64,000 nt of DNA from Chlorokybus atmophyticus. Taxonomy: Eukaryota > Plantae > Mesostigma and Chlorokybus algae. Below are positions 1-64,000 of this stretch, piece by piece. The position numbers and the translations under genes are program-made. The notes under the pieces were generated by a model that ran no database searches, had not been told where the DNA came from, and saw nothing but the letters and a program-made list of their open reading frames with translations. Where the stretch lies: positions 139,114 to 203,113 of the forward strand of contig RHPI01001965.1 of NCBI GenBank assembly GCA_009103225.1, read 5' to 3'. Numbering within the stretch: position 1 is the first letter of the stretch; every line of letters begins with the position of its first letter.

Positions 1-342
1 ATACACTAAAGCAACACGCTGTTGCACAGGACATGCATAACAAGGTGCTCAACTTTGAGGTACGTCTGTCTGGTCAGATACTGTTTGCATGTGCTGTACA
101 AAAGCAGCACATGTAGGTTTAGTAGGGGGGCCAACTATGGCTTGCCTTAAGCCTGTCACTATATAGGTCAATGCACGTGCCAATGAGGTCACTTGTGTCA
201 GGTGCTTGGGGCTCTGCAGTCGGCAAAACAGGCAGGACTGATTGTATTGCAGTGCATGGACCTAACCCAAGGTGCGTGTGCACTCTGTGTAGTGGATTCC
301 TTCATATCAGAACGCTACTGTTAATGAAATTGAGACACCCAG

Positions 343-1751
343 ATGACCTGAAAGCCAAGGCGGGGCAGCATGCTAGCACCCTGCAAGCTGCATGGTCTGT
401 TGCCCGCCAAGCTGCCAACTCCCTGGTTGCCACAGGCTTCACGTTCTTTGGCAGGTTTGTGTTATGACCACAAGTGTTATGCGCAACCTGCCAGGTCCCC
501 CCTTAGTGGTCATGTATGCAAGTCAGTTAGATGGTTCCACACACTGACTTTGTATGTTGTTCATCAGCTTTTCAACAGCTTTCGGGCGCCTGCTTACAGG
601 CATTTTCTCCGCTTCTATGGGGATTCTTGCGACCATGGTGCACGCGATGGTCTTCTTTACGCTGCTGTTTTATCTGCTAGCAGCTGGTAGGCAGTATTGT
701 CGCAATACTACGTTGGCATCACACCTGCATGCTGTGAAGTTGACGGCTTCATCAGCTTTGAGCAATGCGTTGTGCTGTCATGCAGAAAAGCATCCGCTGT
801 CCTCAACTGTCAGTCTTCTCCCCATAAATGCATCTACACGGAGTGAACTGGAGCGTGCATTTGAAAAAGCGGTATGCGGCTATGAATGTGATGTTGTAAC
901 GCTTTCGGGCTTGAACCTGTTTCATGGGCGGCAGGTGCAAGGCGTGCTACTTTCATCTATGAAGTTGGTGGTTTTCAATTCAATGTTTACGTACCTGCTC
1001 TTCCACTGCTTTGGCATTCGATATTTGTGAGGGCTTTTGGCTGCACTGTCTTCTCGCTCATAGCTTTGCTCGCTTGGCACTGATCAGTCTGCAACCCTGG
1101 CAGATATGCTCTTACTGTCATGAGCGCGTTGTCAGCAATTCTGCCCTTGATACCGTCATGGTTGGTGGGTGCTGGCATGTGCTTGCATATATATTGCCTT
1201 GTGTTCTTTGCTGGCAGCATGCTACAAGTCGTTGTTCAAGCAGTGTGTTCAGTAATGAAGGAACTGAGCGTTTCTATCACTGGCACAGGTGTTGTTACCT
1301 GCAGCACTCCAGTTGGGTTTGCAAGGCAACAACGTTGCGCTGGTGCTGTTGGTGGTGATACATTTTCTTGTGCTTTCCCATGCGCATGAAGCTATCTTCA
1401 GAGAGATGGGCATTCACCCTTTTGTTACAGGTGGCTTGTTGAACAGTAATCCTGAATGCCCCACACGCTGTTAACATGTGCATGCAACCCGAACATATGC
1501 GTTTGTTGATAGGGCTGAGCATTATTGGCGGCATGTCAGTGTACAAGAACCCCATTGAGGTAAAGAACTACAGTTGGGCGTTTTCCATCTGCACAAATAT
1601 TGGCTGCACTGCATGCAGCCAGTGCTTTTGCGATTGTGTCCTCATGTATGTGCTGCTGCAGGGTGCAGTTATGGGGCCCATGCTGCTTACGCTGCTTACC
1701 GTTGGTGGCAATTTGTACTCAACTTATGTACTGAAGAATTCTGACAGCTGA
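343..1751 (+). CDS. TMEM245 / AI-2E-like multi-pass membrane protein, 3' part (multi-exon, 5'-partial)
   Basis: Successive hydrophobic exons with AG/GT ends: AFGRLLTGIFSASMGILATMVHAMVFFTLLFYLLA, VQGVLLSSMKLVVFNSMFTYLLF, SALSAILPLIPSWLV, EMGIHPFVTG, LSIIGGMSVY, GAVMGPMLLTLLTVGGNLY...NSDS* (stop 1749-1751). This resembles the TMEM245 C-terminus. Confidence 0.7.
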
Positions 1752-3505
1752 AGTCACCACGCCTGTACCCGTTGTACATATAAGCTACCGCCGCATTGGC
1801 TACTGGGCTAGGTGAGCCAACAAGAAGTTATTAGGTGATTGTCTACTAGTGGCGTAGAGAATGTATATGTGTGATTGTAGTTGCTGGAGTGTTTATTGTA
1901 GAGTGAGTGTGAGGAGTGTCGGTGATAGTAGGAATTGAGTTGAGTGTGAGGTAAAACTGAGACATGCCAAGCTGCAAATGATTCCGATTGGTAGGCTATT
2001 TATAATGCATACGGTGGCATGTCAATTATATAATCGTGACATCTGTTGGAGGTACCATCATCTGATCATGTTGTGAGCATAACTTGGCAGAATCATCGTC
2101 ATTGTGACATGTAATGGAACATAATGGGTTTGACATAATTTTGTGAAACATGTCAATGGCTTGGTTTATATGATTGCGGCAAGTATGGGCACAATACCTG
2201 AAACCCACTGCAGACACTATCTATGACCCATGGGTAGACCATGGGATACGGTTATTAGCATAACAACTTGTAACTTGTCAAAAAATCTAAGAAGCCAGAC
2301 ATGGTTAATCATACTAAACGCAACAATGAAAGTTGCATAATGCAACATGAGTTAACTTTGCATGTACCGTTTCTTCACATCCGTGTTAAGTTAACCGGAG
2401 TGAAATTTATTATGCAATTCGGATGCTTAATTAAAAAAATAACACTAACTTGTTACTTTGCAGTCAGGTGAAATGTAGCTATGGGAATACCAGCCGGTAT
2501 TGCAAAAGCCACACTTCATGCACATGAACTGGGTTTATGGCGCTAAAATCCCATTACACTAATTCATACAACAATTCTTCAACACGTCTTTTGCAACATG
2601 CTTGCATTGTTTAATGTCAACTAACTACATTCATGTCACCTTATACCGTTATCTATGTTTATTAACATTATAATATATGAGACACAATGAGAATTCAAGC
2701 ATATAATTGATAATTCTGACAGATTTCATACAAAATTTAATGCGCACGTGTACCATGTAGTTATAAGTGACAAGCTGAGTGAACAATACATTTGTACAAA
2801 AGAAACTAGTCTGTGAAACATGCATTACATAATCATTTATGCAAGCGTTTCGACCGAATGTACGAGTTTTGTGCATCCAGTCTTCATGTTGGCAAGACAG
2901 CTATGCAACAGAAACCTGCTGCTGTGCGACTGTGGTGTTAGGCCCGAACACCTCCGCTGGTTGCCTCCAGCTCTGTAAGACAGGCAGAGTACGATGCCTG
3001 TCTTACATCAATGGTGACACAACAGAGAAATAATGTTACTCGTGATAATTCATAATCCATGATGCAGCACATGACAAGCGTTTCGCGTTACTCCACTTCG
3101 TGAAAGTCCTGGACAGAGCCAAGTCGCCCTGCTGGGGTTCGGAGTCCCAAACCCGAGCAGGACGGAGACTGGGTGACTCTGCGGAGCGGGGTGGGGACTT
3201 AGCAGCAAAGGCATGAGCACGCTTGGCTGCAACCAACAGCTTCCTCAAGCTTGCAGCTCAGCTTGAGGCAGGAGCTGCTAGGGGTTGAGCGACAAAGCAG
3301 TTTTACGCAATCCTCCTGTGAAGTCAGGCTTTGCAACCCCAACTAGCTTCAGCTGTTGTGTTGCACTGTTCGAGCGCTGAGATGTGCTACTGGTGCTGTG
3401 TTGAACGCTGAGCGTACTGTAGGCGTCTTTGGCTCTGTCGTTGTTGGTGCCGTCGCCGTCGTTATTGTAGTTGGCACGCAGTCGTTGCCTGCATGAGGCG
3501 GCGAG

Positions 3506-6263
3506 ATGAACGTGTCGGCAAAGTCGCAACGCGGCGTGCAGTATATTGCCTTCAATCAAGACTACAGGTGAGTAAGGTGTGACGGTTAGTAAGCGCAACC
3601 TGACGCATTTGCTGTTCTCGTTACTGGGTCACCAGTGTTATCAGACCACTACTCACGTCGCATTCGCCTGCTTGCTTGCTTGTGACTAATTGTTCTGCTC
3701 GCTTGGTATCGTACTGCTGGGTTGATGTAGCCATTGCGTTGCAATGCTAGGCATACTTACTTGATGTGCATGTGGTATCCCAACCAGCTGCATTTCAGTG
3801 GCGACAAACCAAGGGTTTAAGATTTACAACTGTGCTTCAGGCGCGCTTTGCTACTCCAGATGTGAGCTAGCTAAGCTGTTCACGTCAAACTTGTCTTTGT
3901 GTTCTCGCTTGTGCATTCACTGATGAAAACTATGTTGCACAGCTGATGGCGCCATACGCATTGTGGAGATGTTGTTTTGCACCAGCCTTGTAGTTTTGGT
4001 TGGCGCAGGCCATCAGGTATGTTCAGTTTAGCATGCACACAGCTTCTACATACGCTGAATGTTGCACTGCAATCGTGCGCGTGTGTGTGCATGAGCGCGT
4101 GTGTGCAACTGCAACTGCAACTACTCCTGGTGGCATTATTAGTGCCCATAGCTCATAAGTTGCATGGCTGCAGCCGGCGCTATCCCCGCGCGTATTGACG
4201 GTGTTCAACACAGCCACCAACACAGCCATTGCCAGCCTCAGCTTCATGTCCGTCATCCTTGCTGTCAGACTCAACCGCAAACGGTAATGCTGTGTCTATA
4301 GCATACAGGCTTGAACTCACCGTTTTATAAAACAGTCTTACTGTTATGTGTTGACCACTGTGCACGCACCTGCAACCTTATGTGCGGTTGCCCCTGTTTG
4401 CTCAGTGGGTCAACACAGATACACTTGCTCGTTACGTCCAGCTCCTCTTGTGCCACTAGTCCAGTTTGTATTGTATTGTATGCTTACCAGCAATACGCAA
4501 CCTATCAGCCGCACAGGTATGCAACAATCCAAGCTTGTAGCAACAAGTACACATGCACGCGAGCATGTGCGCTCATGTGCGTGTGTGCATGCGCATATGT
4601 AAACACGCTCGTTTGTGTGTTTGTGCATTCATGTGTACATATGCATGCAATCCCGCTTGCCCTTGCGCACATCTGTGTCCAGATGCATGTAAACTGTGTG
4701 TGTGCGAGTGTTGACTACGGTGGCTAGTAGCATTGCAAGTGCTGAGTTTGGTTGCTAACAGGCTGGTAGTTGTGTTGGAGGGCAAGGTGAGTGTCCTGGA
4801 CCTGTCCTCCTTGCGCGTGCTGCAGGTCCTGGACACACCCCCAAACACCAAAGGCAAGTCTTGGGACCCAACGAGACAAGTCCCTCTCTGGCTGTTGATT
4901 GCTCTACATGCCGATCTACCTGCCAACAGCTACCACTGTCGTCATGCACTTGCGCTCAGTGTGTAACATCATCTTCATGTGCAGGGTTGTGCGCACTTGC
5001 ACCTAGCAGTGAGAACTGCCATCTTGCCTTGCCCGCAGAGGAACGTGGCGGGTCCGTGCTCGTTTACGACGCTTTGCATTTGCAAGCCCTTTGTGAAGTA
5101 TGTCAGCGAAACTAGTGTCATGCAAGCGAGCGCAAAGCGTTACGGAAGCACTTAGTGTGGCAATGTACCCTTGCGCAGATACAAGCCCACAAGTCTACGC
5201 TGGCTGCACTCACGTTTTCTGCTGATGGCACACTGCTGGCAACGGCTTCAGAGAAGGGGACTGTCATTCGTGTTCATCGCGTGCCGCAAACCACCAAGGT
5301 GTGTTGCACTGGTTGCTGTTGACTGTACGTCCATCTAGTCATGCGTGCAGGCGTGGGTGTGGGCATGCACGTATGCATATGTGTGCGCATGCAAGCACCC
5401 CTGTGCGCGGCCCCCCATACGCGTGCGCACGTGCGTGCGTGCGTGCATGTGCATTCGCGTGCGTGCACACACATGTGCATTCTGTTGAATCGCACATTTA
5501 TGCAGGAGTTCGCTTTCAGGAGGGGAACGTACCCAGCAGCGATATACTCGCTTTCATTCAGCCCAGCCTCCCCGTTGATGCCGCCGCTGCTGTGCGCTGC
5601 AAGCGATGCCGGCACCGTACACTTGTTCCGCTTAGACGGCGTGAAGCCCAAAATGTAAGGTTACTGTTTTGTAGTGAATGTCCATCAAGGTTGTGGCAGC
5701 CAATTAACCTCTTGCTTGTTATTAGTGGCGCCGGTAGTGGATTTTTAGCAGCAGTAGTGCCATCATCCGCGATGGAACCCGCCGTCCGCAGCGCCGCGTC
5801 ACTGAGGCTTGCGGACCCTCGCGTGCCGTGCTCGTGTGCGTCTGTCGCGTTCGACGCTGGCGACAAAGAGCATGAAGTGGACGAGCAGGCCAACTTGTAC
5901 GGCAGCATATTCGACGTCGCACGCAGCCAGCTTGTTGAAGCCGAAGGCAAAGAGTATGTACAAGCAGTCTCGATGCCACACGAGTCAACCATACATGGCG
6001 ACAGTTCACCCGATGAGAGGTGAGCTTCAACGCCCTTAAGACGATGTAGTATTCAGTGTGATTGTGAGAGGTTGGGCTTTGTTCTTACATGCTATGCTGT
6101 GTCAAATAGACTGCGAGCACTGTTGGTTTCGGCGGATGGGATCTTCTATGAGTATTGTGTAAACTTGCAAGCTGCGGGTTCGCAAGGGGCCGGCTGCACG
6201 CTGGAGCGGGAAGTGGTGCTTGTCGACAGCGTATCTGAACAGATCTCCGCTCGCTTTATGTGA
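3506..6263 (+). CDS. ATG18: Autophagy-related protein 18 (PROPPIN WD40), multi-exon
   Basis: [20 protein letters not shown] start; exons [49 protein letters not shown] and the phosphoinositide-binding [18 protein letters not shown] (FRRG) motif; ends QISARFM*. Confidence 0.93.
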
Positions 6264-7008
6264 ATGTGTTCCGGCACCTTGGTATGCACATTGCTGGGGC
6301 GATGATGTGCGAATGATGCTGGGTTTGTATAGGTATTGTGTATAGAGAGCCACAACATGTTAAAATGCATGTTAAAATGCAGTGCGCCAATCATGCAGCG
6401 GCCGATGAGCGATATGTTACACATGATGTATGCATGACTGTACTTGCAGTCAGTTGACATGTGGTGCAGTGTGCAAATGCAACAGTCATTGCAGTAGGTG
6501 TGGTCCAGAGCATTTACACAAACGGCGTGGTTGTGCTGGTTCACTCACACTCTAGTGGTGCCATTGATGAGGATACAGTCGTTTATGTTTGCCTGCCAAG
6601 TCCAGTATGCATGCAATACACCGGTTCGCAGCTTCCACAAGCCCAACCGCACAACCCTTGCATCAACCATGTGTCATTGACTGCTACGCCTGCTATACAA
6701 TACATGAACACTGTTGGACTGTGATGATGTCAAGGTGACAACTTGCTGCAGTAATGTATGGAACTAGACAAAGAGTTACTTTGATATACAACATGCAGAG
6801 ACGGAGGATCCAGACAACCTGCTGCCTCACACAACAACCAGAGCATACAAGACCAGTTGCGTTGTACAATGAGCTTTTGTACGAAAACAGGTCCAAAATG
6901 TCGCTGGCAGTAAGCACTGCACTAAGCCTGCTACTTCTACACAATGGCTTCCAGGAAATACGTCATGGCTATGATCGCCACACCTGCATGCATGATTCTG
7001 CAAGATGT

Positions 7009-7587
7009 CTAGTTGATGGTGACCTCAGTTGTCTTGGGCGGGTCCTCGCGGCGCTTCTGCACGGAGATGGTCAGGACGCCGTTCTCATGCTTGGCAGTGA
7101 TCTTGCTGGGGTCAGTGTTCTGAGGCAGGCGGAAGCTGCGCTCGAAGCGGCCGTAGCTCCTCTCCACTCTGTGCCAGTTGTCACCCTCTTTCTTCTCCTC
7201 CTGCACACATGCACACAGACAGCAATCAGCAACAATGCGACACATACACCTAGTTCATGTACAACAATCCCAGACCAAGTCTACCGCAAACAGCACCACT
7301 CATGCAGTTTGTAACAAGACAATCACAGCACTAACCTGTTTACGCTCGCCGCTGATGCTGAGCACTCTCCCATCCAGCACCTGCACCTTGATGTCCTCCT
7401 TGTTCATGCCAGGGACGTCCGCATGGAACTCAAAGGCGTCCTTCTTCTCCACCACGTCTACACTGGCGGTAGGCACACGAGCCACAGCGTTTGCAGCAGC
7501 GCCTCCTCTCAGGACGTCAAACAGACTGTCGAACTCCCGAGGCATACCAAGCTCCCACTCCCGACCAAAGAAAGGAGACAGCGCCAT
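7009..7587 (-). CDS. HSP20: Small heat-shock protein A (HSP20, 'MALSP' subtype), 2 exons
   Basis: [16 protein letters not shown]...[28 protein letters not shown] | intron 7201-7335 | [28 protein letters not shown]...[11 protein letters not shown]...EVTIN*; complete alpha-crystallin domain. Confidence 0.96.
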
Positions 7588-8276
7588 GCTTGCTACTGAT
7601 GCTCACACACAACAGCACTCACTGGCACAGACCAGTCTGCTCAAGTCTTGATGCACTAGACTGCAACTGCTACTTGTAAAAAGTTCCCCAAAACACACGC
7701 ACACGTGACAGCGCAATCAGATACCCCATGTGCAATTACCTCCCTGCTTATATCCCTGACAGTGCCGCCACAGTCGCCGCCCGGCTTCTTCTAGAGCAGT
7801 CTAACCGCGGTCGAGACTCTCAGACTGGAAGCTTCTGGTCCGTTCTGTTCAATCTGTTCGACGCTAACCGGAGCGCGAGAAAACCAACCGACTTGCGGGC
7901 CCAATGCTGCGGAATTGGCTGCCGACGAGACCAAATTGGAGTTTCTCACAAGGGTTGATGAAAGGCCATTGTAAATTTGCAAAAGGTTGGACAAACAGCA
8001 CTGTGGTTAGTTGACCCTGAACAGTGGCACAGGACAGAGCTTTCCACAGTGTTCTGTGCGCAGTGTGCTGCTCAGAGCCGCACTGCAGCCCACGTGGCAG
8101 AGCGTTTCAGACGGCAGCGGCGCCGGCAGAGCCCAGGAGATACAGGTGAAGCGCCTTGTCCTCAATTATGTGACAAGCTGCGCGTCTGTGTCGTAGCTGC
8201 TGTGAGGCATCAGAGCTTGCTGCTGTCAGCGTAGTGCTGCTGGTTGCTGCAGGTGCTGTTGCTGCAGAGTGAAGCT
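7588..8276. promoter_or_regulatory. Bidirectional sHSP promoter 1 (HSE, G-box, TATA)
   Basis: GAAgcTTC at 7828-7835; TATAAG on the minus strand near 7747-7752; GGTTAGTTG 8005-8013; CACGTG 8091-8096; collinear with the reverse complement of 23811-24530. Confidence 0.8.
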
Positions 8277-8845
8277 ATGGCGCTGTCTCTTTTCCCTGGC
8301 ATGTGGGAGCTTAGCATGCCCTCAAGCGACTTGGACCAGCTTGTCAACGCCTTGATGCGGCCTTCTCAGGAGGACGGAAGTCAGATCACCCGCATGCCAA
8401 CAGCCAGTGTGGATGTGGTGGAGACCAAGGACGCCTTCGTGTTCCATGCGGACGTGCCTGGCATGAAGAAGAAGGACATCAAGGTTCAGGTGCTGGACGG
8501 GCGCGAGCTAAGCATCAGCGGCGAGCGCAAGCAGGTAGATACCACAAGTGCTATGCCTGCAGTTGACTGCTATAATGTTTGCACACTGCATATTTTGTGC
8601 TTCTCAAGTTGCTGCCTATCCCACATGTGTTAGGCAGGTTGTTTGTTGAATACTTGTTCACTCACTGCCATGCGCAGGAGGAGAAAAATGAGGGTGACAA
8701 CTATCACAGAGTGGAGAGGAGCTATGGCCACATTGAACGTGCATTCAAGCTGCCTCAGAACACCGATCCCAGCAAGATCACCGCCAAGCATGAGAACGGC
8801 GTCCTGACCATCTCGGTGCAAAAGCGCAAGGAGGAGCCGCCCTAA
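8277..8845 (+). CDS. HSP20: Small heat-shock protein B ('MALSL' subtype), C-terminally truncated and probably decaying
   Basis: MALSLFPGMWELSMP...ISGERKQ | intron 8535-8677 | [28 protein letters not shown]...KRKEEPP*. TAA at 8843-8845 is followed in frame by T-N-A-I-N-I-E-TAG (8846-8869), the relic of the paralogues' KTTAINIE tail. Confidence 0.92.
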
Positions 8846-9748
8846 ACCAATGCCATCAACATAGAATAGGCACTGAGCTGATATCGTGGAGGACAGCATG
8901 CTACACACACTTGCAGTTTGAAGTTTGGAGTAGGGTGCATGTAGGGTAGATCCCATCATCATCGCGCAGCTGTAGCATAAAGTTAATACCTCGTTTGCCA
9001 CTTGACGTGCAGCTATTGTAAATATAACAAGATTTGTTGTCAACAAAGTGCTCAAGCGACTGTCAACACTGTGCTAGAAACATTGAGACGCTCTTGCATC
9101 TGTTTCAAATGTGCGACAAGTTGTTGTTGTTGCCTACCTGGCCTACGGCACGCTTGCAACTCCAAGTTTGTTTGCATTTGGCGCCCTACACCTTGATTAC
9201 CACAACCTGCACAAGCTACTCTTGTTGTTTACACGCTTGTTGGTTACACACACAGTGCAGCATGCTTCAATACACCCCAAGCAGCAAGTTACAGCAACAA
9301 CGTTGTGGCTGTCGCAGCTTGATTCAAATTTTCAACAATACTAAATTTTTGCAGTATCCGTTGCATGCCAGCTACTGGCTAAACACATGTCCATGGAGCG
9401 ATCGTTGTTACCTCTTCGCTGTGGTCGTGGACAGTATGAAACACGATGCACCACGCAGAAGTAGGCTTGCCACTGAACCCGATGGTTGCCAGATACGCAG
9501 TTGCAGCGCCCGCTTGCACCACATCCTGTGTTAACAACTCATCAACAGTCGGACTGGCGCAGTTTGACGCTGCACATGTTGATCAATGATCAGAATTAGT
9601 TGCCAAGTGCACACGGCTCAAACCAACAGATTCGTGTACGGGTCATCCATGCAGTCATGCGTACGCACACAACTACATGCGCGCAGGCGGACTCAAGGAT
9701 GTATGTCCGCACACGAACGCACAGATGTACGCACGTGCACACATACAG

Positions 9749-9750
<2 letters not shown>

Positions 9751-9800
<50 letters not shown>
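9751..9800. repeat. (AC)25 microsatellite
   Basis: Perfect dinucleotide run between sHSP B and sHSP C. Confidence 0.97.
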
Positions 9801-9805
<5 letters not shown>

Positions 9806-10009
9806 GACACTCAGGTACACGCACACGCACGCACTCTCACACTGTGCCCGCGTGTGCATTCATGCTGTTTGCCATGGCACCTCTTTCGACCTTCAAGCGT
9901 TCAAGAGATAAACAATGCCATTCACTCAGTCCTGAGTGATTAGGGCCACCTTTGTCCCTACATGCAGCAATGAGGGCCGCCAGATAAGCTGCACAGTGAC
10001 GCCGCGGCG

Positions 10010-10235
10010 TCACGTGACAGACACAAACCCAAACGGAAGTCACAAGCCAAACACGAAGCTTCCGCCGACCGTCGTTCGCGTTCTCCCGATTGTTCCATGG
10101 TAGCTTGTAAGATGGAAGTTCCACCCCACTGACGCGAAGCAAGGGACGCTTCCGGAACAGCCGTTTGCACCGGAAGCTTCCTTCCCGCACGTCGCTGGGC
10201 TCTAGAAGGGCGGCGGCAGTGTCGGTATAAGTATC
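10010..10235 (+). promoter_or_regulatory. HSE array, G-box and TATA upstream of sHSP C
   Basis: CACGTG 10011-10016; GAAgcTTC 10055-10062 and 10173-10180; TTCcgGAA 10150-10157; TATAAG near 10225. Confidence 0.8.
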
Positions 10236-10424
10236 TGTCTCCTGTACCACTGGAGCACCTCAGCTGTGGGCGAGCAAAGGAGTGTATAAGTGTTGAAAGG
10301 GTACTGCTTAGTGAGGAGTGCGCTGTGAGCAAGTCAGTCAGCAAGTGGCGGCTGCAGGCTTGCAGTAATTGTGTGTACGAGAGGCTTCTTCTCCCGTCGG
10401 TGTCACACCCACTGCAAGGTAGCT

Positions 10425-11125
10425 ATGGTCAACATGGCGCTTTGGGAGGTGGCGCTGCCGCTGGAAGACTTCCTGCTGGTGGACGAGAAGCCCAGGAAGA
10501 ACCATGTGCACACGCACAGGCACAAGGAGAAGACGCTGCATAGCGACCACGGCACACCCGCAATGATGGCAACCAGTGTGGACGTGGTGGAACGGCCTGA
10601 CGCCTTTGAGTTCCATGCAGGTACTTTAGGGTGCAAAGTGTGGCATGCACCTATTTTGTTGTTGAGCCACATGCATGGTGTGTATGCTGATGACAACTGG
10701 TTGGCAAGATAATTGCCTCTAGCTTGCAGTAGGCGCTCAAGCGCATGAACTGTTGTGCAGATGTACCCGGCGTTAGCAAAGAGGACCTCAGTGTTCAAGT
10801 CTTTGAAGGGCGAGTGCTCAGTATCAGTGGCAAACGCAAGAGGGTGAGTGTGCCTTACTCCGATACCATGCACACAGAGTGGCGGTTGTTTTGATCAACA
10901 CTAACAGTTGCTCACACGTATGTGCATTTGCAGGAAGCGAGGCAAGAGGGTGACAGGTTTCACAGAGCTGAGCGCAACTTCGGCGAGTTCGAGCGGAGGT
11001 TCAAGCTGCCAAAGCTGGTGGACGCCAGCAAAGTTAGCGCGAAGCATGACAATGGAGTTTTGACCGTGTCTGTGGCGAAGCACAAGGAAGTGACGCCCAA
11101 AGCAATCACTGTTGAAGTTCAGTGA
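10425..11125 (+). CDS. HSP20: Small heat-shock protein C ('WEVALPL' subtype), 3 exons
   Basis: MVNMALWEVALPLEDF...VDVVERPDAFEFHA | [28 protein letters not shown] | EARQEGDRFHRAERNFGEFERRFKLP...[11 protein letters not shown]...AITVEVQ*. Confidence 0.94.
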
Positions 11126-11694
11126 TGGGCCTTGTTTGCAGTCGGCAAGACTGATGTGCTCTACTGTTTTTGTACATAGCTTTGCCAGAACAAATTGAAA
11201 TGATACAAAGTCTCTCCTGGCTCTCTACAAAGTCCTTCTGTCTCAATAGTTGCCTGCATTCTGCTTGCGTAGCATTGCGTGTGCGTGCGTGCGTTGTTGG
11301 TGGGAAGTTCTGTATGTGGGTGTATGGGTGTATGTACTCACGCACGTACGTTTGAGTGTGCGTGTGTGCATGTTTAAAATTCCATACTGTGGTGGTGGGT
11401 GGGGGTGGGGGTGGGGGTGGCGGGGAGTGGGGGCCTTCTAGTGTGCGTGTGTGCACCTCTGTGCGTATGCCTGCGCGTCTGTCTGTGTGACTATTAGCGG
11501 GTGCGTGCGTGTGCAATTAGTATAATAGGTGTACTCCGTGTGTTGTATACGTGTTTGTCCCCCCGAACTCTGATCCGACATGTTGAACATGCTTTGTGCT
11601 GCTGTGTGAACATTTACCACGACCACGTGTACGGGCCAGATCACTGGCTTGTCATCCACAACTACCGTGACATATGCGCACAATCGGCGTATGA

Positions 11695-11783
11695 GCGCAT
11701 TGTTCAGTGCTGAGCAACTCGGAGTTGCTCAGCACTGAACAATGCGCCAACTTTGTTGTGGACGAGTCGTCCAAAACAAAGTT
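11695..11783. repeat. Two tandem inverted repeats: a perfect 26-bp-arm palindrome and a 17-bp-arm hairpin
   Basis: gcgcattgttcagtgctgagcaactc-g-gagttgctcagcactgaacaatgcgc (11695-11747, no mismatch), then aactttgttgtggacga-g-tcgtccaaaacaaagtt (11749-11783, one mismatch). Confidence 0.95.
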
Positions 11784-13393
11784 ACGAGCTCAGTACCGAT
11801 AACTTTATGAATACTCAAAGTAGTATGATGAGATGATCAAGGCACTCATAAGTGACTCGGAGTCCCGGCACCTATGAGTCATCATGCCAGACACTCACCA
11901 TACTTTAATGGTAAAACTAATCAGGTTGCTAATTCAAAATATTAGGTCATGACATTGAATAGTCAGTAGTCACTAACAAGTGGAAATCACGCGTGAGCAA
12001 GACTATATATGGTGATAGCATCGTTCATGTGGCTAGTTGCTTGGTGACGATTTGGGCTCACCCTGCTGAAGAGTAACATGCACCCACGCGCGCGCACGCA
12101 CACAAACGCGCACGCCCACACGCACACATGCGCGCGAGTGTGCACGCACACTGACCTGCATCCACGCACACGCGTGTGCCATGCACACGTGCGTACACGC
12201 AGGAAAATGGTTGATGCGCTGTTGTTACTTGCGACTTGGGCAAGGGGGTAAACGCCAGGGCTAGTGATACTGACAACAAGTATATTGATCAAGTACAGTC
12301 AGTCGGCAAATGTTACAAGGTAAGTCTAGCGTCCACGCCTGGCAAAGTGTAAGGTAGATTCATCAGCTGTGCCGCTGCTCCATTATATATGTGACCCTCA
12401 CCACATCTCCGCATGTGCACGTCGACCAAAGCTGGACCAACCAAGCAGTACTGTAGCCCAATACTGCATATTAATGCAGTATTGGAAACATGGTCTGTGC
12501 TGCGATCAAGTGGTACTCAGCAACCCTGCGATGTTCTGCCATGTTCATGTTACAGTGCTGACAGAAGTCTCGTTTCAGCACAACATGCAGGCAGCAAGCT
12601 GGCATACGATTGCAGCTATGCCGTAGCCGCCGCTTCCAGGTACATGCTGCCAGGTACATGCTGAACAAAAGCGAAGCAAAAGATAACAGTGCGTTGCCAC
12701 ACAGCACAAATCCCCATTCCTTCTGGTATACATAATCAATCATCCACACATGTCGCACTGCGCTATCTCCCCTCCGTGCCCATTCCCTGCCTTGTACCTA
12801 AGCCGCTCACACATGCGTGCGCACGGGTCGTGCATACAAGCATTAAATGCATGGACTGCGCCCTGTAATGATAAGTTGTTGAAGATGAAGCTGTACACAG
12901 CTTTCTACTATTCATCAGAATGGTTTTCTTGGGCCAGTTGGACGCGTCTGCGCAAAACAGGCAGTACTGCATTTCACCAAGCAGCAGTTCTTCTTATGTA
13001 CATAGGACCAAAGCTAGCTAGGCCGACTAAGCAAAGATTCCACGACAGAAGGAAAACCTACACCAGTCAGCACATTGCATACAAGGTGGAGGGGAACACA
13101 CTGTACACTCCCTTCTCCCGCCCTGCTCTGCCCCACGAGTCACCTGCGCCACCTGAAAGCATCAGCATGTCAGCCTGGTAAACTTGGCAGGCTGAAATGT
13201 TTGCAACGACCGCCAACAGCCGTCAAGAGAAGTTGGCTGTGTAATGCCACATGGTTCTATGTGGCATTTTTCGCTGACTAACAAGCAAGATGCAAGGACA
13301 ATCTTGCCAGTGGCGGAGTCACTGCGGCGCGTGTCAAGATCTTGACAACAAGTGTGAAGGTTAATGCTGGTGGTTACCTGTTGGGAGACTCAT

Positions 13394-14272
13394 CTAAGAG
13401 ATCTGGACATCCTGGGCCTGTCGCTGCTGCTCGCCTTCCTCCTTTTTGCCGACACTTACAACGAGCACACCATCCTGCAAGGCACGCAGTAAGCACCCCA
13501 ACACTCGAGTCATGCCACGCCTTCAACATACACAGCTGTTTGTAACCAGCTGTGTATCCACCCAAACCATCTCTACCTCAATCTTTGCAGACACTTTGCT
13601 GGGGTCAGCGTTTTGAGGCAGGCGGAAAGAGCGCTCAAACTGCCCCATGCCACGCTCCGAGCGCTGGACTGTGGCGTTCTCCTGAAGTTGTGGCTGTGGA
13701 AGTGCCAAGCAGTCACTTCAAATGAACTCCAGCAAAGACACACACGCATATGCTAAGCACGTGTGCATGCCAGGGCACTGACAGGCGAAAACCATGGCGC
13801 ACCGGCTGACGCTCGCCAGAGATGTTCAGCACACGGCCCTCCAGAACCTGCACCTTCATGTTCTCCTTCTTGACGCCGGGAACGTCTGCAAGCGCGAGCT
13901 CAGGTCGTTCAGATTGCATCAGAATGCCATGTGTGCATGCACCGATAGCCGTGCAGTCCTCAAGCAGGCAGGCATGCATGCATGCGTTGCCGGATATTGA
14001 TGGACGCAAAGCAGCGATACCACTCGCAAGCGCATGCACGCGCTCAAACACTCACCCATCAAGAATTCGTATCTGTCTGGGTACTCGATGATGTCGACGC
14101 CGGTAGCCATCCTGCGCTGTCCGCGCTCGCCCTGGGCGCCCTTGCCTTGGCCTCCGCCGCGCCTGCCCGCCCCGCGGGTGCCCCAGTCCAGGTCGATGTC
14201 GAAGGGGAAGCCGGCGAAGCTGAAGGGGTTGAAGAGGTCGTCGTCGAAGAAGCCCCGGAGTGCCAGCGCCAT
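13394..14272 (-). CDS. HSP20: Small heat-shock protein D (divergent, Gly-rich N-terminus), 4 exons
   Basis: MALALRGFFDDDLFNPF...VDIIEYPDRYEFLM | [28 protein letters not shown] | ...[27 protein letters not shown] | DGVLVVSVGKKEEGEQQRQAQDVQIS*. Confidence 0.92.
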
Positions 14273-15083
14273 GTTGTCGCGGTTGGCGCAAGGGGCACAC
14301 ATAAAGCCTTGCGGTGAGGTGCAATCCCGAGCTTTGAGTTGCACACACGACCAGCAGCGCACACAACCGAGCTGACCGCGCAAACACAAACAGCTTCGCA
14401 ATCCTACTATATGTGTAAGGCTTTGTTGGGTTTGTATGCCTCGCCTGCTCCATCCAGCACCGCACTCACCGTTGATGGGCACCTTTCAAAGAGCGCTGTG
14501 GTATCCACCTCAGGCTACTGCTGGTTTGCGACGACGACATGACTGACTCAGGCTCCGATGACGTCATGAAGACACCTGACCAAGAATATGTTCTGCCGAC
14601 ACATTTGTGCCAGAGGCCTCCTTCTTGTCAGGGCCGCAGTCGCCATCGTCAGCAAGGACAGCGCTAACGCTAGCGCTGACGCCGCGCAAGGCGATGCAGG
14701 CGCTGCAGCCGTGATGATGTCAACAGGAAGAGATCTTCGGTCTCCTCTCCCCCGCCGCCGGGCTGGCAGAGCAATTGCGGCGCTGGCCTGGCAGCAAACA
14801 CACTCTCATTGCCAATCAGTGCTCATGCATGATGCACAGCAGCGTGGCTGGCGCCAAACGTCAGACCTGGCTGACAGCTGCTGGCAACGAGAGAGTGTCG
14901 AAAGGTTTCTGGCTGCGAAACCTCTCCACATGCTGGAATGGGGGTAGTACAGTAGTAGTAGAGTTTGTTACTGTGTGCTGCTGCTTGGTCTAAAGCTGCT
15001 TTGGTCCACTGTGGCGCCCAGCTTGAAGTTCGGGGTGTGCGTCCGCGTTTGGATCTTGGCCTCCAGACCAGTTGCCAACGACC

Positions 15084-16022
15084 ATGGCACTGACCGCGTC
15101 CTCCTTGCTGCCTCGCCTCTTCGACGATGACGACCTGTTCGGCGGCCTGCTGGACGTTGGGGGCGACCGTCGCCGCCGCCGCCGCCGCACGGCGGACACC
15201 GACTGGATGCCCATGACCACCACGGGCGTCAACGACAGGACCCTCAGCAACCTGGACGTGGACGTGGACATCATAGAGAGGCCCGACCGCTTCGAGTTCC
15301 GCGTTGGTAAGACGCTTGTGCACACGTATGCATGCCACAGTGTGCATGTGTGCATGCGGGAAGGAAAGTCTACCAGAATCATTCGAGTGGTGGCTTCGCC
15401 CTCCGTGACAACTACTGTGCATGCATGCAGACCTGCCGCCCGGTACTGGAAGGGAGGACGTCCAAGTCCAAGTGTTGGACAATCGCCACCTGGCCATCAC
15501 TGGAGAGCGCCGAGAGGCAAGGCAGCCCTGCATGTGATGCCATAAGCGGACGCGTGTCAGCTGTGTGCATGTAGTGCTTAGCGCTTGGGGCCAGTCATTG
15601 GCTTGGCGCTGTATGCAACAGGAAAAGAGGCGAGACGAAGATCAGTACCAGCTGGTGGAGCGCCGCTACGGCCGCTTTGCTCGCGTCTTCCGCCTGCCTC
15701 GGAATGTGGACACCAGCAAGATTGACGCCAACCTTGACGTGCGGGACCGTGAGCAAGTGGCTTGGCAAATGCCAGTGGCACACTGCATGCAGTTTGGGTA
15801 GCATGCAATGTGCCACCGCTAGACATGTCTGTTTGCATCCGGCACCTCTGAACAGGATACCAACTTGCATTGTAGCCGACATGGTTTCCTATGAGCGAGA
15901 TGACCCTCCTTGTTGATCGTTGGCAGAACGGCCAGCTGGTGATTACTGTGCCCAAGACGGGGGATGCGCCTGCCGGAAACGTGCAGGACGTGAACATTGC
16001 CTGCCCCTGCCTTGAAACCTAA
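15084..16022 (+). CDS. HSP20: Small heat-shock protein E (divergent, poly-Arg N-terminus), 4 exons
   Basis: MALTASSLLPRLFDDDDLFGG...DRRRRRRRT...VDIIERPDRFEFRV | DLPPGTGREDVQVQVLDNRHLAITGERRE | (GC donor) EKRRDEDQYQLVERRYGRFARVFRLPRNVD...NLD | NGQLVITVPK...DVNIACPCLET*. Confidence 0.92.
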
Positions 16023-16533
16023 GGTACAAGTTCACACCTCAGCTGCATGCGGCCTGCCTCAGTCTTGTTGCATTGCTTGAGCAATAGCAATAAACTTCAT
16101 CAGCAACGGGTGACCTGTTGCTGATGAAGTGACATGCTCCTCCTGTGCACTGTGATTGTGACACGACTGACTCGCGCTCTCTTGCACCTGAGCCTGAGTG
16201 CAGAGGTATCCGGCTGCAGTCAGCGCCTCTCTTGCGGTGTTGGCTTCTAGAGTTGTGGGCTTGAGGAGACCACCTGCAACACTCCCTGGCGTGCAACACC
16301 TGCCAGTTGTACAGATGCGGGAACGCATGTAGCTTTGTAGTTACTGCTCTAGGGAAGAGTGCCACCACTTGCGCACAGTGGCGGTTTATAGCAGACGGAG
16401 GCATGTACAGAACTGGTGTGTTTGCACCTAGATTGCTTTGCAAAAGCGGTGTTGTACGCTGGAAGATTTTGTGTGAACAGCTGCTGCTCAGTCCAACAGA
16501 ATGTGGAATGCAATGGCATACCCAACCCCCCAA

Positions 16534-18549
16534 TCAGCACATTGATTTCTGTGCAATCGGCACTGCAATTGCACACTGCACAACATCATGGATGCTCGTG
16601 TTGGTCGTATCCACAGCCTGTGAGAGTGACAAACCATCCATTCCGCTTATGCATTCACTTCGCTGTCCAGATGTGAGTGCTTTGCCATTGGACCAAACCA
16701 AGGTTGACACAGTGCACTAACCTTGACTACTAAGTCTGGTCGGTCGTATTCTCTCTGCGTGTAACAGACTCAGAGGCTGTAGTACTGTACTACCACAGTA
16801 TCATGCAACGATGCGCATGCATGCAATCTACCGGTACGCTCAATGTGCCACTCACAGCTCGCCCCCTCAGGTGCGGACACCGCCCTGGCAGCGTGAATTG
16901 CGATGCGGGTGGGATAGAGCAGCGGCCGCGGCGGGTTGCGCGGGCGCGCATGCGCTGCTCAGCAGGCTGCGTGTGCGAGGGTCACCCTCAACGCTAACAC
17001 GGAGTTAGTGGTGTGTCAGTGCCGCATCAACGTGTGTCGTGGACGCTGCGTGCGTGCGCATACATGCCGCCAGTGGTGGGCATGACATGCGTAGCAGAAC
17101 AGTGAAGGCATCCGCATGGGATACTTGTGCTACTGTACACATAGTGTACAGAGTATGCACGTGATGTATGCAACATGCACGACACATGCATAGACACTTA
17201 AACCACAACCACACTCACCTCTATCACGACCACCGGGCTAGGTGCACACTACCTACTACTTCACTACTCTACTGCCCGACGTGTGCGACTCACCTTCATT
17301 TGCTGCACAACGCGCTGCACTGCCAGAAGAAACACAAGGTCAACACCGCGCCTACCTTCCGTACGCACGATGACGCTCAGAAAGAGTCTACGCTTACACG
17401 CACGCATGACTCACTGTAAGCGTGGGCTCCGAGCACGCGCATAAACAAATGCGCACGCACATGCACGCATATCATGATGCACGCACTCGCTGAATGTGCC
17501 ACACTCACTGGTCATGATGTGTGTGCTGATCACTACATGGTGCAGAACGCGTGCCTGCCTGTTGTACACTTGCATGTGCTGATCACAGATCCCTTACACG
17601 CGCACATACACATGCAGCCATGCACTCAGAAACGTGCATACACATGATGACACACATGTGTGTACACGCGCACTCTTGCGCGCACATATATTCATGCATT
17701 TGCAGAAGCACAGACACATGCGTAGACGTATTCGCACGCACGCATGCACAACATCACATACACAGCCATACACACATTGTGCGCATATGCACACGTACAA
17801 ACCATGATATTCATATTCCACTCATGCTGACCGCGTGCGGTGCTGCCTTTACCCCTGCATGTGCTGGCAGGGATCCCACACATATGCACACGCGTACCAG
17901 ACCGGGATGTGGTCATTGTCATGCTGGACACCGACTTCCTTTTATTGCAGGAGACGACGAGCCGTCATCACACGACAGCAAAAGCGCCACATGGTCCCAC
18001 GCAAATTGAGCGAGACGATTGTTGAAACAAGCATAGGAAGCTGCACCTGCATAACTATCCACCACCAAATGCAAATGCTTGCGCACAAACAGCCCAGAAC
18101 ACAAGAACGGCTTACAGAACAACCCTTTGTGGGTTTGACATTGATTGGCAGCATTGGCAACAGGTGAATACATCAACCGCGGACACTGTAAACAGCGATG
18201 TAACCATTGCGACGCACCAACCAAAACGTCACGCACCATGCAACCGGACGTAACTCAATCAGCTGTTGCAGCCTTCACTTCCAGTGCAACTGCAGCAAGA
18301 TACAACAGCCATGCTTCAGCTTTCAGCTTCAGCTTTGTACACTTCAACATTGCACACGCTCTGCGCAGCAGAACCGTCTGCACATCAAGTGAAAGCCCAG
18401 TCAGATTGTCACATTGTCCCATAACATGCCACGTTGGGAGTCTCAGCTCGCATATACTCACGCCATGTCGCCACCGCCGCCGCCGCTACTGCAGGATGCT
18501 CACCTTGCATGAATGATGACTTGCAGGCTGCAAGCCGAGCAGCCATCAT
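16534..18549 (-). CDS. Putative micro-exon gene of unknown function (structure unresolved)
   Basis: Repeated minus-strand GTGAG/GTAGG donors and pyrimidine-CAG acceptors (16.85, 17.22, 17.29, 17.35, 17.41, 18.46 kb) frame short open segments (LFLSVIVRTE, QRVVQQMK, PVVVIE, terminal AVDTTNTSIHDVVQCAIAVPIAQKSMC*). Candidate start MMAARLAACKSS. I could not assemble a single confident frame. Confidence 0.35.
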
Positions 18550-18771
18550 GGCTGCAGGCACTGCCAGCGACGCGCGCTGCAGCCTCGCGGAAGCAAGCCA
18601 CGCCCGGGCAGACGCACATACATATAGAGCTGCTTGTGTTGCTTCAGGGCAGCTCAGCTGTGCAGTGCTTCGGTGGCTTCGTGTTGGCGGTGGCGGCGGC
18701 GGCGGGAGTGGCGAGATGAGCTTGCTGGCTTGAAGGCGGACAACCGTCTGATCCCTGATCAAGACTGAGAC

Positions 18772-19958
18772 ATGGCGCAGGGACGGTCACTGGGCCCCTC
18801 CACTTCCGGAGAGTGCAGCAGGTAGGTGCAGTACTGCTGTACGCTCGTACATGCACAGCCTCCACTGCTTGGCTGTGCCTATCTGACATGCCAGTGTCGC
18901 CAAGCAGCCGACAAGGCGCTGCCGGATTCTGTTATTGCTGCTCGGACTGTGCATGCTCTTGCTTATAACATGCACGTAAGCGCATGCACAGCGAGCTGCC
19001 TAAAAGACAAGTTACTTTGCCTTTGCATAACGATCATAGTGGGGGCTTGAGCATATGCCAGGATACGCTATTGATTGTTGTCGCGTATAGCATGTTGCAA
19101 CTGTCCAACTTGTTTCTAAGCGTTGTATGTACGTTGCAGTTCGGCATATAAGGTCACATAGCTGCTGTCTTGCAGATATGCGCAACTTATAATACTACTG
19201 GGAGTTACTATCAAAGGCGAGCTGGGCTTCCTTTGCATTTGCTGGTTGATTGCGTGCTGGCGTTGAGTAGCTTGTATGTTTGCAAGCTAAGTGTTGTCAT
19301 CGCTAGTGCCGAGCTGGTGCATGCCATCGATGGCTACATTTTTGAGGCTGCGCGCACGAAAGCAAGAGCTTTACGTGATGATGGCGAGAATCATGGCCCG
19401 CAGAAGCAGCAGCGCCCCTCGTATCGTTTCCACTATGACTCTCCCGGCACCTTAGAAGCTGCGCCATTACCGACCCTAAGGCGCGATGACAAGCTGAGAG
19501 CATACTGTGTGAGACTTTCTATACCATGACTGTTTGCTTGTAGGTGTGGATGGTGTTCAAGCTGCTTGAATATCGCTTTGGTTGTAACTGATTTTTGTCT
19601 CTGTTCGCAGAGCATGTTGTACGACATTTGCCAGTATGAAAAGCAGCGCAGTTCAGAAGACAAGCAGCAGCAGCAGCAGCAGCCTGACCACTCACAGCAC
19701 CAGCATGGCGGACCAATGCAGTGCCACTTCGACCGCACTTGTCCCTTTTTCTCAGACAAAGCCACAACTGTGGTGAGTTGTTGTCTCAGTAAGCATAATA
19801 TCTTGATGATGCCTGACCATGCCGACTCTGAGTCAGAACGTTGTGACAACATTGCTCTGTATTGGTTGTTGACCCTGCCCACTCTTCAATCTTTCTATAC
19901 AGGAGCGAACTTTTATGCGACAGGTGTTGAAGCATATGTCATGCAAGTCTGCAAGTGA
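18772..19958 (+). CDS. Type II membrane protein of unknown function, multi-exon
   Basis: MAQGRSLGPSTSGECS | SVAKQPTRRCRILLLLLGLCMLLLITC (signal anchor; splice phases compatible), then exons ICATYNTTGSYYQ, AELVHAIDGYIFEAA..., SMLYDICQYEK...CHFDRTCPFF, SFYTGANFYATGVEAYVMQVCK*. Confidence 0.6.
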
Positions 19959-21302
19959 CATGCCAGACAACTTGATAGCTTTTGCGGGACGGAGAGCTGG
20001 GGACCGGTGACATGCACGCGGTCACAGTGCACTGCGTGGCACGCTTGCAACTGCAGACAATAGGTCAGAAGTGCACTGCTACTGACTTGTTTGGGTGCAT
20101 GTCGTCAACCAGTTGATGCTTAGGAACTGCATTCATGCAGGGTGCATTTACGACAGTAGAAGTGTTGCGCTAGTGGTGGTATCCGGAAATTTGGTGATGT
20201 GGCTGCTATGACTGCTATGACTTCGGTTGTGGTGCGTGTGAGAAATGGCCAGAAGAAAGGAGATACTTCAAGGAACTGGCAGCCATGGAGAAACCGCGTC
20301 TACGCTGCTGGCGATGCAGCCTGGTGTGCTGGCGGCGCGTAAGCAATGTGGTCACTGGCTTGATGACGTGAACTTTGTCAGTCATTGTCGGCAGTTGTGC
20401 GATCTAAAAATGTTGTGTGTATGTCAAATGTTGCGTAACTGTCGTCCTTTTACTTATAGCAATCATGGTCTTTGGAGCTCGTGGGATTGTTGGTGTAGAC
20501 TAAATAATGGGTAACCTAAGCTGACTTCAACCACGTATGCAAGCAGTACCAAGCACCATGTCGCCGCATTCCGATGAAAGCGCCACTGCGAGAATACGCA
20601 CGTGTACAACCATTCAAGTAGTCTGCACTTCGTTGGACGCATTGCTTCAAAACTACAGCACAAGGACTGCCCTGCATGCGGTTCACACTAGCATGACATA
20701 TACCACGGTTAGGCTGAGCGAGGGAATGTGGCGAGCGTGTGCAGCGGCAACAGCGAGGTACCGCAGGAGATGCTGAGGACAAAGGCAAATACGTTGTGAG
20801 CTGTGAGAGCTGTGATACGACGTGTGCTGTGGGAGATGTGCCTCAGAGGTGTGACAGTCAGCGGCAAATGCTGACCACATCCATGTACATTTTTATAGAT
20901 CCAGTGCTTCCATAACCATTTCGTGGGGTGATGCTCTGTTTGCTTGAACAAAAAGCGGTTGTATAATACAATGCAGCTTTGGGTTGGCATGCATTGGCAC
21001 AGATTTTGAAGTGCAACGAGGACACTCTGAGAGCACATGTGGGTGGCGCCACAAGGACACAGATGGCACATGCACTTAAAATGCGCGTGGCATATGCCCG
21101 GTAGGGTCAGTCTCAACACTTGGCAGATGACACAAGTTCACTGAACAAGTAGCAGACAAACTGACAGTCATGGCACATGAGGTCTTGAACAACATATGTT
21201 GGCACAGCAGCATATCCCTTTTGTATACTGTCTTAAAGAAGCGAGCTATTTACAAGAGTAGTACATAGCGACCATCGGCCAGAATCCCAGAAACTACGTC
21301 TA

Positions 21303-21980
21303 TCACTGAACTTCAACTGTGATCGTCTTGGGCGTCTCTTCCTTGCGCTTCGCCACGGACACCATCAGCACGCCGCCGTCGTGCTTGGCGCTGGCTATGC
21401 TGGCATCAACCGTTTTCGGCAGCTTGAACGTCCTCTCGAATGTTCCGAACTTGCGCTCCAGTCTGTGCCACTTGTCATCTTCCTGGACCGCACCCTGTAG
21501 ATGCAAGCACAGTTGGTGAGCACTCCGCAAGTTCAAAAAACAGTGAGAGTTAGGAACGCTTTTACAAGACACTCACCCTTTTGCGCTCGCCGCTGATGCT
21601 GAGGACTCCGCCTTCAAGAACCTGGACTGCGAGGTCCTCTTTGAGAAAGCCAGGTACATCTGCAGGCCAACATTCGTTAAGCACTCGCTCTGTCACAGCG
21701 TGTATGCTACATTTCTGTCAGGCAACCACCGGTGCGGCACAGCCACACACACACACGGTGAGCGTTTTCAATCACCTGCATGGAACTCAAAGGCGTCTTG
21801 GCGCTCCACCACGTCCACATTAACAACCATCGTGTTGGTGGCCGTTGCGACCTTGGCGTCTTGATCTTGTTGTTGATGCCTCAATCTGTGCTGTGACGAA
21901 GCCTTGCTGCAGCCCTTCTCCCCCGCCAGCGCTGCACCGTCCAGAGGCAGCGCCACCTCCCACACAGCCATGCACACCAT
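21303..21980 (-). CDS. HSP20: Small heat-shock protein F ('WEVALPL' subtype, paralogue of C), 3 exons
   Basis: MVCMAVWEVALPLDG...VDVVERQDAFEFHA | [28 protein letters not shown] | ...DKWHRLERKFGTFERTFKLP...KTITVEVQ*. Confidence 0.94.
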
Positions 21981-22129
21981 GCTGTTTAACAGACTGAGTG
22001 CAGCGTCTCTGGCTCACACCGAGGTCACGCACACTGTCCTGCCAACACTTAGGCCTACTAGCGCTTAATCTTGCCCCTGCGCCTACGCCGCCTCGACTGC
22101 CACTGTGTCATCAGCAGGAGAGCCATGTG

Positions 22130-22350
22130 GGTATGTATATACCACGCCACCGCAGGGCGGAAGCTCCGAAAGGGGACGCGCTGGAAGCTTCCGTTATAGC
22201 ACGAGTTGCGCGAACGCTCTGGAAGCTCCACTCTATTGGGCGCACGTGACGTCGCGTCACTGGAAGCTTCGCGCTCGGGTTCTTGACGTTCCAAGTCGGA
22301 AGTTCGTCACTGCCGGAAAACAGCGAAAGGAAGTTTCCTGGTCACGTGAG
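22130..22350 (-). promoter_or_regulatory. Dense HSE array, G-boxes and TATA upstream of sHSP F
   Basis: GAAgcTTC 22184-22191 and 22263-22270; GAAcgCTCtgGAAgcTCC 22212-22229; CACGTG 22243-22248 and 22343-22348; TATATA on the minus strand near 22135-22140. Confidence 0.82.
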
Positions 22351-23168
22351 CGATGCGCTAAGACTCGACAGTGTAAACTTGACGGATGGGGTGTCGTGGG
22401 TATCTGTACTTCTAACACAAGGTCGGGTAGAAGTTTAAGCTAACGTGAGGGTTTTCTTTGCGTTTGGTGCATAGCTGTCGTCCCATGCGAGGGATCGATT
22501 TACATCCAACGGGAAGTGTCGTCTGTGTTTGGTGCTTAGCTGGTGTTACATGCTCAGCACAAGCAGAGTGAGCTGCGGCGGTGTCGCCAGCGCGATCGGC
22601 GGGGGGGAGGGACTTTTTGCTGTACATGTCTGCTGCAGTTGGACACGCTGTTGGTATGCATTGTGACTAGCTCTGTACTCAATGGCAACTTGCCGGAACG
22701 CTCTCTCTTTCGCAGTAGTGCCCAACAGCCAGTGCAGTAAGAATTACGTGCAAGAGTAACCAAGCACAAATGGTTTGTCATAACGAGACAGCTTGAGACA
22801 GCATCTTGCACGTTAGTATCTGCTGTGAAAGACCACCATGCCCGAAGGCATAGCAGCAAGCTCCGCCAGTACGCGTAGGTGACATGTTACATTATGTGCG
22901 TGCAGCTAGGCACCTAGTTCTAGAGCGCTTGCGACAGTTCCATGCAAGTACGAACTCATCATCATACAGTGTAAACAGTACACGTCAACGCAAAACCAAC
23001 TTTTGCATTACAGAGGGGTAAGGTAACACCATACTCCAGTGTGTATGGCACCAGGGTACAGAGTCTTGGCAAATAAGCTATTGGCCGAGGATCATCTAAC
23101 CTAGATGGGTGAAAAAGTGTGTCCACAAGACAACTATGGCTGCTACTGTACACGCCACGCAACACTGC

Positions 23169-23810
23169 CTACTCGATGTTGATGGCGGTTGTCTTGGGCT
23201 CCTCCTGGCGCTTCTGCACAGTGATGGTCAGGACGCCGTTCTCGTGCTTGGCAGTGACCTTGCTGGGATCGGTGTTCTCAGGCAGCTTGAATGCACGCTC
23301 AAAGCTGCCATAGCTGCGCTCCACTCTGTGATAGTTGTCGCCCTCCTTCTTCTCCTCCTGCACATCAAGCAGGAAGACACACACTGTCAACAACAAACTG
23401 TCCAACCAACCAAAGGTGGGGAAGATGACCTGCATATCACAAAGGCATTGAACTGCAACCAAAATGTGTTGACGGCGCAGTCCCACAGAACATGCATACT
23501 TAAAAACAGTGCAACACTCGACATGTGCAACCACCAGAACTGCAAAACATACCTGCTTGCGTTCACCGCTGATGCTGAGCACTCTTCCTTCCAGCACCTG
23601 CACCTTGATGTCTTCCTTCTTCATGCCAGGGACGTCCGCATGGAACTCGAAGGCGTCCTTCGTCTCCACAACGTCCACACTGGCGGTGGGCATGCGGGCG
23701 AGCTGCTGGCCGGCTGCTTCGCTGGAGGGCCGCAGCATGGCGCTGAAGAGGCGGTCGACGTCGCTGGTGGGCATGCCAAGCTCCCACATGGGAAACAGGG
23801 ATAGCGCCAT
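23169..23810 (-). CDS. HSP20: Small heat-shock protein G ('MALSL' subtype), 2 exons
   Basis: [17 protein letters not shown]...ISGERKQ | intron 23358-23552 | [28 protein letters not shown]...[11 protein letters not shown]. Confidence 0.96.
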   Translation of the reverse strand: MALSLFPMWELGMPTSDVDRLFSAMLRPSSEAAGQQLARMPTASVDVVETKDAFEFHADVPGMKKEDIKVQVLEGRVLSISGERKQVCFAVLVVAHVECCTVFKYACSVGLRRQHILVAVQCLCDMQVIFPTFGWLDSLLLTVCVFLLDVQEEKKEGDNYHRVERSYGSFERAFKLPENTDPSKVTAKHENGVLTITVQKRQEEPKTTAINIE

Positions 23811-24530
23811 GGTAGGAAACTGAAGCACTCGCCTCGCCAAGTAACTTGCTAGTACGGCAGCACTACACTTGCAGCAGCAAACTTCACACTCGCCAACCAA
23901 GGTTCAGCGCCTCACAGCGATTGGTGCACACACACTCGACCACACCGGCTCTGCATATGGACCACAATATATATACCCTGGGCTCTGCCGCCGCCGCCCA
24001 GAATGCTCCGCCACGTGGGCTGCGGTGCAGCTGCTGCTCTGAGCAGCAGCACTGCGCACTGAACTGAGGAAGCCTCGCGTGCCACTGTTTTGCGGTCAAC
24101 TAACCAGAGTCCAGTTCGATCCAACTTTCTGGAACGTCGCCATGCCCTTTCATCAACACTTGCAGAATTCCCAGATTCAACTTTGGCAGGCCAAATTGGA
24201 CGCATTTGGCCCCGAGTTCAGTCGTAACAACGTTTGTTTCGAGCTCCGGTTAACTCCGAACCGTGAAGCGACCAGAAGCTTCCAGTCTGAGACTCTAGAC
24301 TGCGGTTGGACTGCTCCAGAACTTCTAGACAAGAAGGCGGGCGGCGGTGTCGGTGAGGATATAAGAAGGGAGGTAACTGCACAGCCGACAGCGGAGTGTG
24401 CCGAGACACTGTTGGTTGCGACTGGTTGCAAATCTCAGGCGACAAGCAGTGCTTGCATTGTTGTGCGTCAACCAGGCCTGTGGACTGGTCTCTACGAGTG
24501 AGTGCTGTCGTGTGTGAAGCAGCAGTAAGC
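23811..24530. promoter_or_regulatory. Bidirectional sHSP promoter 2
   Basis: TATATATA on the minus strand near 23968-23975; CACGTG 24012-24017; CAACTAACC 24097-24105; GAAgcTTC inside 24270-24292 (23-mer identical to the reverse complement of 7818-7840); GATATAAG 24358-24365. Confidence 0.82.
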
Positions 24531-25092
24531 ATGGCGCTGTCTCCTTTCTTGGCCCGGGAGTTGGATCTTGCTATGCCGCGGGACTTCGACAGCCTGATGG
24601 ACGCTGTTCTGCGCGGAGGCGCCGCTGCCAATGCTATGACGCGCATGCCCACTACCTCAGTGGATGTGGTGGAGAAGAAGGACGCCTTTGAGTTCCATGC
24701 AGACGTCCCCGGCATGAAGAAGGAGGACATCAAGGTGCAGGTGCTGGACGGGAGGGTGCTCAGCATCAGCGGCGAGCGCAAGCAGGTTGGTGTTGCACCT
24801 GTCTTGTCACACTGAAGCTGTGCGGGTGTGCATTGTACTGAGTTTGTCTGGGATTGATATACACTGGCAGTGACTCACTGTTGCTTGTGGCTATGTGCAG
24901 GAGGAAAAGAAAGAGGGTGACAACTTCCATAGAGTGGAGCGGAACTATGGCCGCTTTGAGCGTAGCTTCCGCCTGCCTCAGAATACCGATCCCAGCAAGA
25001 TCACCGCCAAGCATGAGAACGGGGTCCTGACCATCTCTGTGCAGAAGCGCCATGAGGATCCGCCCAAGACAACGGATGTCACCATCAACTGA
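24531..25092 (+). CDS. HSP20: Small heat-shock protein H ('MALSP' subtype), 2 exons
   Basis: MALSPFLARELDLAMP...ISGERKQ | intron 24786-24900 | [28 protein letters not shown]...EDPPKTTDVTIN*. Confidence 0.96.
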
Positions 25093-25746
25093 GTCAGTCA
25101 GGCGCCAAAGTGCTTCTTGACGCAATTGTTACCTCCTGCGTAGTCGCCTCCATGTAACATAGGTTCAACAGCAGTTTTGCAGGGATAGCTTAGTACTGAC
25201 AGTGCCAGTCATGTTAGTGCACTGAGTTGTATCAATATCATTATCACTGCCTTCGTATCTCTGTCTGCGATGCTGAGCCTGTGTCTGCTGCGTTCAACAT
25301 GTTTGCATGCGGCTGGCAGCACGTTCTTGTTCTTGCAAGCTAGTTTGATCTTGGTATATTGCAACTGGCTGAGTGGGAACGGTGGCTGTATCACTAAACA
25401 AATCCAAACCACTATTTTGCAATACTATCAACATGCAGAAATGTGGCTCAATGCTGATGACCGTGATTTACAAGCTGAAGTCAGACTGCAGATTCTTTGC
25501 TCAAGCTTGTAAGCAACTAGTAGACACTGTTTGCAGTTAACACTTCAGCTGGTGTAACGGCTGTGTCTGTTTGCATGCCATAACGCTGGTATACTGTATG
25601 AAAACCGTACACTACCCAAGTGCGTTACGTAGCTGAGGGCAATACTAGGCTACAGTGCAAAGTCTCAAAAAACGCACAGGCACCCAATGTTGCTTATGTG
25701 CCAAGTGCTAGAGCAAGTAACGCTCGCTGTACAATGATGACACGTC

Positions 25747-27262
25747 TCATCTTTTGTATGCAATGGTGACGCCGTCCGACACTGGCACCATGCAGATGTC
25801 CACCCTCCGATCCCCATGCACCTTCTTGTTCAGCGCCCGGATGGCCCGCGTGCCCTCATCATCAACCTTGGGGTCAACCACCTGCCAGACACAAACAAAC
25901 TCCTCAACCAAACATACACACATCTCCACACCCACTCCCAACCCAACAACTTGTCCCACTCACCCGTCCTCCCCACAGCACGTTGTCGATGACGATCACT
26001 CCTCCCTTCCGCACGAGTCTCATGAGACGCTCGTAGTACGCGTCGTAGTTGTTCTTGTCGGCGTCGATGAAGCCCATGTCGAATGAGCCCTCGCGTCCCT
26101 CAGCCAGCAGCGAGTCCAGCGTGTCGACCGCGGGGGCGATGCGAAGGTCGATGCGGTCGGAGACGCCCGCAGCGTCCCAGTAAGGCCGGCCGATCGACGT
26201 CCACTCCTCGCTCTGTACATACGAGTGAAGATGCATGTATGTGAATGTGCACGTGCACGTGACATACATACACTTGCTTGGTGCGTGGCTGTGTGGGTGC
26301 GTGGGTGCATGCGTGTGTGTGTGGGTGTGTAATCAGCTGTGTATTCATCACATGCATGCACGTACCTCGCTGTATGTCACAACACAATTCGACTTTACAT
26401 ATGAAGATATGTCAAGCTTGTTGATGATGGCCTGCTACTATGTTCTGTCTAGAGTGCGAGGCAACGGCCAGTACCAATCAGCTTACCACGTCGCACGCAA
26501 TGAGGCGGCCGCCCGGGGGCATCACGGCGGCCATGCCGAGGGCGGTGTAGCCAGTGAACACGCCGACCTCGACGATGTTCTTCGCGCCCACCATGCGAAC
26601 TATCATCTGCGACAAGGAATGCCAGGATGAGAATGTTGTCGACAACTTGTGTGCGCACGCACGCGCGCGCGCAAGCATGTCCATGGGCGTACATTTGCAC
26701 GTGCACGTGCCTGCGTGTGGTAAGTGTGCATGACCTCATGCACGTGCACTGAAGAAATAAAGTAGAGTAACGTGGAGTAAGAGTAGGATGGACCCAAGTG
26801 CCAAACGTACCTGGAAGTGTGTCAACTGCATTGTGCCAAACATACAGAGACACGCACATGCATGCACTGCGTTCAATGAGCAAACACGTAAGATGACACC
26901 CAATGAGGTGCATGCAAGTTACGACCATTGCATGCGGCTCAGCATGCAATGGTCCGGTCAACGTTACAATCCACATACACATGCATGCACACACCAACCC
27001 GGCAAGCACATGCACTACACTATAACAACAACAACCACACACTCACCTGCAAGAATGCAACGTTGTCTGGAGGCGAGCACATCCCGAACCACCTCCCCGT
27101 CCGCTGTTTCGTCTCATCCCTGAGCGCCGCAAGCTGCTTCACCACCACATCACCATCATCGTCCCCCTGATCGCCCCCCCCCGCAGCATCAGCAGTCCGG
27201 ACACCCACGGACAGCAGGTAATCGTGCAGGTCGTCCGATAGCCCTATCGCCTTGTGAGCCAT
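25747..27262 (-). CDS. CCoAOMT-like (Methyltransf_3) cation-dependent O-methyltransferase, 4 exons
   Basis: IVEVGVFTGYTAL (SAM motif I), SFDMGFIDADKNNY, GGVIVIDNVLWGG, VPVSDGVT. Confidence 0.92.
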
Positions 27263-27536
27263 CGCTCCCAACACAGAGCCAAGAGCCTACCCGCCGCCAC
27301 CACAGACGTCGCCGCCGCTTCGAGACACGTGTCATATTGTGGCAAAGTGGAGAAGTTAGCCCCGAGACGCAACCCCGTTTGACCGACCTGGTTGAAGACG
27401 ATGCCACTGTGAACCAGGTCGAAGCATCTCAATCTCTGCTGATATGGCTGCCACGTCAGCTTGACTTCTGCCAGCTGGCAGCTCTGGACACTGAGTCGTG
27501 GCGGTGGCGGTGGCGGTGGCGGCGGCGTCCGTGTCC

Positions 27537-30500
27537 ATGTCCGCGGCCTGCACCGCCGTCTGCTTTGCATTACCACAGCATCAGTTACTGGCAACCACTG
27601 CTGGGGCCATCGGCGCCTCAGGCGGAGGTCAGTGACGCCTACAGGCAAAGGACAAGGAGCACAAGGACAAGGACAAGGACAAGGGCAAATAGGAGGGCTA
27701 GGACGCCTCTCTCTCCGTCGTCCTCCTCCAGCAAGGTGCGAGGCGGTGGGGTCCGGGACAGCCGAGAGGTCGGCGGGGTCCAGGACTGGGCACGAGGAGG
27801 AGGCGGCAGCAGGGATGGGGCGTGGCGGCAAGGAGGAGGCGGAGGAGAGCGTGCTGGTGGTGAATGCGGGCAGCAGCAGTGTCAAGTATGCGCTGTATGT
27901 CACTCAGGACGGCGGCGGCCACCTGAAGTGAGTCAGTTGAGCGCTAACAAAAAGGAAGGTTGACGTTCGTACTGGAGTTTTATGCTGAAACAACTGCATG
28001 GGACACATGGCATTGATAATGTAACCAAACTCGGCGACACCCAATGCAGGTGCTTGTCACGATTGTGCACATGCAAATGCGCGCATGTCCGTGTGTGCAT
28101 GTGTGCGCGCTGGTGCATGCATGAGCACGGGGACGTGCACGTGGGCGCATATGTGTAGACTGTCATCACTTTTATGTGCTCTTTCTCTCATGACCGTGCA
28201 TATATGTATGTGCGCTCACGCGTGGGTACGCACGCATGTGCACAATGTCATCGCTAACATGCGCATTGTCTGTAGTCTCCATCGTATCACTCGACCATTT
28301 TGTTACCCCCCTCGCTATCATCAGCCATGTTGCCCACGATTTGATCATGGTCGACCTCATCCATGTCTGCACAAGGTGCAAGGCCCAGGGGTCCATAGAC
28401 GCCATTGGCACGTCCGATAGTGAAATCAAACACAAGCGGATATCGGATAGTGACGGGGACGCCGACAAGGACACGGAGAAGGCTGAAATCAAGGACTATA
28501 AAGACGCTCTACACAAGGTGGGGTGCATATTTTCTCCCACATACACTCAACTATAACAACCACAACTTCACGCGCTCACATGCATGATGCGCACACATAT
28601 GTATGCGCATAGACGTATGCGCTTGGAGACATGCGTGCTCACACACATGAACGCATACAGGCACGCGTGCGCACGAGCATACCAACACATGCACATAAGC
28701 AGCACTGGCATAGCGATTTATGTTGGCGATTGTGGTGTGGAACCCAGGTGTTGGAGAAGCTGGATATCAGCGATCCAAGCACGATATCAGCAGTGGGTCA
28801 CAGGGTGGTTCATGGGCGCGAAATTGAGCAGCCTGTTGCGATAGACAACGAGATCAAAGAGGACATCAAGTCCGCTTCCGCTCTTGCGCCCCTGCACAAC
28901 CCTCACCACTTGGAGGTGAGTGTTGTGTGTACTTGCGCGTTTGCATCGGTGTGTGGTTGTGTCAAGGTGATGAACAAATGCTTGGTTGCAGGCGATAGAA
29001 ATAGCGCAGGAGATCTTTCCTTGCACGCATGTGGCCGTCTTCGACACCGCCTTTCATGCAACAATGCCGCCCAAAGGTGCGCTCGACATCCACATGGATG
29101 CACATGAACAAGATACATGTATACACGTGTACATATGCTACACTTCAATTGCACGTTCTAGCAATGCAAGTACACTTACACACAGGACATGTACACCTTC
29201 CCTTATGCATATGTGACTGCGACTAAGTAAGTTGCAGCAGTACGATGTAACTGAAAGATTGCGCAGCGCACACACATATACACACATGTGGTTCGCGCGC
29301 ACGGGGGCGTGCGCGTGCAACACAGTATAACGCAATCTTCATCGGGCAACGCATTCACCTAACGGAGGTTGCATGTCCATCCCATCTGCAGCCTACACAT
29401 ACGCGGTTCCGCGCGATCTGGCTTCCGAGGTTGGTCTTCGTCGTTACGGCTTCCACGGGACGAGCTACATGCACCTGACAAAGAAGGCGGCGGAGCACCT
29501 GGGCAAGGACGAGGACGCCGTCAACCTCATCATCATGCACCTCGGGGCCGGCGCCAGCGTGTGCGCGGTCAAGGGAGGGAAGAGCGTCGACACGTCCATG
29601 GGGGTAACGCCACTCGAGGGACTCGTCATGGCAACAAGGAGGTGTGCGCAACCATGGAGTGGTGTCGTGTGGGTTGGGCGAGTTTGCGTGCATGTGTCTT
29701 TTTTTGCATGACTCGTTTGGTGGTGCGCATTCTGGCTCTTGTGCGCCGTGTGTGTGCACGCACGTGCGCAGGGGTATGTGTGCATGTGCAGACGCACGCG
29801 TGCATATACATGCGTGCGTTTACCTTCGCGTGTGCATGCATCTGCGTGCGCGAGTGTTTATGTTTGTGAGTGAATCTGTGTGTGACTGTTTTTGACACCT
29901 CCAGCTTGCCAACTGCAAGGTTTTGTGGCTATGCGCTTAATATCACGCAACCAGTTGTGCTGCTAGTAGTACTATGTCTCCATGCCTGTCACCTGACATC
30001 CCCCTTCTGCCGTGTGCACAGCGGCGACATCGATCCTGCTGTGTACGGCCTGCTGAAGCGTCAGAAGGGCATGGATGTGGACGCCGTCGACGAGCTGCTC
30101 AACAAGAAGAGCGGACTGCTCGGCCTCTGCGGCGAAAAGGACCTGCGCAACATCGATGAAAGGGCCAGGAAAGGGGACAAAGACGCTCAACTAGCCATTG
30201 AGGTACAGCATGAAACAACGAGCGCTTTTGGATATATAATCAGTCATACCTCACCCATGGTATCATACCATTTCACTCACATGCGTGTGCAGTGTGTTGT
30301 GCATTGTGGCATATTACAGCAAGTGATCGGCACATGACAATGTCACTTGTATTGGTGTGGAGTGTTATTTTTCCACAGCATTGTTGCCACACCAAGTTGA
30401 AGGTGTACGACGGTTGCATAATGTAGCAAGGTATCAAGTTGCGAAGCAGGCCCTGAACTGCAATCGCTCAGTTGTAGCAATTACCAGTGTCGAATCATTT

Positions 30501-30937
30501 CTGAGCACTTGTCTTATGCCAGGAGCTTGCTATATGAGTTATGTACACCGCTGTTCGTTGCTATGAGACCACATATGGGCAGTTCACCAACCTGATGGAC
30601 ACACACAAAACTGCATGTGCAGGTGATGGTGTACAGCATCCGCAAGTACGTAGGCGCGTACCTGGTGCACCTGGACGGCGAGGTGGACGCCCTTGTCTTC
30701 AGCGCGGGCATCGGCGAGCACTCTGCAGTGGTGCGCAAGAGTGTGTGCGCAGGGATGGCATGGGCGGGCATCGCACTTGATGCGGAGAAGAACAGCGCGG
30801 TTGCGGGGAAAAAAGATGTGGAGGACGTCAGTGCTAAGGACTCGAGGATCAAAGTGCTTGTCATCAAGACTGATGAAGAACTGTGCATCGCGCAGCAGGC
30901 GCTTGCGGTCGTGCACCAGCAGCGGACAAGACAGTGA
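27537..30937 (+). CDS. ACK: Acetate kinase 1 (putative plastid transit peptide), multi-exon
   Basis: [72 protein letters not shown]. The 5' exon MSAACTAVCFAL... (27537-27627) splices in phase to ARCEA at 27732 (inferred); alternative ATG at 27815. Confidence 0.95.
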
Positions 30938-31863
30938 GCTGTTACATCATACGTTGTGTGCATTGGTTAGTCTCTAGTGGAGTTGTTTGTTACGTTGTGT
31001 AGCATATTGTAATCAATAGGTAAAATGTAGCATACACACGATCTTGGTTATTCCCACACATAGCAGGTGTACATTATGCAAGCTTTGTGCTTAGTTGCGT
31101 CCTGCCACAAGTGACAATGATTGCAGCACCTGGCTCGCTCCATGTGCATTACCAAGCTAAGTGTAAACTACAACACGTTGCCATGTTGGTCAATTCTGGT
31201 GGTGTTACTTTGTGCATGGCGAGTCGTAGGTTGCTTAGCGTGAACTACAACGTAAAGCTGGGGGCTCATGGCTTAGCTTATGTGTGCAACAACTGAAGTC
31301 ATTTCCATGCTTAGTTATACATATCCCCATTAGCCGTGATGATGTGCTTGTTCATTACAAAAATGACTTTGAGACAACTCCTGCTACTATGTATCCCTGT
31401 GACTGAGGACACAAGTAATGAGACTTGCCACAGTCTTTGCATATGTTCATAGAGCACATCAGAGCTGCGCTAGGCACGCTCAAAGGTAGAATGCAACAAT
31501 GCAAGCACACAGCAAGCCAGCAGCAGTAGCACAACACAAGCAATCAATTAGAACAGGAGCAAAGACAGAGCTTTACATGTCTTCGTTTGGCGGAGGAAGA
31601 GAGGATTGTTGACAGTGATGTTGCGCTAGCCTGTTTGACTTGTATTCTGCCTTGTTGGCAATGCCTCAGGTGCCTTGTGCTGCATGCCATCACGAGCTTC
31701 AAGACTTATGCACCATCATTTGCAACATAATCAAACTCGCACTCCATCAAGCTAATGGTATCAACCTGTATGTACAACGCAGAATTCATGTTCACTTTAC
31801 ACGCTACCTGCAACTACCTGACCCTGTACACCTCGTTACAACAATATGTGGCAGAGGTGTACG

Positions 31864-33416
31864 TCACAAAGGCTTTGTGCTGTTGTTGCTGTTGTTATTT
31901 TGGGCAGACACAGCAGCGGCAGCAGCGGACGCGGCCGTTGCCGCGGCCGAGGCAGCCATGGCTGCGGTCGACACGGCCTGCATGACGCTCTGCAGAGTCA
32001 TATAGTCCATTTGTGGGTACTGCTGCATGCCCCAGTGCATGTTGCCGCTCTCGTCCACGCCGTCCTGATCATTAGAAATGGATGTTTGCGGCCGAGCACC
32101 ATACATCTGCATGAGGATGAGTTTTAGTCTTTCGCAAACCTTGCAGAGGGAAACAACTCACCAACTTGTTAGTGACTTGAACAGTATAATGACAGTGATA
32201 CAACTTGTACCTGGGGTTGACGCAACCGCATCAACAACTCGCTCTTTTCTTTCCTTAGCCTGTGGATGTCTGTCTTGTACTGCTCCTCCGCCTTGCGCTG
32301 GTTATTTGCAAAGTTGGGTGAGCACGGAACATAGACAGGACAGGAGACGTTTACAACGAACCAACTACTACATGTTGTTTGTACCCATCTCATGCCTTGC
32401 CGTAGGCGTGTCAGGACGTGCACTGACAATGCTGTAGCAGCATATGGCGCTGCCGTCTGTAATTGCAAACCACACTCAACCTCGTGTCATGCAACAATGG
32501 CTGCTACTTAATACGGAAAGGAGTTACTGAACACAAGTGCTGACCTTCACTTGAGGCTCCACCTTCTTGTAAACCGTCTTGATTTGCTCGCTAGCAGGAC
32601 CAAACAAGTCCACAGCTACCTGAAGACAAGGAGAAGCAAATTTGACTTGTCAAACAGAGGTTACAGGCCTCCCATAATAAGCAACTCCTGACTTTGCCAC
32701 TTTATGTCGCAGTACAAGTTCAGGCCATGCCCCAAGCAGGCATGCGCCACTGTCTAGGACGCTGAAGCAGCACATGCAGAATCTTACAAGAAAAAGCGAA
32801 GGGTACTGCAGCTAACAGTCTACTGCTACTACTAGCAGTCACTCAGCAGACTATTGTTAACTTCTCCTTACCTGGACGTCCACCTTCGGCAGGCCCACTT
32901 TGACCTTCTGCGCCTGAGTGCTAACTTGCTGCTGCCATTGCTTGAACTGCCACAGCACAAGATTACATTGGACACAACAACTAACGAGGTTGAGAAGTCC
33001 TGATATTAACTCCATCTATGCCTGCAACATACAAACAGAACTTGCCGGCACACACAGGTTGAGAAAGTGAGCAAATAATTATAGCACGCATAGCTGTTGT
33101 TTCAATGTTCTTGTGTTTCTTATTAAGGGCGAAGAGGGGGGCTACATTGTGACCTAGAGCTAATAGTATATATATATATAGTATATTACCATACAGGTTC
33201 CGGTATCAAAGCGTTACAATATCACACATGAATTCATATAGCCAAGCAGTGGTCGCTGTCCAGTGGTCAACTCACCCTTCCAGGTAGCTCCGCGGCGGTC
33301 TGCTCTGCCTTATTCCTCAGGCTGCTAAACACGTCCCCTAAGCGCACCTTACCGCTGTGGCCGTGGCCACCCGCTGCCGCCGCCGACGCCGACGGCGGCG
33401 GCGACGACGCCGCCAT
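31864..33416 (-). CDS. Unidentified multi-exon protein with a coiled coil and a low-complexity C-terminus
   Basis: MAASSPPPSASAAAAGG...LRNKAEQTAAELPGR | ... FKQWQQQVSTQAQKVKVGLPKVDVQ | VAVDLFGPASEQIKTVYKKVEPQVK | ...KAEEQYKTDIHRLRKEKSELLMRLRQPQ | MYGARPQ...AAAAAVSAQNNNSNNSTKPL*. Some junctions are unresolved. Confidence 0.6.
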
Positions 33417-33716
33417 GGCGGGAAAGCTGGTGGCCAAGTGTTAGAGCAAAGCGCGTGAATCAAACTGTTTGAAACCAACACTCTGTGATTAGGAGTTGAC
33501 ACCGATATCGGCGCCTTATTATATACGTGTCCAGAGCAGGTCGATATCGCCTTGAGTAGGGTTAGGGTTGTTTGACGCTCCTTTGCTGGTTGTTGGCGGT
33601 GTTGCTGCGGGCGTCGGTGGTGTCGGCATTGCACGCCCATCGTCATCCAAGGCTTGTCTAGCCTGAATCGCTGCCTCGCTGCTTGCTGCCTGTTTGCTGT
33701 TTTCCGGCGAAGCGAG

Positions 33717-35484
<1,768 letters not shown>

Positions 35485-37372
35485 TCTGCGTGATGATCGT
35501 GGCACTCAACAGTGGCAGTCCTCTTGGCACATCTGTTGCGATGAAGGTCAGTCATCTCTTGCGCCTGCAATAATGCGCATGACTGCAGCATGGTGCTGTG
35601 CTTTCAGCTGGCGCAACCAATCTCAATGGATTCAGAAGCACCATTGTCTGCGTGTTTATAGGTAGTGCTCTGCCAGCATTACTGTTACTAATGGTAGAAA
35701 TACCACCGCAGTATGCTTGCGCAGCATTGCTACGAACATCCGCTTGCATGTAGCAAACATCTTCTCACGACTGTGCATGCAGTGCTTGTCAATAGATAGT
35801 CATGACAGCCTACAACACTGGCGATGTGGCAGGTGTTTACAACTGCTAACATGCATGCCTAACGGGTTGGGGCAGTAGTGAAGACAAGTAGGTAGTTCAA
35901 TAGCATCGTGGTCAAATAACAACGGTTGTGCAGACCTGCATCTTGACTGTGCACATGTGAGCATGCATGTTCACATGCACCGCATTGCATACTTTGTCTC
36001 TATACTTCGCGAAACGGGCACAAGATCCAAGTGTCACAGCCATAACACTAACGCAACAACGCAAATACTTTGTACACTCACGTGGCAGTCACTATCATAT
36101 GCCATAGTTGCACAAAGACACATGCGCAGGTGGCTGCAATTGCCATGCATGCATGCATGCATGTCTAACAGGGGACAGTAGTGGTACACTTAGAGGTAGT
36201 CAGCAGGCACCATGTAGGCGCCTTGCCCCAGTGGTCGATGTGGTGAGTGTTGGTGTTGTTGGCTGAATTGCATGTGCACGTACGTTTGCATGTTATGCAT
36301 TCCCTCTTGCATCTTTCGAACACACTTGTACTCGAGCGTGGTCAAGGTGACATACGGCAGCGCCCATACGCAGAAGGCCGCAGGCTCCTGAGTGGTGAGC
36401 ACATGCCCTCTTGCATCTTTTATACACTACTTGCATGCACGAAATGCCTGCTATATCTTTATACAATCGCGATCGTAGTACACTTGCAATGTTACCTGGC
36501 TGCTACATCTCTTCATTTCTCTACTTTTACTCTTTCATTCGGAAGTGTTTTGAATATATTGTGGTATGGAACCGTAACAGTCACTCTCTTTGGTTCTCTG
36601 AGAGGATAAAAGAGATGTAGGTGCAAGCTACAATTGCATGTGTGCTACAACTTTAGTAAGCCCTGGTATAAACTGACGTTGTGCGTACAAGGACATGCGA
36701 TGCAGTACTGTGTCTATATTATGAACTTTCTTCACCAAGCAAAGCTGCCAATGGCACCTCTTGAGGCTCGCGTGTGTTCAACTAAAATGCGGCCTGCGAT
36801 GTATGATAGTTGGTACGGCCAATTTGATCAGCTGTTTGCGACAGTTCAAACCAAGCGCAGTTTGTGGAATTACATGAGGCAATAACATAATGGATATCTG
36901 CAGAGTGATTACAAGGGTGACAATGCGTACTACGTTTTCAAGACCCATGCGCACTGACTTGATAGCAGATGAGAATCTTGACCTCAGACCAAAAAATTGC
37001 AATTAGATTCATGCCTATGCAGCCTCTGTACTACAACCTCACAATCTATAGACAAATGCACATGGGTGTGTGTAGCAAGCTGTGACAAGCTGCAGCAGGC
37101 TGTTTGAGCTGAACTCTAGTCATGCTTAGATGTAGCAGGACTAGCAGCCTTACATTTCAGTTCCGTGCATTCACCATTGTCATTACGCTGATAAACGCAA
37201 TTTTCCGTGCCAACAAGCCCAGCTAGACACAACCTGCAAAACCTGGACACCGCACACTAAATACAAATGTTACAAAAGTATAAGGGGTATTAAGAAAACA
37301 TTGCAAACTGCATGTCCGCTGCGGCATTGACTGTACAATGCGTGTACATGTATACAATCTGCATTTGGCTCA

Positions 37373-39639
37373 CTACGTCTCCTTCAGCACGCCAAGTGTT
37401 TGCTGCGCAATGCTGAGTTCTTCATTGGTGGGTAACACCAAGATCTTGACATGCGAGCTGGTGGCCTGAATTTCCTGGATCATCCCGGGCTTGACGGTGC
37501 GGTTCTTCTTGGCATCCAGCACAATCCCAAACGCGTACAAGTTTCTGCACACTTCTTGCCGCAACATCGCTGAGTTCTCACCCATGCCAGCGGAAAATAT
37601 CAATGTGTGGACACGACCCTCCAGGCCCACCAAGTACGCCCCTAGATACTTGCGGATTCTATGCACCATCACCTGCATGGCCCTCATGTTGACTCGCAGT
37701 GCTTCATGGACAAGTGCAACATGTCATCATGCAATCAAGGGCAAACAGTTTGGACATAGTTGGGTGTACAGTGCAAGGCTCAATGTGGCATGTTTTCATC
37801 CAATCAGGTACCTGCTGCATGACCAACCACAACCTGACCCGCAACTATATATGCCGTTTTCACTTTATAACCTGACTTAGATGCTCACCTCAATAGCCTC
37901 CTGTGCGTGCTTGTCACCTCCGCCAGCTTGTCTGTCCACTTCCCTCAGGTCCGCATCGCCGCACAGACCCAACAGGCCAGACTGCTTAAGCAGCATTGCC
38001 TCCACGCCCGCAGGCTGGAGCGCCAGACGGGCGGCAAGGTACGAGGAGATTGCCGGATCAATATCACCACTGCAAACAGGAAGTTACCAAGTGAATTTGC
38101 GTGCTTAATGTGTTTAGCGTGGGAGATCAAACATGCGTAACTGCGCATTTTTGAGCACTAACACACGCAAATGACCAACACGTGTATGTGACAAGTGCAC
38201 GCAAGGTAACCAGAATGCACACATCCATCACGGTGACAGTGTGTTCTAACCTTCTGGTGGCCATGACCAGTCCCTCAAGAGGCGTCATGCCCATGCTGGT
38301 GTCAATGCTCTTTCCCTCCTTGATGGCGCATGCGCTTGCGCCGGCTCCAAGGTGAAACGCAATTGCATTCAGCTTGTGTTGGGGTACCTGACGGATGCAC
38401 ACACAACATTAGGATCTAGCCTCACTCAAGCCAGATAAGCCAACCAACAATCACCAGCGTTGAACGTTTGCAATGCAGGTCAAAACCTTCAGGTACCGAG
38501 CAGCCTGCTCTGTCAGGTATGCGTATGATGTGCCGTGAAACCCGTAGCGACGGATGCCATGCTCTTCAATTAGTCTTCGTGGGATAGCGTACGTGTACGC
38601 TGGAGCAATATAGCAACCACAGTTCTTCAGTACACTGTCAGCCAAAAATGCGCTACTTCGAATTCGTTATTTGCACAGAGGTCGTAGAGGTCAACCTATA
38701 TCAGCTGGGTGTTCACTAAGTGGCATACCCGCTGGCGGCATGGTTGCATGAAATGCTGTGTCAAAGACGGCCACTTGCGGGCATGAGAACAGCAACTCTG
38801 CCGTCTTGATAGCCTGCATGGATACAGCACATACACAGAAGACGTCAGTCAGCATCAACCTGCTTGGTCAAGCTCCTCCTGAAGCAATGAACTACCAAAA
38901 CAACGCATGCAACATGAGTGCCACAACCTGCAGGTTGGGAGGGTTGTGAAGGGGTGCAAAGGCCGCAGCCTCCTCAATGACACGCTTGACATCGGCGTTT
39001 ATAAGGACCGCAGATGAGACAGCCGCACCACCGTGGACCACACGATGGCCCACTGCTCGCACACACACTGGTCCCAGCAGTTCAAGCACCTTGAAGCGAC
39101 CAACACTGTGTCACTGTCATCATACAACCCACAATGGTAGTTTGTGACAATGAGCTTTGTGCAACACCTTTTGCAGTGCGGTGTGGTAGTCTGCAAAGTG
39201 CAGCGGCAAGGTGGTTTTCTGTGTGTTGCCGTTTGCTGAAAGCAAAGTCTTGTGCGTCACAGAACCCTGTGGCTGCCCGATCCTCTCCACAACGCCTTGC
39301 ATTGCACACCTGATGACAGCTTGATTACAGCTTGGTGTACCTTACGTACATGGCATTGAGTGACATAGTAAGCTGCTCTACCCACCTGAGAGAGTCTTTG
39401 GTCTGACTTTCTCCCAAATTGAACAGAGCGTACTTGAGCGACGAGCTGCCGGAATTCAGCACGAGCACACTTTCTCCTGAAGCCCATGAGTCAATTAGCA
39501 TTAAGCATACACGTCGTTGCATAGCAGTACCTGAAGCGAACGAAGTATCTGAAGCTGCGTTGGTGGACAGTGCTCGCCAGTGCAGCGACAGCGAGCTGTG
39601 GCGCAAGCGTGCACAACGCCGCAGCGCAGCAGCTGCCAT
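37373..39639 (-). CDS. ACK: Acetate kinase 2 (putative mitochondrial presequence), multi-exon
   Basis: [30 protein letters not shown]; [70 protein letters not shown]. Confidence 0.95.
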
Positions 39640-40829
39640 TGCAGTGGCTTATTCGTAGCTGTTCTCAGCAAGTCAGCAACAACTTGCAATGTCTGAGACA
39701 CTGCATGCAGCTGAAGTTAAGGTCAGCAGGCAGGGGGGAACAGCAAGTTGCATGGCACAAGCAAGCATGCTGCAGCCGGTGGTGGTCTCATGAAGCTATC
39801 TTTCAGCACAGTCTACATTACAGCTCAAGCTATATGACTCAAGCTAGAAATCTAGACGAGGAGGCAGCTCCCGACACCAGCGCTGTCGCTGCCGCCGTTG
39901 CTGCCACTGGCCGTTGACGCTAGTTTGCACTGACTGAGTTGGTGTACTGCGCGACAAGCGCATCGATTTCAGTCCTTGCGCAGCTGAAAGAAATAGGATA
40001 TCGCGAGTGGTGGTTGATGTGCTTGCTTCATGGTTAGTTAGCCTGCTGACACTTAACGTCGTATTCTCCCGCCACCACCAGCGGCGGCGGCGGCGAGTTG
40101 TGGGAGCGCGGCGGGCTAGAAGCATGCTTGAGGTAAGCTGGGCTGATCTTTGTCCTCGTGGCATGCTAACATGTTGAGATAAGCGGTGCTGCGAAGCAGC
40201 TGGTTGCTCAGCATCCAGCGGCTCAGCAGCCGGCGCACAGCAAGCCGCCAACCTGCACGCATCAAGCTCTGTGCGTACAGCTGAAACAATATTTGAACGT
40301 AAGACGGCAGACAAGCTACGTTGTTTTGCTGTCCGCTGGGTGCCAGCATAGAGCAGCTACTCACTGCTTGCAAGCTGCGAAGCAGTTTTCACGTAGCCAC
40401 TTGACTTGAGCTGTTCCCTGTCCACTGCTAAATTCGTGTAGCAACTACCTCGTTAGTATGTTCACAGCGTTTTTGAATTGTCCCACCTATTGAAAGCTTG
40501 TTGTGACGCCATACGGACTTGCTCGGCGCGTGTTAAAAAAGACAACCATGTTTCTGAGGGCTCGATTATTCAGCATTCCGCACAAATTAATCATCAACTG
40601 GCTTAACTTGCACTTAACACTCTTGCAGGTAGCCTTTACTTTGTTCTCTAATCAACAAGCAAGTACACAACCAAATTGCATCGATCAGCTTTTACAGCTT
40701 GGTTTAGTTGAGCGTGCATACTGTCCTGTGCAGGTGCAGCTCATATGAAACGGTGTGCATTGATGCCACTGCTGCTGAGCTCGCAGCAGTTGAGTAAGAA
40801 ACAACAGAGACAATAATCACAGCAGCAGC

Positions 40830-43800
40830 ATGGGCAAGCGCAAGCAGGCGCACCCTGTCCGTGCTGCTGCAGCAGAGCATGTCATTGATGTTGACGTGCA
40901 GCCAGCCGAGTATCTGCCAGAGACGCCAACTCAGGTACTCGCACAAGCTCGCCACCCCCGCATGAAACGATATACCAACCTGTGCTGCTGTTGTCGGCCC
41001 GGACAAAGCAAGCCTCCTCCGGTGTGTGAATGAGCGCATATATGAGCGCTAGACTCACACGCTCACTATTTTGGCAGACGCCTTCCAAAAAGCGCGGCTC
41101 CGCGCTTTTTGGAAGGCACAGTTCTTGCATAGGGATTCCAATACCCGCAAGCGCTTCGGTAATCAAGGAAGAGGACCTGGTGGCCGTCGCAGAGCTGGTG
41201 CTTGTTGACCCACCAACAGATGGGGTTGTTGACCAGGCGCTGGTCACAGAGTTGTTTGTTTTGCAAGTTGACGGCGTTCTGGCTTGGCTTCGTTATAGCA
41301 CGGAGGATGCTCCATTAGGCCAATATGCTGGGGGAATCGATGGTGAAGGCGAGTCCATTTCAGCATTGGCAAAACTCATAAAGCGCGGCTGGATGGCGTT
41401 GCGCATGGCACCATCTGCCGGGCGTGTGCTTGTGTACTTGACACCCAAACCCTTTAGCCTTGCAGCAGATCTACCTGATGCTTACCCTCGCCAAGCATCC
41501 ACAGCTTTCATGGAACTGAGAGAGGTTATGTCATGGCTGCGGCCTGAGTTGTCACCTATGACAGATGCCGAGCATCGTGACTTTGCGCCAGAGGAGTTGT
41601 ATGATGCTGTGAGGCCAACAGGGATGGAACCGCAGTTGACGTGCGACTTCCCAGCTCTGCTACCAACCTTGAGGCCGTATCAGCGGCGAGCTGTGGCATG
41701 GATGGTGAACAGGGAAAAAGCAATCGAAGGCGTACAACATGATGACGAACAGCCGCACCCGCTTTGGGAGCCGGTTGAGGACTTGCGTGGGACAAAGTCC
41801 TTCTACTACTGCCCCTACAGGTTCATACTGATAGATTGTCCTTGATTTTTTGCATTCATTTACGGTGCAGAGTGTATGCGGCCACCACATGTGTGCTTGT
41901 ATGTGGACTCTTTTTCAATCATGTGTGCTTGTTCATGATTGGGTCTCCATCGTGTGAATGGAAGGCTTAATGGGCGCATACTACTTGCAGTGGGCAAGTG
42001 TCATGGACGCGCTATCCAGCGCCACCACCTATCAGCGGGGGAATACTTGCGGATGAGCCTGGCTTAGGCAAGACCGTTGAGGTTTTGACGCTGGTGCTGG
42101 CAAACCAACATGAAGTCAGCAGGACAATGCAAGCCCGTAAGGCACATCGAAAGCGTCTCAAGGAGGTAACATGGCAGCGCCTTGTTGCCACAAGGAGAGA
42201 ACGGGTGGACTGCGTGTGCGGTGCAGATATTGAGGAGGAGTTGGGAAAATATCGGGTGCAGTGCGAAGTATGTTACGCATGGCAGCATGCATACTGCGTT
42301 GAATATGACTTGAGGCTATCTGATCCAGAATTGATACGCATAGCTGGCCGCGACTTCGTATATGTGTGTTCAACCTGCCGGTGTCTATGTGCCGGAACAG
42401 TCGTGGAGGAAGACTGTGGCTCGACATTAATTGTTTGCCCAGCGTCTATTCTGCAGCAGTGGCAAGAGGAAATAAAAAAGTATGCGTGCGTAGGCCTTGC
42501 GCAGGCACTGGGATTTTGCCTACTGTGTTGCCGGTGTTGTGAGCTCCGGCATGTTGCTGATGTGTTGTCACCAGGCATGTCCAAGCTGGCGAGCTTCGCG
42601 TGTTCACATATGAAGGAGTACGTGCGGTTAGAGCAAAGGCTCAAGCCTTGTCTGCATACCACCTGGCAACTGCAGATATTGTGCTTACAACGTACGAGAC
42701 GCTTCGTGCGGATGTGCACCACGACACAGAAGGCGATACAGGTAGTGTACACTTGTATGCATCGCCTACCATGTTCGTGGTTTCAATGCATTGTTGCCGC
42801 CTGCTGTACAGCACCTTTCCCTGTGCTCATCAATCTCACATCCGCCTGATTGCGTGCTTGCTGCTGCTGCTTCTATACTATTGGCATTCACGGGGTCTGG
42901 GGCACAGGTTGTGTGCGTATTACACGACAAGCCAAGCGGTTCAAGATTGTGCCAACTCCGTTGACACGACTTCATTGGTGGCGGGTGTGCCTGGACGAAG
43001 CTCAGATGGTGGAGTCCAGCACCGCACAAGCAACTGAGATGGCGCTTAGGTTGAAGGCCAAGCATAGTAAGTGCGTCGTCCTATGAGGAGTGATATTGCT
43101 TATGTATTTGCAAGCTGTTGACAACGGCATACTGGTAGGGTGGTGCATTACTGGAACCCCCATTGAGCGAGGACTTGAAGACTTGTATGGCCTGCTGCGG
43201 TTTTTGAATGCAAGACCCTATTCTGAGCACATCTGGTGGTCACGGGTGCTTCAGACTCCTTACGAAGCAGGCAGTTCGTCGGCATTGGCACGCTTGCACA
43301 GCTTCTTGCATGAAGTGATGTGGAGAACTGCCAAGATATATATAACTTCTGAGCTCCAATTGCCGGTACTGGTGTCAGTCGTTCTGCCACTCAACTTGTG
43401 CTGCAGACTGCAATTACCAAGGTGCATGTACTAACTTGAGCCCTGCACAGGTGCAAGAGACGCTGATCAGCAAGTTGGAATTTTCTTCTGTTGAGAAGTA
43501 CTTCTATGCCAGGCAGCATAAGCTGTGCGCTGAGACATTGAGGTTGTTTCTCAGCCGCAATGCGCAGCGTGAAGCTGCGGGCATCCAGCTAGATGCGGCT
43601 CGGCGCCACAAGGAGATGGCAAAAGTGCTGAACACGTTGCTGCATCTGCGTCAAGCCTGTTGCCACCCACAGGTTTAATTGTTGGTTTGACATGATTGAC
43701 TTGCTGGTGGGTCAAGTGGTTCTTTACCAATGAGCTGTCATTGGCAGATCGGTAGCTCAGGTGTTCGCGGTCCAAGCATGCAGCGTGTGCCAATAACCAT

Positions 43801-46800
43801 GGATGAAGTGTTGGAGACACTGATTCTCAAAGCGAAAGTGGAGTGTGAAGACTGGCAAAGGCAGCAAATTAAGGCTCTCAATGGTCTTGCTGGCCTGATG
43901 CTGCTGGAGGTGAGCTATTAGCGTGCTCCCATCAAGCATAACACTACGTGCCAGATTTGCAGCATTCAGCTTGCTGGTGCCTGCGCTCTTAGTATATTGC
44001 ATGTTCGCATACTGGGTGCTCGATGTAGTCGCGTTCCTGCTGCTGTAGCATGTACATTGAAATATACATACGTGTGCGCTAGCGCATGTGCGTGTGTCTC
44101 TCTCTGTGTATGCGCCCGTGTATGTGTATTTGAGCGCATTTGTGTTGGCATTTACGTAAGAGCATCAATGTTCTTGCAGAATCGTCCAGAGCTTGCAGTT
44201 ACTGCATACAGGGAGGCATTATCTACAGCGGAAGAAAACAGTTCTGACTTTAGTGCAGACCCTCTGCAGCGTCTGCACACCCTGCACAACCTGGCAGAAG
44301 TGCAGGCTCGCCCTGGGTTAAGCGTAGCTCCAACATTACGCGACAGTCAATTAGCCACTCAAGCTGCGGAAATACGGTGAGATTAATTGCTCAACGGCAT
44401 TGACATTACAGTCGTGACTTGAATCTGTCATAAGTGTATGGGTCACCATACCCTGGGACTCACCCAATGCAGTGTGCAGCATTCCACAGGGTGCAGCCAT
44501 TAATCATAATGTAATCTTGGCAGGGACAATTACCTTGCAGAGCACATTGTCAAAGCGGCTGCAGTTCAACAGGATTATAAGAAGCAGCATGAGCTGGTAT
44601 CAGTGTGGTAACGCTCAAATCAAAATGTGTTTAGCACGGATTTTGGTATTTTCAGTCACACTGTTGTGCATCTGGTCAGGTTGAAAGTCGAAGTGCAGAG
44701 CTATCGCGCACTCGAATACAGATTGGCCAAAGAGGTGGCCAGGGGGGTGTATGGTGGCTGCATGCTCTGCAGTTGATAGAGCGCAACATGAACATTAAGG
44801 AGTTCATTGCAAAGGTGCAGGAGCATCTCAGTACAAAGGACATTGACTATCAAAACCGCAACGCGGCCAACTTTGCACACCGGTTTCGGGACATCATTGG
44901 CTTGCAGTAAGCAACCTTGTATCTGAGTTACCAGTGATGTACCTTTTTCGTTTCAGGCATTGGCCTTGTTGACATGCTCCTCACATGCGTCACCATTGAT
45001 TTACTGTAGAAGTTATTTGTTCATTGTGTCATGGATCGACAGGCTTCTTGTCCAGAACGAACTGGATGCGATTGCCACACGACGCGCCGCTGTCCTTGCC
45101 AAGCTGCCTGAAGTGACTCATGCTGCAACAGTTGCTGGTATGCATCGCGCCGCCCACTGTCGGAAGTGTAGGCCATCAGAGATGACAGGCCCTGACTGTC
45201 AGTTCTGCGAGCTCGAGGAGAGCCTGTCAAGCTACGAGCTGCGGCTATTCACATTTAGAGCGACATCTGCAGCTATGCATGCAGTTGTCACCATTGATGA
45301 CGCAGAAAGGGCAAGACAGCGCGCGTTCCAAACCCACCGATCGCTAATGGCATTATCAGGTGAGACTTCTGTTAGTCATGTTGTGTCGCAGAATGGGTTT
45401 CTCATTGTCGGTTATTTGAAGAAGCAGCGCATGCGTTCAGGTGCCAGCAGAGACATGCGTAACACAGCTGCAGAGGGCTTGCAAGCTGCTGGGTCGCGTG
45501 CCGGTCAGTCAGTAGACGCATCACAAGTCGCGACCTCCCTGGATCCATCACAAACAGAGGTCGTCCTCAAGTACTTGCTCAGAGGTAATTTTGTGTACTT
45601 CACAGCTGTTTGGTTTCGAATGTGGCGGCATGGCCTGGGTGCATCCCTCCTTGTGCATACAACGGGCCACAAGTTTTGTTGGGTTGTGCCTGTCGATGTT
45701 GCATTCACATTTATTTTGCACTTACATGCATCTATAGCTATGTTTCACCGATACACATTCTGCAGCTGGCAAGCAGGCCATTGCCAATGATCCCGAGGTA
45801 GCTTCCGCTGGGGCGATTCACCTCGCCATGCTTGAGGCCATGCGCTTAGAGTTTTTGAAACTGCGGCAGCTGGTAGGAGCTCAGAGAGACGTCATGTACG
45901 CACATGACGAGCTTGGCATGGCGACTCTGCGGTTGAGCTTGCGTCACCCTGTGGAGCAAGTCAAAGAATACGAGAAAATTTTTAAGGTTTGAGGAAGACC
46001 TCAATGTATATATATGTTCTCCAATCTCCCAGTATAACTCCTTGCACGCAATTATTCCATATCGCCATCTTTCTCACAGATCTTGATGGAAGAGGTCCCC
46101 GTACTCAACGCATCATTCAGCGCGGAGAAGATGGTTGCAGCAGCTGAGCTTGAGAGAAAGAAGGGAGAGCTCCGTTATCTGAAGAACCAACAGCTGGCGC
46201 GAGCAAAGCTCAATAAGTCTTCAGAAGCTGCTGCAGAAGACGTGTGCCCCATATGCCAGGAACTCATTGGCAACGACCTGGCTATTCTGCCTTGCGGCCA
46301 CACCCTCTGCACCAAGTACGCTGTGCAGCTGTTTTAATGATTGTATGATGACAACGCAATGCATGTGCTGAGTGGACTTGTCTACAGGTGCACTATGGCG
46401 CTGCAAGACCGCATTCCAAGATCCACGCCAAGACAACTGCAGTTGATCACGTGTCCGACGTGCCGCAGGCGTGCAAATGTCTCAGAGGTGACAGCGCCGA
46501 TTCCTGCAGCAGCTGACTCACGCGCAAAGGCAGGGGAGGCGGCTATCACGGTGCACGACGCCAGCAAGTTCAGCACAAAGATTGAGGCGGTGGTGCGGCG
46601 CATCCTCTGGATAGGCAAGGAGGATGAGACCGCCAAAGTATTGGTGTTTTCTCAATGGCAAGAGGTAAGTGGGTGCAAGCCGCTATGATGCATTGTGGTG
46701 TTTTATATTGTTTGATTTTGGCACAGCAACTGATGCAATGTGCTTGCTGCAGGTGCTGAACCATGTGGAGGTTGCGTTGCAAGCCAACTTTGTCATGTAC

Positions 46801-47456
46801 GCACGAGTGAAGGCTGGAGGTCAAGGGAAGTTTGCCGCAACTGTCAATAAGTTCCGCCATGATCCCACGCTGAGAGCACTGCTGCTGCCCATAAAGCAAG
46901 GCGGACATGGGCTCAATATCATTGAGGCGCAACATGTCATACTTGTGGACCCACTGCTTAATCCAGCCATGGAGATTCAGGCACATATGAGTCAGTCTAC
47001 CTATCTTACATCTAACAAGTCTTTCAGAGCGAGAAGACAGATGTGTCAAGTTAACTATGTGTGCACCCGATGCAGGCTGTGAACCGAGTGCATCGTGTGG
47101 GTCAGACGCGTCAAACATATGTGCATCGCTTCTTGATGAAGGGCACAATTGAAGAGAACGTGTATGCAATGAGCCAGCGCAGAGCTGCGGCCGCTTCAAT
47201 GCTCAACCTGAAAGTGACGGATGATGCGCAGACACTGTCGCTCACCGACCTAGATGAGCTCTTCTTTGGGCAGCAGGCGGAACAGGAGGCACGTGCAACG
47301 GAGATGCCCACATCTGATTCTGTGCCTCCGCTGTCAGAATTGTCGCCCACTGAAGCTGCCGATGCTACAAGAACAAACCTGACAGCAAACCAGCCCTCCA
47401 TTGAGGCTGTGCAACCAACTAGTGCCACTGCACCAACTGCAGTGCAGCTGTGCTAG
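40830..47456 (+). CDS. SHPRH: SHPRH-type SNF2 helicase / PHD / RING E3 ubiquitin ligase, multi-exon
   Basis: MGKRKQ start; LRPYQRRAVAWM, GGILADEPGLGKT, PHD (CVCG...VQCEVCYAWQHAYC), LDEAQ, ITGTPI, LRQACCHPQ, RING (CPICQE...PCGH...CPTCR), VLVFSQW, GLNIIEAQHV, QAVNRVHRVGQ. Confidence 0.93.
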
Positions 47457-48158
47457 TTCCAGTGGTCCTGCTGCAGCGAAGCGTGAAGCGGGTATTTATT
47501 ACTTAGGTGGTGGTAAAGTTGCGTTTTTATGCGTATGCGTATGCGTAAATCCTGATTAGGTTGACAGCCTTGTATAGTCAACGACAGTTGGCAGCCCTGT
47601 ATAGTCATAGCATAAAATTTCATAGCGCACTCGCATAGAACTTTGCAGCGTACCAGTTGGGTCTGCTACAGGCCCAGCCTTCGCTTGTTGTCATGAATTT
47701 TCTCTCTGCAAGCCTTCATAGGGGCATGTGCAACGCACGTCTCTGTTGATGTGTGCCCATTTACGACTATGGTGATATTGCAGTTGGTGCAATGTAGCGA
47801 TGTCGCCTAACAACATATGTGATATGGGTGTCAATGATGTCTCGGTTCAGCTAGCGCCTGTCCAGCAGGCCCCTGTAAGAGTTACGAATGAGCTCGAGTG
47901 CATGCCCCATTCTTGCATCAAGTCTAGAGCAGCACGACTTAATGCAAGTATGGGGCCCACTTTGAAGCCAAGCCAACTGAAGCCCATCCCAAGTTCAAAA
48001 GTTGTGATTCATGTCAATTTGTCCATATAAGCTCTCCATCCATTAAGACTATGGGCTCATATTGTGAAATCTGGCGTGCACAATAACAAGTCACAAGCAA
48101 CTGAATGGTTGCAGCAATAATGACGCACCAATATACCAATACAACTAAGCATGTTAAT

Positions 48159-50810
48159 CTAATGAATGACATGGGTCGCTTCAAGAAGTTCACCTACAAT
48201 GATAGCCGCAGCACCGCCCAGCAGCAACGTCAACACAGGCTTCCCGCCTGGCACAAGCGGCTCCGTGGCTGGGAGAAGCCGCCCTGAAGTGCTGTATCTT
48301 TCAGACCAGGCCATGGCTGCTGGAATGATACCTGCATATGCCGGTGCGCATGTCAATAGCTGAAGTTCAGTATAAGTACACCAAACATAATGAGTGCGAT
48401 CAAGAGAGCGTACCGAATAGGACCAGTACACCGTATGTGCCAGCGACATCAAGTGCAGCAAAGAACACATTGGGGTTCAGAAGCGCTAGCCCCAGCGGTG
48501 GGAACAGCGTCAATAGATATGGCAAGGGCGATCGTCGATCTGAGGGTAGCTTCAGGCCGTCGGCAATAAAGTCAGAAAGACCCAGAACGAAACCAATGTA
48601 GGATGTCGCGATCGCCAAGAATGAGAAGGCCGCAACTGCGGGTCCAACCAGCCCGCTGGCTTGCCTCAAGCCCTGAAATTGTTGTCTGCATATCTTCAGA
48701 CAAGCCTTGGGCCATTCACTATTATTCTGATTATTCTGAGGCAAGCGACTCATGCGGGACCATCAAAGGCACGCACCTCAAGAGGATCAAATGGCAGATT
48801 ATCAGACCCAGTTGCAGGGGGCACACTCGCCAAAATGACAGCATCCCACATGAGGAACATGGCGCAAGGGATGGCCGTTCCGCCCGCCACAGCTATGCGA
48901 ATCCTCCGCAGATCACCTGCATGACAATCCATATAATGAACCCTGCAACCTTTGTACAGTATAAACATGCCAATGCACTGTAACGCGTTAGACATGCGCG
49001 TGCATGAGAATGTGTGTTGGTGTGACAACAATGCCTTTTGCACCTTCCAGATTTGAGGCTATGACCGGCACAACGTTTTGGTATACAAATGCTAAGGCGA
49101 TGACCGGCACCGATGCAGGCACAGCGGCCCAGTTTGCTGCCAGCAAGCGTTCTGGCTGGACTCCACCTGGATTGAAAGGCACAAGCTGTCTGCAGGGGAA
49201 CATTGCTATGCAGTGCAGTTGCCTAGAGACTTACCAGCAGCAACCGCAAGCAAGAATAAGAAGGATACAACCACTCCCACAACCAGCGCGTTGTTGACAG
49301 CTCCCAAGACTCCTTCACTTGCAAACATGCAAAGCGCTCCCAAGGCCAGTGTAAATGTCGACGCACCTGCCCAGCTGCGCTCTAGTTTGAAAACGCACGT
49401 TTCGTGCACAAGCTTAAAAATGCATGTGGAGGCTTGAACCGCATCAACCTACCCGGGCAATCCCAGCACATCTCCAACAATGTCTCCAGCGCGCGACACA
49501 TACGCCACAAGTAGCGTGTAATGCAGAAGTATGTAAGCAGCTCTGCAGATTCACCAACCTTGAGTGACCATGCAGCTGAACACCAACATGATTAAACGGC
49601 GGAGCACTCTTACGAAGAGAAGCGCACTCCAGCCTTGCCTAGCGTCCGCTCTGCCATAGACACCTGCACACCCGTCAAGTGAACAACTATGTGTCACGAG
49701 CGCACTGTGTGTGTTGCGGGCAGTGCTACGTACTAGTGAGACTCCTCCGCTGCCCAGTGCACACATTGTGTTGACATTCACCTCTGCAATCAAAAGCCCT
49801 GTGGCAACCTGTACACGAACGAGTGTAAGAGTGCATAACACTTCATAAGAAGCAAGTTGCGCAAGCAGCAGTGTACAAGTTATATAATGTACCATGTATG
49901 CCCAGCAGCTCAAGCAAGTAATAGCACTTGGGCCAAAGCCCGGCTCACGCGTAACAGCAGGCAAGGCGAGTATCCCAGCACCAACCTGTTGTCGCAGTTG
50001 GACAATAAAGCCAAGAACTAGGCCTACAGCAGCCTGTCACGAACCAGAAACACCAAGCATGCAAGTGTTTTGCTTACTTACTGTGGTGCCGGCAACCAGC
50101 AAAACCGAGCTCAATAAGCTGCCTGCGTGTGTGAGCCGAGCTCAATGAAAAGTAGTAGAATGAAGTCGAAGTGCTGCTCTGAACGGGACAACCGGACAGG
50201 ACAAAGACGAGCACCTGGCGCGTGTTTCAGCGTGACGGGATTGAGAATCGACCATAGTCGCGTTGGCGTTGCAGGGTTTGCAAACTCCTGCTGCATACGT
50301 AGGAATAACCTGTGTTACTCTTTAACATACAAAACCAGCACGGACGAGATGAATGGCAGCTGCAAGTGGCCACCAAGGCAATCACTAGCACCTTTGCCGG
50401 CGTTCCAGCAATCTCGGCAGCATCCTCGTTTAATTTCTGTTCTGAAAGCCAGTAGAGCCTCGTTCAGCGCGCACATGAGTCCTGGTAAATGCATAGTGGT
50501 GCATGCCTACGTTGATTTACATGCATGCCAGCCGTGGCATGCCGACTTATTACAGCTTGTAATTTTGCCCTGGTTCATATGCACCTGATTTGGCACCTTG
50601 GGTGCACGCCAATGCGCTGCCCCTGTGCTTCCTCCGGCTTGCTCGACAGCTGAGCGCCCTGCCAACCAGCGGCAACCCACGTTGACGTCCGACAGCAGCC
50701 TGGCCAGCTGTGACGGTCCATGCCGTCCTCGACAACAGGGTTGATGCATATGTCGAGGGCAGCACCATGCTTGACGACGACGCCATGCTGCTTAGCCCCG
50801 CCATTGCCAT
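48159..50810 (-). CDS. tyrP: Plastid tyrosine/tryptophan permease (TyrP-like), multi-exon
   Basis: Ser/Ala-rich transit peptide; VAGTTVGAGILALP, GLLIAEV, LAFVYQNVVP, FLAIATSYIGFVLGLSDF, AGTYGV. Confidence 0.9.
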
Positions 50811-51517
50811 CGCCTCTCCGCCGCAGCTGCCAGCTGGCAGCTAAGCACATTCAAAATGTTGAACGCACAACGGAAGCTGTGATGCGCACCGCAGTGTTGT
50901 AGTGAATGGCACGGCAGGGCATCGACGCCCGGCAATTCTTGCTCGGCTTCTTCTTAAGTCGTACTCGAAGCCGGTTTGAAAAGCTTGCCTTGATTGTGCA
51001 AGCTGCACAGTGCAGCACAGCCCTGCTGCTTGGTTGCTGGATGACATGGCTGCCGCCGTGTCGTCGTGCTTGTCCGTGAGCTGCGCTTCCCTGCGCGGGT
51101 TGCTGCCGGCGCCTGCTACAGCCCGGCCGTTGGTGGTGGTGGTGCCTGGGAGACATGGCGGAGGTCGCGCACAGCGGCTGGCTGCCTGCTCGCCCACTTG
51201 CTGCCAGACGCCGGCGCCTCGTCCTGGCAGAGTGGGAATGACTTCAAGCGCATGTTATGTCAAACAGTTGTCTGCCGTAGTCAATCCAGCCACTGGATGA
51301 GGGTTGGGTTGGCGGCAACAGTTGGGTGGCTGTCAGGCCAAACTTGCGATGAATCAAGCTGGGAGTTGGGAGTACAGCAAGCATTTGTGTGCTCCTCAGG
51401 ACAGACAAACTCATCTTCGCAACCCATGAAGTGCGCAATGCATTGACACATGGGCAAAGTGAACAGGAAAGGAGTCTCTCTCCTGTTCGCCGTGTCTGAA
51501 GCGAGGTTGTTAGCAGT

Positions 51518-52440
51518 ATGCACATGCTTACAAGACGTTTGCGTTCGTCCTGTCGGGCCGTGCTATCTGTTGGTATCTCCATGTTGCATATAAACGACAC
51601 CAAGTATGTGCGCGTACGTTCGTGCACGCGCATGTGTTGACACTCACTTTCTCAGCCGCAGTGGTTGCATCACGGCAACAGTGGCTAGTACTGCTCAGCG
51701 TGACCTAATTGCATTTCGCAGAGGGAGCTGATGCTTTCATCCGTGGCGGTCGCCACTCTTCCATTGCTGCCGCCTCTGATGGGCCTCAGCAGCTACAACC
51801 TCTTCCCAACCACCGACATCCAAGACGTATGCATGCGGCGAGGTGTTGCTCCAGACCAAGATCATGCTTCCCTTGCGTTTCATCTGTTCGCTCAAAGTGC
51901 ATTGTCCCATTGCACAACAGGTTGAGATAGCGCTGGGCAGCACAGACGGCGCACTCGCGTTCAACCCAGCAGAGATCCGCCTAAAAGCGGGCAGGCTCTA
52001 CCGACTGCAGCTGAAGAACCCTTCCTCGCAGACTCACTACTTCACCGCACTGGAGTTTGCGGCCAAAGCCTATACGTGAGCGGCAATAAGGCAACGCATA
52101 TCTGCCTCGTAACTGGTACGAATTGCGTGCCACGCATGCAGGGTGCTGGTGCTTGCTGGGCAGCCTGCTGTGGAGATCAAAGGCTCCGTGTCCGAGGTGG
52201 CACTCAAGGGAGGCGCCTCAGCAACTTGGATACTGGTACTGGGACCAGCACTGAGTATAGATAGACATTATTGTTAGTAGTATAGATAGACATTGTTATT
52301 ACGGGATGATTGTTGCAAGTTGCTCACGCCAAGGTGTTGCTCAGGTGCCCATGAAGCCGGGCAAGTACCCGCTCAAGTGCACAGTAAAGGGCCACACTGA
52401 GGCGGGCATGGTCGGGTCCATCATTGTCAGCGAGCCTTGA
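51518..52440 (+). CDS. Blue-copper cupredoxin-domain protein, probably targeted to the thylakoid lumen (start uncertain)
   Basis: RELMLSSVAVATLPLL (Tat-like hydrophobic segment) | VEIALGSTDGALAFNPAEIRLKAGRLYRLQLKNPSSQTHYF...| PGKYPLKCTVKGHTEAGMVGSIIV; His plus Cys-x4-His-x4-Met ligand set. Confidence 0.85.
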
Positions 52441-53068
52441 TAGGTGGAATCCGAATGACGATGTAACATACTGAAGGCTAGGTGCATATGCTTTTTGTAG
52501 TATTTACAATGCCAATTTGGTAAAAGAGGTATTGCAAATACTACCAATATTGTAATCAGCGGTAGTGTTTTGCTTTCGACAGGTCAGCCAACGTGCACTC
52601 AGCTGAACTGCGGTTGCAGCTTGCATGCAAGGTCAAGTCAAGGTCCATCCATATGAGCACGTGTATGTGCATTTGGTGTCTGCGAGCTGTGGTTGTCCTG
52701 TCTTGAGATATACACTCATGGTCACTAGCGTGCTTTTGTGTTAGTTAGTTAGTTAGTTAGTTGACTGTTGCGAATCTTCTGTGCGTGCATGCGTTCACTG
52801 ATTTAAACACAAGGCTACTCGTGCTCTCGTTTGCAAAGAGTGTGTGTTCTGATGCATACTCAATCAGCACAACGTATGTTTGCAGGCTTACTAGCCAGGC
52901 AGGCAATGAGCAGAAACATAAGCTTCAATGCACTGTTGTACAAGGCAGTGCAGTCAGTTCGGTACTGTCTTGCACTGGGCTATCCCTACTGTTGCTAAAC
53001 TACACTGCGGAACACACTGCCAGCTTACAACCATTCTTCTTGCAAAGGTGCCGTTTCTAACATCTCAC

Positions 53069-53706
53069 TTAGTGAATGGCAATGTCCGTTGTCTTGGGCG
53101 GTTCCTCCTGGTGCTTCTGCACAGAGACGGTCAGGACGCCGTTCTCGTGCTTGGCGGTGACCTTGCTGGGATCGGTGTTCTGAGGCAGCTTGAATGCGCG
53201 CTCAAAGCGGCCATAGTTCCTCTCCATTCTGTGCCAGTTGTCACCCTCCTTCTTCTCCTCCTGCAGGGGAAAGCACATAGCTTTCAGCACACATTGCGGC
53301 AGCCAGCAGAACGTAGTAGTAGAGACTCATCTGCATGCACACTCAACGACATCCGTGTCAACTTGACACGTTGACCACCTGTGTAAGAAGCACACATGCG
53401 TTCACGCACACGCACACACACATATCTACGACCTCCAACTTCTCGTCATACCTTCTTGCGCTCTCCGCTGATGCTGAGCACTCTCCCCTCCAGCACCTGC
53501 ACTTTGATGTCCTCCTTGTTCATGCCAGGGACGTCCGCACGGAACTCAAAGGCGTCCTTCTTCTCCACCACGTCTACACTGGCGGTAGGCAGGCGTGCCA
53601 CGGCGTTGGAGGCGGCGCCTCCGCGCAGAACGGCGTCCATGAGGCCTTCCATGTCCCGGGGCATGCCAAGCTCCCACTCCCGACCAAAGAAAGGTGACAA
53701 CGCCAT
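53069..53706 (-). CDS. HSP20: Small heat-shock protein I ('MALSP' subtype), 2 exons
   Basis: [21 protein letters not shown]...FEFRADVPG...ISGERKK | [28 protein letters not shown]...[12 protein letters not shown]. Confidence 0.96.
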
Positions 53707-54371
53707 GCTCGCTTAGCAGCAACGACTCGCACCAGTGCAAGAAATGCAACCGCAGACAGGCTTCCGTGCACCAAACTTGCAGCGGCGCTAAGGGCACACG
53801 TGAGCACACGAGATACTACGTCGACTCCACCCCAGAGCACTCCCCTGATTATATGTTCGCCGCCGCCGCCGCCGCTTCCAGAGCCATGTCTGTGTCAGTC
53901 TGTCTTTGTGCAGTGCAGTCCAGACCCGAAGCTTCCGGTCAGTTCCTGACCTCAGTGAGACTAACCGCGCGGAACGCAGAACCTTCACGATCCGGGACAC
54001 CCTCGACGGGTTCAAAGCAGTGTCTTAACGGTGTTACAACTTTGACCGCGGTCCCGAAAACTCCAGACGGAGTCCGTCGCAGTCATGAAACTGCAGCTCC
54101 GGTGGGGGAAGCTTAACGGCGCCTTGGTTAGTTGGCAACGAATAGAGAGAGAGAGCGCGGGAGCCTTCCACAGCATTCTGCCTAAGCCTTCCCACGTGAG
54201 CCAGACCTCTCTGGACGGCGGCGGCGGTGGCACAGTCCAGGGTATAAGTATAGCCAACCTGTGCAGCGGGGGTGGTAGGCAGATACCAGTGTTCGTAGCG
54301 CTCTCGGCGACTTGTGCGCGTGTGCAGCCTGCTCTAATTAGCTGTCAAGCGGCCTCTCAGCAATCATATCC
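53707..54371. promoter_or_regulatory. Bidirectional sHSP promoter 3
   Basis: TATAAT on the minus strand near 53848-53853; GAAgcTTC near 53928-53935; GGTTAGTTG 54126-54134; CACGTG 54193-54198; TATAAG near 54243. Confidence 0.78.
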
Positions 54372-55009
54372 ATGGCGCTGTCTCTGTTCGCCCCAAGCAT
54401 GTGGGAGCTCGGCATGCCCACCAGCGACTTGGACCAGCTCCTCAGCGCCGTGCTGCGCCCTGCGCAGGAGAGCGGCAGCCAGGTCGCGCGCATGCCTACC
54501 ACCTCCGTGGACGTGGTGGAGAAGAAGGACGCCTTCGAGTTCCGTGCGGATGTGCCTGGCATGAAGAAGGAAGACATCAAGGTGCAGGTGCTGGAGGGGA
54601 GAGTGCTCAGCATCAGCGGAGAGCGCAAGATGGTATGTTGATGGAGTTGCATGCAGTCTATGTGTGCGTGCACGTGTGTATGCCATACACATCCGGGATG
54701 TGCGGGGATGCATGTGGGCGCGTGTGTTTCTTGTGTTGGCTATTAGTTACTGTGCATGCGTCTCTACTGCTTGCTGGCTGAATCAATGCGTGCTGAGACG
54801 TCTGCCTTCCACTGCAGGAGGAGAAGAAGGAGGGCGACAACTGGCACAGAGTGGAGCGCAGCTACGGCCGCTTCGAGCGTGCATTCAAGCTGCCGCAGAA
54901 CACCGATCCCAGCAAGATTACCGCCAAGCATGAGAACGGCGTCCTGACCATCTCTGTGCAGAAGCGCCAGGAGGAGCCGCCCAAGACAACTGCCATCAAC
55001 ATCGAGTAG
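54372..55009 (+). CDS. HSP20: Small heat-shock protein J ('MALSL' subtype), 2 exons
   Basis: [23 protein letters not shown]...FEFRADVPG...ISGERKM | [28 protein letters not shown]...[12 protein letters not shown]. Confidence 0.96.
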
Positions 55010-55739
55010 AAGGCACTCAGCTGTATCTAGCGTTGTGAACAGGCTTGGGAACCATCAGCACTGAGCGTGTAGGCCAATGTCTTGTTTGCCAAGTGGACAT
55101 GCTGCCAATGTGTACAGTCGAATATGTAGTATCAAAGCTTTTTGTTTTTTCAAGACCTGTGTGTCTTGCACAGACTTGTCTTGTGCACCTGTCCATGTAA
55201 TTTGTACATGTGTTCTCCTGGCATGTTGCTACCTGTGCACGGCCGCACCAAACTCGCACTCACACAATGCAGCAGGAACTTGCCAGCGCGGAACTTTGCA
55301 ACTGTATGTGATGCCTTTGCTACACAAGTCACGCTGGCACACCATGTGGGCCCCAGCAACTCAGTTCCTGTGCTTGCATTCTTGCGTTTCCACACATGTC
55401 TTGAGTTGGACTGTTCTTGCGTGATGTCACAGGGCACCAAGCATGCTCACATGCTTACACTTTTGCATGGCGAGGCTATTGTGGCTGGAGTTCGTGGTCA
55501 GGTTCAACCAGCGGTGCATTACGCCAGCATTGGGCAAGCAGAGCAACTCGCACCCAAGCTGCTGCCAAGCTGCTGCATGCGTGCACTTGACGACGCGCAG
55601 AACTTGAAGGGTTGGTAGCTTTGTGTACACAAGCGACGAGGGGCTTCTTGATGCATCAGCACAGCAAGCCCACTGACAAAACATGTCCAACACACACGAC
55701 GAAGTTGACAACAATGCAGTCGAGTACGAACAACAGCTG

Positions 55740-58700
55740 CTACCTATCATCTAGGTCTACGTTGAGAGTGTTCCCCCTCAGGAACGCTGGATCAATGGAG
55801 TCTCTATGGAAGTCATCATGTTCTCTGTCCAACTGCGCCCTCGCCGCCGTGTACTTCTGCAGACTCACTTGTCCCTGCACCCTCTTCACCTGCGCCTTGG
55901 CAGAATCCGCTGTCGTGTCCGCCACCAGCTGCGCTTTGATCCCAGCAAGCTTGAGAGGCGTGTCGACGCGCTCGCGCTCGAGGGACGCCTTCTCGGCCTC
56001 CAACGCGGTCAGGGCGGTGAGGAGCTTGGCGCGTTTGGAGACGTCGGGGACGGCGCGGCTGCTGCTGCTGTCGGGCTTGGTGAAGAGGGAGGCCGTGTAC
56101 TTGGACGTCTTCGCCGCGTTGGCCTGCAGGAGAGAAGTGTGTAAGTTTGGGTGGGTGGATGGGTCGGCGTGTCCGTGTGTGCACGCGCAATTGCGCATGT
56201 ACGTGCGTGCATGTGTGTGTGCGCGTCTGTGAGACTGCGTGTCTGTGTGCAAGTGGCATAACGCGCGTGCGTATGTTTGTATACGTGCACGCGCATGGGT
56301 AAGTGCGTGTTTGTCCCTGTGCGTGCACGTGTCAGTGCAATCGCCCCACGTACATCGAGTAGGGGTTGTATGCGCGGTTGTCGCGCCTCCCACGCCCGCT
56401 CTTCCGCCTCCAGCTTATCCTTCCTGCGCGCCAGTCCCTCCTCCAGCGCAAGGGCCTCCTTGTACAGACGCGCGTGACCCGTCGGAGCGTTCGCTGCGTC
56501 CGCATCCAGGGCCGCAAGCCTGAGACACACGCGTGTAGTGTTGATTTCGCATGTGATGTGAGACAATGTCACAATGTACTACCCCTTCTTACTTGGCGAG
56601 GTAGTCCTGGTCCTGTGCTTTGGCGCGTGCGACGTGGGCGGCCCAGTCCTTGTCGCCGTAGCCGGGCGGCTTAACCCCGCGCTCGAGGTGCTCCTTCACC
56701 ACAGCCACGGACTGAGCCACAGCCTCCTCTTTCCCCAAACGCGGCTTGCTGCGTGCGTGAACGCATTATTGAAGTTCATCAACGAGTGTTGAGCACTACA
56801 GATATCCTTGATGGAGTGGACGGTGTGCACACCCACGCAAGCACGGTACCACATACCTTGCAGGGTGCTCTGCCGCCCTCTTCTGTGCAAACCTGTCACC
56901 CTTCCATGTACCCTGCAACAATACACAAACACACACACACCATCTCGTCAACCTCAGCACCCTACTTGCTGAGACAACAGCAACACAACCCTTACCGCGA
57001 CGGTCTTTCGTCGTACTGTATTGAACTCCTGCTCCTGCTGGTCGATGTCCCGCAGGCGTCCGACGGTGCTGCTCGTGCGGTAGAGTCGCGCGTCGGCGGC
57101 GGGCGTTTTCGATAACAGGAAGATGGCCGCGGGCTCGGGCTGAGCCCAAAGAGGGAACGCAAGCTGCCACAACTTCAAACGCTGACGAGACTGCGGACAC
57201 GGGTTGGTGTTAGTGGCAGCACCAACACACCTTCCCACAAGTCCGCATGCCCACAGCGATGCGTACTTGCTCGAGGCCTGCCATGGCGAACTGCTCCATC
57301 CACCACGACCGGCTCTGCGCGGGGAAAGACTCTTCCACCCACTGTAGTGCAACAACAACACCACCACATCGTGAGACTCACCCCAACACGTGTGCCCGTA
57401 CCCACTGGGTTGGCACCCCGCACGCACGCTTACCACAGGATTGGCCTCTCCTCCTCCCATCAGCCTCCTGCCTCTCCTCCTCCTTGCATCAGATGCAGTC
57501 ACCACATCCGAGTTGATCCCGCTCCCCCTATCCTGCGCGTAGTCCGTCACCTCCCTGATCGCGACGAGCACGTCCGCCCTGGAGACGCGCGCGAGCTCGC
57601 GCAGGACGGGGCCAAGGAGGGAGGGGGGGACGTTCTCCAGGAGGTTGCTGGCGATCACGAGGCCGAAGGAATCGGAGGGGTGGCCGAGGGAAGCCGGGGA
57701 ACCGGAGGCGAGGAGCTCCATCAATGACAGAGACTCGCACCTGCGGGGGAGGTGTAGGAAAGATCAGCGCTGTTCACGCCAGACAGGGCATGCAGAGTGG
57801 TGCGCGTACGCATGTGGCAGCGCGCGAGCGTGTGTGTTGGCATTGGCGCATATACGCTTGTGTGCCAGAGCGCACACTGTGTCTACGGATGCATGATGTA
57901 CCTCATGCAACAGCACACACCTTCTTATCCATGTATCCGACCCAGCAAACACCAACGTGCACACACACGCACGCTCGTGCACCCGCATGACGCCACGCCA
58001 CTTACATTTTGGGCAGAGGTAGTATGACGGGCGCGGGATCAATCCCATGCACGATCACTCCTCTCGCGTTCATATGCCATAGGAACCCGCACGCCTCTTC
58101 CCCGACATACAGCATATCCCCCGCATCTTCCCGATACACTTCCATGACCATGGGCACGACGGCGCAGGCGGTGGCGGGGCAGGCTGGCAGCGGCGGGGGA
58201 GGGGGAGGGGAGGGNNNNNNNNNNNNNNNNNNNNNNNNNNNNNNNNNNNNNNNNNNNNNNNNNNNNNNNNNNNNNNNNNNNNNNNNNNNNNNNNNNNNNN
58301 NNNNNNNNNNNNNNNNNNNNNNNNNNNNNNNNNNNNNNNNNNNNNNNNNNNNNNNNNNNNNNNNNNNNNNNNNNNNNNNNNNNNNNNNNNNNNNNNNNNN
58401 NNNNNNNNNNNNNNNNNNNNNNNNNNNNNNNNNNNNNNNNNNNNNNNNNNNNNNNNNNNNNNNNNNNNNNNNNNNNNNNNNNNNNNNNNNNNNNNNNNNN
58501 NNNNNNNNNNNNNNNNNNNNNNNNNNNNNNNNNNNNNNNNNNNNNNNNNNNNNNNNNNNNNNNNNNNNNNNNNNNNNNNNNNNNNNNNNNNNNNNNNNNN
58601 NNNNNNNNNNNNNNNNNNNNNNNNNNNNNNNNNNNNNNNNNNNNNNNNNNNNNNNNNNNNNNNNNNNNNNNNNNNNNNNNNNNNNNNNNNNNNNNNNNNN

Positions 58701-60108
58701 NNNNNNNNNNNNNNNNNNNNNNGGGGGTGGGGGGGAAGAGGAGGGAGGGCGGGAGGGAGGCGGTGGGGCTGTAGATGGTGTTGTTGTAGTTATTGCTGTT
58801 GAAACTGCAGATGGAACATGATTGAGCGTGAGCGCCTAGCAATGTGCGTGCGTGCACGTGCATGCTTGCGTTTGAGCAAGTGTGCTCTACTGCTGCAACG
58901 CACTTGTTGTGGTTCGCTTGCTGGCCTTGGTGTCTGCTGTTGTCGTTGCTGGTGAGCGTGCAATGCGCTCGTCACCACCATTTCCATCATTCTGCTGTTC
59001 TGTATCAACAACCTGCTACGCGTGTGTAAGTCGAGTTGAGCAGATTGAGTGGGGCGTTTGATTGACAATGGTACCAGAAAGGCACCTATTCATAAACCAA
59101 CCCGCTGAGCTTTTGCATTGAGCAACTTGCATGCACAGGACACCCACCTTCTGATTGTCAATCTGCTCGTCCTCTTGTCCCTCAACAGCCTCATGCACCT
59201 CTTCTTCTTCGTCCTCATCCTCCTCACCAGCCTCGTCAGCCTCTTGCTCAATCTCATTCTCTTCATCCTCCACCTCGACATCCTCAACATCAGTAGCACC
59301 CTCCTCATCCTCATCCTCATCCTCATCATCCTCGTCCTCGTCATCGTCGTCGTCATCATCACCACCCCGCCCCTCCTCCTCATCGACCTCCTCAGTGTCA
59401 CCGCCCTCGTCCTCGTCCTCCCCATCCTCAACGTCCTCAACAGCGGCATCCTCCATCCGCCCGGCGTCCTCCTCCCCATCAGCGTCATTGTCAACGGTGG
59501 CGGCAGCATCAACAACACCCCCCTTCTCATCCACTCGCTGTGTGTGTTCTCCTGCGCCCTGCATCAGCGAGCGCTCCGCCATGCGCACTGCGAGAGAGCC
59601 AAAGAGCACTGTTGATGTTTGTTGACATCGGACACAGTAATGAGATGCATGCACAGAGTGAGTCGGCCTGTAACCCTGCCACGAACGTATCCTCACCTTG
59701 TTCCACGTTGGACTGGGCTGTGACAGCAGCGCCCACGCCGCCATCGCGCCTAGCTTTTGCCGTGTACCCGACCCACAGCACCTGGACGAAGAGCCACAAG
59801 TGACATGGGTTCAACATGTATGTTGAGGGGCACTCCTGTGGGTCTGGTTCAATGCCAGTATGAGAGTGCAAAGCTGTTTCTACGGGCGGCTAAGACCACA
59901 ATCAGTGTGCAGACAAGCACGTCGTCCTCTTGCCATGGCATCACGGCATGCACATGCTTACACAGATGAGGAGCAGAGAGACGGCCACGGTGATGAGAGC
60001 TCCCCGCCTGCCACGCGTCCTGACTCCTGTCGCTAATCCTCCTGCGCCCGCCCGGCCGCCGCCGCCGCCGCCAAACAGCGGCCGCCTCTCCGTCATCCCA
60101 GACAGCAT
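55740..60108 (-). CDS. CGR2/CGR3-like Golgi type II SAM methyltransferase (putative pectin methyltransferase) with acidic and Pro-rich stem and coiled-coil tail; spans an assembly gap
   Basis: MLSGMTERR...GALITVAVSLLLIC|VLWVGYTA (signal anchor); D/E tract; SPPPP stem; CAVVPMVMEVY...MLYVGEEAC...VHGIDP...CESL...SFGLVIASNLLENVPP...VLRELARVS...QSRSWWMEQFAMAGLEQ...IFLL. These motifs are collinear with plant CGR2/3 as I remember them. Confidence 0.78.
58215..58722. other. Assembly gap (N run) flanked by G-rich sequence encoding a poly-Pro stem
   Basis: About 500 N with GGGGAGGGG-type flanks on both sides. Confidence 0.97.
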
Positions 60109-60525
60109 CAGGGGCGCAGCTGGTTCAATAATATGAGCCTCACAGCAGTGTGGCCCCTGTCCATGTCCATGTCCGTGTCCTCCTTGTCTCCATCTTTGCC
60201 ATAATTGTCCCGGCCCAGCAGCGCGTCCGCGGCGGCGGCGGTGATGCAGGCTGGGGGTGCAACGGCCTGGCCTGCCCGTGCGTCACGTGGGAAGTTCATG
60301 GCAAGTAGAAAAAGGAACGAAAAGCCGGCAGCAGTTAGTTAGTTGATGACTGTTGCCATCAAGCAACGGAAGCTGAGTTATGCTTCCGACGGCTGGCGCC
60401 TAACTAAACTTCCGTGCATGTCCATGTCCGCCTCGGCGTCGTTGCTGGCATCGCCGTAGTCGTGCTTGGCGGTGGCGGGGTTTGAGAGGCACCCTTGAGT
60501 CGGTTCCTCTTCTCTTGTCGCCGGC

Positions 60526-63827
<3,302 letters not shown>

Positions 63828-64000
63828 CAATGTTTATAGAGGTAGTGTAGTAATTTAAGCGGAAGACCATTGATGGCGTTTGGCATTGCAGGTTGGCATC
63901 TACCTTACAAGTAGGTGGTTTGCAATTGCAGGTTGCCATAATTCAAGCCAGTATGAGAACGGCAATTGTTGGCTGCTCAACTGCCCATACATGTCCGCAG

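Follow-up and report, generated by a model that had tools for sequence, protein, structure and literature searches.

Background

Palindromic and head-to-head arrangements of sHSP genes are known from other organisms. In Caenorhabditis elegans, the hsp16-1/hsp16-48 pair is described as duplicated in the form of a 3.8-kb inverted repeat (Russnak and Candido 1985, via PMC3966223, PMC1803023). There, as in the locus analyzed here, a head-to-head sHSP pair with a shared promoter region underwent inverted duplication, yielding a palindromic locus with four genes; unlike here, the worm arms are 100% identical, approx. 0.4 kb apart and maintained by gene conversion. In Chlamydomonas reinhardtii, HSP22A/B and HSP22E/F represent head-to-head sHSP pairs (PMC5700999), i.e., divergent algal pairs in which each gene has an HSE and a TATA box and which were produced by local duplication within an ongoing lineage-specific expansion. 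HSP22E and HSP22F, however, are 93% identical, including promoter and intron, and thus represent a recent duplication, and a higher-order mirror array is not reported in PMC5700999. Large sex-chromosome palindromes, as cited in PMC1803023, likewise consist of inverted arms with gene copies around a unique spacer, but there, conversion between arms maintains the palindromes (Rozen et al. 2003), with near-identity and concerted evolution of the two arms.

Here we report on a sHSP array in Chlorokybus atmophyticus, an early-branching streptophyte, whereas Chlamydomonas is a chlorophyte. Compared to the hsp-16 locus, the Chlorokybus arms include a third gene, flank another gene pair at a distance of more than 10 kb from each other, and are 11-30% divergent where they can be aligned, without conversion; compared to the sex-chromosome palindromes, they evolve independently. 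The original prediction for this locus, i.e., that no such architecture was known to have been described for algal sHSPs, was too strong, as the palindromic C. elegans locus and the head-to-head pairs of Chlamydomonas precede it.

Results and discussion

Gene content, order and annotation

The window (a stretch of 64,000 nucleotides from scaffold Chrsp64) contains ten HSP20/alpha-crystallin genes. Eight of these are arranged in the order A(-), B(+), C(+), D(-), E(+), F(-), G(-), H(+) (Table 1), so that the mirror order and strands originally predicted were borne out by the gene models. The remaining head-to-head pair (I/J) has the same (direct) orientation as A/B and lacks an adjacent C-type gene. 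All ten models show canonical splice sites, except for intron 2 of gene E, where the model requires a GC donor at 15517; in gene D, exon 3 has two possible acceptors (13681 or 13693), and the intron of gene G (195 nt) is open in frame.

Table 1. Positions of sHSP genes and divergent promoters in the window
Feature	Position	Strand	Details
Gene A, sHSP, 147 aa	7009..7587	-	Exons 7587..7336 and 7200..7009; intron 135 nt
A/B divergent promoter	7588..8276	.	13 blocks conserved with G/H promoter, inverted
Gene B, sHSP, 141 aa	8277..8869	+	Exons 8277..8534 and 8678..8845
Gene C, sHSP, 156 aa	10425..11125	+	Exons 10425..10620, 10761..10843 and 10934..11125
Gene D, divergent sHSP, 161 aa	13394..14272	-	Four exons; Pfam HSP20 on exon 3
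Gene E, divergent sHSP, 173 aa	15084..16022	+	Four exons; Pfam HSP20 on exon 3; head-to-head with D
Gene F, sHSP, 159 aa	21303..21980	-	Three exons; mirror partner C
Gene G, sHSP, 148 aa	23169..23810	-	Exons 23810..23553 and 23357..23169; mirror partner B
G/H divergent promoter	23811..24530	.	Inverted homologue of 7588-8276
Gene H, sHSP, 148 aa	24531..25092	+	Exons 24531..24785 and 24901..25092; mirror partner A
Third head-to-head pair I/J	53069..55009	I -, J +	I A-type, 148 aa; J B-type, 150 aa

Pfam PF00011 (HSP20) matched exons of A, C, D, E and G (E values 1e-7 to 1e-27), and the alpha-crystallin domain (ACD) could be aligned across all ten proteins, which range from 141 to 173 aa and thereby fall within the small size class (12-43 kDa). 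A C-terminal I/V-x-I/V motif is located at the end of nine of the ten proteins, B being the exception. With regard to their N-terminal regions, A, H and I represent one type, B, G and J a second, and C and F a third; C and F have two introns each, while a third intron position is common to D and E only. Long open reading frames in the spacers showed no Pfam domain, and no Rfam families were found between 5 and 27 kb.

Annotated proteins are identical to our models for A (P0003), C (P0006), I (P0004) and J (P0002). The annotated protein P0001, on the other hand, is a fusion in which the N-terminal half corresponds to G and the C-terminal half to F, and the last residue of G (E) reads D at the junction; at least one reference model thus needs correction. 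Genes B, D, E and H were absent among the 120 matches listed for a protein search with the stop-free read-through of G. Transcript evidence, i.e., short Logan contigs from public runs (condition unspecified), includes separate RNA contigs for A, B, C and H: a joint in the contig for A skips 7201-7335, a 753-nt contig for C crosses both splice joints with zero differences, and the contigs for H include its own 3' flank.

Similarity between the arms

Alignment of positions 7011-8537 with the reverse complement of 25090-23550 yielded 72.5% identity over 1609 columns; the longest exact match between the arms was 35 nt. The prediction that 7009-11125 represents the reverse-complement counterpart of 21303-25092 thus holds for gene order, whereas at the level of bases it applies to approx. 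half of each arm. C and F could be aligned in their exons only, and the alignable DNA of the other two partner pairs (A/H and B/G) extends no further than the stop codons. As compared to shuffled controls, similarity between the B-C and G-F spacers (z 2.6) and between the arm introns (z 0-4.5) was at background level, and nothing above these controls was found in the 3' flanks and outer flanks of the arms. Given that the two spacers show no similarity, contiguity of the proposed block is not directly demonstrable. Near-identical inverted arms, which characterize a palindrome maintained by conversion, were not found here (72.5% identity over the alignable 1.6 kb).

The promoter regions between A and B and between G and H are homologous in the inverted sense only. 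In reverse orientation, the two intergenic regions aligned with a score of 273, as compared to 21 ± 2 in shuffles (z about 107), whereas the direct orientation gave a z of 1.8; reverse-diagonal similarity is thus present outside the exons, which was the check proposed with the original prediction. The two promoters share 13 collinear exact blocks of 10-23 nt at an overall identity of 68%. The predicted 23-nt identity between 7818-7840 and the reverse complement of 24270-24292 is exact, and the four blocks named previously are all present and collinear. None of the 13 blocks was found in the I/J promoter (0/13), and its self-complementarity (z 8.8) was attributable to a GGC simple repeat.

Among the conserved A/B elements are a TATA-like block approx. 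160 nt upstream of A, a GAAnnTTC heat-shock-element (HSE) core, which the 23-mer encloses, and a CACGTG core at about 8092. An HSE-like site matching 8/9 positions is located in the G/H promoter (24121-24135), and further HSE-like sites are found near C (10144-10158) and near F (22211-22225). HSE-like sites were enriched in sHSP promoters, as four of nine matches in the window fell inside 6.4% of its length; the strict HSE consensus was not enriched across the whole window, the enrichment being confined to placement in sHSP promoters. Judging from these promoter elements, the genes of the array may be heat-inducible.

Gene B appears to be a decaying copy. A premature stop at 8843-8845, 8 codons short of the ancestral stop (8867-8869), removes the C-terminal I-x-I motif, and the positions in B that are homologous to the TATA and HSE-like site of G are degenerate. 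B also has a 5'UTR intron (8146-8252), which is spliced in a low-depth RNA contig (8030-8145/8253-8312).

Phylogenetic relationships

All ten genes formed one clade (support 88/76), apart from the sHSPs of Mesostigma and land plants; land-plant sHSPs formed a separate clade (92/82), with Mesostigma outside both. The ten genes therefore do not belong to the clade of land-plant class I cytosolic sHSPs, and while their best database matches carry class I names, these show only 50-55% ACD identity. Within the array, C and F were sisters (100/100), which was the grouping that the original prediction depended on, as were A and H (96/95) and, with a long-branch caveat, D and E (87/83). The third predicted pair is less certain, as B, G and J formed a trio without resolved branching in which B+G was not rejected (AU p 0.31). 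Overall, the array shows the mirrored gene order and strands of an inverted segmental duplication, with A and H, and C and F, as closest relatives.

Divergence of partner genes

Divergence between mirror partners was determined from protein identity (A-H 89%, B-G 82%, C-F 63%, D-E 41%), Ks (0.50, 0.51, 0.97 and 1.52, respectively) and p at four-fold sites (0.28, 0.36, 0.39 and 0.67, respectively). While the four-fold p values of the three arm pairs showed no significant difference, Nei-Gojobori pS of C-F exceeded that of A-H plus B-G (bootstrap p 0.006). Codon bias is weaker in C/F (ENC 47.5 vs 34-40); D/E show the same codon bias (ENC) as the A and B types, indicating that their higher Ks is not a codon-bias effect. 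An explanation of the Ks gradient by codon bias alone was thus rejected for D/E, but not for C/F. D/E had originally been described as a different pair located in the spacer; it is indeed a head-to-head pair, but it is not merely different, as it obeys the same mirror rule, and it fits the position of the innermost and oldest mirror pair.

The divergence of the arms is old, and they have ceased to correct one another. At four-fold sites, arm partners (A-H, B-G) are not closer to each other than head-to-head partners are (A-B 0.32, G-H 0.37), and in the ACD region Ks of arm partners equals that of non-partners. A run test revealed no conversion tracts in A-H (p 0.25) or B-G (p 0.42), and the sole signals of exchange involve I with J or with the B type, never the two arms. 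The suggestion that the palindrome can homogenize its arms is not supported by these results, given arm-partner Ks of 0.5-1.0, whereas the suggestion that the array amplifies a set of stress-chaperone genes agrees with the multiplied gene copies.

Origin of the array

The array probably originated when a three-gene block underwent segmental duplication in inverted orientation, an ancient event within a Chlorokybus-specific sHSP expansion. The cluster would represent cytosolic-type sHSP genes expanded locally in the Chlorokybus lineage, with an ancestral block composed of a head-to-head A-type/B-type pair, sharing a divergent promoter of approx. 0.7 kb, and a downstream C-type gene. This block may have been copied once in inverted form, or copied in tandem and then inverted, and F, G and H would thereby have come to lie beyond the older D/E pair, which is likewise arranged head-to-head. 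The arms would then have evolved independently, with neutral DNA (introns, UTRs, spacers) diverging beyond alignment while purifying selection may have kept exons and promoter elements (TATA-like blocks, GAAnnTTC HSE cores and the CACGTG box). The outcome would be additional copies of stress-inducible chaperone genes that diversify mainly in their N-terminal arms.

Several observations argue for a single block event. Two duplication events cover eight of the ten genes, as compared to three for unlinked copying, the three arm pairs show similar four-fold divergence, and the mirror order comes with matching strands. The higher pS of C-F and the I/J pair, which was copied alone, argue against a block origin, as does our estimate that three-gene arms in mirror order would arise by chance in a clustered family in roughly one of eight cases. 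The block duplication proposed in the original prediction is supported by inverted homology of the arms, including promoter homology in this sense only, but not by the B-C and G-F spacers.

Alternatively, C and F could be older duplicates, with the A/B unit alone, running from stop codon to stop codon, later copied twice (as G/H and I/J) and G/H placed beside F, in mirror orientation, by chance. I/J proves that the pair can be copied alone, and both the end of alignable DNA at the stop codons and a C-F Ks about twice that of A-H and B-G are in line with such separate events; the duplicated region of HSP22E/F in Chlamydomonas is similarly confined, starting upstream of the HSE and ending immediately behind the stop codon (PMC5700999). 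However, introns inside the unit are equally unalignable, so that the lost similarity of the flanks is uninformative on the original boundaries, and the four-fold divergence of C-F is compatible with that of B-G. As this scenario would also require one extra event and a chance match of both position and orientation, we consider separate copying rather unlikely.

It is also conceivable, but unlikely, that a nested palindrome grew stepwise outward, starting with the inverted pair D/E, followed by duplication of C to F and then of A/B to G/H, through fold-back or template switching primed at existing inverted paralogues. The mirror rule holds at all four levels, including D(-)/E(+), and divergence by protein identity, Ks and four-fold p climbs monotonically toward the center, with codon bias not accounting for the higher Ks of D/E. 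Rearrangements can moreover be driven by divergent, spaced inverted repeats (PMC10164571), and a model of inverted amplification has been described (PMC4689423). This gradient, however, rests on four points, and C-F and B-G do not differ at four-fold sites. Furthermore, the outer arms are symmetrical about approx. 16.1 kb, whereas the center of D/E lies at approx. 14.7 kb (an offset of 1.4 kb), no junction signatures survive, and a complex event would be needed for each step. If true, stepwise growth would explain the steady fall of partner divergence from center to edges and the array would document, in natural evolution, the palindromic amplification mechanism known from yeast and tumor cells.

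An active palindrome with arms kept alike by ongoing gene conversion is very improbable: while the inverted arms carry the same gene types, similarity is higher in exons than in adjacent DNA and hsp-16 with its identical arms provides a precedent (PMC1803023), 28-39% of four-fold sites differ between the Chlorokybus arm partners, which are separated by more than 10 kb and show neither conversion runs nor a closer ACD than non-partners. Equally improbable is an apparent mirror produced by a mis-oriented or chimeric contig, as an assembler would not confuse arms with 11-30% divergence, the sequence contains no N gap between positions 1 and 58214 and the transcripts of A and H are distinct, each with its own 3' flank, even though read-level support consists of short Logan contigs only, on arm 1, and P0001, which joins G to F, was derived from the same assembly and is thus not independent support for the order.

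Conclusions

The mirror array is an example of ordinary gene-family growth. The diverged arms represent a built-in phylogenetic footprint, in which the 13 conserved blocks are candidate heat-shock regulatory elements of an early streptophyte. The sHSP set of Chlorokybus expanded locally, independently of the land-plant classes, through head-to-head pairs and inverted copying, the same pattern that is found in nematodes and Chlamydomonas. Land plants emerged from the streptophyte lineage, at whose base Chlorokybus is placed, and the multiplication of its chaperone genes therefore bears on the evolution of heat tolerance in plants.

Gene content and order of the sHSP array

With exon translations taken by coordinate as queries, a translated search identified ten sHSP (HSP20/alpha-crystallin) genes in the window, the exons of which match Pfam HSP20. 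Introns are canonical (GT-AG) throughout the gene models, with the exception of intron 2 of E, for which in-frame splicing is possible only from a GC donor at 15517.

Window positions, strands and N-terminal types of the sHSP genes
Gene	Position	Strand	Product	N-terminal type
A	7009-7587	-	sHSP	1
B	8277-8869	+	sHSP	2
C	10425-11125	+	sHSP	3
D	13394-14272	-	sHSP	
E	15084-16022	+	sHSP	
F	21303-21980	-	sHSP	3
G	23169-23810	-	sHSP	2
H	24531-25092	+	sHSP	1
I	53069-53706	-	sHSP	1
J	54372-55009	+	sHSP	2

The order, strands and subtypes claimed for the array in the original prediction were borne out by these models. One intron position is common to all ten genes, a second is common to C and F (which have two introns each) as well as D and E, and a third occurs only in D and E; intron positions thus nest in the same way as the gene relationships. 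D and E, previously set apart as a different head-to-head pair in the spacer, do lie between the two arms (A/B/C and F/G/H), but they obey the mirror rule as well and are sisters (support 87/83, with a long-branch caveat), so that the eight genes A to H form a nested mirror. The D/E centre is 1.4 kb away from the axis of the outer arms, and the common D/E promoter contains no site resembling a heat-shock element (HSE) at 8/9 or better. A (CA)n microsatellite is located at 9738-9842, in the B-C spacer.

A protein word search with the stop-free read-through of G as query matched Chlorokybus atmophyticus proteins from scaffold Chrsp64. Among the matches listed, four annotated proteins were identical to A, C, I and J as modelled here, and a fifth (P0001; 307 aa) represented G joined to F with one residue altered at the junction. 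In P0001 (21303-23810), the last codon of G is spliced to the start codon of F, predicting a two-domain sHSP; judged from the sequence, this joining looks like a gene-fusion artefact of the reference annotation. The G intron (23358-23552; 195 nt) is open and in frame with both exons; if it were retained in a transcript, the product would be a 213-aa protein whose crystallin domain is interrupted by 65 inserted residues.

As there is no N between positions 1 and 58214, the orientation of the array is independent of scaffolding; the sole assembly gap of the window (508 N; 58215-58722) is far outside the array. Short transcript contigs from public runs were compared with arm 1 (A/B/C): a 753-nt contig spans both introns of C with no differences, and a contig supports the intron joint of A. 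For H, a contig carrying its own 3' flank was found.

Inverted homology of the arms

Self-comparison aligned 7011-8537 with the reverse complement of 25090-23550 (72.5% over 1609 columns). The A/B intergenic region aligned with the reverse complement of the G/H intergenic region with a score of 273 (shuffles, 21 ± 2) and in direct orientation with a background score. Global alignment of the A/B and G/H units yielded identities of 82-89% for exons, 68% for the intergenic region, 57-63% for introns and 39-49% (i.e., random level) for flanks. The intergenic alignment shows a footprint pattern, in which 13 exact blocks of 10-23 nt follow in collinear order with unalignable DNA between them; these include the previously reported 23-mer at 7818-7840, TATA-like blocks approx. 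160 nt upstream of A, H and G, a GAAnnTTC core and a CACGTG box. The view of the arms as reverse-complement counterparts therefore holds for gene order, exons and the A/B-G/H intergenic region, but not for the spacers (B-C vs. G-F and C-D vs. E-F), the C and F introns, all 3' flanks and the outer flanks, where similarity was at background. Roughly half of each arm is alignable, and the longest identical run between arms is 35 nt.

The third pair, I/J (53069-55009), is also arranged head-to-head and has the same orientation as A/B. In coding sequence it is no more diverged from A/B and G/H (Ks 0.35-0.45) than A/B is from G/H, and none of the 13 blocks is present in its promoter.

Phylogeny and relative age of mirror partners

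The ten Chlorokybus sHSPs formed one clade, separate from Mesostigma and the land-plant classes (88/76); they are a local expansion and not members of land-plant class I. The sister relationships expected for C and F (100/100) and for A and H (96/95) were recovered; the expected B-G pairing was not rejected (AU test, P = 0.31), but the branching of B, G and J was unresolved in the tree. Ks and four-fold-site differences were 0.50 and 0.28 for A-H, 0.51 and 0.36 for B-G, 0.97 and 0.39 for C-F, and 1.52 and 0.67 for D-E, respectively; D-E, with the codon bias of the A/B types, is clearly older. While pS was greater for C-F than for the outer pairs (bootstrap P = 0.006), no such excess was found at four-fold sites and codon bias is weaker in C and F; the data thus do not reject duplication of the three-gene block in one event. 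Protein identity of partners falls from edge to centre (89, 82, 63 and 41%), and this centreward rise in divergence is compatible with, though no proof of, a mirror that grew outward in steps seeded by inverted paralogues already there; mechanisms of this type have been described (PMC10164571, PMC4689423). Overall, an old inverted segmental duplication accounts best for the mirror cluster.

Possible homogenisation among A- and B-type genes

All sites separating the A type from the B type fall within the first 150 nt of coding sequence. N-terminal Ks between types is >1, whereas Ks of the crystallin part is 0.27-0.49 for every pairing of the six A/B-type genes, regardless of type or arm; pooled four-fold differences are 0.27-0.29 within and 0.30 between types. 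All six genes are thus mosaics of type-specific N-terminal arms and equidistant crystallin halves. On the simplest reading, the crystallin halves of an ancestral head-to-head pair would have been homogenised first and the pair then copied, with the copies diverging independently ever since.

The arm-to-arm homogenisation proposed originally was not detectable, as a run test found no A-H or B-G conversion tract and crystallin Ks did not depend on arm. Exchange signals were confined to I/J: exon 2 of I carries a B-type tract (coding alignment columns 309-335; run test, P = 0.0005), and the introns of I and J (53261-53451 and 54633-54817) resemble each other at their ends (z = 11), which hints at gene conversion inside this small pair. 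Where concerted evolution can be seen, it thus operates inside small head-to-head pairs rather than across the large arms.

Status of gene B

In the assembly sequence, B has a premature stop (8843-8869 region) eight codons ahead of the ancestral stop, which removes the C-terminal I-x-I motif; the old tail is readable behind it. B also lacks the TATA run and the 8/9 HSE-like site at the places where G has both (8137-8152 and 7975-7990). Its only perfect-match contig is of low depth and indicates an upstream start with a 5'UTR intron (8146-8252). With moderate confidence, these features suggest that B is a decaying copy, probably on its way to becoming a pseudogene. In another run under the same species label, a high-depth contig matches B exon 1 (8260-8485) at 92.5% identity, closer than G or J (82%); it may represent an unseen paralogue or, if the run came from a cryptic sister species, an orthologue.

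Comparison with known sHSP clusters

The nearest known parallel is hsp-16 of C. elegans, a locus at which inverted duplication of a head-to-head sHSP pair has given arms that are 100% identical, an identity ascribed to gene conversion (PMC3966223, PMC1803023). In Chlamydomonas, the HSP22A/B and HSP22E/F genes form head-to-head pairs, in which every gene has its own HSE and TATA box (PMC5700999). Among literature found with Chlorokybus and sHSP terms, none of the titles or abstracts listed treated this locus. The sHSP cluster of this early streptophyte alga is genuine and neatly mirror-symmetric.
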